Shown piece by piece: positions 1 through 64,000 of a stretch of DNA of 64,000 nucleotides (positions are counted from its first letter, which is position 1; every line of letters starts with the position of its first letter). The stretch spans positions 23,479 through 87,478 of the forward strand of contig NZ_JAXLWP010000032.1 in NCBI RefSeq assembly GCF_046328425.1, read 5' to 3'. The stretch is from Kouleothrix sp. (GTDB taxonomy: Bacteria; Chloroflexota; Chloroflexia; Chloroflexales; Roseiflexaceae). The notes beneath the pieces were generated by a model. It was not told the DNA's origin. It was given only the letters and a program-made list of their open reading frames with translations, and did no database searches. Made by a program: the position numbers and the translations under genes.

Positions 1-219
1 GACAAAGCCGGCGCGTACGGCATCCAGGGGCTCGGCGGCCGGCTGGTGCGCGCGGTCGGCGGCAGCTACACCTGCGTTGTCGGCCTGCCGCTGCCGAACC
101 TGCACCGGCTGCTGGCAGCCGCTGGCTTCAGTGGATTACACGACCCAGCCGACGCATACCAGCGCTGGATCCAGGCACAGGGAAAGGAGCCGCTGCCATG
201 CCCTCCCACCTTTCCATAA
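1..219 (+). CDS. Maf-like nucleotide pyrophosphatase, C-terminal fragment (5' end outside window)
   Basis: Frame-1 translation [38 protein letters not shown] matches the conserved Maf C-terminus (AYGIQ ... GSY.NVVGLPL). Stop TAA at 217-219. Overlaps the next gene start. Confidence 0.6.
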
Positions 220-950
220 AGCTGCTGATCGTCGACGATCACCCGCTGTTTCGCCAGGGCGTGCGGTCGGCGCTTTCGGCCTACGACGACATCGACGTAG
301 TGGCCGACTCGCCGAGCGGCGAGGATGCGCTGGAGTGGCTCGAGTCGGCACCGCCCAACCGCGAGCCGAACGTCGCGCTGGTCGATCTCAACCTGCCGGG
401 TATGAGCGGAATCGAGCTGACGCGCCGGCTACGCCACCAGTACCCGAGCCTGGGCGTGGTGATCCTCAGCATCCACGAGAGCGACGACCACGAGTTCAGC
501 GCGCTCGAAGCCGGCGCGGCCGATTATCGCTCGAAGGATGTGCACCCCAAAGAGCTGGCCGATGTCGTCCGGCGCGTCGCGCGCGGCGAGTACGTGATCA
601 ACGATATGGTCGAGAAGCCCAAGGTGGCCAGCCGGCTGCTCTCGCAATTCCGCAGCCTCTCGCAAGGCTACGACTCGACCGACCCCGAGTTTCCGCTGTA
701 CAACAAGCTCAGCGACCGCGAGATCGAGGTGCTCGAGCGTATCGCCGGCGGCGGCAGCAACAAAGACATTGCCGACTCACTCGGCATCAGCACGCAGACG
801 GTGAAGAACCATATTTCGTCGATCCTGCGCAAGCTCTCGCTCAACGACCGCACCCAGGCGGTGATTATGGCGCTACGGCGCGGCTGGATCGGCACGCCCG
901 ATATGCTCCCCGGTATTGCCCCCGACGCCGACCTGGGCGATGTTGATTGA
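198..950 (+). CDS. NarL/FixJ-family response regulator (REC + LuxR HTH)
   Basis: N-terminal receiver domain ([15 protein letters not shown] ... DLNLPGMSG) and C-terminal LuxR HTH ([43 protein letters not shown]). RBS AAGGAG upstream of the ATG. Confidence 0.9.
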
Positions 951-1051
951 TGCCCACGGCGCTGTGAAGCTGGTGCAGCTGCGGCATGCGGCTTCGCCAG
1001 GCACGGCTGCAGAATCAATCGGCGCAATGGCCACAGGGCATACCTGGCGGC

Positions 1052-3628
1052 CTACCGCCCTACGGTGATGCTGCTGATGTTGTTATACGGCCCGCCGTGC
1101 AGCTCGTGCGATTCGAGCACTGCGCCATAGTCGGTGTTGACATTCGCCGAGTCGACTTGGGCGTAGATAACATCGCCTGGCGCGATCGGCGTGCTAAGCT
1201 GGCTCAGCGCCGGGTGGTAGAACTGGTCGCCAACCACAAGGGTGAGCCCGGCGTTAGGCGCCAGCGGCAGGCCGCCCGAGGTCACGCCCCACACCAGCCC
1301 TTGTTTCCCTAGCTTCGGCCAGGTCTCGTTCACATGCGTCGGCGGCACAGCCGGGTTGATATACGCGTCGACCCAGAACGCATTCGTTACCGCGGCGCCG
1401 CCAATATTTTTGATCGTCACCTGCACCTGCCCGCCCACTACTGCGATCCGCTCGACGATCAGATCGGGCTCGCTCAGCTGCGCAACCACCGGCAGATACA
1501 CACGGAACGATCGCTCTGGCGCGTCTACGCGCGTGGCCGTGGGCGTACTTGTCGCCGTGCGCGTAGCCGTGCGCGTGGCCGTTGGCGTGCTTGTCGCCGT
1601 GCGCGTGGCCGTTGGCGTGCTTGTCGCCGTGCGCGTAGGCGTGCGGGTGGGCGTTGGCGTGCGGGTGGGCGTTGCCGTGCTGGTTGCGGTATTCGTCGCC
1701 GTAGGCGTATTTGTCGCCGTGCGCGTGGGCGTTGCCGTGTTCGTTGCGGTATTTGTCGCCGTGCGGGTGGGTGTTGCCGTGTTCGTTGCGGTATTCGTCG
1801 CCGTGGGCGTAGGCGTCGCCGTGCGTGTAGGCGTAGCCGTGGCTGTTGGTGTGCTCGTAGCAGTATTCGTAGCCGTGGCTGTTGGTGTGCTCGTAGCGGT
1901 ACTCGTAGCCGTGGCCGTTGGGGCTGCCTGCACCTGAACAAACACCTTCGCCGCGGCGCTGGCCGCGCGCCCATCGCCAGCACCGTAGAAGAACGTATCG
2001 GTTCCGCTGAAGCCAGCGGGCGGGCTGTAGCGTACATACCCGCCGCTGATCGCAACGCTGCCACCGCGCGCCGAAACCGGCTGCACAAACTGAAGCGCGA
2101 GCGGGTCGGCGTCGGCGTCGGCGTCGTTTGCCAGCACCGCGAATGTAGCCGGTGTATCAACCAGGGTGCTGAAGCTATCGTCGCGGGCGGTTGGCGGATG
2201 GTTTTCGGCCGGCTGCACAAGCGTACCGGGCGAGGTGATCGCGATCGTCCCAACAATCGCCGCCGGCGCCCCGCCGTTGGCGTTGTTGAGATCGATATTC
2301 TGCTGCGGCGTCAGTGCGCCGTCGCCCTCGAGCGCGAATGGCGCGGCGTTCGCAGCCGCCTGCTCGAGCCGGATGTTGCGCACGTCGACGGTATTGCCCA
2401 GCAAGCTTAGCGTCGCCGTGACCGCCGGGCCGCCGGAAAGCAGGCTGATCGCGGCGTCGGAAGCGGCCGGCGCGGCAGACTGCACGCTGTTGATCACGCT
2501 ATTATCGCGGATGATCAGATCGTATGTGGCCGCGCCCAGCGCCTGCGCCGCTATCCCGCTGCCGCTGGCGCCATCGACATGGTTGCCCGCGATCAGCGCG
2601 TGCTGCTGCCCGCCCGTGCCGTTGGAGCCTACGAGCGCGATCGCGTCGCCGCCAACCGCGCTCACCTGGTTGCGCAGCACCTGCGCGCCGATCCGCGCAC
2701 CCGCCTGCGCCTCGAGCCGCACGCCGCCATCCCGCGCCACCGTGGTAATGCTGGTATCAGCTATTGTTATGTTAAGCTCTGGCGCGCCGTCGGCGGTGCC
2801 GGCCACAATCGCCGGGCCAGCGTCGCCGGCAAGGCCGGTGATCGTGTTCCCAGTTACCCAACCATTGAACGCCGCGGCGCCCGAAGCCCGGAGCGCCACC
2901 GCGCTGCCGCGCAGGTTGGTGAAGGTATTTGCGTCGAGTGTGGCGCTGACAACCGCGCTGGCGGCGCTAATCTCCACGCCCATGCCGCTACCGCTCGGGC
3001 TAGCGCCGCTGCTAAAGCTATTGCCGGCGATGGTAAGCGCAGCCGCGCCGCCCTGCAGGGCGATACGTACGCCCGCGTGAGCGGTATCGCTGAAGCTATT
3101 GCCGGCCAGCAGCACATTCGTAGCCCCGGCCGCCATGCTTAGATCAATCGCGTCGTGCGCGGCGGGGTCGCTGCCGATCGGGCCAAAGCTGCTGTTGGCA
3201 ACCACAAGGCCGGGGAGATCGGCAAGCGCCACGCCATCGGCATCGGCGCTGGCTATACGCAGGCCGTCGAGCGTCAGTACGCCATTGAACGCGCCACTAT
3301 TCTGAATTTTCACGCCCGCACCGCCCAGCGCGGCGCTGCCAGGCCCGTCGAGCGCGAACAATGTGAGGTTACCGGTTGCGCCACCGGACGCGCTGCCCAT
3401 GCGTGCGATATCGACATTTTCGTCGTAGCTGCCGGCGCGGATGAGCACTGCATCGCCGGGGCTGGCGTGATCGATCGCCGCCTGAATGCTGGCGAAATCG
3501 CCCGCGCCGGGGCCGACTATCAGCACCGCCGCATACACATTGGCCATGGGGCGAGCGAGCCACGCGGCTGCCAGCGCCAATGCCAGCACCAGCGCCGCCC
3601 AACGGCCAGCAGTGGTTCTTCGAAGCAT
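1052..3628 (-). CDS. secreted right-handed beta-helix repeat protein with Thr/Pro/Ala tandem-repeat linker and C-terminal CARDB-like domain
   Basis: ATG at 3628 is preceded by AAGGAG and followed by a signal peptide ([27 protein letters not shown]). Long run of NxxGxxG/TxTxT beta-helix repeats. About 130 aa of PTATxT repeats, then [22 protein letters not shown] (CARDB-like). The ORF track's N-terminal extension back to 3709 is not supported by an RBS. Confidence 0.75.
1530..1920. repeat. in-frame DNA tandem repeats encoding the (P/A/S/N)T(A/R)T Thr-rich linker
   Basis: Repeated gccgtgcgcgt(a/g)g(c/g)cgt(t/g)ggcgtg units are visible directly in the sequence. The translation is ...[23 protein letters not shown]... 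Confidence 0.7.
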
Positions 3629-3711
3629 GTGCGGCTCCTTTACGCTCGGCGCCAGCGTCCGCTGAGCGGCCAAAACGCAGCGCGGCGCCGTCGCGCGTCT
3701 GCTTATCATAC

Positions 3712-4165
3712 CAAATTCGCTTGATTACTTACACTTTGGTGGGGGTTTGGGGGCGGCTTCGCCGCACCCAAAGTTCTTTTTGTGCTGCACTACCTGGCGA
3801 AGCCACGCAGTGCAATACAATCTATAGGTGTATGACTTACGCAATTGGCGCCTTTAGCCGTCGGCAGAGCGGTACTATGTTCCGTATCGTGTGCGGTGTT
3901 TCCGCACGGAGCACGGAAACACCGCACACAGAAGATGAATAAGTACCATGCTGCCGCAGGCAAATGCACCCGATTGAGCGAGCCGAACAAGGCAACTGCG
4001 TAAGTCCTAAGAAGCTGTTTGAAAAGGGTGGTTTGGAGGGACAAAGTCCCTCCAAGTTTCCACTTTTTCTGGCGGGTGGCGGCCACGAATGTGGCCGCCA
4101 CCCGCCAGAAAAAATGCGAGGGGGCAAAGCCCCTCGCTCACCCCCTTTTCAAACAGGCTCTAAGG
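3712..4165. repeat. composite REP/BIME-like mosaic (modules B, H, G, I, C)
   Basis: ccaaattcgcttgattacttacactttggtgggggtttggggg (module B) recurs at 29293, 38490(rc), 62670(rc) and 63926. Hairpin gtgtgcggtgtttccgcac / gcggaaacaccgcacac (module G) recurs at 9975 and 58535. gaaaagggtggtttggaggga ... ttctggcgggtggcggccac ... gtggccgccacccgccagaa ... (module C) recurs at 10190, 22225 and 29355. Confidence 0.8.
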
Positions 4166-4551
4166 TGATCAAGCGAAGAGTGTATCATAGCACGAGTGGC
4201 GCGACGCCCAGCCAAACAGCACGATCGCACCGCTCGGATCAAAGATAACTGAAACGCGTGTGGAAATACTAAGCTTTGCAGTAATGCCTGAATGGGCCTA
4301 TATATACTAGCGTAGGCCAGAGCGGGGCACATTTCAAGAAGATCATACGATACCAAGGGTAAAGAATCTACAAGCCGCAGCTCGCGGCCCGGTATGCCAC
4401 CGTAAAAACGGCAGCCTCCGGTCGCTGGCATAGCGAGCAGGGCAGCACCGCACAGCGGCGCCGCTCGTGCGATAGTGCTGCATCGTGCCAGCGCTATGAT
4501 AGCGGGGCGCATGCTATAATCCGCCTGATGGTTCGACACAAGGCGGCATGA

Positions 4552-5361
4552 ATGACCACAATTCTGATTGTGGGCGCGGCCGACACGGGGCGCGCGCCGA
4601 TCGCGGCGGCGCTGCTGCAGCGCCTGCTCGATACACAATACCCCGGCGCCCGCGCCGAGAGCGCCGGGGTGCTGGGCCACGACGGCGACCCGGCCGAGGT
4701 TGAGGCGCGCGACACAATGCTGCACATGGGCATCGACCTCTCGGGGCACCGCGCGCGCTCGGTCGACGACGCGCTCGCCGCTGCTGCGGCGCTGCTGCTG
4801 GCAATCGACAGCGGCACCGCGCTGGTGCTGCGCGGGCGCTTCCCAGGCGCGGCCGCGCGCGTGGCCACGCTGGGCGAGCTGGCCGGGCGCAAGCGCGACG
4901 TTCCCGACCCCTTTCGGATGCAGATCGGCGCCTGGATGACCTACGCGCGCGAGATCGACGACATGCTGCGGGCCGCACTGCCGGCGATCATCGGCCGAGC
5001 CGGGCCAGCTGCGCCCGCCCCGGCCGGTGGCGTACCTGAAGCCCGCCGCGCCGCCGCCGAGCGCCTGGCGCAGCTGCTCCAGCTCGCTGCCACCATGCCC
5101 GACGTGATCGATTGGAGTGTAGCGCGCGGCCGCCTCGATGGCGACCTAGCCGCCTGTGGCAGCGCGCCAGCTGGCGCATCCGACATGGTGGCCGCCTACG
5201 TGGCGCTGCTGCGCGCCGGGCTGGCGATGCTGCCGCCCAAGCCGGCGGCCACGCAGCTTGGGCTGCTGCAGCGCGCCACCACCCGCCTGAGCGACCCGGT
5301 CGACCAGGCGGCGCTGAACGAGCTTTCGGCGCAGGTCGCAAGCCTGCCAGCACTGGCCTGA
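4552..5361 (+). CDS. LMW protein-tyrosine-phosphatase/ArsC-fold protein lacking the catalytic Cys (P-loop VGAADTGRAP), with Ala-rich C-terminal extension
   Basis: ILIVGAADTGRAPIAAALL aligns to the LMW-PTP P-loop V-C-x-G-N-x-C-R-S, with both Cys replaced by Gly and the Arg retained. The DVPDPF motif (DPYY-like general-acid loop) is present. TGcTATAAT extended -10 at about 4511-4522. Confidence 0.65.
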   Translation: MTTILIVGAADTGRAPIAAALLQRLLDTQYPGARAESAGVLGHDGDPAEVEARDTMLHMGIDLSGHRARSVDDALAAAAALLLAIDSGTALVLRGRFPGAAARVATLGELAGRKRDVPDPFRMQIGAWMTYAREIDDMLRAALPAIIGRAGPAAPAPAGGVPEARRAAAERLAQLLQLAATMPDVIDWSVARGRLDGDLAACGSAPAGASDMVAAYVALLRAGLAMLPPKPAATQLGLLQRATTRLSDPVDQAALNELSAQVASLPALA

Positions 5362-5366
5362 CGAGT

Positions 5367-6455
5367 ATGAAACGCCCACATCCGCTGTTTCTAGCGCATA
5401 CCCAGCCCGGCTTCGAGGCAATCGCGATCGACGAGATCGAGCGCAGCGTCGATGGCGCGCGCGTGCGCGGCACCCGCAGCGTAGCGGACAAAAACGGCAT
5501 GGTGCTATTCGAGTACCCCGGCGACGCCCGCGACCTGCTGGCGCTGCGCACACTCGAAGACCTATTTGTGGTGGTGGCTACGCTGGAAAACCTGCCGCCC
5601 ACGCGCGAGGCGCTGCGGCTGATCGAGGGCTCCGCCGCGCGCGCCACGGCGATCACCTCGGCGCTAGCGCAGGCCCGGCAGATCGCCCCCGCGCGCGGCG
5701 GCAAAGGCAAGCTGCGCTTCAGGGTGATTGCCCGGCAGGTCGGGCGCGCGGCCTACCGGCGCGTCGACGCACAGCAGGCGCTGGCGCGCGGCCTGGCGGC
5801 GCGCGACGACCACCGCTGGCAGGCGGTAGACGATGGCGGCATCGAGTTCTGGCTGACGCTGCTGCCCGGCGAGGCGATCGTGGCGCTGCGGCTCAGCGAC
5901 GAACGCATGCGCCACCGCGAGTACAAGATCGAGCACCTGCCGGCCTCGCTACGGCCCTCGGCGGCAGCGGCGCTGGCGTGGCTCACGCGCCCGCACGACG
6001 ACGACCTGTTTCTCGAGCCAATGTGCGGCGCGGGCACGCTGCTGATCGAGCGGGCGCACATGGGCCGCTACCGGCTGCTGCTGGGCGGCGACATTCGCGA
6101 AGAGGCGGTGGAGCTGGCGCGCGCGAACATCGGGCCGCGCTACAAGCCGATCGAGCTGCGCCAGTGGGACGCGCGGGCGCTGCCTGTCGACGCGGGTGCG
6201 GCCAGTGCCGTGGCGGTAAACCTACCGTTTGGCCGGCAGATCGGCAGCACCGAAGACAACCGCCAGCTGTACCCGGCATTTTTGCGCGAGATGGCGCGCG
6301 TGCTGCGGCCGGGCGCGCGGCTGGTGGCGCTCACCGGCGACCGGCGCACCCTGGAAGAATCGCTACGGCGCGCAAGCAAGCTCGCGCGCCGTGAGTTCTT
6401 CCCAGTGATGCTGCTCGGCCAGCCGGCCGGCGTATACGCCCTGGAGCGCGTGTAG
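5367..6455 (+). CDS. THUMP-domain class I SAM-dependent RNA (m2G/m6A-type) methyltransferase (RlmL/Trm14-like, COG0116)
   Basis: MKRPHPLFLAHTQPGFEAIAIDEIE is a THUMP N-terminus. LEPMCGAGTLLIERA is the SAM-binding motif I. NLPFGRQIG is the NPPY-like catalytic motif. The ORF-track extension to 5112 is Arg-rich and overlaps the upstream gene. Confidence 0.8.
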   Translation: MKRPHPLFLAHTQPGFEAIAIDEIERSVDGARVRGTRSVADKNGMVLFEYPGDARDLLALRTLEDLFVVVATLENLPPTREALRLIEGSAARATAITSALAQARQIAPARGGKGKLRFRVIARQVGRAAYRRVDAQQALARGLAARDDHRWQAVDDGGIEFWLTLLPGEAIVALRLSDERMRHREYKIEHLPASLRPSAAAALAWLTRPHDDDLFLEPMCGAGTLLIERAHMGRYRLLLGGDIREEAVELARANIGPRYKPIELRQWDARALPVDAGAASAVAVNLPFGRQIGSTEDNRQLYPAFLREMARVLRPGARLVALTGDRRTLEESLRRASKLARREFFPVMLLGQPAGVYALERV

Positions 6456-6469
6456 CGCCAGGGGCGGCG

Positions 6470-7033
6470 CTACTTCACGCGCTCGATATACTCGCCGGTG
6501 CGCGTATCGACCCGCACTGTGTCGCCTTGGTTGACGAACGCCGGCACCTGGATCACCGCGCCGGTCTCGAGCGTCACCGGCTTGGTGATGTTGGTGGCGG
6601 TGTCGCCGCGCACCGCAGTGGACGCCTCAGTCACCTGCAGCGTCACGAAGAATGGCACCTCGACGCCCAAGATCTTATTGTCGTCGTAGAACAGCACGTC
6701 GGCCATCTCGGCTTCTTTCAGGAACCTGGCCGGCTCGCCGATATCGTCCTCGGGGATCTCGAGCTGCTCGAACGTCTCGGTGTCCATGAAGTGATACATC
6801 TGGCCTTCGCGGTAGAGAAACTGCATGGAGCGCTTGTCGACGCGCACAATCTCGATATCCGAGCCGGCGCGAACGCGATCCTCGATCACCTTGCCGGTCT
6901 GCACGTTCTTGAGCTTCATGATCACCATGGCGCGCCAGTTGCCTGGGGCATGGTGGTGAAACTCGACCACGCGATGCAGCGTGCCGTTATAGCGAATAAT
7001 AATATTTGTGCGCAGATCCGACGTCGTGGGCAT
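6470..7033 (-). CDS. efp: elongation factor P
   Basis: MPTTSDLRTNIIIRYNGTLHRVVEFHHHAPGNWRAMVIMKLKNVQTGKVIEDRVRAGSDIE ... over 188 aa is a full-length EF-P match, including the KPG-region equivalent. The ORF-track start at 7165 is an extension. Confidence 0.9.
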   Translation of the reverse strand: MPTTSDLRTNIIIRYNGTLHRVVEFHHHAPGNWRAMVIMKLKNVQTGKVIEDRVRAGSDIEIVRVDKRSMQFLYREGQMYHFMDTETFEQLEIPEDDIGEPARFLKEAEMADVLFYDDNKILGVEVPFFVTLQVTEASTAVRGDTATNITKPVTLETGAVIQVPAFVNQGDTVRVDTRTGEYIERVK

Positions 7034-7158
7034 GGCTATGCTCCTGTCCATAGAAAGCGCCGCCCTGTGGTGGCGGCGCAGTGAAAGCCGTGAAACGCTA
7101 CCCGATATTATAGCAGAACTGCGCCGGTAGGCGCAAATTGCGCGCCGGCACGCGCGGG

Positions 7159-7187
7159 TTGACAATCTTGATATTCATAGCTATAAT
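7159..7187 (+). promoter_or_regulatory. consensus sigma70-type promoter TTGACA-17-TATAAT driving the tRNA cluster
   Basis: ttgaca atcttgatattcatagc tataat ends about 8 nt before tRNA-Leu. Confidence 0.65.
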
Positions 7188-7197
7188 GCGGCACGTG

Positions 7198-7286
<89 letters not shown>

Positions 7287-7290
7287 ACAC

Positions 7291-7366
7291 GGGCGATTAG
7301 CTCAGCTGGTAGAGCGCCTCGCTTACACCGAGGTTGTCGGCGGTTCGAGTCCGTCATCGCCCACCA
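7291..7366 (+). tRNA. tRNA-Val (anticodon TAC), encoded CCA
   Basis: Acceptor gggcgat / atcgccc. D-loop agctcagctggtagagc. Anticodon stem cctcg / cgagg with loop ctTACac. T-loop ggttcgagtcc. Confidence 0.85.
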
Positions 7367-7443
7367 GAGTTACGGGTTTGCGAGCTTGCCTTTTGAGCCG
7401 GCCCGGCTTGAAGCTCAGCGCTCGGTCCCCATAGCTCACGCTC

Positions 7444-7519
7444 GCCAGGGTAGCTCAGTTGGTAGAGCGCGTGTCTGAAAAACACGAGGTCACCGGATCG
7501 TCCCCGGTCCCTGGCACCA
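7444..7519 (+). tRNA. tRNA-Phe (anticodon GAA), encoded CCA
   Basis: gccagggtagctcagttggtagagc ... anticodon loop ctGAAaa ... ggatcgtcccc ... ccctggcacca. Confidence 0.85.
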
Positions 7520-7523
7520 GCAT

Positions 7524-7557
7524 CAGAGAGCGGTAAAAGCCGCTCTCTTTTGTTTTG
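7524..7557 (+). terminator. rho-independent terminator after the tRNA cluster
   Basis: cagagagcgg taaaa gccgctctc followed by ttttgtttt. Confidence 0.6.
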
Positions 7558-7640
7558 CCTGCGCGACTTGACAGGCGCGGCGGGCGCGTGTATTGTGCGC
7601 CCATGCTACCGAAGCCGCAGTGCCGCGCCTGGAGGCCAGT

Positions 7641-8579
7641 ATGCCCGCGCCCGCCCGCCGCGCCCCGTTCAACTGGGGCAGCGCCCTCGACTACCTGCTG
7701 ATCATTGTCTCGGCGATGGTCTCGGCCGTCAATGTGGCGCTGTTCCTGGCGCCGCACCGGATCGCGCCCGGCGGCGTCAGCGGCATGGCCATTCTGATCA
7801 ACGCCGTCACCGGCTGGTCGATCAGCCTGGTGATGCTCGGCTTCAACGTGCCGCTGCTTGCGCTCGGCTTCCGCATGCTCGGCGGCTGGCGCTTTCTGCG
7901 CCGCTCGCTGATCTACACGATCATCTCCAGCGGCGGCGTCGACGTGGCAGCGCGCTTCTTTCCGGCTACCGGCATCAGCCACGATCTGCTGCTGAACGCA
8001 ATCTACGCCGGCGTGGTCGGCGGCATTAGCGCGGGCCTGCTCTACCGCGGCGGCGGCGCCGGCGCCAGCACCGGCATTATCTCGCGCGTGCTGCAGCGCC
8101 TCACCGGCATGCCGCTGAGCCAGGCCTACCTGTGCGTCGACGGCGGCATCATTCTCGTGGCGGCGCTCCTGTTCAGCTGGGAGGCCGCGCTGTACGCGCT
8201 GATCACCCTGTTTATCTGGGGCGTGGTAGCAGACTATGTGCTCGAGGGGCCGGGGGTTGTGCGCATCGCCACGATCGTCACCGACCGCGGCGACCGCGTG
8301 GCCGACGCGATCATGCACCACCTGGGCTACGGCGTGACGGCCTGGCGCGGCGAAGGGAAGTACACGCACCAGGCCCACGACGTGCTGTTCACCACGATCA
8401 ACCGCTCGCAGGTGAGCGAGCTGCGCGCGCTGGTGGCCGCCGCCGACCCCGACGCGCTGCTGGTGATCGGCCAGGGCCACCAGGCGCTCGGCCATCGCTT
8501 CCGGCCGCTGCGCCCGCGCTTCGCCTCGCTCCAGCTCGATTTAGGAACCGACGAGGCGGCCGAGGGCGACGCGCGCTAG
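7641..8579 (+). CDS. YitT-family (DUF161/DUF2179) integral membrane protein
   Basis: Multi-TM N-terminal half (DYLLIIVSAMVSAVNVALFLAPHRIAPGGVSGMAIL ...) and C-terminal DUF2179-like soluble domain (VVRIATIVTDRGDRVADAIMHHLGYGVTAWRGEGKY). Upstream TTGACA-17-TATTGT at about 7568. Start could be 7593 or 7641. Confidence 0.65.
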   Translation: MPAPARRAPFNWGSALDYLLIIVSAMVSAVNVALFLAPHRIAPGGVSGMAILINAVTGWSISLVMLGFNVPLLALGFRMLGGWRFLRRSLIYTIISSGGVDVAARFFPATGISHDLLLNAIYAGVVGGISAGLLYRGGGAGASTGIISRVLQRLTGMPLSQAYLCVDGGIILVAALLFSWEAALYALITLFIWGVVADYVLEGPGVVRIATIVTDRGDRVADAIMHHLGYGVTAWRGEGKYTHQAHDVLFTTINRSQVSELRALVAAADPDALLVIGQGHQALGHRFRPLRPRFASLQLDLGTDEAAEGDAR

Positions 8580-8694
8580 CGCCGCCCCAGCCGCATGCGG
8601 CATTTTCGGCCCGCTCCCGGCCGCAGCCTGTGGTATAATCCAGCGACCCACCGACTACGGGCCGGAGGCCCACCAGATGTTCGAGGAGGAGCTT

Positions 8695-9972
8695 ATGCGA
8701 AGCACCGTTACGCGCATGCGCGTCGCGCTGGTGGTGCTGGCGCTGCTGCTGGCTGCGTGCGGCCAGGGCCAGGCGCCTAGCACCGCCGCACCTACCGCCG
8801 CAAGCCAGCCAACCGCGGCGCCCGCCGCCGCACAGCCCACCGCCGCGGCTCCGAGCGGGGCCGCCGCGTCGGGCGAGCCGATCCCGATCGGCATCGCCGT
8901 AGCCCAGACGAGCAACGTCGCCCTGTTCGGCCAGGAGCAAGTCGCCGGCGCGCAGGTCGCCGAGCAGTACTTCAACCAGAAGGGCGGGGTCAATGGCCGG
9001 CCGATCAAGCTGATTCTGCAGGATACCGGCGGCGACGAGGCCGGCGCGATCAATGCCTTCAACACGCTGATCAACAACTACAAAGTGGTTGGCATCGTCG
9101 GCCCGACGCTGTCGCAGCAGGCCTTCGCCGCCGACCCGATCGCCGACAAGGCTGGCGTGCCGGTGATTGCGCCTTCGAACACCGCCAAGGGCATCCCGCA
9201 GATCGGCGACTACATCGCGCGCATCTCGGCGCCCGTCTCGGCCGTGGCGCCAAACGCAGTCAAGGCCGCGCTGAATATCAACCCGAATATCAAGAAGGTG
9301 GTTGTGCTGTTCGCGCAAAACGACGCGTTCAGCAAATCCGAGACGGTGGTGTTCCAGCAGACCGTCACCAATACATTCAAGCTCGACCTGCTCGGCGTGC
9401 AGACGTTCCAGACCACCGACACTGATTTCACGACCCAGGCGACCTTTGTGCTCGGCGCAAACCCGGACATGGTGATCATCTCGGGCCTGGCGGCCGACAG
9501 CGGCAACCTGGTGAAGCAGCTGCGCGATCTGGGGTACAAGGGCGTGATCGTCGGCGGCAACGGCCTGAATACGCCGAACCTCTTCCCGGTGTGCAAATCC
9601 GCCTGCGATGGCATTCTGGTGGCGCAGGCCTACAGCTACCAATCCGAGAGCGATGTCAACAAGGCGTTCCGCGAGGCATTCAAAGCCAAGCAGAACAAGG
9701 AGCCGGGGCAGTTCAGCGGGCAGGCGTTCACAGCGGTGCAGGTGTTCGTCGAAGCGCTGGCCGCGCTCGACAAGCAGTCGCCGATCGCCTCGGCCGACCT
9801 GGCGCAGCTACGCACTGCCCTGAACAAGCAGATCCTGGCAGGCACCTACGACACCCCGCTTGGCGCGATCTCGTTTACGCCCGAGGGCGATATCAACCAG
9901 AAGCAGTTCTATGTGGCTCAGGTCAAGATGAGTCCGGACGGCACCAGCGGCGCGTTCGAGTTCATCAAGTAG
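8695..9972 (+). CDS. branched-chain amino acid ABC transporter substrate-binding lipoprotein (LivJ/LivK family)
   Basis: GAGGAGG RBS before the ATG at 8695. Lipoprotein signal LALLLAAC. Typical Leu/Ile/Val-binding periplasmic domain (GPTLSQQAF ... NDAFSKS ...). TGgTATAAT extended -10 at about 8626-8636. Immediately followed by the livHMGF genes. Confidence 0.85.
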   Translation: MRSTVTRMRVALVVLALLLAACGQGQAPSTAAPTAASQPTAAPAAAQPTAAAPSGAAASGEPIPIGIAVAQTSNVALFGQEQVAGAQVAEQYFNQKGGVNGRPIKLILQDTGGDEAGAINAFNTLINNYKVVGIVGPTLSQQAFAADPIADKAGVPVIAPSNTAKGIPQIGDYIARISAPVSAVAPNAVKAALNINPNIKKVVVLFAQNDAFSKSETVVFQQTVTNTFKLDLLGVQTFQTTDTDFTTQATFVLGANPDMVIISGLAADSGNLVKQLRDLGYKGVIVGGNGLNTPNLFPVCKSACDGILVAQAYSYQSESDVNKAFREAFKAKQNKEPGQFSGQAFTAVQVFVEALAALDKQSPIASADLAQLRTALNKQILAGTYDTPLGAISFTPEGDINQKQFYVAQVKMSPDGTSGAFEFIK

Positions 9973-10404
9973 CCTATCGCTGCTCTGTGTGCGGTTTTTC
10001 GCGCTAGCGCGGAAAAACCGCACACAGCTGCCGGGGGCCGCAATCTCGCCGTACTGCGATGCCACACCACGCAACTGCGTAAATCCTCATCAGGCGATCT
10101 ACGCGGTGGGCGGTTTGCCCCCGGCAGAGCGGTACTTTTTCGTTTAAAGTGCTCAGAAGGTGGCGCTCCACGCCACCTTCTGAAAGCTGTTTGAAAAGGG
10201 TGGTTTGGAGGGACGAAGTCCTCCAAGTATCCACTTCTTCTGGCGGGTGGCGGCCACCCGCCAGAAGAAGTGCGAGGGGCTATGCCCCTCGCGCACCGCC
10301 TTTTCAAACAGGCTCTGAGCACAAAAGATCGGCAATACCTTGCTGCCGCAGGCAGAATCGACGTACGAGGCGGGGCACCGCATAGCTCGAGTGATCATAA
10401 CTCT

Positions 10405-11379
10405 ATGAACTGGTCGCTGCTCCTCCAGCAGATTCTCAACGGCCTGGCAATCGGCAGCCTGTACGCGATCTTCGCGCTCGGCTATACGCTGATCTTCTCG
10501 ATCCTGCGGGTGATCAACTTCTCGCACGGCGCAGTGTTCGCGCTCGGCGCCTACGCCACCTACCTGCTCACCGGCTCGGCCGTCAACCCCAGCGGGGTGC
10601 TGGCCAGCGTGTTTACCTGGCTGTTTGGCAAGCCGGCGCTGCCATTCGCGCTGCCGTTTCTGGTGGCCCTGCCGCTGGGCGCGGTGGCTGCAGGCGCTGC
10701 GGCGATGCTGGTCGAGCGGGTCGCATTTCGGCCGCTGCGCGCGCGCGGCGCCGACCCGCTACTCGCGCTGGTTTCGAGCCTGGGCGTGGCGATCGTGATC
10801 GTGAACGTCATCCAGTACCTCGTCGGCACCGAGATCTACCCCTTCCCCGATACGCTATTCGGCGGCCTGCCGCGCGCGGTGAATTTCGGCGCTGCAGGGC
10901 GGCCGGTGCCGGTGCGCACGGTGCAGATCATCATCTTCGCCGTCTCGATGGCCATGGTCGTGCTGCTGACCTACCTGATCAACTGGACGAGGCTGGGCAA
11001 GGCGCTGCGCGCGGTGGCCGAAGACCTCACAACCGCGCGGCTGCTCGGCATCAACCCCGACCGGCTGATCTTGCTGGCGTTCTTCCTGAGCGGGTTTCTG
11101 GGCGGCATCGCGGGCACGCTGGTGGGCGTGAGCGTCGGCATCAACGGGCCTTACTTCGGCATTGCGTTTGGCCTGAAGGGCCTGGCAGTGATCGTGCTGG
11201 GCGGCCTCGGCGACGTGCCAGGCGCGGTGGTGGGCGGGTTCGTGATCGGCATCGCCGAGTCGTTCGTGCCGCCGCAGTACAACGCCTACAAAGATGCGGT
11301 TGCCTTTGCGCTGCTGTTTGCGGTGCTGCTGGCCCGGCCGCAGGGCCTGCTCGGCCGCGCGCTGGTGCAGAAGGTATGA
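10405..11379 (+). CDS. livH: branched-chain amino acid ABC transporter permease (LivH family)
   Basis: MNWSLLLQQILNGLAIGSLYAIFALGYTLIFSILRVINFSHGAVF is the canonical LivH N-terminus. The ORF-track start at 10270 lies in the repeat-rich spacer. Confidence 0.8.
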   Translation: MNWSLLLQQILNGLAIGSLYAIFALGYTLIFSILRVINFSHGAVFALGAYATYLLTGSAVNPSGVLASVFTWLFGKPALPFALPFLVALPLGAVAAGAAAMLVERVAFRPLRARGADPLLALVSSLGVAIVIVNVIQYLVGTEIYPFPDTLFGGLPRAVNFGAAGRPVPVRTVQIIIFAVSMAMVVLLTYLINWTRLGKALRAVAEDLTTARLLGINPDRLILLAFFLSGFLGGIAGTLVGVSVGINGPYFGIAFGLKGLAVIVLGGLGDVPGAVVGGFVIGIAESFVPPQYNAYKDAVAFALLFAVLLARPQGLLGRALVQKV

Positions 11380-12299
11380 CCGCATTCATCAACACCTACG
11401 GCTTTCTGATCACCTCGATGGTGCTGGCGGCCACGCTGGCGCTGTCACTGTACCTGCCGCTGATGGCCGGGCAGCTTTCGCTGGCGAGCCCTGGCTTCTA
11501 CGCGCTGGGCGGCTACATCGCTGCGGTGATGTCGACGAAGTATTTCGCGCCTGGCCCCGGCTTCGCGCTATGGCAGCTGCTGGCCGAAATGCTGCTGGGC
11601 GGGCTGGCCTCGGGCGCGCTGGCATTGCTGGTGGGCGTGCCGGCGCTGCGGCTGCGCGGCATCTACCTGGCGCTGGCGACGATCGCGTTTGTCGAGATCC
11701 TGCGCGTGCTGTCGCTGAACCTCGAGATCACCGGCGGCGCGGTCGGCATCTTCGGCATTCCGCAGCCATTTACCACCCAGGTCGGCTACCTGTGGGTGGC
11801 CGGGCCGCTGCTGCTGCTGAGCATGCTGTTCGTCTACCGGCTCGAGCGGAACCGCGTCGGGCGCGCGTTCGTGGCCATCCGCGAAGACGAGCTTGCGGCC
11901 GACGCGATGGGCATCAGCCCGACGCGCTACAAGGTGCTGGCGTTCACGCTCGGCGCGGCGCTGGCCGGCGTGGTCGGGGCGCTCAGCGCGCACTTCCTCA
12001 ACACCTGGAACGCGCGCCAGGGCACCTTCGACGCGAGCATCAGCTACCTGGCGTTTGTGCTGATCGGCGGCTCGCGCACATTTGTCGGCCCGGTGGTGGG
12101 CGGCCTGGCGCTCACCGCGCTGCCCGAGCTGCTGCGCGCGCTGGCCGGCATAGGCGCGCTGCCGCCCTGGCTGGCGCAGTTTCTGCGCGACGGCCGGCTG
12201 ATCATCTATGGCGCGCTGATCGCGGTCGGCACGGTGTTCTTCCCGCGCGGCCTGATCACCCCCGAGCTGCTCGAGCGCTGGGGCGGGGGCCGCCAATGA
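11376..12299 (+). CDS. livM: branched-chain amino acid ABC transporter permease (LivM family)
   Basis: The ATGA overlap with livH indicates translational coupling. Polytopic sequence with PLMAGQLSLASPGFYALGGYIAAV, typical of LivM. Confidence 0.8.
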   Translation: MTAFINTYGFLITSMVLAATLALSLYLPLMAGQLSLASPGFYALGGYIAAVMSTKYFAPGPGFALWQLLAEMLLGGLASGALALLVGVPALRLRGIYLALATIAFVEILRVLSLNLEITGGAVGIFGIPQPFTTQVGYLWVAGPLLLLSMLFVYRLERNRVGRAFVAIREDELAADAMGISPTRYKVLAFTLGAALAGVVGALSAHFLNTWNARQGTFDASISYLAFVLIGGSRTFVGPVVGGLALTALPELLRALAGIGALPPWLAQFLRDGRLIIYGALIAVGTVFFPRGLITPELLERWGGGRQ

Positions 12300-13078
12300 G
12301 CGCAGCGCAGCCGGCAGCCGGGGCCGTGCTCGAGGCCCGCGCGATCACCTGCCGCTTCGGCGGGCTGCTGGCGGTGAATAATGTGTCGTTCGGCGTGCGC
12401 CAGGGCGAGATCTTTGGGCTGATCGGGCCAAACGGCGCCGGCAAGACCACGCTGTTCAACCTGATGACCGGCCTGACACCGCCCACCAGCGGCGAGCTGC
12501 TGTACCGCGGCCAGCCGATCAGCGGGCTGCGGCCGCACCGCATCGCGGCTATGGGCATCGCCCGCACCTTCCAGAACATCCGCCTCTTTGGCGAGCTTTC
12601 GGCGCTGCAAAACGTCATGATCGCCCAGCATATTCACGCGCGCGCCGGCATGCTGCGCGGCGTGCTGGGCCTGCCGCCCGCGCCGGCCGAAGAGCGCGAC
12701 GTGCGCGCGCGCGCCGCCGAGCTGCTTGGCATGGTCGGGCTGGCGGGGCAGGCCCAAGCGAAGGCGCGCAACTTCGCCTATGGCGACCAGCGCCGGCTCG
12801 AGATCGCCCGCGCGCTGGCGCTGCGGCCGCGCGTGCTGCTGCTCGACGAGCCAGCCGCCGGCATGAATCCGAACGAGAAGGGCGCGCTCACCGAGCTTAT
12901 CCGGCAGATCCGCGCGCGCTTCGACCTGACGATCCTGCTGATCGAGCACCACGTGCCGCTGGTGATGGGGCTGTGCGACCGCGTCGCCGTGCTCGATTTC
13001 GGCCAGCTGATCGCGCTGGGCGAGCCGGCACAGGTGCAGAGCGACCCGGCGGTGATCGAGGCCTACCTGGGCGAGTAG
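12296..13078 (+). CDS. livG: ABC transporter ATP-binding protein (LivG family)
   Basis: Walker A GPNGAGKTT, Q-loop, signature motif, and LLLDEPAAGMNP (Walker B, LivG-type). ATGA overlap with livM. Confidence 0.85.
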   Translation: MSAAQPAAGAVLEARAITCRFGGLLAVNNVSFGVRQGEIFGLIGPNGAGKTTLFNLMTGLTPPTSGELLYRGQPISGLRPHRIAAMGIARTFQNIRLFGELSALQNVMIAQHIHARAGMLRGVLGLPPAPAEERDVRARAAELLGMVGLAGQAQAKARNFAYGDQRRLEIARALALRPRVLLLDEPAAGMNPNEKGALTELIRQIRARFDLTILLIEHHVPLVMGLCDRVAVLDFGQLIALGEPAQVQSDPAVIEAYLGE

Positions 13079-13101
13079 CGGAACGAAGGCGCACAAACAC
13101 A

Positions 13102-13812
<711 letters not shown>

Positions 13813-15225
13813 CTACTGGCCCTGCGCCCTGGCCTTGAAGAAGTCGATCAGGCCCTGGTAGGCGCTCAGCTGCTGCTGGGTGGCACGCTGCTGCTGCGCC
13901 AGCGTCAGCAGCACCTGGGCCTCGCCGGCGGCCTGGGCATACTGCCTGGTCTCGCTCAGCACCAGCGTGTAGTTGCGGTGCGCCTCGATATTCTGCGGCT
14001 GCAGCTGGGCCCAGCGGCCAAACGCCTCGGCAGCTTTGGGAAGCTCATTCAGCCGCACCGAGAACAGCCCGATGAACGATTGCAGCGTGGCGTCGTCCGG
14101 CCGCTCGGCTGCGGCGTCGGCGTAGGCGTCGCGCAGGCGCCGCAGCTGGTCGGGCTGGTCGCGCAGCGCATCGGCCAGCTGCGACACCTGGTTGTCGATC
14201 GCGTGCGGGTTCGCGTCGAGCAGCTTGAGGTACATATCGACGGCCTCGGCGGCGCGGCCCTCGAGGCGCAGCAGCTCGGCCTGGCGCAGGTCGGTGTCGC
14301 CGTAGCGCGGATCGAGCTGCTTCGACCGGGCCAGCAGATCGGTGGCCTGCGCGTAGAAGCGCTGCGCCTCGGCGTCGTTGCCCTGGCTCTTCTGGTAGTT
14401 GCCCATCAGCGCCACCGAGCTAGCGTACTCGTTCAGGATGGTCACATCCTGCGGCGCGATCTCATTGCCGCGCCGGTACCAATCGATCGCCTCGGTCAGC
14501 TGCTGCGGGTCCTGGGTCATCCGGCCGAACCAGAAGTTATGCAGCCGGGCCAGGTTGGCGTAGTGATCTTTGTTCAGCTGGTTTAGCTGGCGCGCGCGCT
14601 CGAGCACCACCTGGGCGTAGCTCATCGTCTCAAGCGGCGTCTGCTGCAGCACCGCCTGCTCGGCGGCCTGGTCCCCGGTCATGTCGAGCAGGTCGTTGAC
14701 GCTGGCATTGGGCTTGGGCTGGCCGAGCTGGCCGTTGGCCTGCTGGCGCTTCACATCTGCGATGCTCATCAGGCTGCGGCCGAGGTTGAGGTAGTAGAAA
14801 TCCTGCCCCGGCTCCATGCGAATGGCGTCGAGGTAGTAGCCCATGCCGAACAGCAGCTGGTCGTAGCTCGAGCTGGGGTTATCGCTGAGGATCTGGCCCT
14901 GCTGAAAGCGCATGTCGGCGTAGACATTGTCGATATTAAAGAACCAGCAGCCCAGCAGCGCGAACAGGCCGACCAAACCATACACCAGCAGCTTCAGCGG
15001 GTTGCCGTCGCCACGCGCGCTGGCGCGGCCGCGCGCGGCGCGGCCCTGGGCGGCGCCGCGCGCCACTGCGCCGGGCTGGCGCCGGCTGCCCGGCTTGCCG
15101 CTGGCGCGGGCCGGGGCGGGCGCTTCGGCCGCAGGCTCGGCCGGCGGCGCGGCCGGGGCGAGTTCGGCCTCGAGCGAGTATTGGCCGGCCAGCGCGCCCG
15201 CCACTACAACCACCGCCATCGTCAC
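13813..15225 (-). CDS. membrane-anchored TPR-repeat protein, translationally coupled to the upstream Wzy-like gene
   Basis: Ala/Pro/Arg-rich N-terminal segment, single TM (LKLLVYGLVGLFALLGCWFF), then multiple TPR-like helical repeats. Its ATG overlaps the upstream stop as ATGA (15222-15225). Confidence 0.7.
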   Translation of the reverse strand: MTMAVVVVAGALAGQYSLEAELAPAAPPAEPAAEAPAPARASGKPGSRRQPGAVARGAAQGRAARGRASARGDGNPLKLLVYGLVGLFALLGCWFFNIDNVYADMRFQQGQILSDNPSSSYDQLLFGMGYYLDAIRMEPGQDFYYLNLGRSLMSIADVKRQQANGQLGQPKPNASVNDLLDMTGDQAAEQAVLQQTPLETMSYAQVVLERARQLNQLNKDHYANLARLHNFWFGRMTQDPQQLTEAIDWYRRGNEIAPQDVTILNEYASSVALMGNYQKSQGNDAEAQRFYAQATDLLARSKQLDPRYGDTDLRQAELLRLEGRAAEAVDMYLKLLDANPHAIDNQVSQLADALRDQPDQLRRLRDAYADAAAERPDDATLQSFIGLFSVRLNELPKAAEAFGRWAQLQPQNIEAHRNYTLVLSETRQYAQAAGEAQVLLTLAQQQRATQQQLSAYQGLIDFFKARAQGQ

Positions 15226-17072
15226 CCCAGCATCATCAGCGTCGAGACGATCGGGATGCCGGTGAGGCCCTCGATGCTATGGCCCACCACCACCGCCACG
15301 CCGGCGATGCACAGCACCTGCGTGCGCCAGTCGTCGGTGCGGCCGAGCAGGCGCCACGCCAGCGCGAAAAAGCTAATGATCACGAACAGGTAGCTGGCCA
15401 GCCCGAGCGCGCCCTTGGTCACCAGCTCGTCGAGGTACGCCTCGTGCGAGCGGTCGGGCGATGCGCCGCGCGCCTCGATGTTCGCAAGCGCCGGCGGGTA
15501 GAACTTGTTGTAGGCCACGAACATGCTCTCGGGGCCCCAGCCGATGATCGCGCGCAGCGGGCTCGAGCTGATCAGCCCGATCGCGCCGCCGGCCTTGTCG
15601 TCGCCCCGCCAGATCAGCGTGCGCACCAGGCCGGTGCCAGTCTCGGTTTCGAGCAGCGTGCCCATGCGGCCGATGTACGGCACGCTGCGCAGCTGCTGGA
15701 ACACCGGCGCGCTCGACAGGTTGAAGGCCGCCACGAAGCCGCCGAGCACCAGTGTCACCACGACTTCGGCAATCAGCAGGTTGCGGTACAGGCCGGTGCG
15801 GCCCGTGGCGCCGGCCCGCGCGCGCCGGTATGCGCGCCACAGCAGCAGCGTAAAAAACACGAACAGCGCCGCGCCCATACCGATCCACGGGCCGCGGCTC
15901 TGGGTGAAAAAGATCGTCAGCAGCAAAAAGCCGGCGATCACCAGCATGCCGGCGCCCTGCAGCCACAGCAGCCGCCGCGACGGCGCGGCGCGGCGCGGCA
16001 GCGTGTAGATCAGCACGTACGCCACCACCACCAGCGCCAGCCCGCCAACCAGCCAGAACGGCCAGTCGGCGTCGTTGCGGCCAGCGCGCGACTGCACCAC
16101 CTGCGCGCCGGCGGCCTGGCCAAGCAGGTAGGCGAAGCCAAGCAGCAGCACAAACCCGGCCGTCAGGATGCCGGGCCAGATCATAGCGCCGCTGATACGC
16201 TCGGCGGTGTGCGGGCGCAGCGTCGGCAGAATATACAGGCCGCACACCGCAGTGAGCGCCGCCGGGAAGATCCACCAGTAGCGCAGGTCGGGGATGTTCG
16301 TCGAGGTATCGAACGAGCGCACCACCGCGCCAAACTTGGTGACGCCAAGCAGCAGCAGCAGGCTGCCGATCGCCAGCAGCGCGTAGGCCGCGGCCCAGCC
16401 GAAGTCGGCGGTGTCGCCCGGCTCGTCGGCGGCGCGCGCCTCGGCGAAGGCCACCACCGCGCGGTAGAGCGCAAACGGCACGATCATCAGCATATAGGCG
16501 GCGACAAAGATCGAGTTGCCCATGGTCGAGGCCACGCGCGAGATCACGTCGCCTTTCCACGGCAGCGGGTCGATCTGGTAGTGCTGCACCAGGCCGTAGC
16601 CGATCGCCGGCAGGCTGCCCAGCACCGCCACGGTGATCAGCCGCTCAAGCTGCTCGCGGCGGCGCAGCGTCAGCACAATCAGCGTGGCTAGGCCAATATA
16701 CGAGAGGTTGGTGTAGGTGCCCTGCAGGCGCTGGTACGAGCCCCAGAAGCTGGTGCTAGGCACCACCGAGGTGGCTGTAGTGACGAGAAACACCAGCGCG
16801 TAGAGCGCGGCCGGCAGCGCCAGCGGGGTGGTGATAAAGCGCCGCCACGGCGTCGGCGCGCCTGGCGCGCGGCGGCCGGCCTGCTCGAGCGCGCGAATGA
16901 TCCCGGCGGCGGCCATGATCAGCACGATCGCGCGCAGCGAGGTGGCTTTATCGGGCTCGAAATGGCGCGACGAAAGCAGGTTGAAATAGCTGGGAATGAG
17001 CACCAGCGCCAGCAGCCAGCCGCCTTCAATGATCCGCTCGCACCAGACGGCGATGGTGGTCTGTCGTTGCAA
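15222..17072 (-). CDS. O-antigen ligase/polymerase-like (Wzy_C family) polytopic membrane protein
   Basis: At least 10 predicted TM helices. Wzy_C hallmarks are FTQSRGPWIG ... GWGPESMF ... RSHEAYLDELVTKGALGLASYL (H-x-x-Y-L ... E-x-G-x-x-G). The likely start is TTG at 17072 with an AGGAGA RBS (alternative ATGs lie further in). The ORF-track N-terminal 100 aa, Arg-rich and overlapping recN, is rejected. Confidence 0.65.
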   Translation of the reverse strand: MQRQTTIAVWCERIIEGGWLLALVLIPSYFNLLSSRHFEPDKATSLRAIVLIMAAAGIIRALEQAGRRAPGAPTPWRRFITTPLALPAALYALVFLVTTATSVVPSTSFWGSYQRLQGTYTNLSYIGLATLIVLTLRRREQLERLITVAVLGSLPAIGYGLVQHYQIDPLPWKGDVISRVASTMGNSIFVAAYMLMIVPFALYRAVVAFAEARAADEPGDTADFGWAAAYALLAIGSLLLLLGVTKFGAVVRSFDTSTNIPDLRYWWIFPAALTAVCGLYILPTLRPHTAERISGAMIWPGILTAGFVLLLGFAYLLGQAAGAQVVQSRAGRNDADWPFWLVGGLALVVVAYVLIYTLPRRAAPSRRLLWLQGAGMLVIAGFLLLTIFFTQSRGPWIGMGAALFVFFTLLLWRAYRRARAGATGRTGLYRNLLIAEVVVTLVLGGFVAAFNLSSAPVFQQLRSVPYIGRMGTLLETETGTGLVRTLIWRGDDKAGGAIGLISSSPLRAIIGWGPESMFVAYNKFYPPALANIEARGASPDRSHEAYLDELVTKGALGLASYLFVIISFFALAWRLLGRTDDWRTQVLCIAGVAVVVGHSIEGLTGIPIVSTLMMLG

Positions 17073-17083
17073 CGGAATGTCTC

Positions 17084-18862
<1,779 letters not shown>

Positions 18863-19180
18863 GCGTACTGTTTCGATACATATGTGCTAACCAATAGCCG
18901 TGCGATCGCATTGTACCATATCGAGGGGGGCGCGGCAATGAAGGTTCAGTGAGAGCGGGCCGTTTCAGGGCATTAGGATAGGGTGATCGAACGCATGTTC
19001 GCCTATTTTTCGCCGGCGTGCGCCCGGCCCCGCCGATAACAAAATGTTCTCAGCTAAAAGAATTGTAGCCTGCGGCCTCTGGTAGTAGGCCGCCTGCCAT
19101 GATACAACAAAGGCGCTGGCGCGCCGGCAACCGTCCCGCACTCGTTCTGTGCCGGCCGCCGCCCTACAAAGGAGCACCAA

Positions 19181-21373
19181 GTGTTCAACCGGAAGTGTGG
19201 CCCGGCCGCGCTGGCGCTAGCGGCGCTGCTGAGCCTGGGCGCGTGGCGCCAGCTGCCGCTTGCGCGCGCCGCCGCCCTGCCCGTGCCGGCCGGCGTAAGC
19301 GTAGCGCCCGACGACCGCAGCGCGATCGTTCAGTGGGACACCAACCCGCAAGACCCAACCGCGCCGCTGCCGGCCGGCGTGGTGGGCTACAAGATCAGCT
19401 GGGGGCCGGCGGCCACGCCCACCGCCTTCAGCAAGCTCACCGAAGAGCGGATCATCCAGCTCCAGCCGCTCGTCAACGGCCAGCCCTACGCCGTGCAGAT
19501 CCAGTCGGTCGACAGCCAGGGCAACCTGTCGGCGCCCAGCCCAAGCCTGAGCTTCACCGGCGACTCCACGCGCGTCGACGGGCTGCGCGCGCGTATGAAC
19601 GGCTTCTTCGACGACTTCAACCTGCCGCAGGGCCTGCCCGACGAGACCAAGTGGAACAGCGCGTACTCGCGCTGCAACGCCGCCGCAGCCAACGGCTTCT
19701 TTATCAACGACCAGTTTCACGCGCACAACACCGGCTTCTCGGCCAACTGCGACCGCGGCCAGAGCATCAGCCGGCCGCGCGCCGTGCTCGACCTCTCCGA
19801 CGGCGGCACGCGCACGATCGTGTTCGACTTCGACGGCGCGTTTCGCCGCAACCAGTGGTACCTCGACCTGGTGCCACGGCTGATGGATATCAGCGGCCAG
19901 GTGAATATCGAGGGCCTCAGCGCCCCGGCCGACCCGGCCGACGGCCTGCGCTTCCACCAGAGCGAGCAGGTCGCCAGCATCAGCCTGTTCGGCGACGACG
20001 GCGCGGCGCAGAGCCTGGCCTATACCGACAACGTCGTGGCGCCCAAGCTCGACGCGCTCGGGGTGAAGCAGGTGCCGAATGTGCGCCGCCACTGGGAGAT
20101 CCACGTCAGCCGCAGCTACGCCGAGGTGCTGATCGACGGCCAAAAGGTGCTCGCCACCAAGCCCGGCGCATTTCAGCTGAAGCAGACGCGCTACTACCTG
20201 CTGTGGAATATGTTCAGCTACAACAGCAACAAAGCCAACGTGCCAATGGTGCTAGGCCACTGGGACAACTTTGGCTTCGACGCGCCGGCCGGCAGCGCCA
20301 GCAGCAGCGTGACGCATAACTACCGCCTGGTGAACAGCGGAACCGACTTCATGAAGGCGTACGGCGAGTATGCCCCGGCCGCGGCCACGCTGAACATCCC
20401 CGACGTGGTGGCGGGCGCGGCGGCGCGGCGGCTGATGTTCACGCTGCAGATGGACGAATTCGACGCCTACAGCTGGTCGCCCGAAGATCGCGTGACGGTG
20501 AACGGCAGCCAGTTCGCGATCCCCAAGCCGGTGTCGAACGCGCAGCCGGCGCTGGCGCCCGAAGACCTGGTGAGCACAATCGCGCCCTACAGCGTAGCGA
20601 TCGACCTGCCCGACGGCGTGCTCAAGCAGGGCGCGAACCAGATCAGCTTCAGCACCGCCGGCAGCTCGGTGCACAATATCCACGCCGAGCTCGACTTCGA
20701 CAGCGCCAGCGCGCCGGGCTACACCCCGCCAGCGCAGGCCGCCAGCGGCGCGCCCCAGCCGGCGATCCAGCCGGTAGGGCCGAACGCGGTCATCGCGCAG
20801 ATCGGCGCGACGCTGATCGACCCAGCGATCAGCGACCTCAGCAGGACGGCGGTGTTCAACCAGCCGGTGAGCGGCGTGGTGCCGATCAAGGCCGAGGTGC
20901 ATAACGACATTGCCCTGCAGAGCACCGGCAGCAACCAGGGCGTGCGCCAGGTCGATCTGCTGGTGGATGGCGTCGCCGTGTTTTCGCAGCGCGCCGACGC
21001 GGCCGCGCCGGCGCCGGCGGTGCTGGCAACCTTTAACCTCGACACCCGCAAGCTGGCGAATGGCCTGCACGAGGTGTATGTGCGCGCCTACGACGCGCGC
21101 TGCGTGCCGAGCATCGCCGACTACCTGGGCGCGGGCGATGGCTCGGGCAGCTACTACCCGCTGCACATCAGCGTGCGCAACGCGGCCAGCGCCCCTGCGG
21201 CGGCCGGCATTGCGGCGGCTTATCGCGTGTCGCTCCCGCTGATAACGCTGGGGCCGCGCCTGCAAAGCAGCTGCGCGAGCACCAGCAGCGCCCCGCCGCG
21301 CGGCGCGCCCAGCGGCGGCGCCTGGCCGGCCGACCTGCGGCGCGACGAGCAGCTTTTCGTCTGCGAGTGGTAG
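19181..21373 (+). CDS. secreted FN3-domain protein with large uncharacterised beta-rich central region and Ig-like C-terminal domain
   Basis: Signal peptide MFNRKCGPAALALAALLSLGAWRQLPLARAAA. FN3-like VSVAPDDRSAIVQWDT ... GYKISWGP ... QPYAVQIQSVDSQGNLSAPS. No catalytic motif recognised. Confidence 0.6.
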   Translation: MFNRKCGPAALALAALLSLGAWRQLPLARAAALPVPAGVSVAPDDRSAIVQWDTNPQDPTAPLPAGVVGYKISWGPAATPTAFSKLTEERIIQLQPLVNGQPYAVQIQSVDSQGNLSAPSPSLSFTGDSTRVDGLRARMNGFFDDFNLPQGLPDETKWNSAYSRCNAAAANGFFINDQFHAHNTGFSANCDRGQSISRPRAVLDLSDGGTRTIVFDFDGAFRRNQWYLDLVPRLMDISGQVNIEGLSAPADPADGLRFHQSEQVASISLFGDDGAAQSLAYTDNVVAPKLDALGVKQVPNVRRHWEIHVSRSYAEVLIDGQKVLATKPGAFQLKQTRYYLLWNMFSYNSNKANVPMVLGHWDNFGFDAPAGSASSSVTHNYRLVNSGTDFMKAYGEYAPAAATLNIPDVVAGAAARRLMFTLQMDEFDAYSWSPEDRVTVNGSQFAIPKPVSNAQPALAPEDLVSTIAPYSVAIDLPDGVLKQGANQISFSTAGSSVHNIHAELDFDSASAPGYTPPAQAASGAPQPAIQPVGPNAVIAQIGATLIDPAISDLSRTAVFNQPVSGVVPIKAEVHNDIALQSTGSNQGVRQVDLLVDGVAVFSQRADAAAPAPAVLATFNLDTRKLANGLHEVYVRAYDARCVPSIADYLGAGDGSGSYYPLHISVRNAASAPAAAGIAAAYRVSLPLITLGPRLQSSCASTSSAPPRGAPSGGAWPADLRRDEQLFVCEW

Positions 21374-21379
21374 CCGGCG

Positions 21380-22084
21380 CTACTGCATAGGCGGTGGGCC
21401 GTAGCTGTAGGCTTGCGGCGCGGCCCCCGCCAACCCCTGCTGCACAGCAGTCTGGCCAAGCGCGTGGCCGATCACGCACTGGGCGTAGAAGCTGGTGAAC
21501 AGCGCGCCGAAGCCGCAGGCGATCGCGCCAAGGCCGCCGACCATGCCGGCCAGGATCGCCACCACCAACACCATGGCCCACGCGCCAATGCTCCGGCGCA
21601 CGATCGCCACGACCTCGCCGACGCGCAGCGCCTGCCCAAGGTTGTTCGTGGCGATAAAGCGCGCCAGCGCAGCGAAGCTCAGCAGGCTCAGCGCCAGGCC
21701 AAGCACGATCATCAGCGGCACCAGGCAGATACCCAGCACACCAAACAGCGCGCCCACCTGCTGCTGCCCGCGCTGGCTCGATGCCGCGCCGCCCGAGAAC
21801 GCCGCGACACAGCCAAACAGCAGGCCCAGCACGACCACCGGAAGCGCGTACACCAGCCGGATCACGAAATCGTACAGGCCGCGCATCAGATGGTCGCCAA
21901 ACTCATTCCAGCGCGGCAGCGGGCGCGGGTTGCCCTGCGCCACATTCTGCGCGACCTTCAGCGCATAGCCCAGCACCGCCAGCTGGCCGATCAGCGGGAT
22001 CAGCGAGATCAGTCCGCCGATCAGCACCTTGCCGACCCACTCCTCGTCCTCGAATACGAAGCTGAATGCTTTGCCAATGTCCAT
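21380..22084 (-). CDS. DUF4013-family integral membrane protein
   Basis: MDIGKAFSFVFEDEEWVGKVLIGGLISLIPLIGQLAVLGYALKVAQNVAQGNPRPLPRWNEFGDHLMRGLYDFVI is the characteristic DUF4013 N-terminus. 5-6 TM helices. Confidence 0.6.
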   Translation of the reverse strand: MDIGKAFSFVFEDEEWVGKVLIGGLISLIPLIGQLAVLGYALKVAQNVAQGNPRPLPRWNEFGDHLMRGLYDFVIRLVYALPVVVLGLLFGCVAAFSGGAASSQRGQQQVGALFGVLGICLVPLMIVLGLALSLLSFAALARFIATNNLGQALRVGEVVAIVRRSIGAWAMVLVVAILAGMVGGLGAIACGFGALFTSFYAQCVIGHALGQTAVQQGLAGAAPQAYSYGPPPMQ

Positions 22085-22139
22085 ATGCTGGCTCCTTCAG
22101 TTCTTGTTGAACAGTCGCGTCGACGATCGCTCTATACGA

Positions 22140-22320
22140 TTAGGGCTTAGGCAGTTGGCGCGCTCTGCCTTCGGCAGAGCGCTACTCAATCTCTGTAGCG
22201 CAAGTGCGTAGCTCCACTCCTAGGAAGTTGTTTGAGAAGGGAAGTGCGAGGGGCATAGCCCCTCGCGCACCCCCTTTCAAACAGGCTCTAAAGATATACG
22301 ATACGCCGGGCCCCGGGTTA
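22140..22320. repeat. REP/BIME-like modules (H and partial C) between DUF4013 gene and hydrolase gene
   Basis: ttagggcttaggcagttggcgcgctctgccttcggcagagcgctac (module H, recurring at 41120, 47490 and 62860). gaagggaagtgcgaggggcatagcccctcgcgcaccccctttcaaacaggctctaa (module C tail). Confidence 0.7.
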
Positions 22321-22356
22321 CATGGCGGCCGGCCAGGGCCAGGCTGCGCGAGGCGG

Positions 22357-24252
22357 CTAGCCGCCAAACTCGCGCTCCAGCTCGATCACACGCACGCGCC
22401 GCGTCCAGGTGTAGTCGACCGAGCAGTGCGTCTCGACGCAGCGCTCTTTGTTCAGCGCAATCACGAGCGGGTCGCCAAGGCTGGAGTTCACCACGTCGCG
22501 GGCGCGGCCCTCGTGGGTGAACGGGCCGACATACAGATTCACGTGGTAGGCGCGGTCGACCGACAGATCGCGCTTGCCGTAGATCAGGATGTCGCCGGGC
22601 AGCCAGGTGCTTTCGTTCGTCACCTCGCGCAGCATGCCCTGGTTAGCCGGGTCGGGGCGGTAGTAGTTGGCCGCGCGCGGCCCGGTGCGCCCCGAGCCAG
22701 TCGGATCGGCGACATTGCCCCAGAGCTTGACGCCAACCTCGCTCAGGCAGAAGGTGACCAGGTCGGCGCAGACGATGTCGCGGTCGGGGGCGAACTTGCT
22801 CAGCTGCGGGAACCTGGCCAGGTCGTCGGCGTCGCTGCCGAGCAAGCCAATCGCCAGATTCGCCAGCCGGCTCGCGCGCTCGGGCATGCCGCCGGGCGGC
22901 GGCGGTGGCGGCGGTGGCGCCACGGGCTTAGGCTGCCAGGCGGCCACGGCGGCCGGCAGCGGCAGCGCGCTCAGGCGCTTGATCGCGCCGTCGGCGGCGG
23001 CGTAGAGCGTATCGAGCGCGAACACCTGCACGGTGTAGCTGGCGCCCTCGAACGCCACCGGGCGGGGCGGGCCAAGCGGCGCGCCAAGCTTGTTGGCCGC
23101 TGCGAACTGCTGAAATGGCGCATTCGCGTCGTATGGCGCGCCAATCGCGGCGTAGGTTTCGGCCCAGATCGCAGCGTAGGCCGGGTCGCTGGCGGGCGTC
23201 TCGCTCAGGCGGCGGCAGCGAGTGATCTCGCTGCGCGGCGTGTAGAGCGTATCGCCGGCAAACACCTGCACAGCGTACTTGCCATCGGCGGTGGCATAGT
23301 TGCCGCCGATCGGCGGGCCGAGCCGGGCCTGCAGCGCCACCTGGTGAAACGTCCAGTCGGGGTGAAAGGCCTGGTTGCCCTTGGCCGGCACGCGCGTGGC
23401 GCTGGCCGCCAGGCTCGCGCGGTAGCCGGCCTCAATCAGCGCGCGCGCCAGCCCGCCGGCCGGCACCGAGGCGCCGAGCATGGCATTCAGGCTCTGCACG
23501 GCATCCCAGTTGCGGCCCTCGTTGCAGATCGTGTCGCGCGCGAACGGCTGATAGTCATACGTGCGGCCATCGGCCTGGATGGGCGTCGGGTCGCTGGGGG
23601 CCAGCGGCGCGCCCAGGCCAAATTTGGCGGCGTACAGGTGAAACGACCAGTCGAGATGAAAAGTGCCGCCGCGCTGCTGGTAGGTATGCTCGGCCAGAAA
23701 CTGCCAGAGCCGCTGGGCCGCCTGCGGGTCGGGCGCGTCGCTCAGCACCGGCGGGCGGCGTGGCGCGGCCGGGCGCGGCCGCTCGGGCGGGGGCTGCGCG
23801 GGCAGGTAGTGCTCGAGGCTGCCGAGCCGGCCGGCGCTCTGCGGCGGCTGCCAGCGCACGATCGCGTCGTCTTCGAGGCCATAGTACACCAGCAGCCGGT
23901 CGAGCAGCCAGTGCAGCGCGGCCAGCTGCGCGGCGCCCGAGCCGCCGTCGAGGCGATGCTCAAGCATCACGCCGACGCTGATCAGGTCGATATTGCGGGC
24001 GCGGCGGTTCCAGGCCGCCAGGCCGCTATGGCGCGCGGCGCGCTGGCGGTAAGGCACCAGCTGGCAGATCGCGCCGTCGGCGTCGATGTAGAAGTGCGGG
24101 GCGGCGGTGCTGCCGGGGGCGGTGAAGCTGCCGAGCGCCGCGAGGGCCGGGCCAAGCCGGCTGTGCAGCACGATCGCCTGCACGCGGTTGCTGCGCCGAG
24201 GCTGGCTAGCGGTTGGCGGTGCCGGCAGGCTACGAACCTCGTACTGTGCCAT
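22357..24252 (-). CDS. modular peptidoglycan hydrolase: N-terminal Amidase_2 (N-acetylmuramoyl-L-alanine amidase) + internal duplicated repeats + Pro8 linker + C-terminal CHAP/NlpC-P60-like cysteine peptidase
   Basis: VQAIVLHSRLGP ... APHFYIDADGAICQLVPYRQRAARHSG is Amidase_2/PGRP-like. Repeats DWSFHLYAAKFGLGAPL and HPDWTFHQVALQARLGPPIG / FQQFAAANKLGAPLGPP. PPPPPPPPGG linker. DIVCADLVTFCLSEVG ... YHVNLYVGP is a CHAP-like Cys...His pair. No signal peptide. Confidence 0.75.
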   Translation of the reverse strand: MAQYEVRSLPAPPTASQPRRSNRVQAIVLHSRLGPALAALGSFTAPGSTAAPHFYIDADGAICQLVPYRQRAARHSGLAAWNRRARNIDLISVGVMLEHRLDGGSGAAQLAALHWLLDRLLVYYGLEDDAIVRWQPPQSAGRLGSLEHYLPAQPPPERPRPAAPRRPPVLSDAPDPQAAQRLWQFLAEHTYQQRGGTFHLDWSFHLYAAKFGLGAPLAPSDPTPIQADGRTYDYQPFARDTICNEGRNWDAVQSLNAMLGASVPAGGLARALIEAGYRASLAASATRVPAKGNQAFHPDWTFHQVALQARLGPPIGGNYATADGKYAVQVFAGDTLYTPRSEITRCRRLSETPASDPAYAAIWAETYAAIGAPYDANAPFQQFAAANKLGAPLGPPRPVAFEGASYTVQVFALDTLYAAADGAIKRLSALPLPAAVAAWQPKPVAPPPPPPPPGGMPERASRLANLAIGLLGSDADDLARFPQLSKFAPDRDIVCADLVTFCLSEVGVKLWGNVADPTGSGRTGPRAANYYRPDPANQGMLREVTNESTWLPGDILIYGKRDLSVDRAYHVNLYVGPFTHEGRARDVVNSSLGDPLVIALNKERCVETHCSVDYTWTRRVRVIELEREFGG

Positions 24253-24301
24253 GGGGAGCCTCCTTCCGGGCGTGAAGGGGAACGGGGGCAGCGCCTATGG
24301 T

Positions 24302-24973
24302 TCAGCCGAAGCGCACGTCGCTTTCGGCGGCGACGTACAGCTGCACCACGGCGAGGTGCGCGTAGAGCAGCGCGCTGAACATCAGCCATAGCGCCAGCAG
24401 CGTCAGCGGCCAGGGCAGCAGCCACGCGGCGCCGGCCAGCAGCAGCGCCGGCAGGTAGGCTGGCAGCGAGCGCAGGCGCGCCCTGGCGTAGATCGCGCGC
24501 GCGCGCGGGGCCAGCGCTGCGCGCACGGTGCGCATACCCAGCGCGTTTTCGGCGCGGCCAGTGTCGGCGAAGAGCAGCCGGCCCACAGGGGCAACGCTGG
24601 CGCCAAAGGCCGCAAGCTCGTAGAGCGCCAGCAGCGCCAGCAGCGCCAGCGCCGGCCAGCTCGCGGCGCCGCCGCTGGCGAGCATAGCTGCGGCTAAACA
24701 CAGCAGCGCCAGCCCCAGGCCAAAGATCGGCATGCCGAAAAACAGCACGTCGATCAGCACCGCCAGCAGGCCGGCGATATAGCGGTTGCCCCACTCGCGC
24801 CAGGGCGGCAGCGGCGTGGCGAAGCCCTTGCGCGTCAGATCCATACTCTCGATCACCAGGCCGGCGCCCCACGGGTAGCCGACGATCGTGAGCATCAGGG
24901 CGCCGCCGATCAAGATCTTGCGCCACCAGTGTGGGTCGCGGTGGATGGTGGCGAGCGCGGTGCGTAGGTTCAT
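24302..24973 (-). CDS. DUF4013-like integral membrane protein (paralog of 21380-22084)
   Basis: HRDPHWWRKILIGGALMLTIVGYPWGAGLVIESMDLTRKGFATPLPPWREWGNRYIAGL has the same W..KILIGG ... LP.W architecture. Multiple TM helices. Confidence 0.5.
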   Translation of the reverse strand: MNLRTALATIHRDPHWWRKILIGGALMLTIVGYPWGAGLVIESMDLTRKGFATPLPPWREWGNRYIAGLLAVLIDVLFFGMPIFGLGLALLCLAAAMLASGGAASWPALALLALLALYELAAFGASVAPVGRLLFADTGRAENALGMRTVRAALAPRARAIYARARLRSLPAYLPALLLAGAAWLLPWPLTLLALWLMFSALLYAHLAVVQLYVAAESDVRFG

Positions 24974-25079
24974 TGGCTAGTAGGGCTAGGCCTTACGCGT
25001 CTGCGTGGTTCCGCATCACAGTGCGGCGAGTTTGCAGCCCGCGGCAGCATGGCACCGGTCCATCTTCTGAGTGGGGTTT

Positions 25080-25230
25080 TCGGCGCGGAGCGCGGAAAAC
25101 CCCATACAGTTATTGGATAGTACCGCTCTGCCGAAGGCTGAGCGCGCCAGCCGCGTAAGCCCTAGAGACATCGCGCACAGCTACACAGAACGTACCGCTC
25201 TGCCGGCGGCAGAGCGCGCGAGCGTGCAAA
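25080..25230. repeat. REP-like modules G and H (two copies)
   Basis: ggcgcggagcgcggaaaacccc. gtaccgctctgccgaaggctgagcgcgcc. gtaccgctctgccggcggcagagcgcgcg. Confidence 0.65.
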
Positions 25231-25234
25231 GCCG

Positions 25235-25483
25235 CTAGCTCCCGGCGCCCTTGTTCTCGAGCCGGGCGCGGAAATCGGCCCACAGCTCGCGCTCGCGCGC
25301 GGCGCTGGCCTTGCGTGCCACGGCCACCGTGTCGCTCAGCAGGCCGCTGATATTATCGCGGGTGCCCTCGATGGTGCCGCGGATGCCCTGGCGCGTGGCC
25401 GCGCCCGATCGCGGCGCGGTGAGGATCACCGAGGCCGCGCCGATTGCCGCGCCAACCACAAACCCCAGCAGAAATCGTCCCAT
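25235..25483 (-). CDS. YtxH-like small membrane-anchored protein
   Basis: MGRFLLGFVVGAAIGAASVILTAPRSGAATRQGIRGTIEGTRDNISGL is a YtxH/DUF948-type N-terminal TM followed by a helical region. Confidence 0.5.
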   Translation of the reverse strand: MGRFLLGFVVGAAIGAASVILTAPRSGAATRQGIRGTIEGTRDNISGLLSDTVAVARKASAARERELWADFRARLENKGAGS

Positions 25484-25534
25484 TACTCGCTCCTATCGAT
25501 ACATAGGATTGCCGCGCACATCATACACCAACTT

Positions 25535-27319
25535 TCACACCAGCGCGGCGATATCGGCCTGGGCGCGCGCGATAAACGCCTCGATCGGCATGGCGCCCAG
25601 ATCCTCGCCGCTGCGCAGGCGCACCGCCACCGCGCCGGCCTCCTGCTCTTTGCCGCCGACGATCAGCATGTACGGCACCTTCTGCAGCTGAGCCCGGCGG
25701 ATCTTCGCCTGCATGCGATCCTTGCTCTCGTCCAGCTCGGCGCGCAGCCCGGCGGCCTCGAGCTTCTGCTTCACCTCGCGGCCATACGCGCCGTGCTTCT
25801 CGTCCGAGATCGGGATCACCGCGGCCTGCACCGGCGCCAGCCAGGCCGGGAACGCGCCCGCGAAGTGCTCGATGATCACGCCGAGGAAGCGCTCCGTCGA
25901 GCCCGTGACGGCGCGGTGGATCAGCACCGGCGTGTGCGCCTGGCCGTCTTCGCCGATGTACTCGACCTGCAGGCGCGCCGGCTGGATGAAGTCGATCTGG
26001 ATCGTGCTGAGCTGCCACTCGCGGCCGAGCGCGTCTTTGGCCATGAAATCGGCCTTCGGGCCATAGAATGCCGCCTCGCCCTCGACGGCCTCGTAGGCCA
26101 CGCCATTGGCCTCGAGCGCCAGCTTGAGCGCGGCGATTGCCTTGCCCCACTTCTCGTCGTCGCGCACGAACTTGCCCTCAGCCGCCGGCAGCGAGAGCTG
26201 CACGCGGTAGTCGCTCATCTGGTAGGCCGCCAGCACCTCGCGGATGAGCTGGAGCGCGAGGCTGAACTCGGCCTGGATCTGATCCTCCGTGCAGAACACG
26301 TGGCAGTCGTCCTGCGTGAGCGAGCGCACGCGCGTGAGCCCGCTGAGCGTGCCCGTCGGCTCGTAGCGGTAGAGCGTGGCGAACTCGGCGAAGCGCAGCG
26401 GCAGCTCGCGGTACGAGTGCACGCCCATCTCTTTGAACAGCGTCATGTGGCTTGGGCAGTTCATCGGCTTGAGCCGGTAGGCCACGCCCTCGTCCTCCAT
26501 CGGCGGGAACATGACGTCGGAGTAGTTCTCGTAGTGGCCCGATTTATGGTACAGGCTTTCTTTCACCATGTGGCCCGTCCAGACGTGCTGGTAGCCGTAG
26601 CGCGTCTGCGTCTGTCGCACGAAGCTCTCCATCGTGTGGCGCAGCAGCTCGCCCTTGGGCGTGAACAGCGGCAGCCCCGGCCCGATGTCGTCGGAGAAGT
26701 AGAACAGCCCCAGCTCCTTGCCGAGCTTGCGGTGATCGCGGCGCTTGGCCTCTTCCAGCCGGAACAGATACGCGTCAAGTTCGGCCTTGCTGTTCCAGGC
26801 CGTGCCATAGATCCGCTGCAGCATCGGCCGGGCCGAGTCGCCACGCCAGTAGGCGCCGGCCAAGCTCAGCAGCTTGAAGCCATCGGCGGGGATCTCGCCC
26901 GTGTGCGCCAGGTGCGGCCCGCGGCACAGATCCTCGAACGTATCGTGCGTGTACGTCGAGATCACCGTGTCGCCGTGGTGCGTTTCGCCATACTCGTCGA
27001 GGCCGTGGGCCAGGCCGTCGATCAGCTCGAGCTTATACGGCTGGCTGGCGAACAGCGCGCGCGCGGCCTCGGCGCTGACTTCGTGGTACACGAACGCGTG
27101 GTGCTCGCCAATGATCCGGCGCATGCGCGCCTCGATCGCCGCCAGGTCTTCGGGCGTGAGCGTGCGCGGCAGGTCGAAATCGTAGTAGAAACCATCCTCG
27201 ATCGGCGGGCCGATCGCGATCTTGCCCTCGGGGAACTCTTCCAGCACGGCCTCGGCCATCACGTGCGCGGCCGAGTGCCGCAGCCGGTAGTAGGGGTCTT
27301 TGTCGGGTGATACTGGCAT
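25535..27319 (-). CDS. thrS: threonine--tRNA ligase
   Basis: HSAAHVMAEAVLEEFPEGKIAIGPPIEDGFYYDFD (second additional domain). Class II motifs (RVRSLTQDDCHVF, FYGPKADF). Anticodon-binding C-terminus. 594 aa, so it lacks a separate N-terminal TGS extension. Confidence 0.9.
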   Translation of the reverse strand: MPVSPDKDPYYRLRHSAAHVMAEAVLEEFPEGKIAIGPPIEDGFYYDFDLPRTLTPEDLAAIEARMRRIIGEHHAFVYHEVSAEAARALFASQPYKLELIDGLAHGLDEYGETHHGDTVISTYTHDTFEDLCRGPHLAHTGEIPADGFKLLSLAGAYWRGDSARPMLQRIYGTAWNSKAELDAYLFRLEEAKRRDHRKLGKELGLFYFSDDIGPGLPLFTPKGELLRHTMESFVRQTQTRYGYQHVWTGHMVKESLYHKSGHYENYSDVMFPPMEDEGVAYRLKPMNCPSHMTLFKEMGVHSYRELPLRFAEFATLYRYEPTGTLSGLTRVRSLTQDDCHVFCTEDQIQAEFSLALQLIREVLAAYQMSDYRVQLSLPAAEGKFVRDDEKWGKAIAALKLALEANGVAYEAVEGEAAFYGPKADFMAKDALGREWQLSTIQIDFIQPARLQVEYIGEDGQAHTPVLIHRAVTGSTERFLGVIIEHFAGAFPAWLAPVQAAVIPISDEKHGAYGREVKQKLEAAGLRAELDESKDRMQAKIRRAQLQKVPYMLIVGGKEQEAGAVAVRLRSGEDLGAMPIEAFIARAQADIAALV

Positions 27320-27383
27320 AGCAGACTCCTTTTGGGTTGTCGATGTTGGCGTTCTGGTTAGAATTCAAGCGCATCGTGCGCGG

Positions 27384-27977
27384 TTACTCGGTTGTGATCA
27401 CGATCTCGCCCTGGTCGACGCGCACGTCGGTGATGCGGCGGCCCTGCAGGGCCAGCTGGTCGTTCAGCTGGCGCTCAAGCGCGCCGGTGAGGCTCGGCAG
27501 CGACACCACCCGGCCAAGCGGGCCGTCGAGCTGCGGGTCGACGGCGATGATCCGGCCGTTCTGTACGGCCAGGCCGAGCTTGGCAGTGCTGGTAGTGCCG
27601 AGCGCCTTGAGGTCGGCCTGCACCTGGCCAGGCACAAAGCGCACGGTCACACTGTCGAGCGGCTTAAGCTGGCCGGCGCGCGCGGCCAGGAAGTCGTTGG
27701 CCTGGCCCTCGCTGATGTGCAGCTCGCCCGAGGGCAGCGCGGCGATCGCCGTCGGCAGTGTGCTGGCCGCGCCCTGCACGGCCGTCTGCTCGAGCTGGCC
27801 GTTGGGGTTGCCGCGCAGCTCGTCGCCGATCTGGCTGCCCAGGAAGCGGCTGACCTGCGGGCGCAGCAGGAAGTAGTACAACAGGCCGGCGATCAGCAGG
27901 CCCCACACTAGGATCACCAGCGCTAGCAGGCAGCCGTTGCCGCGCCGGCGGCGGTAGCGCTCTTGTCGGTAGCTCAT
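27384..27977 (-). CDS. membrane-anchored hypothetical protein (DUF2993/LmeA-like beta-rich domain)
   Basis: MSYRQERYRRRRGNGCLLALVILVWGLLIAGLLYYFLL TM anchor followed by a soluble domain. The ORF-track start at 28103 extends into the repeat-like spacer. Confidence 0.45.
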   Translation of the reverse strand: MSYRQERYRRRRGNGCLLALVILVWGLLIAGLLYYFLLRPQVSRFLGSQIGDELRGNPNGQLEQTAVQGAASTLPTAIAALPSGELHISEGQANDFLAARAGQLKPLDSVTVRFVPGQVQADLKALGTTSTAKLGLAVQNGRIIAVDPQLDGPLGRVVSLPSLTGALERQLNDQLALQGRRITDVRVDQGEIVITTE

Positions 27978-28461
27978 GGCTGTGTTCCTCAAACAAAAAA
28001 CCCTCGCCCCATGCTCGGGACGAAGGTATGCTTCGTGGTTCCACCCAAACTTTATTGCGGGCTGCAGATTGCCAACCGAGCGCGCTCGATCGGCGATCTT
28101 CAACCTTCAACCTTGGGGCCGTGTAACGGTGGCAGGCCGCGCCGCCTTACTCTGGTGTTCGGGCGGCGGCTCGGAGGTGGTATCGCCCTGGATCGTGGCC
28201 GGCCGCGCTCGCAGTCGGTGGCGCGGCCTCCCTGATGGCTGTGGCCAGGGGACATATCCTCGTCGTCGGGATCGATATAATACTATTGCCAAAAATCATA
28301 GCACGCGTCTTGCAGATGTCAAGTCGGTCGTCGGGCGGATGTGCCGCTGCTGCCAGGCAAAATGGGCCGGGCAGGCGCGGCGCACGGGCTGGCTCGGCTT
28401 GCATTCCCGCCACGCTGCAGCACATGACGCAACAATGCGCACAATCGAAAGCGAGCACTCA

Positions 28462-29292
28462 ATGGCCAACAAAGACCGGCGGCGCGGCCAGTCGCAGCGC
28501 AAGCACGCCCACCGATCGCTCAACCGCGCGGTGATCAGCGGCAAGCAGACCGAGGACGAGCGGCTGCTGGCGAGCCCGCGCGCCGAGCCGGATTTCACGC
28601 ACTCCGACCCGTGGCGCGTGTTCAGGATCATGGGCGAGTTTGTCGAGGGCTTCGACGCGCTGGCCGGGCTGGGCCAGGCGGTGACAATCTTCGGCTCGGC
28701 GCGCATCCGCGAGGGCGACGCGATGTACGCCGCAGCCGAAACCACCGCGCGGCTGCTGGGCGAGTCCGGCTTCACGATCATCACCGGCGGCGGGCCGGGG
28801 ATCATGGAGGCCGGCAACCACGGCGCGCGCCAGGCCGGCGCGAAGTCGGTGGGCCTGAATATCGAGCTGCCGTTCGAGCAAGGCGTGAACGCGTTTGTCG
28901 ATATCGCGATCGAGTTCCGCTACTTTTTTGTGCGCAAGATGATGTTCGTGAAGTACGCGCAGGCGTTCGTGATCTTCCCCGGCGGCTTCGGCACCATGGA
29001 CGAGCTGTTCGAGGCGCTGACGCTGATCCAGACCGGCAAGGTGCAAGATTTCCCAGTCATCCTGTTCGGCTCGGCCTACTGGCAGGGCCTGATCGGCTGG
29101 CTGCGCGACACAATGCTGGCGGGCGGCAAGATCGCCGAGGCCGACCTGAACCTGCTGGTGCTCTGCGACTCGCCCGAGGAAGTGCGCGATCTGATCGTCA
29201 GGTCGGCGCGCGAGCAGCGCTGGCGCAGCGAGCACGAGGCAGCCGCGCGCGCCGTGACGCGCCAGGTGCTGAGCGAGGGAGAGTCTGGGTAA
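28462..29292 (+). CDS. LOG-family protein (TIGR00730; cytokinin riboside 5'-monophosphate phosphoribohydrolase / lysine-decarboxylase-like)
   Basis: AVTIFGSARIREGDAMYAAAETTARLLGESGFTIITGGGPGIMEAGNHGA ... VIFPGGFGTMDELFEALTLIQTGK contains the GGGxGxM and PGGxGTxxE LOG motifs. The start could be 28435. Confidence 0.8.
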   Translation: MANKDRRRGQSQRKHAHRSLNRAVISGKQTEDERLLASPRAEPDFTHSDPWRVFRIMGEFVEGFDALAGLGQAVTIFGSARIREGDAMYAAAETTARLLGESGFTIITGGGPGIMEAGNHGARQAGAKSVGLNIELPFEQGVNAFVDIAIEFRYFFVRKMMFVKYAQAFVIFPGGFGTMDELFEALTLIQTGKVQDFPVILFGSAYWQGLIGWLRDTMLAGGKIAEADLNLLVLCDSPEEVRDLIVRSAREQRWRSEHEAAARAVTRQVLSEGESG

Positions 29293-29600
29293 TGCCAAAT
29301 TCGCTTGATTATTTACACTTTGGTGGGGGTTTGGGGCGGCTTCGCCGCCCAAATTTCTTAGAAGCCGTTTGAAAAGGGTGGTTTGGAGGACTTCGTCCTC
29401 AAGTATCCACTTTTTCTGGCGGGTGGCGGCCACTGGAACTGTGGCCGACCGCCAGCATAGCCCCTCCGCACCCCTTATTTGCAATGCGGCTCTTATTGTG
29501 TTGCACGACGTGGCTTCGCCACGTCGTGCAACACAATCGATACGTGATCAAGCGAACAGCGTATCACTCAAAGAAATTTCGGGGGCGGCAATGACGCCCC
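29293..29600. repeat. composite REP/BIME-like mosaic (modules B, C, A, D)
   Basis: Module B at 29293. Module C at 29355. Hairpin gtgttgcacgacgtggcttcgccacgtcgtgcaacac (module A, recurring at 3775, 38440 and 62627). tttcgggggcggcaatgacgcccccgaacc (module D, recurring at 39520, 45150 and 46305). Confidence 0.8.
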
Positions 29601-29611
29601 CGAACCTGCGC

Positions 29612-30001
29612 TTAGCCCAGCGGCGCGAACAAATCGATCACTGTGCCGTCGGGGTCGGCGACCTGGGCGTAGCGCTGGCCCCAGAACGCATCCCACGGCT
29701 GCTTGTGGCCATGGAAGCCGGCAGCCACGATCTGGCGGTACAGCGCATCGACATCGGCCGGGCTATCGCACTTGAACGCCAGGCCGATGCGCTGGCCGCG
29801 TGGCGGCTGCCAATCGGCGTCGAAGCTGCGGATCATATCCTCGCTATCCCACGCGATCCGGTAGCCGTTGGGGGTGATCACCTCCACGTGCCCCTCAGCC
29901 TCGGCGCCTTCGGCGATCGCCAGCCCCAGCAGCCGGTAGAACGCCAGCGCGCGGGCCATGTCGCTCACGATGATGCCTATCATATCGGGTTGTACTGCCA
30001 T
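29612..30001 (-). CDS. VOC-family (glyoxalase/bleomycin-resistance fold) protein
   Basis: MAVQPDMIGIIVSDMARALAFYRLLGLAI ... GYRIAWD ... DPDGTVIDLFAP is the VOC beta-alpha-beta-beta-beta fold signature. The ORF-track 5' extension to 30346 is rejected. Confidence 0.75.
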   Translation of the reverse strand: MAVQPDMIGIIVSDMARALAFYRLLGLAIAEGAEAEGHVEVITPNGYRIAWDSEDMIRSFDADWQPPRGQRIGLAFKCDSPADVDALYRQIVAAGFHGHKQPWDAFWGQRYAQVADPDGTVIDLFAPLG

Positions 30002-30221
30002 ACCTGCCTCCTTGCGCCGCCCGGCGCGGTAAGCTCTAGCTGATTTGAAACATGCCTTGGCGTAAGTATAGCAGGCGAATGGCGGCGCGAGATGCAACGT
30101 GGCGGTTTCGGCAAAGCCGAAACCGCCACGCTGCCTTTGGTTTCCTTTCCCCTGCCAAGGGAGCGGGCGAGGGCATCGAAGGGCGTCGCACCAGCCCGCT
30201 CGCCCGACACAGGCCCGCCGC

Positions 30222-33200
30222 TTAGGGGATAGAGTCCTTGGTATCGCCCTCGGCCGGGTTGAAATCGGTCGCGGTGTCGGTGCCAGGCCCGCCGCTGAAC
30301 TTGTCGGGGCCGGGGCCGCCGGTGAGCGTGTCGTTGCCCTTGCCACCCTCGAGCCGATCCTTGCCGCTCCCGCCGTTCAGGGTATCGTTGCCGTCGTTGC
30401 CCTCGAGCGTGTCGTCGCCCTCACCGCCGATCAGCGTGTCGTTGCCGCTGCCGCCGTCAACTTTATCGTTGCCGCTGCCGCCGTCGATGTAGTCGTCGCC
30501 GTTGTTGCCGCGCAGCGTGTCGTTGCCGCCGAGGCCGCAGATCACGTCGTTGCCGTTATCGCCCTCGATCGTATCATTGCCCTCGGTGCCGACAATCACG
30601 TCGGCGTTTTTCGTGCCTTTCAGCTTGCCGGTGAAGGTCTTGCCGTTGTCCGGCCCGCCGACGATCTTGCCGTTTTTGACATAGATCGTCGCCGTCAGGT
30701 TGTTGCACGTCGGCGTGGTCGATCCGCCCGAGGTCACGGTGTGCGGAACGCCAGCCGAGGTGCTGCCATTGAAGTTGCTGTCGCCCTGGTATGTGGCCGT
30801 GAGCGTCCTGCTGCCGCTGGTGTTCAGCGTGATGCTGCACTGCCCGGCGGCAACCGTGCCGGTGCAGCTGTCGACGCCGTCGCTTACCGTGACATTGCCA
30901 GTGGGCGTGCCGCTGCCGCTGTTCCGCACAACCGTGTACTTCACAACCACGGCCTGGCCCTGTGCCGAGGGATCGGGCGTGTCCGAGGTGATCGTCGTGG
31001 TCGTGTCGATCTTCGCCGGCACGTTGATCGTCCAGGTGTAGCTCGCCGGCGTCGGGTCGACGTTGCCGGCCTCGTCTTTCGCGCGCACCTCGAAGGTGTG
31101 CTGGCCGTTGGCCAGGTTGCTATAGCTCTGCGGGTTCGTGCAGCCCGCGAAGCCGCCGTTATCGAGGTTGCACTCGAAGGTCAGCTTCGCTGGCGCCGTC
31201 TGGTCGTCCGACCCGTGGAAGAAGAACGTCGCCGCATTGCTGCTGCTCGGGTCGGGAGGCACCGGCGTATCGATCGTCGTGTTGGGCGCTGTCGTGTCCG
31301 GGGTGGTGACCGTCAGCGTGGCGGCGTTTGTGGTGGCGGTGCCGCAGCCGTTGCTGAAGACCGCGCGGTACTGCTTGCCGTTGTCGCCGCTCTGAGCGGT
31401 GAAGCTCAGCGTCGTGCTCGTCTCGCCCGCCAGGTTGCTCCAAGTCGCGCCGTTGTCGTCGCTCACCTGCCACTGCACCGTCGGCGTCGGCCGCCCGCTC
31501 GCCGCCGCTGTGAACGTTGCCGTGGTGCCTGCCGCCACCGACTTGTTCGCCGGCTGGGTGGTGATCGTCGGCGCGGTGTTGACCGTCAGCGTCGCCGCGT
31601 TCGTGGCCACGCTGCCCGAGCTGTTCGTGAACACCGCGCGGAACCGCGTCCCATTATCGGATGCGTTCGCCTGGATCGAGAGCGACGTGGAAGTCGCGCC
31701 GCTGATATTGCTCCAGGTCGCACCGTTGTCGGTGCTGAACTGCCACTGCACCGTCGGCGTTGGGGTGCCGCTCGCCGCCGCCGTGAACGTCACAGTGCCA
31801 TTCACGCATGTCGTCTGATCCTGCGGCTGCGTGGTGATCTGCGGCCCCTGCGCCGCCGGGTTGACGGTGTGCGGCTCGTCGGCCGAGGTGCTGCCACTGA
31901 AGCTGCCATCGCCTTGGTATGTGGCCGTGAGCGTCCGGCTGCCGCTGGTGTTCAGCGTGATGCTGCACTGCCCGGCGGCAACCGTGCCAGTGCAGCTGTC
32001 GACGCCGTCGCTTACCGTGACATTGCCGCTCGGCGTGCCCGCGCCGGGCGCGCTCACCGCCACGGTGTACTGCACCGTCACGGCCTGGCCCTGGGTCGAG
32101 GGATCGGGAGTGTCCGAGGTGATCGAGGTGGTCGTGCTGGCCTTGCCCACCGTCACGGTGTTGCTGCAGGCGTTGTTGGCCTCGTTGCTTTCCGTCACCA
32201 CGCTGCCGGGGTCGGCGGCGCAGCTGCCGCCGTTGCGCGGCACAGCGTAGCCGCCAGTCGCGCTGGCGGTCGCGCTGAACGACACGGTGAGCGAGCCAGA
32301 CGACGCAATCGACAGCCCGGAGCTGGCGGTGCAGACGAGATCCTTGCTGCCGTTGATGCTACACGCGACGTTCGGGTTATTCGATGTCGGCGTCCCGTAG
32401 GTGATGTTGGCGCTATTGGGCAGGTTGGCGCTGAACACCGTCTGGCCGCTGCTGAAGTTCACCGCGCCAACGCCGCCGTTCGCAATCGTGGCCGTCCACG
32501 TCCAGCTCTGGCCGACCACCGCGCTGTCGCCCACATTGTTGGCGAGCGTGGCGGTCAGGTCGCCAACACACTCCACAGAAACGCCCGCCGTGAGCGTCTG
32601 GTTGTCGAACACGGCGTCGGCGCCGCCCGCGCCACAGGCCGCCGAAGTGTTGCCGGCGGTAAACGAGGCGGTAGCGGTGCCATTCGACTGCACCGTCGTC
32701 TGTATGCTCGAGAGCGAGCCGCGCGTGGCGTTGTTGAAGGTGATCGGCTCGCCGATGATCGCGCCAAGGTTCGAAGCTGCCACCGCCGACCCGGCCGAGT
32801 CGGTCAGGAAGCTGGCGGTGAGGGTGGTGGAATTGCCCTGCAGCAGCGTCGACGAGGCCGGCGTATGGCTCATCACCAGGCGCGGCGCAGCAGTGATGCT
32901 GCTCGTCAGGCCGCCGATTGTGTCGCAGCCGGTGCTGCCCGGCCCGGCGTTGCAGCCCCACCAGTTTTCAGTCGCGTCAAGCGTGCCGCCCGAGCCGTTT
33001 GCTTTGTAGATGCCCGAGCCCTGGCTGGCGCTATTGTTGAAAAAGCGGTTGAACTGCATCGTCGAAGACTGCGAGCCGGCATCATAGATCGCCCCGCCAA
33101 AGCCGGCAGTGGCCTGGTTGCTGGTGAAACTATTCTTCGAAATTGTAAAGGCGCTGAGCGCCTGCGTCGTCGCGATCGCCACGCGGATCGCGCCGCCGGC

Positions 33201-33983
33201 GCCGGTGTTCGAAGCCCCAGCCGAGTTGTTCGAGAAGCTGCTGTTGGTGATGCTCAGCCCGCCCTGCCCGGCCGCACCAGAGTTGTTAAGCAGGCTGTAG
33301 TTGATCGCGCCGCCCACGTTGGCGGCGGTGTTGTTGTCGAACTGGCAGTTGTTGATCGTCAGCACGCCGCCGCCGCTATAGCTGACGCCGGCGCCGACGT
33401 TGAAGACACCGGCGGGCAAGCTGTTGCCGCTGATGACGCAGTTGCTGAGCGTCAGCGAGTTGCCCGGGCCGCCGGCGAACACCCCCGCCCCGCCGAAGTT
33501 GTCGCTTGGCGAATTGCCGCCGGTGATCGTCACCCCAGAGATGCTGAGGGCCACATTCGGCGCGGCCACAGAGCTCACTGGGGGGTTGACATCAAACACG
33601 CGCCGGTTGGCGGTCGTCTGCCGGATGATCGTGCTGCTCGCGCCGGCGCCGACGATGCGGGTGTCGGTGTTGCTGGCATCGCCGATCTGCAGCTCGTCGA
33701 CGGTCAGGTTGTAGGTGCCGGCCGGCAGGTTGATCGTAAACGGCACGCCGCCGCCCGAGCCGGTGCAGCCGCCGACGTTGGTGTTGCTGTTGGCCGAGGC
33801 CAGCGCCTCGCGCAACGAGCAGCCAGTGCCAGCGCCGTTCTCATCGGCAGTTGTGGTCACATTGATCGTGCTGGCGGCGCGCGCAGACGGCGGCACGGCC
33901 AGCAGCGCCGCGAGCGCCAGCAGCAGCGCGAACGCGGCGCGCCCGGCGCGCCAGGTGGGTAATTGAGACAGATGTTTCCCCAT
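30222..33983 (-). CDS. 1253-aa secreted giant: N-terminal parallel beta-helix ([11 protein letters not shown] choice-of-anchor-Q-like motif) + repeated Ig-like and FN3 domains + C-terminal RTX (hemolysin-type Ca-binding) nonapeptide repeats
   Basis: Signal peptide [22 protein letters not shown]. NxxGGAI beta-helix repeats. Duplicated blocks [38 protein letters not shown] and [18 protein letters not shown]-terminal GGxGNDxL(x) repeats ([74 protein letters not shown]). Confidence 0.75.
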
Positions 33984-34107
33984 GGGTACTGCTCCTGTAG
34001 CGGTATGCGCCGGGTTGAGTGAGGCGGCGGGCGCGCTGCACCTCAGCGCAGAAAAGGGCGGGGCCACTTGCCCCACCCAGCATCATGGCTTTCTCTAACC
34101 TTGGTTG

Positions 34108-34641
34108 CTATGGGCGCTGTGGGAAAATTCCCTGCAGCGCGATAATAAAGTTCAGCGTCAGGTAGGGCTGCATATTGTTATGCGCCTGGCTCTGGCCCTG
34201 CGGCGTCAGCGCCCCGACATTCATGGCCGCCGGGCTGCTGGCGTTGGCGGTGTACATCGGCACGGCGGCGCGCGGCTCGCCGCCCACGGCCCATATCCCG
34301 TTCGTCGGGTCGGTGGCGCTAGCGCTATTGCCGCTGGCCTTGGCGATATGCGCGTGCGCGGGCATTTCGCTCTCGAGCAGCGTCACGCTCGTCACCCCGG
34401 CGGTCTCGCCCAGGTCGCGATAGCTCAGGCCCGGCCCCTGGCCCCAGTTCATCGGCGCAATGCCCTGGAAGTTCGGCAGCGCGAAGTTTGTCGTGCCATT
34501 GCCGCCGTAGGTGGTGCCCAGCAGCGAGAATAGCGCCGTGTTCTGCTGGATCGACATAAGCTGGCCATTGCAGAACGCCCAGCCCTGCGGCGCGTAGTTG
34601 AAGCCAACGACCCGGATCTCGCCTATGAATGGATCAGACAT
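34108..34641 (-). CDS. phage-tail-collar domain protein (MdpB / microcystin-dependent-protein family), paralog 1
   Basis: MSDPFIGEIRVVGFNYAPQGWAFCNGQLMSIQQNTALFSLLGTTYGGNG.TNFALPN ... HNNMQPYLTLNFIIALQGIFP is the canonical Collar (PF07484) signature. AGGGGG RBS. Confidence 0.8.
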   Translation of the reverse strand: MSDPFIGEIRVVGFNYAPQGWAFCNGQLMSIQQNTALFSLLGTTYGGNGTTNFALPNFQGIAPMNWGQGPGLSYRDLGETAGVTSVTLLESEMPAHAHIAKASGNSASATDPTNGIWAVGGEPRAAVPMYTANASSPAAMNVGALTPQGQSQAHNNMQPYLTLNFIIALQGIFPQRP

Positions 34642-34704
34642 ATATCTTGCCCCCTGTATGCTATGAGCTAGTAGGCCCGTATCGTGGGCGACCGCGCCCT
34701 CGTG

Positions 34705-35205
34705 TTAGTTACGCGGCGGATAGATCCCGACGAGCGCGATCATAAACGAGATCGTCAGGTACGGCTGCATATTCTCGTGCGGCTGGCCGCCGCCGGCGAT
34801 GGCGATCGCGCCATCCCACATCCTGGAGTTTGCGGTGCTGGCGAACGGCGACTGCGTCGATTTGGCCGCCCAGAAGGCATCCTGCGGGATGGGCTGGTCG
34901 GCAGGGTTGTTGCTGCCAGAGATAGTGTGCGTGTGCATAGGCATCTCGTTCACGGCGAGCGTATGGGTTTCCTCGCCGCTCTTCGAGCCCTGCACATACT
35001 GCGGTGTGAAGTGGATCGGCACGCGGCTACGCAGGTCCGGCAGCGCGAAGGTGGTCACGCCGTCGCCGCCGTACATCGTGCCAAGGAGCGAGAACAGCGC
35101 CTGGTTCTGGTTGATCTGCATGATCTGGCCATTGCACAGCGCCCAGCCTTTGGCGGCGAAGCCCCACGAAGTCATGCGGATCTCGCCGATAAATGGATCT
35201 CCCAT
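34705..35205 (-). CDS. phage-tail-collar domain protein (MdpB family), paralog 2
   Basis: MGDPFIGEIRMTSWGFAAKGWALCNGQIMQINQNQALFSLLGTMYGGDGVTTFALPDL ... HENMQPYLTISFMIALVGIYP. The ORF track uses an upstream GTG at 35217. Confidence 0.75.
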   Translation of the reverse strand: MGDPFIGEIRMTSWGFAAKGWALCNGQIMQINQNQALFSLLGTMYGGDGVTTFALPDLRSRVPIHFTPQYVQGSKSGEETHTLAVNEMPMHTHTISGSNNPADQPIPQDAFWAAKSTQSPFASTANSRMWDGAIAIAGGGQPHENMQPYLTISFMIALVGIYPPRN

Positions 35206-35218
35206 TTGCACCCTCACA

Positions 35219-35740
35219 CTAATTTTGCGACGGATAAATGCCCTGCCACGCGATGATGAAGCTCACGGCCAGGTACGGCTGCATGTTCTCGTGTGGCATG
35301 CTCCCGCCGCTCGCGCCGATCGCCGCAGTGTTCATGTTGGTGTTGGCCTGGTCGCCGGGCACAAACTGCGGCACGGTGGCCGAGCCCGACCAGTAGTTGT
35401 TGGCCGGCTCGTCGCTGTTGCCGGCGCCGGAATTGGCTAAGGCAGAATGGTTGTGTACCGGAAGCTGGCCCTGGAGCAGCGTCACCTGCTCTGCGCCGCC
35501 AGGCTGGCCTATCACTCGGAGCGAGAGGCCATTGCCCTGGCCTTGGTGGATGGGCAGGCGCCCGCGCAGGTCGGGCAGCTGGAAGGTCGTTTGGCCATCG
35601 CCGCCGTAGGTCGTGCCGATCAGGCTGAACAGGGTCTCGTACTGCGAGATCTGCAGCGTCGAGCCATCGCAGAAAAACCATCCATAGGGCGCGAAATTGC
35701 CGCCAAACAAGCGGATCTCGCCAATATAGGGGTCGCTCAT
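35219..35740 (-). CDS. phage-tail-collar domain protein (MdpB family), paralog 3
   Basis: MSDPYIGEIRLFGGNFAPYGWFFCDGSTLQISQYETLFSLIGTTYGGDGQTTFQLPDL ... HENMQPYLAVSFIIAWQGIYP. AAGGAAG RBS. Confidence 0.8.
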   Translation of the reverse strand: MSDPYIGEIRLFGGNFAPYGWFFCDGSTLQISQYETLFSLIGTTYGGDGQTTFQLPDLRGRLPIHQGQGNGLSLRVIGQPGGAEQVTLLQGQLPVHNHSALANSGAGNSDEPANNYWSGSATVPQFVPGDQANTNMNTAAIGASGGSMPHENMQPYLAVSFIIAWQGIYPSQN

Positions 35741-35777
35741 GTTCTTCCTTTCTCACTACAGCCAGTACTGCCGAACA

Positions 35778-36299
35778 CTATGCCGGGGCTAGCGCCTGCG
35801 CGCCGCTGGCCACAGGCTGACGGGCCGGCGGCGCCCATTCCATAAACCAGTACATCCCGCGATCCTCGACCAGGGCAAAGCCCAGCCGCTGGTACAGCCG
35901 CAGCGCCGGGTTAAACTTTTCGACATGGATGCGCAGCGGCTTGCCGCAGGCCGCTGCCTCGCTCAGCAGCTCGTGCAGCAGGCGCGAGCCAATGCCGGCG
36001 CCGCGCCGCGCGGGCAGCAGCGCGATATCGATCAGGCGGATCTCGTCGGCGCGGCGATCGACGTACATCCGGCCGATTGGCTGCTCGCCGCACATGATCA
36101 CCAGAAAGTCGGCGCCTGCGGAGTAGGTATGGTAGTGCTGGTGCTGGGCCTCGAACTGCTGGGCCAGAAACGCGTGCTGCTGCGCGGCGCTCCAGCCCAG
36201 CAGCGCCAGCTCGTCGAGCCGCGTGCTGGCGTATACCTGGTACAGCAGCGGCATGTCGCTTGCCTTGGCCGGGCGCAGCCAGATCGCCGGTGTGCTCAT
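35778..36299 (-). CDS. GNAT-family N-acetyltransferase
   Basis: IGRMYVDRRADEIRLIDIALLPARRGAGIGSRLLHELLSEAAACGKPLRIHVEKFNPALRLYQRLGF carries the acetyl-CoA binding motif A (R/Q-x-x-G-x-G/A). ATGA overlap with the upstream gene. Confidence 0.8.
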   Translation of the reverse strand: MSTPAIWLRPAKASDMPLLYQVYASTRLDELALLGWSAAQQHAFLAQQFEAQHQHYHTYSAGADFLVIMCGEQPIGRMYVDRRADEIRLIDIALLPARRGAGIGSRLLHELLSEAAACGKPLRIHVEKFNPALRLYQRLGFALVEDRGMYWFMEWAPPARQPVASGAQALAPA

Positions 36300-36604
36300 G
36301 GCGCCGCCTCGGCGCTCAGGCAATTGAAGGAAGCCTCGTAGTACAGGCCCTGCCGATCCTGGCGAACCGGCACGATGAAGATCTCGAGTTGCCCGAGCGC
36401 GGCGTGATCCATGCGGTACGAGGCCTGGGGAATATAGCGGCCGGACGGCCCGCGCAGCTCGAGCGAGTACGATTCGTAGGGTGCGTTGCGGCGTAGTGGC
36501 GAAACCTCGATCAGCTCAAGTGCCAGCGGTTCGCCAGCGGCCGCCAGCCAGAATTTCGTGTTCAGCTGGCCGGCGAATGCCTCGTGTGAATAGGCCGTCG
36601 CCAT
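36296..36604 (-). CDS. small conserved hypothetical protein (resembles DUF6916-type proteins that co-occur with tail-collar genes)
   Basis: MATAYSHEAFAGQLNTKFWLAAAGEPLALELIEVSPL ... YESYSLELRGP ... YRMDHAALGQLEIFIVPV. GAGGTGA RBS. First gene of the six-gene minus-strand cluster. The family assignment is from memory, not a search. Confidence 0.45.
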   Translation of the reverse strand: MATAYSHEAFAGQLNTKFWLAAAGEPLALELIEVSPLRRNAPYESYSLELRGPSGRYIPQASYRMDHAALGQLEIFIVPVRQDRQGLYYEASFNCLSAEAAP

Positions 36605-36805
36605 GGATCACCTCACATTTCAGATTTCGGCGCAGCACAAAGCCGGTACCGGGCGAATACCCGATACGCATCGTCGGGGATGAGCGAGCCTCGAGCGCCA
36701 GCACACGCTTCGCCAGTCCTCTGCCTCCACCCCCTGCCGCTCCAAGAGCTTGCGGGCTGATACTGTATATATATCATGGACGGTGCGGTGACGCATCAGG
36801 TAAAT

Positions 36806-36825
36806 TACGTATTCTCGGTTACGTA
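36806..36825. promoter_or_regulatory. twin TACGTA palindromic hexamers in AT-rich divergent control region
   Basis: aaatTACGTAttctcggtTACGTAgttc lies within the ~410-nt spacer between the tail-collar operon start (36604) and the small + strand ORF (37017). Flanked by tgtatatatatca and tataattgtcgcga. Confidence 0.35.
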
Positions 36826-37016
36826 GTTCGCGGCAGTCGCACCCGCAGCGATCTATAATTGTCGCGATGCGCGCGCTGGCTGCGGCCCCCACACCTCCCG
36901 CGCGGGGAGTGCCCGCATCGCATGCGCCATTGTCGCGACATACCAGCCCGACTTGTCGCTATCGCCGAGGGCCGGCTGCGAGTATACTAGCGGCCAGGCT
37001 CGAACAAGGAGCTGCC

Positions 37017-37127
37017 ATGTTCTTTCGCCTTGGCACACCCGAATGCCTGATCATTCTGGTGGTGCTGATCATTGTGGTCGGGCTGTCGTATCGCAGCGGC
37101 TACTTCCGCGGACGCCGCCGCAAGTAG
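37017..37127 (+). CDS. 36-aa hydrophobic micro-protein (TatA-like N-terminal TM, truncated)
   Basis: AAGGAG RBS followed by ATG. MFFRLGTPECLIILVVLIIVVGLSYRSGYFRGRRRK resembles the TatA/E N-terminus but lacks the amphipathic helix. Confidence 0.3.
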   Translation: MFFRLGTPECLIILVVLIIVVGLSYRSGYFRGRRRK

Positions 37128-37149
37128 CCACCTAGCCGGAGCAACACCT

Positions 37150-38397
37150 ATGACAATCACCGCCTCTGATTCGGCCGGCCAGCTCTGGGAAGCGCACTGG
37201 GCCAGCGCCGTCGGCAACATCAGCAGCTCGGCCATCCGCGAGCTGCTGAAGGTTACCGAGGAGCCTGGCGTGATCTCGTTTGCGGGCGGCTTGCCCTCGC
37301 CCGACTGTTTTCCGGCCGAGGAGATCGCACTAGCCGCCGAGCGCGTGCTGGCCAACGAGGCCGGGCGCGTGCTCCAGTACGGCCCCACCGAGGGCTTTCC
37401 GCCGCTGCGCGCGTTTCTGGTGGAGCTGATGCGCGCGCGCGGCCTGAGCATCGGCCCCGAGCACCTGCTTGTCACCAATGGCTCGCAGCAGGGCCTCGAC
37501 ATGATCGCCAAGCTGCTGGTCGACCCCGGCGACGTGGTGCTGGTCGAGGAGCCAACCTACGTGGGCGCGCTGCAGGCGTTCCGGCCCTACCGGCCGCGCT
37601 TTGTGACGCTGCCGATGGACGACGACGGCCTGCAGATCGAGGGTGTCGAGCGCGCGCTGGCCGATTTGGCCGCCGCCGGCCAAGCGCCGAAGTTCCTCTA
37701 CACCGTCGCCAGCTTTCAGAATCCCACCGGCGTCACGCTCTCGGCCGAGCGGCGCCGCGCGCTGATCGCGCTGGCCGCGCGCCACGGCCTGCCGATCGTC
37801 GAGGACGACCCGTATGGCGAGCTGCGCTACAGCGGCGCGGCGCCGCCGCTGCTGGCCGCGCTCGATATCGAGCGCCACGGCGCGCCGCGCCACGTGCTCT
37901 ACCTCAGCACCTTCTCGAAGCTGCTGGTGCCGGGCCTGCGGGTGGGCTGGGCCGTGGCGCCCGAGGTGCTGCTGCGCCGCATGGTTCAGGTGAAGCAGGG
38001 GCTCGACCTGCACACCAGCTCGCTGGCTCAGGCGATCGCCTACGAGGCCTGCCGCGATGGCCTGCTGGCTCGCCAGATCCCGCGCATCCGCGCGGTGTAC
38101 CAGCAGCGGCGCGACGCCATGCTCGGCGCGCTCGAGCAGTACCTGCCGGCCGGCGCGCGCTGGACCAAGCCCGACGGTGGGATGTTCCTGTGGATCACAC
38201 TGCCCGCCGGCTACAACACCACCGATCTGCTGGCGCGCGCGCTCGAGCGCAAGGTCGCGTTCGTGCCGGGCGGCGCTTTCCACGCCAACGGCGGCGGCAC
38301 CAACACCATGCGGCTCAACTTCTCGTTCTCCCCGCCCGACACAATCGTCGAGGGCGTGCGCCGCCTCTCCGAGGTGTTTAAAGCAGCCCTGGGCTAG
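37150..38397 (+). CDS. PLP-dependent aminotransferase, class I/II fold (LysN/ARO8/MocR-catalytic-domain-like)
   Basis: AIRELLKVTEEPGVISFAGGLPSPDCFP ... YGPTEGFPPLR ... LSTFSKLLVPGLRVGWAV (PLP-Lys context SxSK). 415 aa. Confidence 0.8.
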   Translation: MTITASDSAGQLWEAHWASAVGNISSSAIRELLKVTEEPGVISFAGGLPSPDCFPAEEIALAAERVLANEAGRVLQYGPTEGFPPLRAFLVELMRARGLSIGPEHLLVTNGSQQGLDMIAKLLVDPGDVVLVEEPTYVGALQAFRPYRPRFVTLPMDDDGLQIEGVERALADLAAAGQAPKFLYTVASFQNPTGVTLSAERRRALIALAARHGLPIVEDDPYGELRYSGAAPPLLAALDIERHGAPRHVLYLSTFSKLLVPGLRVGWAVAPEVLLRRMVQVKQGLDLHTSSLAQAIAYEACRDGLLARQIPRIRAVYQQRRDAMLGALEQYLPAGARWTKPDGGMFLWITLPAGYNTTDLLARALERKVAFVPGGAFHANGGGTNTMRLNFSFSPPDTIVEGVRRLSEVFKAALG

Positions 38398-38419
38398 CCG
38401 CACCAGCGGCATCCTCATA

Positions 38420-38560
38420 CGCTGTTCGCTTGATCACGTATAGCTTGTGTTGCACTCCGTGGCTTCGCCACGGAGTGCAACACAAGAAATTTGGGGGCGT
38501 CTTCGCCGCCCCCAAACCCCCACCAAAGTGGCAGTAATAAAGCGAATTTGGTATCACATA
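38420..38560. repeat. REP-like modules A and B(rc)
   Basis: gtgttgcactccgtggcttcgccacggagtgcaacac. aaatttgggggcgtcttcgccgcccccaaacccccaccaaagtggcagtaataaagcgaatttgg. Confidence 0.8.
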
Positions 38561-38644
38561 CGCCGGCCCGCTCGCGCTTGCGCGAGCGGGCCGGCGTGCG
38601 CCTGTGCCCCTCGCAACCAGCTCGCCGATCGCCGAAAATTGCCT

Positions 38645-38694
38645 CTTGACTTTAGCGATATATCGTGATATTCTACGAGCCATCACGATATATC
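38645..38694 (+). promoter_or_regulatory. promoter (TTGACT-17-TATTCT) overlapped by a perfect 14-nt inverted repeat, putative PadR operator
   Basis: ttgact ttagCGATATATCGTGATattctacgagccATCACGATATATCGtt. Immediately upstream of the padR-like gene (AAAAGGAG RBS at 38710). Confidence 0.6.
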
Positions 38695-38723
38695 GTTATC
38701 GTAACAAGAAAAGGAGCACATAC

Positions 38724-39429
38724 AATGTTTCGACGACCATTCCGGCGCCCGTGGGAAGGCGAGGCGCCCGAGCACGAGCACCACGGCCCACCGCACCAGC
38801 ACCACCACGAGCACTTTAGCCCGGCCGACCGGCTGCGCCGGCGGTTTTGGTTCGCGCACGACGACGAGCCGTTCGAGCACTTCATCCCGCGCGGCCCGTT
38901 TGGCGGCCCGCACGGCGGGCCTTTCGGCGGGCGGCCATTCGACGAAGACGGCGGCGGGCGGCGGCGGCAGCGCCGCGGCGACATCAAGTTCGCCCTGCTC
39001 GAGCTGCTGGCCGAGCAGCCGCGCCACGGCTACGAGCTGATCAAAGAGCTTGAGCAGCGCTACGGCGGCTTTTACCGCCCCAGCCCCGGCTCGGTCTACC
39101 CGACGCTGCAGCTGCTCGAAGACGAGGGCCACCTGACGAGCGAGACGGTTGAGGGCAAGCGGGTGTACACGATCACCGACTCGGGCAGGCAGCTGCTGGC
39201 CGAGCGCCAGCCCGCCGGCCCCGAGTGGCGCGGCCCAGGCTGGCGTGGGCCGGGCCTCGAGCTGAACGAGCTGCGCCAGACTAGCATGAGCCTGATTGCC
39301 AGCGTGATGCAGGTAGGCAAGCACGGCACCCCCGAGCAGGTGCAGGCGGTGATGAAGCTGCTCGACAGCACGCGCCGCGAGATCTACGCCATCCTCTCGC
39401 GCGACGAGCGCGCCAGCACCGGCGAGTAG
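38724..39429 (+). CDS. PadR-family transcriptional regulator with His/Gly-rich N-terminal tail
   Basis: GDIKFALLELLAEQPRHGYELIKELEQRYGGFYRPSPGSVYPTLQLLEDEGHLT is a PadR winged HTH. The N-terminus PEHEHHGPPHQHHHEHF is His-rich. Confidence 0.8.
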
Positions 39430-39469
39430 CGCCTCACAGCCAAGGCCGGGCGGTGAAGCAGCGCATCGC

Positions 39470-39580
39470 CTTGCTCACATTCGCTTTGGGATGCCCTGCC
39501 CGGCTTGGCCGGGCGGGGCATCCCAAAATTTCGGGGGCGACAGTGCCGCCCCCGAACCCGCGCAAGCAAGCGACCAGCGT
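39470..39580. repeat. REP-like module D hairpins
   Basis: gggatgccctgcccggcttggccgggcggggcatccc. tttcgggggcgacagtgccgcccccgaaccc. Confidence 0.7.
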
Positions 39581-39588
39581 GGGGCGCG

Positions 39589-41097
39589 CTAGGCGCCTTT
39601 ACGCGTATAGCGGTGCTTCACGCCAACCGGGAAGTACTCCGGGTCGCCGAGCGGCCGCAGCGTCACGCGCGGCAGCTGGTACTCGGGCGGCACGTAGTTG
39701 GCGAACTCGCTGTTGAGCCGCCGCAGCTGTGTCACGATCGACTCGGCGATCGCGCCGGCCTTGGCGTCGTCGGCGGCCACGCCAGGCGCCAGCTCCACCG
39801 CAATCGCCAGAAAGCGATTGCGATCGGCATCCTCGCGCGACTCAAGCACGAACTTGCCCGTCACCCAGCCGGTGATCGGCGGCTGCTCGAGCCCGACCGT
39901 CACGTTTTCGGGGTAGATGTTCGCGCCAAAGTACGAGATGGTGAAATGCGAGCGGCCGAACACATACACGAACGGCAGCGGCCGCACGCCGCGCGCGCCG
40001 GCGCCAAGCTCGGCCAGCGGGTCGAAGCCACGCCCGGCCAGCCAGGCCAGCAGATCGTTGTAGCCCAGTAGACCGCCGGTGTCGGCGATATGGTAGCGGA
40101 TCAGCGGGATGCCATTCTCGCCCGAGAACAGCAGCGTGCCGTCGCGCGCCTCGAAAAAGCGGCTCAGCGGGTCGTACTGCGCCAGCGTGGGCAGGCGCGC
40201 CTCGCCGAACAGCTCGGCCGCGTCGGCAGGGTGTGCCGCCAGCCAGCGGCGGATGCAGATGCTCAGCGGCGTCTCGTTCGCCAGCACGCCCGCGTCGGCG
40301 GTGCCATACAGCGAGGCCGAGTCGAAGCACGGCTCGGAGGCGCCGACGCGCTCGCCCACCAGCGTGCGCCACTCTTCGCTGAACACCTCGCCGGCCATCA
40401 CCCACTTCACGCGCAGCCGCGACCAGTCGAGCCCGCGCGCGCGCCCGGCGTCTACCACGTCCTTCAGAAACGGCGGGTAGCCGAGCAGCACCACCTGCTC
40501 GTAGGCCGGGCCGAGCTCGCCAACCACCCGCAGGATCTCGTCGCGGTTGTTGCCCGGCGTGATCACGCTGATCGGGTAGCCCTTGGCGGCCAGGTAGCGG
40601 CAGCACGCGGCGGTAAACATGCCGCCAACCCAGGTGCCCAGCGCGAAGCACACCACCGCCAGCGTGCGGCGCTCGTCGGCGCGAAAGCTGTCGTGGAACA
40701 CCTGCTCGAAGCGCCTGGCGATCTGCAGCTCGTCGGCCAGCGCGCGCGGCCAGAAGGTCGGCTGCCCGGTCGATCCCGACGACACCGCGATCATGGCGCA
40801 GGCCGCCAGCGCGCCATCGCGGCACAGCTCGGCCAGCGAAAAGCGCCGCAGGTAGTTGTCTTTCGTCACCAGCGGCAGGCGCGCGAAGTCGGCCGGCTCG
40901 CGCACCGTCGCCGGGTCGATGCCATGCTCGGCAAGAAACGCCCGGTAGGCCGGCACGCGCGCCACCGCCGCGTGGAACAGCGCGAGCGCGGCGTGCTCGG
41001 GGCGCTCGGCGCGCTGCCGATCCAGCACGGCGTCGAGCGGCGTCGCAAGAAACGCCTGCCATGCCGCGAGCGCCTCCTCGCCAGGTTGGCTCTGCAT
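39589..41097 (-). CDS. phenylacetate-CoA ligase (PaaK)/coenzyme F390 synthetase-like adenylate-forming enzyme
   Basis: PLVTKDNYLRRF ... IAVSSGSTGQPTFWP (P-loop-like SSGTTG motif) ... LLGYPPFL ... YGTADAG has the PaaK-family architecture. About 500 aa. Confidence 0.7.
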   Translation of the reverse strand: MQSQPGEEALAAWQAFLATPLDAVLDRQRAERPEHAALALFHAAVARVPAYRAFLAEHGIDPATVREPADFARLPLVTKDNYLRRFSLAELCRDGALAACAMIAVSSGSTGQPTFWPRALADELQIARRFEQVFHDSFRADERRTLAVVCFALGTWVGGMFTAACCRYLAAKGYPISVITPGNNRDEILRVVGELGPAYEQVVLLGYPPFLKDVVDAGRARGLDWSRLRVKWVMAGEVFSEEWRTLVGERVGASEPCFDSASLYGTADAGVLANETPLSICIRRWLAAHPADAAELFGEARLPTLAQYDPLSRFFEARDGTLLFSGENGIPLIRYHIADTGGLLGYNDLLAWLAGRGFDPLAELGAGARGVRPLPFVYVFGRSHFTISYFGANIYPENVTVGLEQPPITGWVTGKFVLESREDADRNRFLAIAVELAPGVAADDAKAGAIAESIVTQLRRLNSEFANYVPPEYQLPRVTLRPLGDPEYFPVGVKHRYTRKGA

Positions 41098-41119
41098 TGC
41101 TCTCACTTCCTCTTTTTTA

Positions 41120-41295
41120 GGGCTTACACAGTTGCGCTGTTCGGCTTCCCGAAGCCGTGCATGGTGCCTGCGGCAGCACGGTTCTTTTTGATCATCGTGT
41201 CCAATTTCCGCGCTGTGCGCGGAAATTGGACACCTCTACGGAATGAGGTACCGCTCTGCCGAAGGCAAAAACGCGCACTGCGTTTGTCGTGTCAA
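41120..41295. repeat. REP-like modules H, F, H
   Basis: ttagggcttacacagttgcgctgttcggcttcccgaagcc. Hairpin gtgtccaatttccgcgctgtgcgcggaaattggacac (module F, also at 47542). gtaccgctctgccgaaggc. Confidence 0.75.
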
Positions 41296-41317
41296 CAAAG
41301 CAGAGTATCCCCTGCAC

Positions 41318-42022
41318 CTAGGCAAACCGGTACAGCACCGTCGCTATGGTTGCCAGCGTATACGCGACCGCCCCATAGGTAATGTACGGGTACTCGCGCG
41401 CGTTCCAGCGCACCTTCGCAAACGCCACGAGCGAGATCAGCGCCAGCAGCGCCGCAAAAAACAGCCCAAGCAGCACCACATCAAACGCGGCGTACGCAAA
41501 CCAGGTAAACGCGTACACCAGGCTATTCACCAGCAGTATCGCCATATCTTTGGTATCGAAGCGCTCGGAGGCGCGCTGCGTGGCGAATACGAGCAGCACG
41601 CTATTCATCAGCACGCCGCCCACAAAGAAGATCAGGTTGCCGGCGTAGTAATCGTTTATAAAGAGCCCATTGCATAGGTCACCCGCCACAACACGCGTGT
41701 CGCAGTATGTATTGAGCGTAAAGCTCGCCACCTCGTGCCAGCCCTCGCCCGCGCCGTACAGGTACGCGCCGCCCAAAAACACCGCCGCCAGCGCAACATT
41801 CGCGCGCTGCTGAAGCGCCTGGAAATTGCCCGTGACCGACTGCAGCACAAAGAACGACAGTATCACCGTAATTGTCAGAAAGATCACCGTCTGGTTTAGC
41901 TCGTGCAGACGGATGAAGTTGTATGGCTGCAAGAGCATGCGCGTGGCCGGCAAGAGCCGCTCAATGATGATCACCAGCGCCGTGAGCGAGTAGAGCGTGA
42001 CGATCGTGTTGATACGTTTCAT
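41318..42022 (-). CDS. polytopic membrane protein of unknown function (locally lower GC)
   Basis: MKRINTIVTLYSLTALVIIIERLL ... 6-7 hydrophobic helices. Lys/Asn/Tyr/Phe-rich codon usage unlike its neighbours. Lies immediately downstream of the PAS histidine kinase on the same strand. Confidence 0.45.
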   Translation of the reverse strand: MKRINTIVTLYSLTALVIIIERLLPATRMLLQPYNFIRLHELNQTVIFLTITVILSFFVLQSVTGNFQALQQRANVALAAVFLGGAYLYGAGEGWHEVASFTLNTYCDTRVVAGDLCNGLFINDYYAGNLIFFVGGVLMNSVLLVFATQRASERFDTKDMAILLVNSLVYAFTWFAYAAFDVVLLGLFFAALLALISLVAFAKVRWNAREYPYITYGAVAYTLATIATVLYRFA

Positions 42023-42080
42023 GCTTGAACCTCATTTTCATCGCGCGGCCTCAAGCCATCGCCATACCCGCCGGCCGTGG

Positions 42081-43727
42081 CTACTCGGTACGCGTGGCAG
42101 CCGGGGCGGCTTCGGCGCGCACCGGAAGCCAGAAGCTAAACGTGCTGCCAGCGCCTGGCCGGCTGGCCACGCTCACATCGCCGCCATGCAGCGTCACGAT
42201 CTCTTTCACCACATACAAGCCCACGCCCACGCCGCTCGCCTGCCGCACCGCCGGGTCGTCGGCACGGAAGAAACGCTGAAACAGCTGCGGCAGCACCTCG
42301 GGCGCAATACCAACGCCCTCGTCGGCCACAGCCACCACGGCCCGGCCGGGCCGGCGCTCGACGCGCACGCGCACCTGGCCGCCGGGGCTATACTTGATCG
42401 CATTGCCAAGCAGATTATGCAGCACCTGCTCGAGCCGCAGCTCATCGCCGTCCACCACCAGCGCGCCGCGCGGGCAGCTTAGCTCGATCGTATGGCTACC
42501 GAGGCCAGCGCGCACCGACTGGCACACCCGCCGCGCCAGCGCCACCAGATTCACCGGGTGGCGCTCGATCTGCAGCTGGCCGCGTTCGAGCCGCGAGCTA
42601 TCCAGCAAGTCGCCGATCATCTGGTTCAGGCGGCGGGCCTGGCTGGCGATCAGCGCCAGCGTGGCGTCGTCGCGCTCGGCAAGCGTACCGGCGCGGCGCA
42701 TCCGGCGCTGCAGCGCCTCGGCGCTGCCCAGCAGCGTCGTGAGCGGGTTGCGCAGCTCGTGCGCGGCGATCGACAGAAACGCGTCGCGCACTCGCACCGC
42801 CTCCTGGGCCTCGGTGCGGGCGGCCTGCTCGCGCGCGAGCAGCTGCACACGCTCGGCCTCGGCAGCTTTGCGCGCGCTGATATCGGTAAACGCGATGATA
42901 ATACCATCGCCGTAGCGGTACACAAGGTTGCGGAACCAACCGCTAATGCCTTCGGCCTCGAAATAGCTTTCGAAATCCTGCGGCTCGCCAGTTTGGGCGA
43001 CGCTCAGGTAGCGCTGGAAAAAGCTGGTTTCGAGCGCGCCCGGGAATATTTCGCGCATGCGCTTGCCCGCCAGATCTGCGTTGGAGATCCCCGCGAGCCG
43101 CTCGGCAGTGGGGTTGATGTATTCATACTCGAAATCGACCACCTGGCCCTGCGCGTCGTAGATCGCGCGCAGAATATTCAGGCCGTCGAGCGACAGATCC
43201 TGCACGGCACGGAAGCGCTCTTCGCTACGGCGCAGCGCCGCCTCGATCTGGCTGCGCTCGCTGATGTTTACCGTCGTGCCCACCAGCCAGCGCTCGGCGC
43301 CGGCCGCGTCGCGCAGCACCCGCGCGCGATCCCACACCGTCACATAGTGGCCATCGCGGTGGCGCGCGCGGTACTCGATCGAGTGGCCGTCGGTTGCCAG
43401 CCTGCTTTCCCGCGCCTGCCTGGTGGCGCGGACATAGTCGTCGGGGTGAATTTGCGCCTGCCACCAGGCCATGGTTGGCTGAACATCGCCAGGGTGAAAG
43501 CCCAGCACTTTCGCCAGCCCAGCGCTCCGCTCGACGCGCTGGTCGCTCAGGTCGGCGTGGTAGATAAAGCCATCGAGCGCCTCCAGCGCCAGGCTCAGCC
43601 GATCGTTCGCGCTCTGTAGCGCCTGTTCGGTAGCAGGGGGCGCAGGCCGCGCTGCTACCTGGCGGCGGGGTAGGCGCCGCACCCGCCGGCACGTATGTGC
43701 CAGCAGGGTGCTAGGAATGTTCGGCAT
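42081..43727 (-). CDS. PAS-domain sensor histidine kinase (HisKA + HATPase_c)
   Basis: Two PAS-like blocks, H-box AAHELRNPLTTL, and N/G boxes (LGNAIKYSP ... GVGLYVVKEIVTLHGG). The start is taken at MPNIPSTL, because the ORF-track N-terminal 32 aa has no RBS support. Confidence 0.8.
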   Translation of the reverse strand: MPNIPSTLLAHTCRRVRRLPRRQVAARPAPPATEQALQSANDRLSLALEALDGFIYHADLSDQRVERSAGLAKVLGFHPGDVQPTMAWWQAQIHPDDYVRATRQARESRLATDGHSIEYRARHRDGHYVTVWDRARVLRDAAGAERWLVGTTVNISERSQIEAALRRSEERFRAVQDLSLDGLNILRAIYDAQGQVVDFEYEYINPTAERLAGISNADLAGKRMREIFPGALETSFFQRYLSVAQTGEPQDFESYFEAEGISGWFRNLVYRYGDGIIIAFTDISARKAAEAERVQLLAREQAARTEAQEAVRVRDAFLSIAAHELRNPLTTLLGSAEALQRRMRRAGTLAERDDATLALIASQARRLNQMIGDLLDSSRLERGQLQIERHPVNLVALARRVCQSVRAGLGSHTIELSCPRGALVVDGDELRLEQVLHNLLGNAIKYSPGGQVRVRVERRPGRAVVAVADEGVGIAPEVLPQLFQRFFRADDPAVRQASGVGVGLYVVKEIVTLHGGDVSVASRPGAGSTFSFWLPVRAEAAPAATRTE

Positions 43728-43810
43728 AGACTCCTCCTGGTTGCTGCGAGTATAGCATAAAAAGAATCGGCGACTGTAACTGGCCGCGTGTATGATCGCT
43801 GCGAGCCGCG

Positions 43811-43839
43811 TTGACGCCTCCAACCGAACGTGCTACTAT
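43811..43839 (+). promoter_or_regulatory. sigma70-like promoter TTGACG-17-TACTAT for sucC
   Basis: ttgacg cctccaaccgaacgtgc tactat. AAGGAG RBS at 43868. Confidence 0.5.
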
Positions 43840-43878
43840 GCTCGCCGGCACCTGCTCGCCGCATCAGAAGGAGTTCGC

Positions 43879-45018
43879 ATGAAACTGCACGAATATCAGG
43901 CGCGCGATATTCTGGCGCGCTACGGCATACCCGTCACCGGCGGCGGCGTAGCCACCACCGCTGCCGAAGCGCGCGCGATCGCCGAGCAAATCGGCGGCCG
44001 CGTGGTGGTGAAGGCCCAGGTGTTCGTCGGCGGGCGCGGCAAGGCTGGCGGCGTAAAGCTGGCCGACACGCCCGAGCAGGCCGAGCAGGTGGCCGGGCAG
44101 ATCCTGGGCATGAACATCAAGGGTCTTACCGTCGAGAAGGTGCTGGTGGCCGAGGCGATCACCTACGAGCGCGAGATCTACCTCGGCGTCGTGATGGATC
44201 GCGCCGCCAAGCGCATTGTGCTAATGGCCTCGGCCGAAGGCGGCGTCGAGATCGAAGAGGTTGCCAAAACCAACCCCGACGCGATCGTCAAGGTGGCCGC
44301 GCACCCGACGCTGGGCCTGCAGCCGTTCCAGGCGCGCCAGCTGGCCTTTGGCATCGGCCTCACCGATGGCAAGCAGGCGCGCCAGTTCGCGTCGATCGCC
44401 ACCGCGCTCTACAAGGCGTATATGGATACCGACGCCAACCTCGCCGAGATCAACCCGCTGGTGGTGCTGCCCGGCGGCGCGCTGCAGGCGCTCGACTCGA
44501 AGATCGTGCTCGACGACTCGGCGCTGTTCCGCCACGCCGACCTCGAGGCCATGCGCGATGCTTCCGACGAGCCCGAGGCCGAGCGCAAGGCCCGCGAGGC
44601 CGGCCTCACATTTATCAAGCTCGACGGCAGCATTGGCTGCATGGTCAACGGCGCCGGCCTGGCCATGGCCACCATGGACGTGGTGAAGCTGTACGGCGGC
44701 GAGCCCGCGAACTTCCTCGATATCGGCGGCGGCGCCGGCAAAGACAAGGTCAAGGCCGCGCTGCAGATCATCCTGGCCGACCCGAACGTCAAGGCGGTGA
44801 TGTTCAATATCTTCGGCGGCATCACCCGCGTCGACGAGGTGGCGCGCGGCATTATCGCCGCGCTCGACGAGGTGAAGACCGACGTGCCCATGATCGCCCG
44901 CCTGGTCGGCACCAACGAGGCCGAGGGCCGCCGGCTGCTGGCCGAGTCGGTGCTGCAGCCCGCCGAAAGCCTGGCCGACGCCGCGCAGAAGGCCGTGGCC
45001 GCCGCCCAGGCCCGCTAA
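43879..45018 (+). CDS. sucC: succinate--CoA ligase (ADP-forming) beta subunit
   Basis: [19 protein letters not shown] ... [19 protein letters not shown] ... [18 protein letters not shown] ... [10 protein letters not shown] is a full-length ATP-grasp + CoA-ligase beta subunit. Confidence 0.9.
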
Positions 45019-45036
45019 CCTGCCCCGCGAAAAACC

Positions 45037-45068
45037 AAGGGCGAAGGGTGCGCACCCTTCGCCCTTTT
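45037..45068 (+). terminator. rho-independent terminator after sucC
   Basis: aagggcgaagggtgcgcacccttcgccctttt. Confidence 0.65.
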
Positions 45069-45084
45069 GATACCAGCTCCGCTT

Positions 45085-45200
45085 GCCCGCTTTGTTTTTG
45101 TGATGCCCTGTCCGGCTTTGCCAGGCAGGGCATCACAAAAACAAAGTTCGGGGGCGGCAATGCCTCCCCCGAACCCGCACCATCAAGCAAGCGATCAAAC
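45085..45200. repeat. REP-like module D
   Basis: gtgatgccctgtccggctttgccaggcagggcatcac. aagttcgggggcggcaatgcctcccccgaaccc. Confidence 0.75.
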
Positions 45201-45662
45201 AGAGTTGATATGACTATCGGGGATGGTGCCGATATACCGGCGTACGTTTGTGAGCTGGTGTGCGTCGCGGATGAACTGCTCGTAAAAGCCATGCTGCCAT
45301 ACCTCGGCCGGGCGCTCGGGCGCCACGTCGCGCAGCCACGCGGCCCACTGCACAGCCGCAAACGCCTTGAACGAGCCAACCACTGTGCCGATCGACGGCT
45401 TGAACGCCATTGGCGTGCTCGGCTCGTTCAGCCATATAACCGCGCGGAAGTGGCTCGGCATCACCGCCCACGCGTCTAGCCGCACTGCCGGAAACCGGTC
45501 GGGTAGCGCACGCCACGCGCGCTCGACGATCATGCGCAGCTGCACGTCTTCGAAGAGCGGCAGGTGCTGGTGCGTGTCGATCGCCACATAGTACGCCTCG
45601 GCACAGATGTACTCGTACCCTGGCTGGCGCGGGCGGTTGGACGTGGATGGTATGTGGGTCAT
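45195..45662 (-). mobile_element. IS200/Y1-transposase-fold protein, REP-associated tyrosine transposase (RAYT)-like, with degenerate HUH motif (H-F-R)
   Basis: YYVAIDTHQHLPLF (vs Y.VT.RT..R.P.F), AWAVMPSHFRAVIWL (vs AW.LMPNHVHLL.), VWQHGFYEQFIRD and NVRRYIGTIP (vs catalytic-Tyr region Y.xxNP). 155 aa. Embedded in REP-rich spacers. Confidence 0.65.
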
Positions 45663-45719
45663 GGGCGTCTCTTGGCTATAGAAGTGTTCCGCCCCTACCA
45701 TACCACCCCGGCATAACCA

Positions 45720-45744
45720 AAATAGTACGAGTGTAGTACTATTT
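45720..45744. promoter_or_regulatory. perfect 9-nt inverted repeat AAATAGTAC-n7-GTACTATTT between XRE regulator and RAYT-like gene
   Basis: Read directly: aaatagtac gagtgta gtactattt. Candidate operator for the adjacent HTH protein. Confidence 0.45.
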
Positions 45745-45760
45745 AGCGAGTAAGCCAGAG

Positions 45761-46231
<471 letters not shown>

Positions 46232-46234
46232 CTA

Positions 46235-46345
46235 GGAGTTATACCAACTCCGTTTGATTACTTGTGTTTTCTTGTGCGGCGCCCGGCTTTGCCGGGCGCC
46301 AGAAAACGAAATTTCGAGGGCGGCAAAGCCGGCCCCGAACCCCAC
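46235..46345. repeat. REP-like modules E and D
   Basis: ccaactccgtttgattacttgtg (module E, also two copies at 62565-62615). gtgcggcgcccggctttgccgggcgccag ... tttcgagggcggcaaagccggccccgaacccc. Confidence 0.7.
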
Positions 46346-46444
46346 CATAATCCAAGCGATCAGCCGGATGCTGAAAACGCCTCGCGCGGGCGGCATCTCG
46401 CTAAGCCACTTAGCAGACACAGCCACGGTTTTCGGCTATAGTAG

Positions 46445-47479
<1,035 letters not shown>

Positions 47480-47484
47480 CCATC

Positions 47485-47665
47485 ATACTTAGGGCTTACG
47501 CAGTTGGCGTGTTCAGCCTTCGGCAGAGTGGTACTTTCCTTGTGGACGTGTCCAATTTCCGCGCTGCGCGCGGAAATTGGACACATGATATCAAAAAGCA
47601 CCGTGCTGCCGCAGGCACTGATGCACGGCTTCAGGAAGCCGAACAGCGCAGCTACGTAGGTTCTG
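47485..47665. repeat. REP-like modules H, F, I
   Basis: ttagggcttacgcagttggcgtgttcagccttcggcagagtggtac. gtgtccaatttccgcgctgcgcgcggaaattggacac. gtgctgccgcaggcactgatgcac ... (module I, also at 3945 and 62775rc). Confidence 0.75.
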
Positions 47666-47801
47666 ATGCTTTTCAAATACGGTGATCGTAGGACGTTTGC
47701 CGCAAAGGTACAAAGTCTCGAAGGCACGCTGCAACAGCATATTCTTTGCGTCTTTGTGGCTATGTGAAGCGTAGTGGCTCCAGCCAGCCTTGCCAGGCGC
47801 G

Positions 47802-48410
47802 CTACACGTCGTAGATCCGATCGAGGCGATCCTGCTCGCGCACGCACACCGTCTCGACAAAGCGGTGGATGTCGCGCACCGACTGGATCGAGTTGAAGCC
47901 GAGGCGCAGGAAGCGGTGGATATCGGCCATGCCGACGGTTTGGGCCAGGCCGTGGGTGCGGTTGAGCACCGCGCCGATGAGCGGGCGCTTGGCCATGCGG
48001 TACACATTGTACAGCGCGTGGCGCGCCAGCTCGATCTGGTGCACGCGATCGCTATAGTTGTCGGCCTCGCGGTATGCGCGCTCGTACAGCGGCTCGTCGA
48101 AGTCGAGCGGCGCGCCCAGCTGGTTCAGCCGCTGCACAACCAGATCGTCGAGCATATTCGTCAGGTCGAGCAGCTCGAGCACATTCTGCACATCGCCGAT
48201 GTTCAGCCCCGGCGCGAGGTGCACGAACTGGTGCAGCCGGTGGGCCTGCTCGTCGCGCGCCTTGAAATCACGCGGCCCGTACATTTCGTCGAAAAAGAAC
48301 TCGGCGATCTCGTGGTACTGCGGTTCGGCCGCCAAGTCGGCGTGGTCGCGGCGCAGGCGCTGCGACTGAAAGGATTGAAGAACTGCCTTCATTTCTTGCG
48401 GCGTTGCCAT
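47802..48410 (-). CDS. conserved hypothetical protein (all-helical, no motif recognised)
   Basis: Uninterrupted 202-aa ORF with a plausible start context and coding-like periodicity. MATPQEMKAVLQSF ... No family assigned. Confidence 0.45.
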   Translation of the reverse strand: MATPQEMKAVLQSFQSQRLRRDHADLAAEPQYHEIAEFFFDEMYGPRDFKARDEQAHRLHQFVHLAPGLNIGDVQNVLELLDLTNMLDDLVVQRLNQLGAPLDFDEPLYERAYREADNYSDRVHQIELARHALYNVYRMAKRPLIGAVLNRTHGLAQTVGMADIHRFLRLGFNSIQSVRDIHRFVETVCVREQDRLDRIYDV

Positions 48411-48609
48411 ATTCTTCTATAACTAGCGGTCGGCCACATGGCTTGGCGGGGCAGCTGCAGAGGGGGCTGCGCCCTCCGGCACGCCTCCGCGCCAAAACCA
48501 CCGTGACGAACCGCTAGCCGCTACGACTCAGCTGTGCCTACCAGAGAATACTGGCCTGATACGGCCCGTGGAGTGTACAAGCCACAACCCAATACCCAGA
48601 ACTCAACAC

Positions 48610-49920
48610 TCAGCCAGCCAGCGCCTGCTCGAAGATCCGCACGGCCTGGCGTACCTGCTCGTCGCTCACCACCAGCGGCGGGATGAAGCGCACCACGTTG
48701 TCGTACGAGCCGCAGTTGAGCAGCAGCAGCCCGTGCTCGCGGCAGCCGGCCAGCACGCGCTTGCACAGCGCCGCGTCGGGGCCGCCGTCGGGGCGAACAA
48801 GCTCGACGCCGATCATCAGCCCGAGCCCGCGCACATCGCCAATCGCGCGGTTGCGCACCTGTAGCGCGGCGAGCTCCTGCTTCAGCACGGCCCCGAGGCG
48901 CGCCGCGTTCTCGACCAGCCGATCCTCGGCGATCGCGGCGATCGTGGCAACCGCCGCCGCGCACGCCACCGCATTGCCGCCGTAGGTGCCGCCGTGCGAG
49001 CCAGGGTGCCACCGGTCCATCAGCTCGCGCCGCGACGCGATGCCCGAGAGCGGCAGCCCCGACGCCAGGCCCTTGGCCATGATCAGAATATCCGGCGTCA
49101 CGCCGAACTGCTCGACCGCGAAAAACGACCCGGTGCGGCCAAAGCCGGTTTGCACCTCGTCGGCGATCAGCAGGATGCCATGCTCGTCGCAGATCTGGCG
49201 CAGCCCTTGAAGAAACGACGCCGGTGGCACGACATAGCCGCCCTCACCCAGCACCGGCTCGACCAGTATTGCCGCGATATCTTCGGGCACCGTCTCCGTC
49301 TGAAGAATATGCCGCACCTGGCGCAGCGGTTCGCCGCAGCACTCGGCGGTAGCCGGCGCCGCCGCCGAGATCGCGCCAGTGTTTTTGCCGGCAGCGCGCG
49401 CCACTGCGCACTGGAAGCAGTAGGCGTACGGCGCGATATGCACGCCCGAAGGTAGTGGCGCGTAGCCGCCGCGATACTTGCCTTTGCTCGACGTCAGCGC
49501 CATGGCCCCGGCCGTGCGGCCATGGAACCCCCCGCCGAACACGATCACGTCGGTGCGTCCGGTGGCCTGGCGCGCGAGCTTCACCGCGGCCTCGACCGCC
49601 TCGGCGCCGCTGTTGCTGAAGAAAAAGGTGTCGAGCGTGGGCGGCACCAGCTCGCGTAGCGCGCCCACCAGCTCGAGCATCGGGCGGTGGTAGACGATGT
49701 TGGCCTGGCCGTGCAGCAGCAGCCCGGCCTGCTCGCGAATGGCCGCCACCACGCGCGGGTGGCAGTGGCCGGTATTCGTGACGCCAATGCCGCAGGTGAA
49801 ATCAAGATAGCTGCGGCCGTCGGCGGCGTACAGGCACGCGCCCTCGCCGCGCTCGACCATAATATCGGTGTAGCGCGCCCACACCGGCGCGAGATGCTGC
49901 TGGTTTTCGAGAAGCGACAT
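48610..49920 (-). CDS. class III PLP-dependent aminotransferase (GabT/ArgD-like)
   Basis: LYAADGRSYLDFTCGIGVTNTGHCHPRVV ... LIADEVQTGFGRTGSFFA ... RGLGLMIGVEL ... YDNVVRFIPPLVVS is the canonical AT-III layout. Confidence 0.85.
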   Translation of the reverse strand: MSLLENQQHLAPVWARYTDIMVERGEGACLYAADGRSYLDFTCGIGVTNTGHCHPRVVAAIREQAGLLLHGQANIVYHRPMLELVGALRELVPPTLDTFFFSNSGAEAVEAAVKLARQATGRTDVIVFGGGFHGRTAGAMALTSSKGKYRGGYAPLPSGVHIAPYAYCFQCAVARAAGKNTGAISAAAPATAECCGEPLRQVRHILQTETVPEDIAAILVEPVLGEGGYVVPPASFLQGLRQICDEHGILLIADEVQTGFGRTGSFFAVEQFGVTPDILIMAKGLASGLPLSGIASRRELMDRWHPGSHGGTYGGNAVACAAAVATIAAIAEDRLVENAARLGAVLKQELAALQVRNRAIGDVRGLGLMIGVELVRPDGGPDAALCKRVLAGCREHGLLLLNCGSYDNVVRFIPPLVVSDEQVRQAVRIFEQALAG

Positions 49921-50018
49921 GGCCTGCTCCTTTGCATCCTTGCCGAATTGGAACTACGTAGCGTTGCCGATTTTGGTTCTCGCGCCGGCACAGATCGATA
50001 GCCCAATGCGCCGGATAG

Positions 50019-53000
50019 CTATGGCTGGCTTAGCCGCGCCACGGCGCCACGCGCCTCGCCGACCCACGCGGCGTTGCCATCCTGCTCGAGCGCCGTCTGA
50101 TACGACTGCACTGCGTCTTCGCGCAGGCCCAGCTGCTCTTCGGCCAGCCCGCGGTAGAAGTACGCGTCGGCGAAACTATTCGCGCGATACTTCACCGCCA
50201 GCACCAGCTCGTCGCGCGCCTGCTTGAACTTGCTCTGCGCCAGGTACACGCGGCCAAGCCAGTAGTGCGCCTCGGAAAAGTTCTCTTGGATCTTGAGCGC
50301 CGAGCCAAGGTCGCTCGCCGCGCTATCGAGCTGGTCGGTGCGCATATACAGCAGTGCGCGGCGGTAGTATGGCTCGGCGAGCTGGCCGCCGGCCTTGATC
50401 GAGCGGGTGTATGAGTCAAGCGCCGCGCTGTCGTTGCCAAGCTGCTCGTTCAGCTTGCCCTGCAGCAGTAGCGCCTCGGGGTAGTTCGGCTTGAGCTGCA
50501 GCGCCAGCGCCAGGTTTTCGCCGGCCAGATCGGGCCGGTTGGCGGCGATCTGCGCCTGGGCCAGCCCGAAGTAAGCCTCGGGGTAGCGGTTCTCGCGCAG
50601 CGCCAACGCCTGCACGTACTGGTCGATCGCGGCCTGCGGGTTGGAGTTCGGCGGGCGGACGAGCGCCTCGCCGATCCACAGGTGCGCCTCGGGCGATTTG
50701 GGCTTGATGCGCGCGGCGTCGTTGAAGTGCGCCAGCGCCGTCGCCCAGTTACCCTGTGCGCCCTGGGCGCGCCCCAGGCCAATGTAGGCATCGACGAGGT
50801 TAGCGTCGAGCTTCAGCGCGGCATCGTACTGCTGGGCGGCCACCGGAGAGTTGCCGCGCAGCAGCGCGATATCGCCAAGGCCCACCAGCGCCGCCGGGAA
50901 CGCACTGCGCAGCTTCAGCGCCTCGAGCTCGGCCTGCTCGGCTGCCGGGAGCAGGTTGCGCTTCAGGTTGGCCTGCGCCAGGCCATGGTACAGGTCGGCG
51001 AGCTCAACCTGCGGCTCGGCGCTATCGCCGGCCGCCAGCGCGGCGTTGGATGTCTTCATTGAGTCGATTGCGTTCTGATACGCGGTGGCGGCATCATCGT
51101 ACTCGCCATTCGCCAGCAGCACATCGCCCACGTGCTGGAGCTCGCGCGGATCGCTCGCGCCCGCTTTCAGCGCTACCTGGTACTGCTGGCCGGCTTGGAC
51201 GGGCTCGCCACGGTCGGCGTACAGCCGGCCCAGCGCCAGGCGCGCCGGCACATTGCCGGAGTCCAGGTCGATCGCGTGGCTGTATGCAGCCAGCGCGCCG
51301 TCGGGGTTCTTTTGGCGCTCGAGCAGCTGGCCATACTGGTAGGCCACCTCCGAGCTATTCGGCGCGGCCTGCTGAGCGCGCTCAAGCAGCTGGCGCGCGC
51401 CGTCGGCGTCGCCCTGCTTTTCGTACAGCGCGCTGAGGGCGATCATCGCCTCGGTGTTATTCTGGTTGGCGAGCGGCAGCAGGATCTGCTCGGCTTCGGC
51501 AGCACCGCCCGGCCCGATCTGCTGTAGCACTGCGGCCAGCGCGAGCGTGTTCTGCAGGCTTGGGCGGTTCTGCGCCAGCCAGCGGCGCTGCTCGGCGGCG
51601 GCGGCCCACTCGCGATCCTCTTCGGCCAGCACGGCCAGCCGCTGGCGCGCTGGGAAGAATGCCGGGTTGTTTGCAATTGCCTGGGCCATCTGCTGCTTGG
51701 CGCGGGCGCGATCGGATGGCAGCGTCGCGAGCGCCTGGCCATACGCCGGCTCGGGGCGCCGGGGAGCCAGCGCGGCCGCCCGGTTGAACTGCGCCAGCGC
51801 GTCGTCGTTGTTGCCGCTCAGCAGCGCGCTGTTGCCCAGCAGCACGAGCGTATCGACATCGCCGGGCTGGCTCTTGAGCAAAGTTTCAAGGATGCTGCGG
51901 CCGCGGCCCACCGGCGAGCGATCGCCGACAAGCGCCGCCCATACCGACGCCAGGCCACCAGGCTTTTGCGCGCTTTGCAGCGATCCGCGCGCCAGCTCCA
52001 CCAGCGCCTGCCAGCGCTGGCGCTCGCGCAGCTGCTCCTGGGCCTGCTGCGCCTGGTTGATGGCCACCTGCCCGCTGATCGGCTCGCCGGCGGCATCCTT
52101 GGTCGTCGAAAGCCGTGTCCACAGCTGCGCGGCCACCTGGGTGTCGTCCACTGCACGCCCAAGATCGCTACGCGCGCTTTCGAGCTCGCGCGTCGGGCGC
52201 ACATTATTGCCAAGCAGTTCCCACAGCAGCGGGCCGCGCGCCCCGGCGCTCTGGGCCAGCGCGAGCAGTGCGCGCTGGGTTTCGGCATCGGCCTGCAGGC
52301 GCGCGCTGACGCTATTGCGCATGTCGGCGGTTGTGCCGGCGGCATCGGCAGCGGCCTGGCGCTCGGCGGCGGCAATTGCCGCGCTGGCCTGCTCAAACTG
52401 CGCATTCTGGCGGTAGGCTTCGCCCAGCGCCAGCAGCAGCGCGGCGGGCGGGTTCGCGCCGCCCAGCAGATCCGGCGAGCGCGCGATCTCAAGCGCCACG
52501 ACCGCATCGGCTGTGTTGCCGCTGCTCAGCGCCTGGAGGCCAAGGTTGTAGCGCAGCACGCTCAGGTCATGGCCCTGCAGGGCCTGGATCGCCTGCTCGA
52601 ACGACGCTGCCGCGCCAGCAGTATCGCCGGCGTCGTGCTGAATCGCGCCGAGGTTGTTGTACAGAAGTGCCGACTGGGCCGCGCCGCGCTCGCTCGACAC
52701 GCCCAGCAGCGCGGCCTGGTACTCGCCGGTAGCTTGCTGAAACTCGCCGCGCGCCCACAGGATATTGCCGCGCAGCGCTCGCGGCAGCGTCGGCGCCAGC
52801 GCGGAGTAGTCGCTCATCAGCCGGCCAAGCCCGTCAAAGGCCGGGTCGAGCCGCCCGGCGTCGTAGTCGGCCAGCGCCCCGAGCAGGTCGCGCAGCACCG
52901 CCTGGCCGTTGATCGGGCTGCTCGCAAGCACATAGTCGGTTGGCATGGCGAAGCGCCCGGCGTAGCCGTCCCAGCCAAGCGCGGCCAGTGGCCCACGCGG

Positions 53001-53600
53001 CCGGTACGTCAGCACCGGCTGCAGCGTGGCGCGGTCGAGCATCCCGCCCGCCGCAATATCGCCCCACACCAGCGCATCGGCATTCTCGCGGCTCAGCAGA
53101 TCGAGCGCGGCTGCCGCGTCGGCGGGCGGGTCGGCGATCGTGCGAGCGGCCACCCGCCCGCCGGTATCGTTCGGCAGCGCCGCAGCCAGCGCAGCCGCGA
53201 CCTCGCGGCCAGTCTGCCCCACTGCGCCACCGGGCTCGTGGAACGGCGCCACCAGCACGACGAACTGACCGCCAGCTGGTGCCGCAGCAAGCCGGTACAG
53301 CTGCCACGCAGCCAGCAGCGCCAGCAGGCCCACCACGACAACCAGCACCAGCGCGCGCTGGCGGCCCAGCGCTAGCGCGCGATCGGCCAGGCTCGCGGCC
53401 GGCGCGGGCTCGGGTGGAACCGCGTACTCTTCGCCGTTGGATTGGATGATAGTGACACCGGTGTTTGCCGGGGGCTGGGGAGGGGGGAACAGGCGTCGCC
53501 GGAGGCGGTGGAACTGGCTCGCCAGCGACGTTCGAGCCACGAGGAGGACAACCAACACGATCAGAACCAGCAGCAGCGCAATCAGGTACTGGGATGGCAT
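50019..53600 (-). CDS. giant (1193-aa) TPR-repeat protein with N-terminal TM anchor
   Basis: MPSQYLIALLLVLIVLVVLLVARTSLA TM. Dozens of 34-aa TPR-like repeats (W.G.A.Y...G.Y..A...Y..AL.LDP). Confidence 0.75.
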   Translation of the reverse strand: MPSQYLIALLLVLIVLVVLLVARTSLASQFHRLRRRLFPPPQPPANTGVTIIQSNGEEYAVPPEPAPAASLADRALALGRQRALVLVVVVGLLALLAAWQLYRLAAAPAGGQFVVLVAPFHEPGGAVGQTGREVAAALAAALPNDTGGRVAARTIADPPADAAAALDLLSRENADALVWGDIAAGGMLDRATLQPVLTYRPRGPLAALGWDGYAGRFAMPTDYVLASSPINGQAVLRDLLGALADYDAGRLDPAFDGLGRLMSDYSALAPTLPRALRGNILWARGEFQQATGEYQAALLGVSSERGAAQSALLYNNLGAIQHDAGDTAGAAASFEQAIQALQGHDLSVLRYNLGLQALSSGNTADAVVALEIARSPDLLGGANPPAALLLALGEAYRQNAQFEQASAAIAAAERQAAADAAGTTADMRNSVSARLQADAETQRALLALAQSAGARGPLLWELLGNNVRPTRELESARSDLGRAVDDTQVAAQLWTRLSTTKDAAGEPISGQVAINQAQQAQEQLRERQRWQALVELARGSLQSAQKPGGLASVWAALVGDRSPVGRGRSILETLLKSQPGDVDTLVLLGNSALLSGNNDDALAQFNRAAALAPRRPEPAYGQALATLPSDRARAKQQMAQAIANNPAFFPARQRLAVLAEEDREWAAAAEQRRWLAQNRPSLQNTLALAAVLQQIGPGGAAEAEQILLPLANQNNTEAMIALSALYEKQGDADGARQLLERAQQAAPNSSEVAYQYGQLLERQKNPDGALAAYSHAIDLDSGNVPARLALGRLYADRGEPVQAGQQYQVALKAGASDPRELQHVGDVLLANGEYDDAATAYQNAIDSMKTSNAALAAGDSAEPQVELADLYHGLAQANLKRNLLPAAEQAELEALKLRSAFPAALVGLGDIALLRGNSPVAAQQYDAALKLDANLVDAYIGLGRAQGAQGNWATALAHFNDAARIKPKSPEAHLWIGEALVRPPNSNPQAAIDQYVQALALRENRYPEAYFGLAQAQIAANRPDLAGENLALALQLKPNYPEALLLQGKLNEQLGNDSAALDSYTRSIKAGGQLAEPYYRRALLYMRTDQLDSAASDLGSALKIQENFSEAHYWLGRVYLAQSKFKQARDELVLAVKYRANSFADAYFYRGLAEEQLGLREDAVQSYQTALEQDGNAAWVGEARGAVARLSQP

Positions 53601-53628
53601 AGCTCAATCCTGCTTTTCGTCAACGCGT

Positions 53629-54951
53629 TCACTCCTGGCGACGTAGCGATTGGGCAACGATCGCGAGAAAATCTTCGATTTGAAAGGGCTGGCGCACGAA
53701 CGCCGTGATCCCGTGCACCCGCGCCGCGGCTTCGTCGCGCTCGTCGGCGACAAGCGCCAGCAGCGGCACGCCCGGCATATCGGTCTGCAGCGAGGCGGCC
53801 AGCTCCCACAGCTGATCGCCCAGCTGCACATCGGCGACGATCAGATCGAGCTCGGGCACCTGCGAGAGCAGCACATTCGCCTCGAGCAGGCCAGCAGCCT
53901 CGAGCACCCGGTAGCCGCTCTGGTGCAGCGCCGGCCGCAGCGTCTTGCGCGGCTGGGCATTGCCGGCCACCAGCAGCACCACCGGCAGCTTGGTGCCGCG
54001 CCGCTCGGCCGGCACATCGGCCTCGCGCTCGCCGCGCACATCCACCGCGTACGAGCTGGCAGGCTCCTGCTTAGCAAACTGCTTCATCTCGGCCGCCACC
54101 CGGCTAAGCTCTTCATAATCGGCAAATGCCCGGTTGCGGTTGGTAGCCACGCCAATCGACAGCGTGATCAGCGGGAAGCGCCGCATGACCCCCTGGCGAT
54201 CGATACCCTGCAAGTAGCCACGAGCGAGATCGGTGGGGTCGTACAGCAGGCGCACGCGCTCGTCGAACATCCTGATGATCGCCGCGCACAGCTCATCGAG
54301 CACCGCCGGGGTCGTCAGCACCGCGAAATCGTCGCCGCCGATATGCCCAATGAAATCCGGCCCGGTGCCGTGCGCATCGACCGCCTCGGACAGCACCTCG
54401 GCCAACAGCTTGATCACCCGGTCGCCGCGCGCCGGGCCGTAGGTATCGTTGAACGCTTTGAAATTATCGAGATCGACGTACAGGTACGCAAATTGCTCGG
54501 GCTGGCTCAGCCGGTATTTCAGCTCTTCGGTCAGCAGCACATTGCCTGGCAAGCCAGTCAGCGGGTTGCGCACCGGCTGTTGCGAGGCGCGCCGCAGGTG
54601 CCCTTTGATCCGCGCGAGCAGCTCGGGAATATTGAACGGCTTGGTAATATAATCGTCCGCGCCGGTCTCAAACCCGGTCACAACATCGTCAAGGGTCGAT
54701 TTAGCTGTCAGGATCAGCATTGGCAGGTGGGCAGTGCGGGTATCGTTGCGCAGCTGCCGGATGGCCTCGTAACCGTCAAGCTGGGGCATCATCAGATCGA
54801 CCAACACCAGATCGGGGACGCGTTCCTGGGCCATACGCACCAGCTGAGCGCCATTCGCCGCCAATGCAACCTCATACCCCTGACCGGTCAACACCAGCTC
54901 GAGCAACTGCCGAACGGTCAACTCGTCGTCCGCTATCAGAATGCGTGTCAT
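53629..54951 (-). CDS. response regulator REC - GGDEF (diguanylate-cyclase domain with GGDDF variant) - C-terminal degenerate REC
   Basis: MTRILIADDELTVRQLL ... DLVLVDLMMPQLDG ... TAKST is the REC domain. RNPLTGLPGN ... YLYVDLDNFKAFNDTYGPARGD ... HIGGDDFAVL is the GGDEF fold with GGDDF in place of GG(D/E)EF. The second REC-like block is KLPVVLLVAGNAQ ... DLIVADVQL. Confidence 0.8.
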   Translation of the reverse strand: MTRILIADDELTVRQLLELVLTGQGYEVALAANGAQLVRMAQERVPDLVLVDLMMPQLDGYEAIRQLRNDTRTAHLPMLILTAKSTLDDVVTGFETGADDYITKPFNIPELLARIKGHLRRASQQPVRNPLTGLPGNVLLTEELKYRLSQPEQFAYLYVDLDNFKAFNDTYGPARGDRVIKLLAEVLSEAVDAHGTGPDFIGHIGGDDFAVLTTPAVLDELCAAIIRMFDERVRLLYDPTDLARGYLQGIDRQGVMRRFPLITLSIGVATNRNRAFADYEELSRVAAEMKQFAKQEPASSYAVDVRGEREADVPAERRGTKLPVVLLVAGNAQPRKTLRPALHQSGYRVLEAAGLLEANVLLSQVPELDLIVADVQLGDQLWELAASLQTDMPGVPLLALVADERDEAAARVHGITAFVRQPFQIEDFLAIVAQSLRRQE

Positions 54952-55065
54952 AGAGTTAAAAGTTTTGAGCTTTGAGTCTTGAGTTTTGAGTTGTAATGGA
55001 AGCGTTGTAATTCAAAACTCATCGCTTGTAACTCATAACTTCTGCATAAGCCTGTACAAGCCTAG
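54952..55065. promoter_or_regulatory. AT-rich island (about 35% GC) with four TTGAG direct repeats upstream of the REC-GGDEF gene
   Basis: agttaaaagttTTGAGctTTGAGtcTTGAGttTTGAGttgtaatggaagcgttgtaattcaaaactcat contrasts with the ~70% GC surroundings. Confidence 0.5.
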
Positions 55066-56010
55066 CTAGATGACCAGCTGGGCATAGAGGCTTTCCAGGC
55101 TGAGATCCTGGCGTACAGTGTCGGCCGAGTCGATCGTCAGTGTCGCGGCGCTGACACCCAGGCGCACAGCATCATCGACAGGGATATCGTTCAGCAGGGC
55201 ATACACCACCGCCGCAGTCAGCGCATCGCCTGCGCCGGTCGGGTCGACGGCCTCGACTTTCAGGGCTGGCACATAGCCGCTGGAGTCGGCGGTGGCATAC
55301 ACCAGGCCATCGAGCCCAAGCGTAATAATGGCGATCTCAACCCCTTGCGCGATCAGCTGCTTGGCAGCCAGCGCGCCTTGCTGGGGGGTTGAAACCGGCA
55401 GGCCAGTCAGCGCTTGCGCCTCGACGGCGTTGGGCACGGCCAGGTAGAACGCGCCAATCAGCTCGCGGTAGCGCACCGCCAGGCCATACGCCACCGGGTC
55501 GAGCGCAACTGGCACGCCAGCGGCGCCGCAGATCGCCAGCAGCGCCTCGGCCGCCGGCAGCGGCACATTCGCGTCGATCACGACCATGCGCGCCTGCGCC
55601 AGCAGCTCGGCGTGATCGTGAATGTAGCCGGGCGTCAGCGCCGCCACCGCTGCGGTATCGTCGATGCCCACCACCAGCGCGCCGCCAGCGCCGAGCAGCG
55701 CCATATACGCCGCGGAGTGCTGCTCGCAGCTCATCAGCATGTGGTCGGTATTCACACCGGCCCGCTCGGTTTGCTGCACGATGATATGCCCGAAATCGTC
55801 CTGGCACACCACGCTCAGCAGCGCGGTTGGCATACCTAGGCGCGCCAGGTTCTCGGCCACGTTGCGCGCGCACCCGCCCACGCTGATGCGTACATCGCCG
55901 GGGTTCGAGGTGCCGGCCACCACATCCCCGGCGATGCGGCCCTTGATATCGAGACACGCCGCGCCCACCACCACCACGTCGGCCACCTCGGTTGTGTTTG
56001 GCTGTGCCAT
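55066..56010 (-). CDS. PfkB-family carbohydrate/nucleoside kinase (ribokinase-like)
   Basis: VVVVGAACLDIKG ... GGCARNVAENLARLG (GG motif) ... DPTGAGDALTAAVVYAL (DTxGAGD anion-hole motif). Confidence 0.8.
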   Translation of the reverse strand: MAQPNTTEVADVVVVGAACLDIKGRIAGDVVAGTSNPGDVRISVGGCARNVAENLARLGMPTALLSVVCQDDFGHIIVQQTERAGVNTDHMLMSCEQHSAAYMALLGAGGALVVGIDDTAAVAALTPGYIHDHAELLAQARMVVIDANVPLPAAEALLAICGAAGVPVALDPVAYGLAVRYRELIGAFYLAVPNAVEAQALTGLPVSTPQQGALAAKQLIAQGVEIAIITLGLDGLVYATADSSGYVPALKVEAVDPTGAGDALTAAVVYALLNDIPVDDAVRLGVSAATLTIDSADTVRQDLSLESLYAQLVI

Positions 56011-56035
56011 GGGCGTTCAGCGCCGCAGCGCCGCT

Positions 56036-57166
56036 CTAGGAGCGAAGCACACCGTTATCGATATAGGCGTCGGCCGCAGCGTGGATGGCGTCGACCACGA
56101 TGTCGCGCAGCGCCTCGGGCGAAAGCTCCACCCCAGTCTCGCGCAGCGCCTTCACCATCTCGGCCACGCGCACCGCCTCGGCCTCGGCCTGGGCCGTGCC
56201 GGTGAGGCGAATACGCGTCGCTTCGCGCTCGGCCTTGATCTTTTCGAGCAGCGTCTCGTCTTCGCGAACATTGGCCTTGTTGATGCCCTTGGCGATATCG
56301 GGGTTGAAGTCGATTCGCTCGAAGTCGACGGCCAGCAGCTCGATGCCCCAGCGGCGCACCGCCCCGCTCAGACGCTCGCGCACCATGTCGGCCAAGGCCT
56401 CGCGGTTATTGTAGATCTCGATCACATTCTGGGCGGTGACATTATTGAAGATCACCGCGCGCACAACATCCTCGGCCTCGGCTTGCATCTGGCGGTCGAT
56501 CAGCTTCTCCCAGTACACCACCTCCTGGCGGGCCTCGCCGAGCGGCTTCTTCAGCTCGTCGGCGACCTTGGCCTCGGCCTGGCTGCGGTTGGGGATGCCG
56601 CTGAGCACCTTGCGGCCCTCTTTATCGCGCACGCGGTACTCAAGGTGCACCTTGATCATGTCGACATTATGGCGCGCGCGGGTGTTGATCTTGTCGATCT
56701 GCACATCGCTGTTCAGCTCATACAGCGGCAGCTCGGCCAGCTTCACCTCGACGCCCGGCGCCAGCGGCGGCGCAATTGGGCCGTCGGCCTCGCGCACCGC
56801 GCCGGTGTAGCGGTTGGCGATCAGGATCGCCCGCTCGCGCGGCACCGTGAGCATGTTGCGCTGCGTCCACGAGAACATGGCCAGCAGCGCCAGCAGCCAC
56901 ACCACCGGCCCCAGCACCGTGCCGAAGGTGCCAAACAGCGCGCGCCCCAGCAGCGTGGCGGCCACCAGCGACATCAGCGCGGCAAACCCGGCCATCACGC
57001 CGATCTCGCGCCAGCTGCGGCTCTGGGCGACGATCAGGCTCACCAGCATGATCAGCACCGACAAAAACAGCACCAGGTTATTGGTGGGGATCAGGAGATA
57101 GATCACGACCAGCGAAACGAACAGAAGACCCAGAACGGCAGAGGTTGCGACGTTTTTGATAGCCAT
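56036..57166 (-). CDS. SPFH/Band-7 domain membrane protein
   Basis: Three N-terminal TM helices, then an SPFH-like core (RERAILIANRYTGAVRE ... VKLAELPLYELNSDVQIDKINT) and a coiled-coil Ala/Glu-rich tail (EKIKAEREATRIRLTGTAQAEAEAVRVAE). Confidence 0.65.
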   Translation of the reverse strand: MAIKNVATSAVLGLLFVSLVVIYLLIPTNNLVLFLSVLIMLVSLIVAQSRSWREIGVMAGFAALMSLVAATLLGRALFGTFGTVLGPVVWLLALLAMFSWTQRNMLTVPRERAILIANRYTGAVREADGPIAPPLAPGVEVKLAELPLYELNSDVQIDKINTRARHNVDMIKVHLEYRVRDKEGRKVLSGIPNRSQAEAKVADELKKPLGEARQEVVYWEKLIDRQMQAEAEDVVRAVIFNNVTAQNVIEIYNNREALADMVRERLSGAVRRWGIELLAVDFERIDFNPDIAKGINKANVREDETLLEKIKAEREATRIRLTGTAQAEAEAVRVAEMVKALRETGVELSPEALRDIVVDAIHAAADAYIDNGVLRS

Positions 57167-57537
57167 TCAGACCTCCCTTAATATGCTTGTGATTGGTATG
57201 GAGCAGCAACTGACAACGAAGCGCGCCGCCAGGCACGAGCCCGGCGCCGCAAGAGCGCATACGCCGATATTGCAGATTCTGCGCCACGGCCGGCATTGCT
57301 TGCAGGCTAGTGCGGCGCAGCGAAGCGCGACGGCGTTATCTCTTCACGGGAATTTGGTTGCTCGCAGGCCGATACCGACGCCTGAGGTGGTTGCAGCGCG
57401 CCCCCATCGCCGCGCAAGAACGCTATACTATTTACCGACGGAACGACGCATCAGATTGCGCTATGCCGCGCCGCGTTGTTGCATTATACTACAGCCCGAG
57501 CGGCGGATGCAATAGCGCCTTGAAAGGGTTTGATCGT

Positions 57538-58473
57538 ATGCGAGTGATTTTTCTGGGCACCCCCGAGTATGCGGCCATCCCACTACGCGCGCTCGCAAGC
57601 GACCCGCGCTACCAGCTGGTAGGTGTGGTGACGCAGCCCGACCGGCCGAGCGGGCGCGGCCGCGCGCCCGAGCCGCCGCCTGTCAAGCGGGCCGCCGCCG
57701 AGCTGGGCGTCCCGGTGATCCAGCCCGAGACGCTCCGCGACCCAGCCGCCGCCGAGCAGATCGCCGCCTGGCGGCCCGACGCCGGCGTCGTGGCGGCCTA
57801 CGGCGAGATCCTGCGCAAACACGTCCTGAGCCTCCCGCCGCTGGGCTACCTCAACATCCATCCCTCGCTGCTGCCGCGCTACCGCGGCCCAACGCCAGTG
57901 CACGCCGCCATCCTCAACGGCGACGCCGAGACTGGCGTCACAGTGATGCTGCTCGACGCGAAGATGGACAGCGGGCCGATCCTGGCGCAGCAGCGCGTGC
58001 CGCTGCCGCCCGACGCGCGCAACCTGCCGCTTACGCACCAGCTGTTCGAGCTTGGCTCGCAGCTGCTGCTGGGCGCGCTGGCGGGCTTCGCCGCAGGCAG
58101 CCTGGCGCCTGCGCCGCAAGACGACGCGCAGGCCAGCTACTGCAAAATGCTGCAAAAGAGCGACGGCGCGATCGACTGGAGCGCGCCGGCCGAGCAGATC
58201 GAGCGCATGACCCGGGCCTACGACCCATGGCCTGGCGCGCAGACCAACTGGGGCGGGCAGCCGTTCAAGGTCATCGCGGCGCGCGCCGAGCCAGGCTGGC
58301 GCGGGGCCGAGCCGCCCGGCACGCTGCTGGCGCGGGCGGGCGCGGCGATGGTGGCCTGCGGCGCGGGCGCGCTCGAGCTGTTGATTGTGCAGCCGGCCGG
58401 CAAGCGCCCGCTTGATGCGCAGGCGTGGCGCAATGGCCTGCGCGGCGCCGCGCCCGCGCGCTTCGGCGAATAG
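57538..58473 (+). CDS. fmt: methionyl-tRNA formyltransferase
   Basis: MRVIFLGTPEYAAIPLRAL ... YLNIHPSLLPRYRGPTPVHAAILNGDAETGVTVM (SLLP/HxSLLPxxRG formyltransferase motif) and C-terminal Fmt-specific domain. Confidence 0.9.
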   Translation: MRVIFLGTPEYAAIPLRALASDPRYQLVGVVTQPDRPSGRGRAPEPPPVKRAAAELGVPVIQPETLRDPAAAEQIAAWRPDAGVVAAYGEILRKHVLSLPPLGYLNIHPSLLPRYRGPTPVHAAILNGDAETGVTVMLLDAKMDSGPILAQQRVPLPPDARNLPLTHQLFELGSQLLLGALAGFAAGSLAPAPQDDAQASYCKMLQKSDGAIDWSAPAEQIERMTRAYDPWPGAQTNWGGQPFKVIAARAEPGWRGAEPPGTLLARAGAAMVACGAGALELLIVQPAGKRPLDAQAWRNGLRGAAPARFGE

Positions 58474-58648
58474 CCGGCTCACCATCCATTCATCCAAAAC
58501 ACCATGCCCGATGGTATACTACTAAAGCTACTGTGCGCGGTTTTTCCGTGCGGCGCGCGGAAAAACCGCGCCATCAAAGATTAGGCGCAGTTTGGCGCCT
58601 TACCCCGTTCGAGCAGACCAAGGAGCAGGCAACCACCTGATACATACT

Positions 58649-59920
58649 ATGCGCCAATTGGTATCGAACATCGTGCGAATTCAGCTGCCGATCTGGCTGG
58701 TAGTGCCAATGCTGGCGCTCACGCTGGCGATCGGCCTAGGCGGCGGCTACTTCGCCGGCGAGTGGCTGCGCGGCCCGACCACCTGCCCCGAGTCGCCCGA
58801 GATCTGCACCAGCTTCGAGAACTTCTGGAAGAGCTGGAACCTCGCGCGCGACGAGTATGTCGACCCAAGCGCCGCAGTGCCGAGCAAAATGATCGACGGC
58901 GCGATCGAGGGCATGCTCGACTCGCTCGGCGACAGCGGGCACACACGCTATCTTTCGCCCGAGGCGGCCCAATCCGAGCGCGCCGAGCTTTCGGGCAAGT
59001 TCGAAGGCATTGGCGCATACATCGATGTGAAAGACGGCCAGCCGCTGATCGTGCAGCCGATGGAAGGCTCGCCGGCCGAAAAAGCCGGGCTGCGGCCCAA
59101 CGACACCATCCTGAAAGTCGACGGCCAGGAAGTCCACGGCATCACCGTCTCCGAGCTGCGCAGCCGCGTGCGTGGCCCCAAGGGCACCAGTGTCACGCTG
59201 ACGATCCAGCATACCGGCGAAACTCAGCCGGTTGATATCACCATCACCCGCGCCGAGATCGTTTCGCCCAGCGTGAGCTGGCGCATGCTGGCCGACAAGG
59301 TCGCGATGATTCGCCTGACCCAATTCGCCGACCGCTCGAGCGACGAGATCAAGCAGGCCCTGACCGACGCGCAGGCGCAGGGCGCCACGGCGATTTTGCT
59401 GGATCTGCGCAACAACCCCGGCGGCTACGTGAACGAGCTGGTTGGCGTGGCCAGCCAGTTCCTGCCGGCCGACACCACGGTGCTGATCGAGCAGAACCGC
59501 GCGGGCGAGCAGACGCCCTACAAAACCAGCGCCGGCGGCCTGGCCACCAGCCTGCCGCTGGTGGTGCTGGTGAACAACAACAGCGCCAGCTCGGCCGAGA
59601 TCCTGGCCGGCGCGCTGAAGGATGCGGGCCGCGCGCGGCTGATTGGCGAGCCGACTTTCGGCACCGCCACGGTGCTGCGCACATACAACCTTAACGACGG
59701 CGCGCAAGTGCGCATCGGCACGACGCAGTGGCTCACGCCCAAGGGCCAGGTGGTGCGCGGCAAGGGCATCGCGCCCGACGAGCTAGTGGCGCTAGCACCC
59801 GAGGCCACGCCGCTGACGCCGGCCAACGCCGCCAACCTCGACGCCCAGGCGCTGCTGCACAGCGACGACACTCAGCTTGCGCGTGGCCTCATGGTGCTGA
59901 AAGGGCTGGCGGGCCAATAG
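58649..59920 (+). CDS. carboxyl-terminal processing protease (S41, PDZ-containing)
   Basis: N-terminal TM. PDZ (GIGAYIDVKDGQPLIVQPMEGSPAEKAGLRPNDTILKVDGQ). S41 catalytic region (ILLDLRNNPGGYVNE ... SASSAEILAGALKD). Confidence 0.8.
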   Translation: MRQLVSNIVRIQLPIWLVVPMLALTLAIGLGGGYFAGEWLRGPTTCPESPEICTSFENFWKSWNLARDEYVDPSAAVPSKMIDGAIEGMLDSLGDSGHTRYLSPEAAQSERAELSGKFEGIGAYIDVKDGQPLIVQPMEGSPAEKAGLRPNDTILKVDGQEVHGITVSELRSRVRGPKGTSVTLTIQHTGETQPVDITITRAEIVSPSVSWRMLADKVAMIRLTQFADRSSDEIKQALTDAQAQGATAILLDLRNNPGGYVNELVGVASQFLPADTTVLIEQNRAGEQTPYKTSAGGLATSLPLVVLVNNNSASSAEILAGALKDAGRARLIGEPTFGTATVLRTYNLNDGAQVRIGTTQWLTPKGQVVRGKGIAPDELVALAPEATPLTPANAANLDAQALLHSDDTQLARGLMVLKGLAGQ

Positions 59921-59957
59921 CGAGCATGGTATACTTTTCATAGATCTCGCTATCGTC

Positions 59958-60527
59958 TTGCACCTGCCGGAGGCCGCCATGCCTGGTGTCGAACTGCAAT
60001 CGAACAACGACGCGCTTGTGCCCGATCTCGACGCGATCAGCCAGGATCCGGCGTTTGTTGAGTTTGCCAGCCAGGCGTTGGGCGGCTCGGAGATCGCCGA
60101 TGGGCTCGCGCCCGACCAGCTGGCGCGCCTGGCGGCGATCGGCCGGATGCGCGCATTTGCTGCCGGCGAGATCGTGTGCGACGAGCACGAGCACAGCGAC
60201 GAGCTGTATGTCGTGGGCGGCGGCGCGGTGGAGGTATGGCTCGACCCGGCCTCGATCGGCGATACTGTGAGCACGCCGCGCCGGATCGCGACGCTCCAGA
60301 TCGGCCAGGCTTGCGGCGAGCTGGCGCTGATCGACGGGGGCGTGCGCTCGGCCGAGCTGCGCGCCGGCCCGCACGGCGCGCGCCTCATGGCCTTCGGGCG
60401 GCAGCAGCTGCTGGCGCTGTGCGACGCCGACACCGCGATCGGCTACCGAATCATGCGCAACCTCGCCGGCGCGCTGGCGCTGCGGCTGCGCCTGCAGGAT
60501 ATGCGGCTCTACTCGAGCGAGCTGTAG
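59958..60527 (+). CDS. cyclic-nucleotide-binding (cNMP_binding) domain protein without DNA-binding domain
   Basis: FAAGEIVCDEHEHSDELYVVGGGAVEVWL ... GQACGELALIDGGVRSAELRA is the phosphate-binding cassette G-E-L-A-L..G..R-S-A. The start could be 59979. Confidence 0.7.
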   Translation: MHLPEAAMPGVELQSNNDALVPDLDAISQDPAFVEFASQALGGSEIADGLAPDQLARLAAIGRMRAFAAGEIVCDEHEHSDELYVVGGGAVEVWLDPASIGDTVSTPRRIATLQIGQACGELALIDGGVRSAELRAGPHGARLMAFGRQQLLALCDADTAIGYRIMRNLAGALALRLRLQDMRLYSSEL

Positions 60528-60539
60528 CGCCCAACCAAT

Positions 60540-60568
60540 TTGACAGAGCCGGCACGCTTTGCTATAAT
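60540..60568 (+). promoter_or_regulatory. perfect consensus sigma70 promoter TTGACA-17-TATAAT upstream of rplU
   Basis: ttgaca gagccggcacgctttgc tataat. Confidence 0.7.
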
Positions 60569-60602
60569 CAGGCGCAGTCTGATGCGAGGGCTCTCCATCC
60601 AG

Positions 60603-60626
60603 AGAGTGGCTGGTCCACTCTTTTTT
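60603..60626 (+). terminator. leader hairpin + U-run (putative attenuator) in the rplU 5' UTR
   Basis: agagtgg ctggt ccactct tttttt sits about 35 nt downstream of the -10 and about 65 nt upstream of the rplU GTG. It is followed by a second potential hairpin (tttcgggggcggacgatgcgccccgg). Confidence 0.55.
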
Positions 60627-60691
60627 CGTGTGAAGAACGTTTCGGGGGCGGACGATGCGCCCCGGTCACGCCAGTATTGAGGAGCTGCGTC

Positions 60692-61000
60692 GTGTACGCA
60701 ATTATTCGTGATCGCGGGATGCAGTACCGCGTCGAAGAAGGCCAAGTACTTCAGATCGCCCTGCTCGACGCCGAGGTTGGCAGCCAGGTTGAGCTTGGCG
60801 AAGTGCTGATGGTCGGCGGCGACACGCCCACGGTTGGCACGCCGGTTGTGGCGGGCGCCAAAGTGCTGGCAAAAGTTGTCGGCACCGACAAGGGCGATAA
60901 GATCATCGTCTTCAAGTACAAGAACAAGAAGCGCTACCGCCGGCGGACGGGCCATCGCCAGCAGTACACCACGGTATCGATCAGCCAGATCGTCGGCTAG
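60692..61000 (+). CDS. rplU: 50S ribosomal protein L21
   Basis: GTG start after GAGGAG. MYAIIRDRGMQYRVEEGQVLQI ... KIIVFKYKNKKRYRRRTGHRQQYT is full-length L21. Confidence 0.9.
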   Translation: MYAIIRDRGMQYRVEEGQVLQIALLDAEVGSQVELGEVLMVGGDTPTVGTPVVAGAKVLAKVVGTDKGDKIIVFKYKNKKRYRRRTGHRQQYTTVSISQIVG

Positions 61001-61055
61001 CGGCCAGGTGTGAGAGCAAACCCGCGGCGCACCGCGTATGATAACGGAGGCAATA

Positions 61056-61334
61056 ATGGCGCATAAAAAAGGTGTCGGCAGCTCGCGCAACGGCCGCGAC
61101 AGCAAGCCGAAAATGCTGGGCGTGAAGCGCTATGGCGGCCAGCACGTGCAGGCCGGCGAAATTATTGTGCGCCAGCGCGGCACGAAGATCAAGCCTGGCG
61201 TGAATGTCGGCCTCGGCCGCGACCACACGATCTACGCGATGGTCGAGGGCGTCGTCACGTTCGAGCACTACTCGCGCACGCAGCGGCAGGTGAGCGTCTA
61301 CAGCGCGCCGGCGGCCGAGAGCGCGGCGGCCTAA
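61056..61334 (+). CDS. rpmA: 50S ribosomal protein L27
   Basis: [59 protein letters not shown]. Confidence 0.9.
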
Positions 61335-61355
61335 CTTACAACCTGGAGAATTTCC

Positions 61356-61658
61356 GTGAAAGATACTATTCATCCGAAGGTGTTCAACACCACGATCGTC
61401 TGCACCACCTGCGGCACTAACTGGCCGACGCAGTCGACCCGGCAGAACATCCGCGTCGACATCTGCTCGCATTGCCACCCGTTCTACACCGGCGAGCAGC
61501 GCATCGTCGACACCGCCGGGCAGGTCGACCGCTTCATGAAGCGGCTGCAGAGCAGCCAGGCCCAGCAGGCCGACGCCGCGCGCCGCCGCGAAGAGAAGAA
61601 CAAGCCTGCGCCCAAGAAGCCCAGCCTGTTGAAAGAGATCTACGGCGACGAGGCGTAA
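61356..61658 (+). CDS. rpmE: 50S ribosomal protein L31 (Zn-ribbon type, with Lys/Ala-rich C-terminal tail)
   Basis: GTG start after GGAGAA. MKDTIHPKVFNTTIVCTTCGTNWPTQSTRQNIRVDICSHCHPFYTG has the CxxC ... CxxC arrangement. Confidence 0.8.
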   Translation: MKDTIHPKVFNTTIVCTTCGTNWPTQSTRQNIRVDICSHCHPFYTGEQRIVDTAGQVDRFMKRLQSSQAQQADAARRREEKNKPAPKKPSLLKEIYGDEA

Positions 61659-61689
61659 GGCCCGGCCGCGATTTCGCATAGCAACTCGA

Positions 61690-61725
61690 AGCCCCGCCGA
61701 TGCGCGCATCGGCGGGGCTTTTGGC
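61690..61725 (+). terminator. rho-independent terminator after rpmE
   Basis: aagccccgccgatgcgcgcatcggcggggctttt. Confidence 0.7.
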
Positions 61726-61755
61726 TGGGACGCGCCGGCCTTCGGGCGCGGCGAG

Positions 61756-62490
61756 CTAGCCGTTCTCGGTGCGGTGAAACACCTCGGCGGCGGCCATCTC
61801 GTGGGCCTTGCCCGTTTCGGCGGCCCAAGCGCGCAGGCGCGGCTCAAGCTCGGGCATGCGCGGGCCAAGCTGGCTAACATGCGCCGCCAGCGCGGCGATC
61901 TTGGCGTCGAGCGTGGCCGAGATATCGACGGCGTGGTTGATCTCGGGCGCGCCCATGACATACAGCTCGCGCACCTTGTGTGGCGCCAGCCCCTCGTCGA
62001 GCAGCTCGGGGAAATCCCAGGGGTTCTGGCAGGCGGGGTAAAGCGCGGCGATCGTCGCCTCGCCGGCGGCCAGATGGTCGGGGTGATGGCGGCCGATCGG
62101 GTAGGCTGGCTTCCAGGTACGCTCGGGCGACTGGCAGAGCACGCGGGTCGGCCGGTAGCGGCGCATCAGGCGCACCAGATCGCGCCGCAAGTCGATGGTT
62201 GGCTGCAGCAAGCCATCGGGCCGGTCGAGAAAAATCACGTCTTTGACACCCAGAATACGAGCGGCCTCGCGCTGCTCGGCCTTGCGCGTATCGGTGATCT
62301 GCTTGCGCGCGGCCGGCCCGACATCGGTGGCCTCGTCGGCGCCGCCGCCCGATGCGTCGGTGCAGATCACAAAGTAGATCTCCCAGCCCTCGCGCGCCCA
62401 CGCCGCCACCGACCCGGCGCAGCCAAACTCGGCATCGTCGGGGTGGGCAACTATCACCATCGCGATGCGCGGCAGCTCCTGCTCGCTCAT
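61756..62490 (-). CDS. PIG-L/LmbE-family N-acetylglucosaminyl deacetylase (BshB/MshB-like)
   Basis: RIAMVIVAHPDDAEFGCAGSVA carries the AHPDDE motif. HPDH zinc ligands. The start is taken at MSEQELPR. Confidence 0.8.
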   Translation of the reverse strand: MSEQELPRIAMVIVAHPDDAEFGCAGSVAAWAREGWEIYFVICTDASGGGADEATDVGPAARKQITDTRKAEQREAARILGVKDVIFLDRPDGLLQPTIDLRRDLVRLMRRYRPTRVLCQSPERTWKPAYPIGRHHPDHLAAGEATIAALYPACQNPWDFPELLDEGLAPHKVRELYVMGAPEINHAVDISATLDAKIAALAAHVSQLGPRMPELEPRLRAWAAETGKAHEMAAAEVFHRTENG

Positions 62491-62559
62491 GAGACATTCC
62501 TTCATACTGTGTCGCGGTACCGCGCTACAGTATACCACCTGGCTGCGGCTGCCGGCACA

Positions 62560-62935
62560 TCATAGCAACTCCGTTTGATGCCTTTCTTTTTTTCACTTAT
62601 ACCAACTCCGTTTGATCACTTATAGAGTGTGTTGCACTACATGGCTTCGCCACGTAGTGCAACACAATAAGAAGGTGCGGCTTCGCCGCCCCCAAACCCC
62701 CACCAAAGTGTAAGTAATCAAGCGAATTTGGTATTACAGGACAAACGCGGTCACCTGCGATATTGGCTCCTTCTGCCTGCGGCAGCATGGTACTTCGCTT
62801 TCTTTTGTGCTGAGAAGGTGGCGCTTTGCGCCACCTTCTCAGCACCATTACATGAAAAAGTACCGCTCTGGCGAAGGCTGAGGGCGCCAAGCGTTTGCCC
62901 TAAGATTATGTTGCACTACGTGGCTTCGCCGCTTG
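62560..62935. repeat. composite REP/BIME-like mosaic (E x2, A, B rc, I rc, H, partial A)
   Basis: caactccgtttgat appears twice. gtgttgcactacatggcttcgccacgtagtgcaacac. ttcgccgcccccaaacccccaccaaagtgtaagtaatcaagcgaatttgg. gctgagaaggtggcgctttgcgccaccttctcagc. gtaccgctctggcgaaggctgagggcgcc. atgttgcactacgtggcttcgcc. Confidence 0.8.
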
Positions 62936-62938
62936 GTC

Positions 62939-63925
62939 TCAGGTGCCGACGTTCACCACCACCCGGCCGCGCACCTGGCCGTCGAGAATAGCCGCGGCGA
63001 GCGCCGGCACGTCGCGCAGCGTGGCATCGTGGATCATACGCTCAAGCAGATCGGCCGGGAGGTCGCGGGCGAGCCGCGCCCACGCGGCCGGCCGGCGCTC
63101 GGCGGGGAACATAACCGACTCGATGCCGAGCAGATTGACGCCGCGCAGAATAAACGGGAACACCGTGGTATTCAGATCGGCGCCCCCGGCATTGCCGCAG
63201 GCAGCCACGCTGCCGCCATAGGCCGTGGCGCGCAGCGCCGCCGCCAGCGTGGCCCCGCCTACGGTATCGACCACGCCGCCCCAGCGCTCGCTCTCGAGCG
63301 GGCGGCCCTCGGCCGGCAGGCGCCCGATCACCTCGGCGGCACCCAGGCTGCGCAGGTAGTCGGCGGCGTCGGCGCGGCCGCTCGACGCGACCACGCGGTG
63401 GCCTGCGCGGGCCAGCAAGGCCACCGCCACGCTGCCCACGCCGCCGGCCGCGCCGGTGACGAGCAGATCGCGGCCGGGCGCCAGCCCGTGGGCCTCGAGC
63501 GCCAGCACAGACAGCATGGCGGTGAAGCCGGCCGTGCCGATCGCCATAGCCGCGCGCGTGTCCAGGCCATCCGGCAGCGGCACCAGCCAGTCGCCGCGCA
63601 CGCGCGCGCGCTGGGCCAGGCCGCCCCAGTGGCGCTCGCCGACGCCCCAGCCGGTGAGCACCACCGCATCGCCGGGCTGAAAGCCAGGGTGCTGCGACTC
63701 GGCCACGGTGCCGGCGAAGTCGATACCCGGCACCATCGGGAACTGACGGATGACCTTGCCACGGCCGGTGATCGCCAGCCCATCCTTGTAGTTCAGGCTC
63801 GAAAAGGCCACATCGACCAGCACATCGCCAGCTGGCAGCGCGTCGGCGGCCAGCGAGCGGATCTCGGCGACAGTGGCGCCATCGCGCTGTTCGAGCACCA
63901 GCGCTTGAAATAGCTCGTTTGTCAT
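62939..63925 (-). CDS. MDR-superfamily NAD(P)H-dependent quinone/enoyl oxidoreductase (YhdH/AcuI-like)
   Basis: MTNELFQALVLEQRDGATVAEI ... SSLNYKDGLAITG ... LVTGAAGGVGSVAVALLARAGHRV (GxxGxxG Rossmann). Confidence 0.8.
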   Translation of the reverse strand: MTNELFQALVLEQRDGATVAEIRSLAADALPAGDVLVDVAFSSLNYKDGLAITGRGKVIRQFPMVPGIDFAGTVAESQHPGFQPGDAVVLTGWGVGERHWGGLAQRARVRGDWLVPLPDGLDTRAAMAIGTAGFTAMLSVLALEAHGLAPGRDLLVTGAAGGVGSVAVALLARAGHRVVASSGRADAADYLRSLGAAEVIGRLPAEGRPLESERWGGVVDTVGGATLAAALRATAYGGSVAACGNAGGADLNTTVFPFILRGVNLLGIESVMFPAERRPAAWARLARDLPADLLERMIHDATLRDVPALAAAILDGQVRGRVVVNVGT

Positions 63926-64000
63926 AGCTTCCCCTGATTACTTACACTTTGGCGGGGGTTTGGGGTGGCTTCGCCGCCCCAAACTTCTTTTTCTTAGGAG
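63926..64000. repeat. REP-like module B copy at window edge
   Basis: gattacttacactttggcgggggtttggggtggcttcgccgccccaaactt. Confidence 0.7.

Follow-up and report, generated by a model that had tools for sequence, protein, structure and literature searches.

The stretch of DNA that was analysed, called the window in the following, comprises 64 kb of a Kouleothrix chromosome (Chloroflexota, 67% GC, an activated-sludge filament). An initial annotation had listed 14 intergenic spacers as carrying hairpin-forming modules, and the sequences given for them are present in 14 of the 14. A BLAST comparison of the window with itself placed dispersed short repeats in these spacers only, and the remaining repeats (1532-1855, 30316-32136, and 34136-35617) are intragenic. 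We defined the copies with three nhmmer profiles, termed T1, T2, and T3, which gave 10, 4, and about 11 matches in the window, respectively, with E-values down to 1e-51 (Table 1). The elements sum up to 3,014 bp or 4.7% of the window, in agreement with the earlier estimate of about 5%, and constitute about 36% of its intergenic DNA. Compared with dinucleotide shuffles the diagnostic 13-mers GGCAGAGCGGTAC (8 matches versus 0.16 expected), CTGTTTGAAAAGG (6 versus 0.01), TTCGCTTGATYAC, which is the TIR motif of T3 (10 versus 1.65), and GCTGCCGCAGGCA (5 versus 1.03) are all in strong excess. The earlier description as dispersed, hairpin-forming, non-coding intergenic repeats that occur in both orientations and in varied combinations is confirmed, and so is the view that their density far exceeds what terminators alone would account for. 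However, the modules are not found at essentially every spacer longer than 80 nt, as had been stated, but in only 13 of the 27 such spacers of an approximate gene map of the window. The genes around these 13 spacers are convergent in four, tandem in seven, and divergent in two cases. A location at the 3' ends of convergent genes and in operon spacers is thus correct, but the two divergent spacers, which are promoter regions, had been omitted. One of the element-free spacers, 27978-28434, is a T-box-like leader.

At least eight families of modules had been proposed. Instead, the modules are pieces of three composite MITE-like families; all eight keep a fixed order within the three profiles and are constant components of the longer elements. 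The elements have lengths of 135-185 bp and are bounded by TIRs, and each of them forms a closed fold of several hairpins. T1 is built as TAGGGCTTACGCAGTTG...variable central hairpin...CAACTGCGTAAGCCCTA, T2 as GAAGCTGTTTGAAAAGG...three hairpins...CCTTTTCAAACAGGCTC, and T3 as ATACCAAATTCGCTTGATTAC...two hairpins...GTAATCAAGCGAATTTGGTAT. The TIRs match at 14 of 14 positions in the core of T2, at 20 of 24 in T3, and at 15-16 of 17-18 in T1, and the terminal motifs are found as pairs on opposite strands. Judged by the definition of MITEs in PMC3733652, T1-T3 have the appropriate size (less than about 500 bp) and no transposase coding, they have TIRs, and they present both filled and empty sites, with paralogous copies providing empty sites and with orthologous spacers being differently occupied in sister species.

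The target sites differ between the families. The T2 copies are flanked by TAA/TAA, TGA/TGA, TTA/TTA, and TAG/TAA, which means that a 3-bp TNA is present at four of four copies and perfectly repeated at three. A 3-bp TNA (TWA) is what is expected of a MITE of the IS5-family (IS1031 group) or PIF/Harbinger type. The repeats flanking T1 are inconsistent, with 5 bp (AGGTG) at one nested copy and none at the other copies of the window. Two T1 copies from sister species have flanking repeats of 7 or 8 bp, which read TCAGTAA in one of them (L052) and, depending on the element boundary chosen, TCAATAA or CAATAAA in the other (L070). The T3 copies of the window do not have any recognisable target duplication. 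Their ends are always ATA...TAT, and a TA duplication could be hidden there.

Table 1. Elements T1, T2, and T3 and their derivatives in the 64-kb window.
Feature	Position	Strand	nhmmer E-value	Remarks
T3, major part (TIR, spacer, hairpin B, hairpin A)	3708..3830	-	1.1e-39	
T1, full-length, inside T3	3830..4010	+	4.3e-50	TIR 16/17
T2, full-length, at terminal TAA of T1	4011..4161	+	9.3e-49	TSD TAA/TAA
T3, displaced far terminus of the copy at 3708	4162..4190	-	0.006	T3 model positions 1-33; TIR motif at 4165-4177(-)
T1, 5'-truncated (central hairpin and right arm)	9966..10087	+	1.3e-9	
T1, central hairpin (GTGCTCAGAAGGTGGCG...) split by T2	10088..10390	+		Matches 10099-10184 and 10314-10363
T2, within T1 central hairpin	10183..10316	+	8e-44	TSD TGA/TGA
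T1, internal-deletion derivative (left arm and right terminus)	22140..22223	+	3.6e-11	
T2, internal-deletion derivative	22224..22289	+	5.2e-8	Flanks TAG/TAA
T1, full-length	24987..25168	-	1.6e-46	TIR 16/18
T1, partial (one arm)	25170..25233	-	5.1e-7	
T3, interrupted by T2	29291..29578	-	6.1e-17 (29291-29359); 3.8e-20 (29494-29578)	TIR motif at 29300(+)/29544(-)
T2, between the two hairpins of T3	29360..29493	+	8.2e-38	TSD TTA/TTA
T3, extra hairpin-B-like fragment	29578..29613	-	0.003	Terminator-like site
T3, full-length	38417..38554	+	5.8e-43	
T3, diverged subfamily copy	39470..39590	+	4.8e-14	Hairpin A with compensatory changes
T1, full-length	41115..41297	-	3e-48	
T3, second subfamily, full-length	45069..45211	+	4.3e-37	
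T3, diverged, in divergent (promoter) spacer	46241..46368	+	6.8e-17	
T1, full-length	47487..47666	+	8.1e-51	
T1-type central hairpin, solo	58518..58571	.	9.4e-5	18-bp stem
T3 terminus (ATAGCAACTCCGTTTGATGCC), solo	62560..62590	+		By sequence; no profile match of its own
T3, full-length, intact, reference copy	62599..62734	+	9.4e-43	TIR 20/24
T1, full-length, GTGCTGAGAAGGTGGCGC-type central hairpin	62737..62912	-	5.3e-41	
T3, fragment (half of hairpin A)	62913..62935	+	5e-4	Match 62892-62930
T3, partial, continuing past the window end	63927..64000	-	1.9e-11	Match 63929-63992
Long spacers without elements (among others)	18863-19180, 27978-28434, 36602-37146, 57167-57537			

The mosaic appearance of the spacers is the result of adjacent and nested insertions of these elements. 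One T2 has inserted into a T3 and another into a T1 hairpin, intact paralogues supply the respective empty sites, and the breakpoints within the clusters coincide with element termini and TNA duplications. In the first spacer (3708-4190) the T3 starting at 3708 is interrupted at 3830 by a T1 and a T2, and its other end is found at 4162-4190, so that copies of the TIR motif at 3716(+) and 4165(-) bracket the combined insert. The 5-bp direct repeat AGGTG lies on either side of the T1, and if the insert is removed together with one AGGTG the register of T3 is restored. The sequence of events was probably that T3 was present first, that T1 inserted into T3, and that T2 inserted at the terminus of T1. 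The deleted T2 derivative at 22224..22289 is likewise located at a T1 terminus. In the second spacer (9966-10390) the truncated T1 begins directly 3' of the stop codon of a solute-binding-protein gene, and the neighbouring T1 hairpin regains its complementarity if the T2 and one TGA are taken out. For the T2 that separates the two hairpins of a T3 (29360..29493), the intact T3 at 62599-62734 represents the empty site and reads ..TTCTTATTGTGTTGCAC. A gene on the minus strand has its stop codon separated from its terminator-like hairpin (45066-45037) by the T3 at 45069..45211.

All three families fold considerably better than shuffled sequences, with z-values of -5.6 for T1, -12.7 for T2 (copy 4011..4161, which folds as a cloverleaf), and -8.0 for T3 (reference copy 62599..62734). 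Co-variation of stem positions between copies, which the initial annotation had suggested looking for, is evident in hairpin A of T3, in which 10 of 18 pairs have compensatory changes and 96.8% of the cells are paired. This level of covariation was reached by none of 500 shuffles, and folding of the alignment revealed 11 covarying pairs. The central hairpins of T1 have kept stems of 15-20 bp in 11 copies despite widely differing arms. In hairpin A of T3 G-U and A-C mismatches are equally common, and there is therefore no sign of selection at the level of the single strand (RNA). The upkeep of the hairpins despite divergence may be caused by selection on the structure, be it for transposition or for RNA stability, or by templated correction from one arm to the other.

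The modules had been assumed to be co-opted as terminators or mRNA stabilisers, which is plausible only in part. The terminator pattern of a GC-rich hairpin followed by a T-run is present at the third hairpin of T2 on the minus strand (4137-4116 and 10292-10272), and judged from this pattern the hairpin could probably terminate transcription in one direction. Hairpin B of T3 matches the intrinsic terminator pattern weakly, and hairpin A of T3 and the central hairpins of T2 and T1 do not show it. The largest hairpins have the T-run at the 5' side and the A-run at the 3' side and are thus not terminators in either direction. These hairpins and the elements in the divergent promoter spacers do not fit the proposed role, while the T2 hairpin may.

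Every copy is retained in strains that are 98-99.9% identical, and presence/absence polymorphisms were not seen among strains of 98.4-99.9% identity. In strains L010 and L013 the T1 at 47487..47666 has the opposite orientation, its flanks being the same. The strand with the best score is plus in L010 but minus in L012 as well as in L014, with each of the three loci being antiparallel to the window. Simple recombination between the TIRs alone does not account for this inversion because the alleles differ more at the termini than in the flanks. In strain L074, the central hairpin loop of the T2 at 4011..4161 is flipped. Of 35 ends of metagenome contigs mapping in the window, 18 fall inside elements, whose share of the sequence is 4.7%. 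Four contigs end at 41197 or 41237 within the T1 at 41115..41297, L034 ends at 62786 within the T1 at 62737..62912, L010 ends at 46318 within the T3 at 46241..46368, and L012 departs from the window sequence at 46241, at the start of the same T3. The contigs L075 and L012 connect elements of the window with other loci. L012 carries an SNF2 helicase. Upstream of the window, a T3 copy is located 6.6 kb before its start (L074 3222-3357), and this is the one clear copy in 9.8 kb. Outside the window there is also a lipoyl-synthase locus with a T1 terminus followed by a T3-like hairpin. In two sister Kouleothrix species T1 was found at non-orthologous sites. Around thrS, species C has four T1 copies in 21.8 kb and species D has one, their sites are empty in the window, and the filled sites of the window are empty there. 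None of the four relatives sampled around thrS yielded a T2 or a T3.

Database searches gave the following results. Translated spacer ORFs did not have homologues in protein databases, the concatenated six-frame translation of the first spacer did not match any protein, and a 151-aa ORF spanning the second spacer had one spurious match in a HMMER search against 1.84 billion representatives. The first spacer did not match plasmid and phage collections in BLASTN searches, and a probe for each of T1, T2, and T3 found chance matches or none in viral contigs. In Rfam, no family was obtained for the elements at the gathering and E<=1 thresholds, apart from hairpin-driven miRNA noise. The T3 20-mer ACTTTGGNGGGGGTTTGGGG had 8 single matches in contigs of GTDB representatives and 19 in metagenome contigs, all by chance; these belong to unrelated DNA of different GC content.

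We consider it likely that three families of small, non-autonomous, non-coding transposable elements of the MITE type have settled in the intergenic spacers. T1, T2, and T3 would be new MITE families of an already known kind of genomic parasite, and their density is unusually high. In a single strand, the termini of such an element would pair as a basal stem carrying one to three long hairpins. T2 may be moved in trans by a transposase whose target duplication is a 3-bp TNA, and because of this 3-bp duplication the enzyme would be of the DDE type. A transposase gene was not found among the genes of the window or the fetched loci, nor was an autonomous partner with matching termini, and mobilisation is therefore something we infer. 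T1 seems to be the oldest family, its copies being 58-78% identical and present in sister species, and T2 and T3 are apparently specific to this species. Transposition is presumably slow now because the copies are fixed among strains that are about 1% apart. The palindromes are apparently still recombinationally active, as suggested by the whole T1 and the T2 hairpin loop that are inverted between strains. Effects on host genes would be secondary, with the elements being transcribed together with the genes as parts of 3' UTRs and operon spacers.

The initial annotation had labelled the repeats REP/BIME, which would imply short palindromic units that owe their origin and spread to a domesticated tyrosine transposase of the IS200/IS605-like kind (RAYT) and that have been combined into BIME-like clusters. 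Like the REP/BIME/REPIN sequences of Enterobacteria and Pseudomonas, the elements are abundant extragenic palindromes in both orientations and in mosaic clusters, both kinds occur downstream of genes for binding proteins in transport operons, the entire T1 forms one long imperfect palindrome as in REPINs, and T3 does not have a visible target duplication. REPs with GTAG have been described from Chloroflexi, and a REP is a palindromic unit of 20-40 nt with a GTAG (or CGTC) end (PMC3733652). However, no conserved stem in T1, T2, or T3 has GTAG or CGTC at its base. The elements are 4-5 times longer than REP units and have TIRs, and the hairpins occupy fixed positions within them, with the one at 58518-58571 being the sole free one. 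BIMEs are alternating REP units with conserved linkers, whereas the clusters here are explained by nested and adjacent TIR elements. In addition, T2 duplicates 3 bp of its target, unlike elements moved by Y1 transposases, and neither a Y1_Tnp nor a RAYT domain was detected among the genes called in the window and its flanks. The label could thus not be kept, and we regard a REP/BIME origin as improbable. It is only slightly easier to imagine, and still unlikely, that the repeats are immobile structural RNA or DNA elements selected by the host, such as terminators, 3'-end stabilisers, sRNAs, or protein-binding sites, whose similarity reflects functional constraint. Strong covariation preserves the hairpins, the copies are stable across strains, one T2 hairpin with its T-run resembles an intrinsic terminator, and one cluster separates the gene of a binding protein from those of its permease. 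REPs are found at the equivalent place in the malE-malF operon of E. coli and the hisJ-hisQ operon of Salmonella. Such a role is hard to reconcile with elements in divergent promoter spacers, with elements that interrupt each other to the point of splitting a hairpin in the second spacer, and with orthologous spacers of sister species that are empty while different sites are filled. The orientation of the T- and A-runs at the major hairpins, the equal frequency of G-U and A-C mismatches in hairpin A, and the missing Rfam match also speak against it.

That the repeats stem from the local duplication of a segment, or form an array confined to this locus, rather than being a dispersed family, would agree with the scans of sequence collections, in which the T3 20-mer did not reveal further copies, and with the lower density in the 9.8 kb upstream. 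We give this very little credence, given that the copies are short, lie amid unrelated housekeeping genes over 74 kb, and occur in both orientations without flanking homology. Moreover, T1 is present at different sites in other species, contigs of many independent metagenomes break within the elements, and two contigs link the elements to other loci. Two further candidates were rejected. The elements are not attC-like sites, as there are neither GTTRRRY cores nor a cassette array, and T3 is hardly an IS200/IS605 PATE, because it has true TIRs, which PATEs lack.

As MITE families, T1-T3 have one of their closest counterparts in the BOX, RUP, and SPRITE repeats of Streptococcus pneumoniae, which are also three co-resident families of small structured non-coding elements (Croucher et al. 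2011, PMC3049150) and which are clustered and inserted into each other (PMC10969869, PMC3049150). In both systems, the repeats are bunched and mutually inserted, fewer in the closest relative and absent further off, stable between strains, which implies slow transposition, and co-transcribed with their neighbours, and one family each has a terminator-like hairpin. However, the sequences and the host phyla are unrelated, and BOX is modular (A-Bn-C) while T1-T3 have a fixed single-copy architecture. With Correia/NEMIS of Neisseria, ERIC, bcr1, and MITEAba12 the elements share a length of about 100-200 bp, TIRs, the absence of an ORF, the intergenic location, and a strong secondary structure when transcribed. 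Correia elements duplicate TA, in contrast to the TNA of T2, and T1-T3 have extra long internal hairpins with covariation. The IS1031 group recognises three nucleotides (PMC2516522) and PIF/Harbinger elements have a 3-bp TSD (PMC2213677). T2 resembles the IS5 family (IS1031 group) and PIF/Harbinger-Tourist by its 3-bp target duplication, which is TNA in T2; the relation is one of TSD length and pattern, and neither a cognate transposase nor a full-length IS was seen. The T2 terminus GAGCCTGTTTGAAAAGG presumably also resembles IS5-family and Tourist termini, which we take as a lead only. The small noncoding repeats (SNRs) of Deinococcus radiodurans comprise several intergenic families of 60-215 bp, part of which have inverted termini; their host genome is also GC-rich, and they are themselves poorly characterised. 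They are mentioned in PMC1978522 and are like T1-T3, by description only, in being several short intergenic repeat families of a high-GC host.

It is possible, although we advance this as a tentative proposal, that the Kouleothrix species has one of the heaviest MITE loads among prokaryotes, with about 5% of its DNA, a third of its intergenic sequence, and thousands of copies, that the elements are still recombining, and that their hairpins mark structure-dependent transposition or an RNA function. If so, such structure-dependent transposition could be single-stranded, T2 would be a bacterial counterpart of the plant Tourist elements, and the high load would explain the poor assembly of Kouleothrix genomes. 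The elements offer a natural system to ask whether hairpins are conserved by selection or by templated repair, with a palindrome flip-flop visible between near-identical strains, and they extend the small number of well-described cases of mutually nesting MITE families to the Chloroflexota. About 3 kb of otherwise unexplained mosaic spacer are now annotated, and the three profiles can be used for masking and annotating Kouleothrix genomes. In short-read assemblies of this organism, which is abundant in wastewater and causes bulking, the elements are points of breakage or mis-joining, and knowing them helps in finishing genomes and in reading apparent rearrangements. The draft of the K. aurantiaca isolate consists of 5,539 contigs.

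The repeats are a real and well-defined feature of the window and are reinterpreted as three new MITE-like families, T1, T2, and T3, of a kind that is already known. The initial annotation had divided them into at least eight families of palindromic REP/BIME-like modules filling essentially every spacer longer than 80 nt. Its quoted sequences are present in every spacer that it named, and a sensitive self-BLAST of the window confined the dispersed short repeats to these spacers, all other repeats being intragenic. Compared with dinucleotide shuffles, the window contains 5 to 600 times as many matches to four diagnostic 13-mers. Alignment of the spacers, however, places all eight modules, in constant order, inside three longer units (see table): modules 5-8 are parts of T1, module 3 is part of T2, and modules 1, 2, and 4 are parts of T3. 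gtgtccaatttccgcgc and gtgtgcggtgtttccgcac, seemingly distinct hairpins, are two forms that the T1 central hairpin takes. With nhmmer profiles, each built from three to five full copies, about ten T1, four T2, and about 11 T3 copies or fragments were found in the window with E-values down to 1e-51. Identity among copies is 58-78% for T1, 72-92% for T2, and 82-86% for the main T3 subfamily. All three families have terminal inverted repeats. The terminal motifs form opposite-strand pairs, and pairs 450 and 245 bp apart enclose nested inserts. In single-strand folds the termini build the basal stem (T1 z=-5.6; T2, a cloverleaf, z=-12.7; T3 z=-8.0).

Together the elements comprise 3,014 bp, or 4.7% of the window. 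According to an approximate gene map derived from Pfam matches and genes called on identical contigs, they make up about 36% of the intergenic DNA and occupy only 13 of the 27 spacers longer than 80 nt, so that their reach had been overstated. Because seven of the occupied spacers are tandem, four convergent, and two divergent, the elements are not bound to lie at 3' ends. The long spacer that contains 28000-28322 is free of elements, and the putative T-box-like leader there, which precedes a small ORF and thrS, would account for it.

Features discussed in the text (window positions unless a contig is named)
Feature	Position	Length	Details
T1		~180 bp	TAGGGCTTACGCAGTTGGCG-..GCCTTCGGCAGAGCGGTAC - spacer - 15-20-bp central hairpin - spacer - GTACCATGCTGCCGCAGGCA - ... 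CAACTGCGTAAGCCCTA
T2		~135-150 bp	GAAGCTGTTTGAAAAGG...three hairpins...CCTTTTCAAACAGGCTC
T3		~136-142 bp	ATACCAACTCCGTTTGATCAC - hairpin A (GTGTTGCAC...) - hairpin B (GGGGGCGGCTTCGCCGCCCCC) - CAAACCCCCACCAAAGTG - TAAGTAATCAAGCGAATTTGGTAT
T2 copy	4011-4161		flanks TAA/TAA
T2 copy	10183-10316		flanks TGA/TGA
T2 copy	29360-29493		flanks TTA/TTA
T2 copy	22224-22289		flanks TAG/TAA
Inverted T1	47487-47666		reversed in L010, L013
Upstream T3	L074 3222-3357		full copy, 6.6 kb upstream of window
T1 junction	4009		L075 13776-13900
T3 junction	46241		L012 11458-11657
T-box-like match	28013-28275, minus		RF00230, 53.4 bits, E=7.7e-9, below gathering score 93
T-box-like region	28000-28322, minus		TTGACA-16-TATGAT promoter-like site upstream; hairpin and T-run at 28027-28000
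Coding contig ends	23779-23781, 39675-39753, 43907-43949		outside T1-T3
Strain segment	L040 1-7207 vs 44846-45242	6.6 kb	beside sucC
Replaced sequence	L010 1-254, L013 1-140 vs 58494 onward		downstream of fmt
Tandem units	L052 4355-5600	1.2 kb	~309-bp units
Surface protein repeats	1490-1927		20 overlapping repeats, 12/18-nt period
Collar paralogues	34105-35737		three in tandem
Ig/RTX-repeat protein	repeats at 30316-32136	1,253 aa	long internal repeats

Insertion is recorded at several sites. The four T2 copies lie between 3-bp TNA direct repeats, three of them perfect, and paralogous empty sites are available for two T2 insertions. The intact T3 has ..TTCTTATTGTGTTGCAC at the place of ..TTTCTTA[T2]TTATTGTGTTGCAC in the interrupted one, and deleting T2 and one TGA makes the arms of the T1 central hairpin at 10150 perfectly complementary again. 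In the spacer at 3712-4165, T1 and T2 are nested within a T3, whose other terminus is now at 4162-4190 and whose register is restored by deleting the insert and one AGGTG copy. Since no T2 copy was ever found interrupted, T2 is the youngest family. Direct repeats of 7-8 bp flank two sister-species T1 copies (TCAGTAA in L052, a contig of species C, and TCAATAA or CAATAAA in L070); such a repeat is absent at most T1 copies of the window. The T3 copies show no flanking duplication, and their ends are invariably ATA...TAT.

On the features compared, the REP/BIME label does not fit these elements, as they have no GTAG or CGTC tag, their hairpins are not free units, T2 duplicates its target, and there is no RAYT gene within the window. 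Like MITEs they are small, end in terminal inverted repeats, have no coding capacity, and show both filled and empty sites; target duplication was found in T2 alone. The T2 termini presumably resemble those of IS5 (IS1031 group) and PIF/Harbinger-Tourist elements. The TNA duplication of T2 agrees with these two groups (PMC2516522, PMC2213677). The closest precedent for the three families is the BOX/RUP/SPRITE trio of pneumococcus, whose members are clustered, mutually inserted, sparser in the nearest relative, and slow to transpose (PMC3049150, PMC10969869). A literature search found no paper on repeats in Kouleothrix or on MITEs in Chloroflexota. The significance of T1-T3 would be greater if the density in the window held genome-wide.

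Every element copy holds its position across strains. The inverted T1 has identical flanks in the ~99% lineage, in contig L074 the loop of the 44-nt T2 central hairpin is reverse-complemented, and paralogous T3 copies also differ by loop flips (TTCG vs CGAA). Contig L075 departs from the window exactly at a T1 terminus into a T3-like hairpin beside a lipoyl-synthase gene, and L012 departs at a T3 terminus into a second T3 terminus and an SNF2 helicase gene; these junctions represent either real inter-repeat rearrangement or chimeric assembly across repeats. Of the contig ends mapping in the window, 18 of 35 lie inside elements, although these are not independent and involve seven of the 13 occupied spacers. 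This points to near-identical copies at other places in the genome, and the pattern would fit the draft of the K. aurantiaca isolate with its 5,539 contigs (PMC5826079, Table 2). Several independent metagenome contigs end in coding DNA, at what may be strain-variable segments or other repeats. Besides a two-component system, the segment in strain GCA_048223155.1 (L040) carries three unknown genes. At its borders, 233 bp from the 3' end of sucC are duplicated, and one junction lies 12 nt within T3. Downstream of fmt the ~99% strain has wholly different sequence, with a small ORF in place of a T1-type hairpin and an S41 peptidase gene.

Four relatives were reached via their ThrRS homologues, and about 20 kb around thrS were compared in each. 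Neither T2 nor T3 was found there in any of them. Species C (GCA_016722075.1; ThrRS 88% identical; 67% GC) has four T1-type copies at sites empty in the window, whose own occupied sites are short and empty in species C (e.g. the LOG/glyoxalase spacer with 74 nt vs 319 nt). Species D (89% ThrRS identity) has one T1, and neither species B (90%, 59% GC) nor the relative with 78% ThrRS identity has any of T1-T3 in these 20 kb. Species C also contains non-coding tandem units rich in GC-rich hairpins, another repeat family unrelated to T1-T3.

Stem pairing is kept between copies, with co-variation. In T3 hairpin A, 96.8% of the cells are paired among seven copies that represent four sequence types, and 10 of 18 pairs show compensatory changes; this pairing was matched by none of 500 shuffles, slid controls were 31-52% paired, and RNAalifold agrees with 11 covarying pairs in eight T3 copies. 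Eleven T1 central hairpins keep stems of 15-20 bp, even though no more than 2-9 of 16 arm positions are shared in some of them. Mismatches of the G-U and A-C types have the same frequency and thus do not point to selection on one transcribed strand. In view of the flips, templated correction between the arms of DNA palindromes explains the stems as well as selection does. The elements matched no Rfam family. The third T2 hairpin with ATTTTTT on the minus strand is predicted to resemble an intrinsic terminator, T3 hairpin B weakly so. In the largest hairpins the T-runs are 5' and the A-runs 3', giving a longer stem and not a terminator. Several elements sit between a stop codon and the terminator-like hairpin of that gene (e.g. 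45069-45211) and are therefore probably co-transcribed. Judged from sequence, the influence on mRNA stability or termination proposed in the initial annotation is possible but would be secondary.

The window is chromosomal DNA of 64-71% GC with ordinary housekeeping genes, including thrS, sucC, efp, fmt, recN, rplU-rpmA-rpmE, a liv-type ABC transporter, and three tRNAs. Its proteins belong to Kouleothrix sp. (TaxID 2779161; e.g. WP_409573294), with MFN8505007-050 numbered along the 87,478-bp contig, and contigs 98.4-99.9% identical to it are present in many activated-sludge metagenomes. Within genes, short-period repeats lie in that of a Big_9/beta-helix surface protein, which has 846 or 858 aa depending on the strain (L074 has 42 gap columns against window 1-7148). 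The three paralogous genes for phage-tail-collar (Collar) domain proteins adjoin the gene for the Ig/RTX-repeat protein.

Follow-up and report, generated by a model that had tools for sequence, protein, structure and literature searches.

The autolysin LytA of Streptococcus pneumoniae and the mother-cell lysins CwlC and CwlH of Bacillus subtilis are chromosomally encoded, carry repeat-type wall-binding modules and have no signal peptide. In recognition PGRPs it is typically the Cys ligand alone that is missing from the zinc site, and holins are small proteins, usually below about 150 aa, that have one to four transmembrane segments and end in a hydrophilic, charged tail. The same size criterion is given in a review of holin/endolysin modules, which are described from phage lysis cassettes, type 10 secretion systems and TcdE/TpeE (PMC9527704). 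Mycobacteriophage Lysin A proteins join a peptidase to an amidase or glycosidase and a wall-binding domain, sometimes with LGFP repeats, and LGFP is listed among the putative wall-binding modules of lysins (PMC3314691).

Here we compare with these systems a locus from Kouleothrix sp., a filamentous member of the Chloroflexi, contained in a 64,000-nucleotide stretch of DNA (the window), in which the gene for a 631-aa peptidoglycan hydrolase lies between two genes for DUF4013 membrane proteins. An initial annotation, made from the sequence alone, had read this arrangement as a possible holin/endolysin-like module. Its three same-strand genes are present, as minus-strand ORFs with the following features:

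25126-25142 and 25198-25214, minus strand: two palindrome copies in the ytxH-A spacer
24302..24973, minus strand: DUF4013-A, a 223-aa polytopic membrane protein (Pfam PF13197, hydropathy, synteny)
24253..24301, minus strand: A-hydrolase spacer of 49 bp, carrying the Shine-Dalgarno sequence GGAAGGAGG (sequence)
24295-24297, minus strand: in-frame stop upstream of the hydrolase ATG (sequence)
22357..24252, minus strand: 631-aa modular peptidoglycan hydrolase without a signal (ORF, Pfam, NCBI entry)
23803..24252, minus strand: Amidase_2-fold N-terminal domain, aa 1-150, probably non-catalytic (Pfam, alignments)
23851-23853, minus strand: Trp134 codon (alignment to AmpDh2/AmiD)
22951..23718, minus strand: three tandem LGFP-like repeats of about 80-90 aa, aa 179-434
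22894..22917, minus strand: Pro8 linker, aa 446-453
22360..22887, minus strand: C-terminal NlpC/P60-superfamily cysteine peptidase domain, aa 456-631 (structure)
22768-22770 and 22543-22545, minus strand: codons of Cys495 and His570
22085..22356, minus strand: hydrolase-B spacer of 272 bp, with a hairpin and a GAAGGAG Shine-Dalgarno sequence before B
21380..22084, minus strand: DUF4013-B, a 234-aa polytopic membrane protein and paralogue of A (Pfam, alignment, hydropathy)

The neighbours in the window are recN, genes for a Wzy_C-like membrane protein and a secreted fn3 protein, ytxH, thrS, a LOG-family gene and a glyoxalase gene. The surroundings of the hydrolase are housekeeping in character; as first reported, they are chromosomal, and they contain no phage structural, integrase, terminase, spanin or cargo genes. 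The hairpin in the hydrolase-B spacer is GC-rich and stable (core 22163-22179; -24.7 kcal/mol, z -3.1); the palindrome at 22163 and the two copies in the ytxH-A spacer represent one motif and bracket the A-hydrolase pair, and DUF4013-B is probably transcribed separately at this locus.

The hydrolase is 100% identical to an NCBI entry named 'N-acetylmuramoyl-L-alanine amidase' from Kouleothrix sp. Its Amidase_2 domain is recognized by Pfam (PF01510, aa 21-132, E 3e-9, 37.7 bits against a cut-off of 26), and the domain profile matches AmpDh2 (4bj4), AmiD (2bh7) and AmpD (1j3g), the best sequence relatives with solved structures, at E 3e-16 to 1e-12. The best NCBIfam match, the AmpD equivalog NF008758, stays at 25.3 bits and does not reach its cut-off of 143; matches to PHROG amidases and endolysins are weak (E ~1e-5) and constitute the sole phage link of the protein. 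In the alignment, His30 is the only zinc ligand present and two of the three are gone: Trp134 stands in the position of the second ligand His ('GHSD'/'AHAD') of AmpDh2 and AmiD, and the K-x-D/C-P motif with the catalytic Lys (the RK-x-DPG segment) has no counterpart in either the alignment or the profile alignment. The catalytic Glu98 (LEH) is kept and nearly invariant in the subgroup. Among the relatives, the canonical P0108 and the P0057 subgroup retain H...K.CPG/DP, and the M15 subgroup has lost the first zinc-ligand His too. On the basis of these residues the domain appears inactive, which leaves the endolysin-like modular design of the initial annotation standing and its dual activity doubtful; conceivably, Glu147 and His148, a few residues downstream, could act as substitute zinc ligands.

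The two pairs of ~40-aa repeats described previously are replaced in our analysis by three units (aa ~179-264, 267-356 and 357-434; pairwise z-scores 8-14), which form one compact domain, a core common to the whole hydrolase family. For aa 160-469 we find no Pfam match, the LGFP repeat (PF08310) included, and no PDB sequence match. The top PDB match of the repeat domain is the LGFP wall-binding domain of PS1 and its top BFVD matches are actinophage lysins, and we regard it as a putative cell-wall-binding core. Beyond the Pro8 linker, which is where it had been placed, aa 470-631 match no Pfam family at E<=1, PF00877 (NLPC_P60) included, and the fold is NlpC/P60 by structure. Of the two labels first attached to this domain, CHAP/NlpC-P60, only the latter holds: CHAP (PF05257) gives no HMM match and is not the closest fold either. 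Cys495 and His570 are invariant across 19 diverse sequences, and the candidates for the third triad residue, Asp586 and Asn589 (DVVN), are conserved as polar residues. The subfamily is very small, with 43 representative clusters in 1.84 billion proteins.

The reported lack of a secretion signal is borne out by the ORF start and the hydropathy of the N-terminal 60 aa. A stop lies in frame 14 codons 5' of the ATG and precludes any N-terminal extension, the Shine-Dalgarno sequence is 6 nt before the ATG, the most hydrophobic 12-residue stretch peaks at 1.31 and lies inside the amidase fold, and the earliest Cys is residue 63. Signal peptides are absent across essentially the whole hydrolase family (>100 relatives), and in a few M23-type relatives (P0085, P0095, P0104) an N-terminal hydrophobic segment replaces the amidase domain.

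This family comprises 163 relatives among 185,579 species genomes, all of them in the Chloroflexales and with several paralogues per genome, and it has no relatives in phages (INPHARED, IMG/VR). Around the triple-repeat core the ends are swapped, being M15 (PF13539), M23 (PF01551), NlpC/P60 (PF00877) or the domain seen in the window. This family, to which the hydrolase belongs, is confined to the Chloroflexales and consists of modular wall hydrolases that lack a signal and whose catalytic ends are interchangeable.

Both membrane proteins belong to DUF4013 (PF13197; B at E 1.6e-28 and 100.1 bits, A at E 4.4e-9 and 36.8 bits, with a cut-off of 26.9) and are paralogous, with 27% identity and a common D..W..K.LIGG / PLPxW motif, so that these assignments of the initial annotation, like Amidase_2, lie above the Pfam cut-offs. 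DUF4013-A has more than 200 orthologues in the Roseiflexaceae (55-82% identity) and DUF4013-B more than 380 homologues. By hydropathy the two have four to five hydrophobic segments, four of them strong in B, as well as conserved loop motifs; at the C-terminus, B ends in a tail free of charged residues and A in one of about 10 residues. No PHROG matches DUF4013, tblastn finds nothing in the 50,697 phage genomes of INPHARED, IMG/VR has no relatives, and our literature search found nothing on its function. As holin candidates the two proteins disagree with holins on most points, being oversized, with an uncharged C-terminus, outside the known holin families and absent from phage lysis cassettes.

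Synteny between DUF4013 and the hydrolase, proposed at the outset as a check, is absent for the family and present for the orthologue group. At 78 of 80 family loci no DUF4013 gene occurs within 8 kb; no gene accompanies the hydrolases everywhere (the most frequent neighbouring gene cluster reaches 21 of 80 loci), membrane proteins show no enrichment beside them (13/76 upstream, 5/75 downstream), the ones that adjoin other paralogues (a DUF7847 protein, a 157-aa ORF) have no relationship to DUF4013, and differing small genes follow differing hydrolase variants. In contrast, each of the seven orthologues (58-100% identity) immediately follows DUF4013-A in the same orientation, 49-171 bp away from it. 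DUF4013-B follows in three orthologue loci (the window, L013/L092 and L116, the last with a 17-bp gap between hydrolase and B) and is missing from L001/L012, L006 and L117. In the DUF4013 neighbourhoods sampled, all from Chloroflexales, hydrolase-free pairs are the commoner state: A and B are adjacent at the thrS-ytxH-cinA locus of other Kouleothrix and Roseiflexaceae genomes (L007, L008-L010, L011, JGI 3300043331 and 12 metagenome loci). At L093, A and B are intact and enclose what is left of the hydrolase gene, a pseudogene reduced to a frameshifted 3' end. The DUF4013 pair is older than the hydrolase and does not depend on it, and the neighbourhood looks like a lineage-specific insertion rather than a conserved holin/endolysin lysis module. 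The invariable position after A in the seven orthologues, together with the 17-bp gap in L116, makes it possible that the genes are co-transcribed and in some way functionally linked within this clade.

The reading that we favour, at roughly even chances, is that a modular hydrolase with a catalytic NlpC/P60 end was inserted into an older DUF4013 pair. The NlpC/P60-type domain, with Cys495 and His570, would be the working catalytic module, most likely a gamma-D-Glu-diamino-acid (DL) endopeptidase that cuts the peptide stem; the Amidase_2-fold domain, with most of its zinc site gone, may recognize muropeptides like non-catalytic PGRPs, and the three LGFP-like repeats may hold the enzyme on the wall. 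The gene would have entered the A-B spacer once, in the ancestor of the Kouleothrix/Ribeiella/SZAS-1 clade, and later have been lost in several lineages. Such a single insertion into an older pair would make the 'sandwich' an inherited gene order and not a holin-endolysin cassette. A non-Sec route to the wall is probable in a family with neither signal peptides nor a conserved membrane partner, the likeliest routes being access after membrane damage or cell death in the filament, as for LytA and CwlC-type enzymes, or a general pathway.

The cassette first proposed, in which DUF4013-A, DUF4013-B or both would provide membrane passage as holin or pinholin analogues, or act as a control device, in a domesticated lysis or wall-remodelling unit, draws on the shared strand and short gaps, on the constant A-hydrolase adjacency and the A-hydrolase-B order at three loci, on hairpins around the A-hydrolase unit that suggest a single transcript, on the missing export signal and on the lack of an assigned DUF4013 function in the literature. 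We nevertheless consider it quite improbable. The A-B pair is older and persists without the hydrolase, the decayed remnant included, the hydrolase persists without B, nearly all paralogue loci lack DUF4013, the membrane neighbours of other paralogues are not related to it, it has no relatives in PHROG, INPHARED or IMG/VR, and its size, four to five segments, loop motifs and uncharged C-terminus are unlike those of holins. It would likewise be a long shot that, within the Kouleothrix/Ribeiella/SZAS-1 clade, DUF4013-A, with or without B, was recruited as a dedicated non-phage membrane partner that exports or gates the hydrolase. If true, this would give DUF4013 its first function and reveal a new way of releasing a hydrolase without a holin, which might serve filament breakage or the lysis of sacrificial cells.

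A hydrolase that stays in the cytoplasm, for muropeptide recycling or sensing (AmpD-like binding of anhydro-muropeptides with YkfC-like stem trimming) or as a CwlM-like regulator, would fit the family-wide lack of signal peptides, the kinship of the N-terminal domain with AmpDh2, AmiD and AmpD (the last also the best NCBIfam match) and the housekeeping genes around. It is unlikely, however, given that the AmpD match falls far under its cut-off, the amidase zinc site is degenerate, the wall-binding-like repeats with swapped M15, M23 and NlpC ends are hallmarks of sacculus-acting enzymes, and a few M23-type relatives have a hydrophobic N-terminal segment. An N-terminal part and repeats that stay constant while the C-terminal catalytic domain is exchanged, several paralogues per genome, no signal peptide and small downstream genes that vary between variants also recall a polymorphic antibacterial effector with a variable C-terminal wall toxin and signal-independent delivery, for which DUF4013-B would be the immunity factor. 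Yet immunity proteins against periplasm-acting wall toxins are normally small soluble proteins or lipoproteins, so that a 5-TM DUF4013-B would be atypical; B is widespread without the hydrolase, which in turn occurs without B, and the neighbourhoods examined contain no secretion-system genes or PAAR/Rhs/WXG-type modules. We hold this reading to be very improbable.

Set against the described systems, the hydrolase has several partial counterparts. Like holin/endolysin modules, the locus places a signal-less wall hydrolase gene beside genes for polytopic membrane proteins on one strand; unlike them, its DUF4013 proteins fall outside the known holin families and match no PHROG, are larger, occur widely without a hydrolase and are absent from phages. 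With actinophage endolysins the protein shares the missing signal, mix-and-match modules and the combination of Amidase_2, peptidase and LGFP-like repeats; it differs in having no phage context, no INPHARED or IMG/VR relatives and no adjoining holin of a known family, in the central position of its repeats and in an amidase domain that appears inactive. The kept Amidase_2 fold with replaced zinc ligands resembles that of recognition PGRPs and suggests binding without cleavage, although here the second His is a Trp and the entire Lys-x-Asp/Cys-Pro segment is gone. Compared with the NlpC/P60 (MEROPS C40) DL-endopeptidases B. cereus YkfC (3h41), E. coli MepS, B. subtilis LytE/CwlO and M. tuberculosis RipA/RipB, the hydrolase has no match to PF00877 or another Pfam family and falls in a very small subfamily, and it lacks a signal peptide, in contrast to the exported LytE, CwlO, MepS and RipA. 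Although LytA, CwlC and CwlH have no sequence relationship to it, so that the likeness is an analogy of mechanism and not of membership, the hydrolase is, as these autolysins are, chromosomal, signal-less and equipped with repeats, here putatively wall-binding, in keeping with a family that lacks a conserved export partner.

The hydrolase gene lies between two genes for polytopic membrane proteins, DUF4013-A and DUF4013-B (hereafter A and B), in a run of three consecutive ORFs on one strand (GC content of the window, 66-71%), an arrangement that the initial annotation had described and that ORF positions and Pfam assignments bear out:

24973..24302, minus strand: DUF4013-A, 223 aa, DUF4013 by Pfam
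24252..22357, minus strand: hydrolase, 631 aa, Amidase_2 by Pfam at residues 21-132
22084..21380, minus strand: DUF4013-B, 234 aa, DUF4013 by Pfam

At NCBI, an identical protein (100%) is entered as 'N-acetylmuramoyl-L-alanine amidase [Kouleothrix sp.]', which places the source organism among the filamentous Chloroflexota of the Roseiflexaceae group. The trio is bordered on one side by genes for a Wzy_C-like membrane protein, recN and a secreted fn3 protein, and on the other by ytxH and thrS, beyond which lie a membrane protein, a LOG-family gene and a glyoxalase. This wider context is housekeeping and not prophage, in keeping with the earlier remark that no phage genes are nearby. Convergent with B is a 730-aa protein (19181-21373, plus strand) with one weak fn3 match, no further Pfam domain and a hydrophobic N-terminal leader that, judged by sequence, resembles a Sec signal; in Kouleothrix loci L008-L010, a 723-aa protein with no Pfam match occupies the same place and orientation beside B. 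In every related locus examined except the window, cinA lies between ytxH and A; here its place is taken by 260 bp of spacer, in which there are two palindromic motifs (24974-25234), and the absence of cinA points to local rearrangement.

The reported lack of a secretion signal also stands. The ORF is not extendable, as an in-frame stop occurs 14 codons upstream of the ATG, and the Shine-Dalgarno sequence GGAAGGAGG lies 6 nt 5' of that ATG. Residues 1-60 hold no hydrophobic stretch other than within the amidase fold, and no Cys precedes Cys63, which rules out a lipobox or cryptic signal. The 'PRR' near the N-terminus is not a Tat leader but the conserved Amidase_2-fold Arg just before the His30-bearing β-strand. 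Of the 109 homologues retrieved, nearly all are likewise without a signal; three M23-type proteins depart from this in having a hydrophobic segment at the N-terminus.

Domain analysis assigns the probable chemistry to the opposite end of the protein from that implied by its name. A profile of the subgroup's N-terminal domain matches AmpDh2 (4bj4, E 3e-16), AmiD (2bh7) and AmpD (1j3g); such a domain profile was required, direct phmmer comparison of the full-length protein with PDB sequences giving marginal AmpD matches only. In the alignment, Trp134 falls on the His of the 'GHSD/AHAD' motif of these three enzymes, the second zinc ligand. Also missing is the R-K-x-D-P-G segment that follows this motif and supplies the catalytic Lys along with the third ligand; a canonical relative aligned alongside has both features. 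His30 and Glu98 are kept, and in the M15 subgroup of the family His30 itself is substituted. From these residues we infer that the degenerate amidase domain is non-catalytic and would serve in muropeptide recognition.

Residues ~179-434 form three repeats of 80-90 aa each (pairwise z 8-14 against shuffles), which replace the two pairs of ~40-aa repeats initially perceived. AlphaFold, given a 26-sequence alignment, models them as a single compact domain (pLDDT 96.4, pTM 0.92), in which each unit comprises two helices and a β-meander bearing the motif 'LG.P...Y..Q.FA.DTLY'. The repeats have no match in Pfam or among PDB sequences, their six highest-ranking BFVD matches all come from lysins of Gordonia/Rhodococcus phages (E 1e-3 to 6e-3), and LGFP repeats are regarded as modules anchoring to the wall (PMC3314691), so that an 'LGFP-like wall-binding' assignment is plausible yet weak.

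Beyond a Pro8 linker (residues 446-453), the C-terminal 176 residues match nothing in Pfam, even with the threshold relaxed to E<=1; like the middle region, they are also without a match in NCBIfam. When 1.84 billion representative proteins were searched exhaustively with HMMER, the C-terminal domain had only 43 relatives, with Asp492, Cys495, Asp497, His570 and Arg621 invariant across their alignment. The 'CHAP/NlpC-P60-type cysteine peptidase' first proposed here is correct at the superfamily level, but CHAP domains score 6.6-8.2 against the domain and NlpC/P60 is nearer. It is the sole credible catalytic module of the protein, with predicted activity. Among proteins P0231-P0271, this rare domain is also joined to other signal-less N-termini, among which, by eye, are a CarboxypepD_reg-like domain with Trp-rich LysM-like repeats (W.R.L.GF.GNRW.CW...NP.L..DG) and SH3-like, glycoside-hydrolase-like and muramidase-like (P0249) segments.

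The homologues have the triple-repeat core in common and vary at their ends:

Degenerate Amidase_2 + repeats + NlpC/P60-like domain of the window hydrolase: P0001-P0008, P0027
Same N-terminus as the window hydrolase, M15 (PF13539) C-terminus
Same N-terminus as the window hydrolase, M23 (PF01551) C-terminus
Repeats + canonical PF00877 domain: P0098
Canonical N-terminal amidase ('FHRD...KSCPG') + repeats + C-terminal Trp-type amidase-like domain: P0057-P0107 (for example, L005:4832-6745)

In the last type the N-terminal Amidase_2 domain is apparently active, to judge from its motifs, and the presence of the Trp-type domain at the C-terminus indicates that the degenerate domain behaves as a movable accessory module. 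A scan of 185,579 species, one genome each, yielded 163 family relatives, all in Chloroflexales (Chloroflexus, Oscillochloris, Chloroploca, Viridilinea, Roseiflexaceae, Ca. Ribeiella and SZAS-1), often with at least two copies per genome. Searches of INPHARED phage genomes and IMG/VR with the repeats and with the C-terminal domain found no relatives, and PHROG matches are confined to the N-terminal domain and are weak (amidase/endolysin, E ~1e-5). A literature search on Kouleothrix and peptidoglycan found nothing useful. The window protein is otherwise a modular peptidoglycan hydrolase of known kind; its under-described features are the Pfam-invisible NlpC/P60 subfamily, the helix-plus-LGFP-like triple repeat and the Trp-type pseudo-amidase domain.

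Although the initial annotation was largely right in what it observed, its proposal that the DUF4013 proteins act as a holin analogue is not supported by their distribution, as the A-B pair is older than its association with the hydrolase and persists without it. The paralogues A and B share 27% identity and the motifs D..W..K.LIGG and PLPxW, and each has hundreds of orthologues in Roseiflexaceae. In the Chloroflexales neighbourhoods sampled, several genomes have the order thrS-(variable)-ytxH-cinA-A-B with no hydrolase and with A and B ~100-220 bp apart; A-B without the hydrolase occurs in Kouleothrix GCA_046328445, GCA_016722075 and GCA_032229365, in an 11-Mb Chloroflexi genome and in JGI contigs. 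A metagenome sample keyed on B contained 12 loci with A and B adjoining, one with A-hydrolase-B and three with B lacking an upstream A or hydrolase. Direct evidence of loss comes from metagenome contig APMI01123510.1 (L093), where A (..164) and B (631..) are intact with 460 bp between them, and within this spacer, at nt 375-610, tblastn recovers residues 551-631 of the hydrolase in frameshifted form (E 7e-15), a deletion scar left where the hydrolase was lost and the DUF4013 genes were kept. DUF4013 proteins also lack relatives in PHROG, INPHARED and IMG/VR, and do not qualify as holins by the usual criteria (PMC9527704), given their size (223-234 aa), 4-5 hydrophobic segments and uncharged or very short C-terminal tail. 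A literature search on DUF4013 found nothing relevant.

The conserved synteny that the module would imply is seen only at close range. A lies directly upstream in 7/7 orthologues of the NlpC/P60-type hydrolase (the window, L001/L012 of Ca. Ribeiella danica, L006, L013/L092 of SZAS-1, L116, L117 and P0006; 58-100% protein identity to the window protein), and B lies downstream in three of the seven, with a gap of only 17 bp in L116; across the family, by contrast, DUF4013 occurs within 8 kb at 2 of 80 genome loci. By ThrRS and DUF4013 identities, the genomes that carry the hydrolase are intermingled with those that lack it, and in genomes at a greater distance A-B stands alone. These sequences would be explained most simply by one insertion into the A-B spacer in the clade ancestor and several subsequent losses. 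The 7/7 adjacency can be put down to inherited gene order without any function, and we consider a clade-specific partnership of DUF4013 with the hydrolase unlikely but conceivable.

No universal partner gene emerged when neighbouring ORFs were clustered: the best cluster was found at 21/80 family loci, in a clustering made noisy by crude six-frame ORF calls in high-GC DNA, and only lineage-specific synteny blocks were seen. Nor is there any excess of same-strand adjoining ORFs with at least two TM segments (13/76 upstream, 5/75 downstream). We consider it very unlikely that the hydrolase is a polymorphic effector accompanied by its immunity gene. Several lineages have neighbours of their own. 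In Chloroflexus spp. (L061, L062, L069 and L090), a 206-208-aa 5-TM protein ends 4 bp upstream of a hydrolase paralogue, a lineage-specific adjacency unrelated to DUF4013; larger polytopic proteins hold the same position in L071 (368 aa, 9 TM; TerC-like by eye) and L086 (269 aa, 7 TM). A 634-663-aa same-strand ORF lies just upstream of the family member in L022, L024, L039, L074, L075 and L085. In L004 (Ca. Oscillochloris fontis, 2950-8138), two M15-type paralogues in tandem are followed 7 bp on by a DUF7847 membrane protein. This DUF7847 protein and a 157-aa ORF, the membrane proteins beside two other paralogues, were considered as DUF4013 kin and dismissed, hhalign showing no relationship.

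A GC-rich palindromic motif, CTCTGCCGNNGGCAGAG (extended form GTACCGCTCTGCCG..GGCAGAGCGCGC), has three good copies, all in the spacers bracketing A and the hydrolase:

22163-22179: palindromic motif
25126-25142: palindromic motif
25198-25214: palindromic motif

Allowing up to two mismatches, the 64 kb contains 14 strand-specific matches at about ten loci, where 0.5 would be expected, and the copy at 22163 has a folding energy of -24.7 kcal/mol (z -3.1). It was not found in the corresponding spacers of related genomes. The motif may belong to the REP-like elements or act as a terminator, and in the latter case its copies could delimit an A-hydrolase transcript, which would speak for a link between A and the hydrolase; a promoter/terminator consensus scan gave no more sites than in shuffled sequence.

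The reading that we favour, in which all functional statements are computational, is of a wall-targeted DL-endopeptidase: the Cys495/His570 NlpC/P60 domain would cleave stem peptides, and the degenerate amidase domain and LGFP-like repeats would recognise substrate and wall. The wall would be reached by a non-Sec route. As the whole family is without signals and without a conserved partner, we favour action after membrane compromise of one filament cell, which could serve autolysis or filament breakage, over a general pathway of another kind. The missing signals, together with the AmpD/YkfC resemblances, would also suit a cytoplasmic role in recycling or regulation, but the repeats resemble wall-binding modules and the catalytic domains swapped among family members are of the sacculus type, and we judge such a role unlikely.

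If a wall-targeted DL-endopeptidase is the right reading, the locus is mainly of annotation value. The database name is probably wrong on the active chemistry, since the working domain seems to represent an NlpC/P60 subfamily so far unrecognised, and the amidase domain to be a binding module, and a Chloroflexales-only wall-hydrolase family built on an LGFP-like triple repeat would be defined. To our knowledge, the envelope biology of filamentous Chloroflexi is poorly known, and Kouleothrix forms sludge-bulking filaments; of wider interest is how an entire signal-less wall-hydrolase family gets to the wall in such bacteria, since the answer could be a programmed lysis of cells, the breakage of filaments or an export route of a new type, and would bear on multicellular behaviour and on these filaments. 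The DUF4013 link is the sole concrete, testable partner lead, a long shot on the comparative evidence. For a hydrolase that would act once the membrane is compromised, LytA and CwlC offer analogues.
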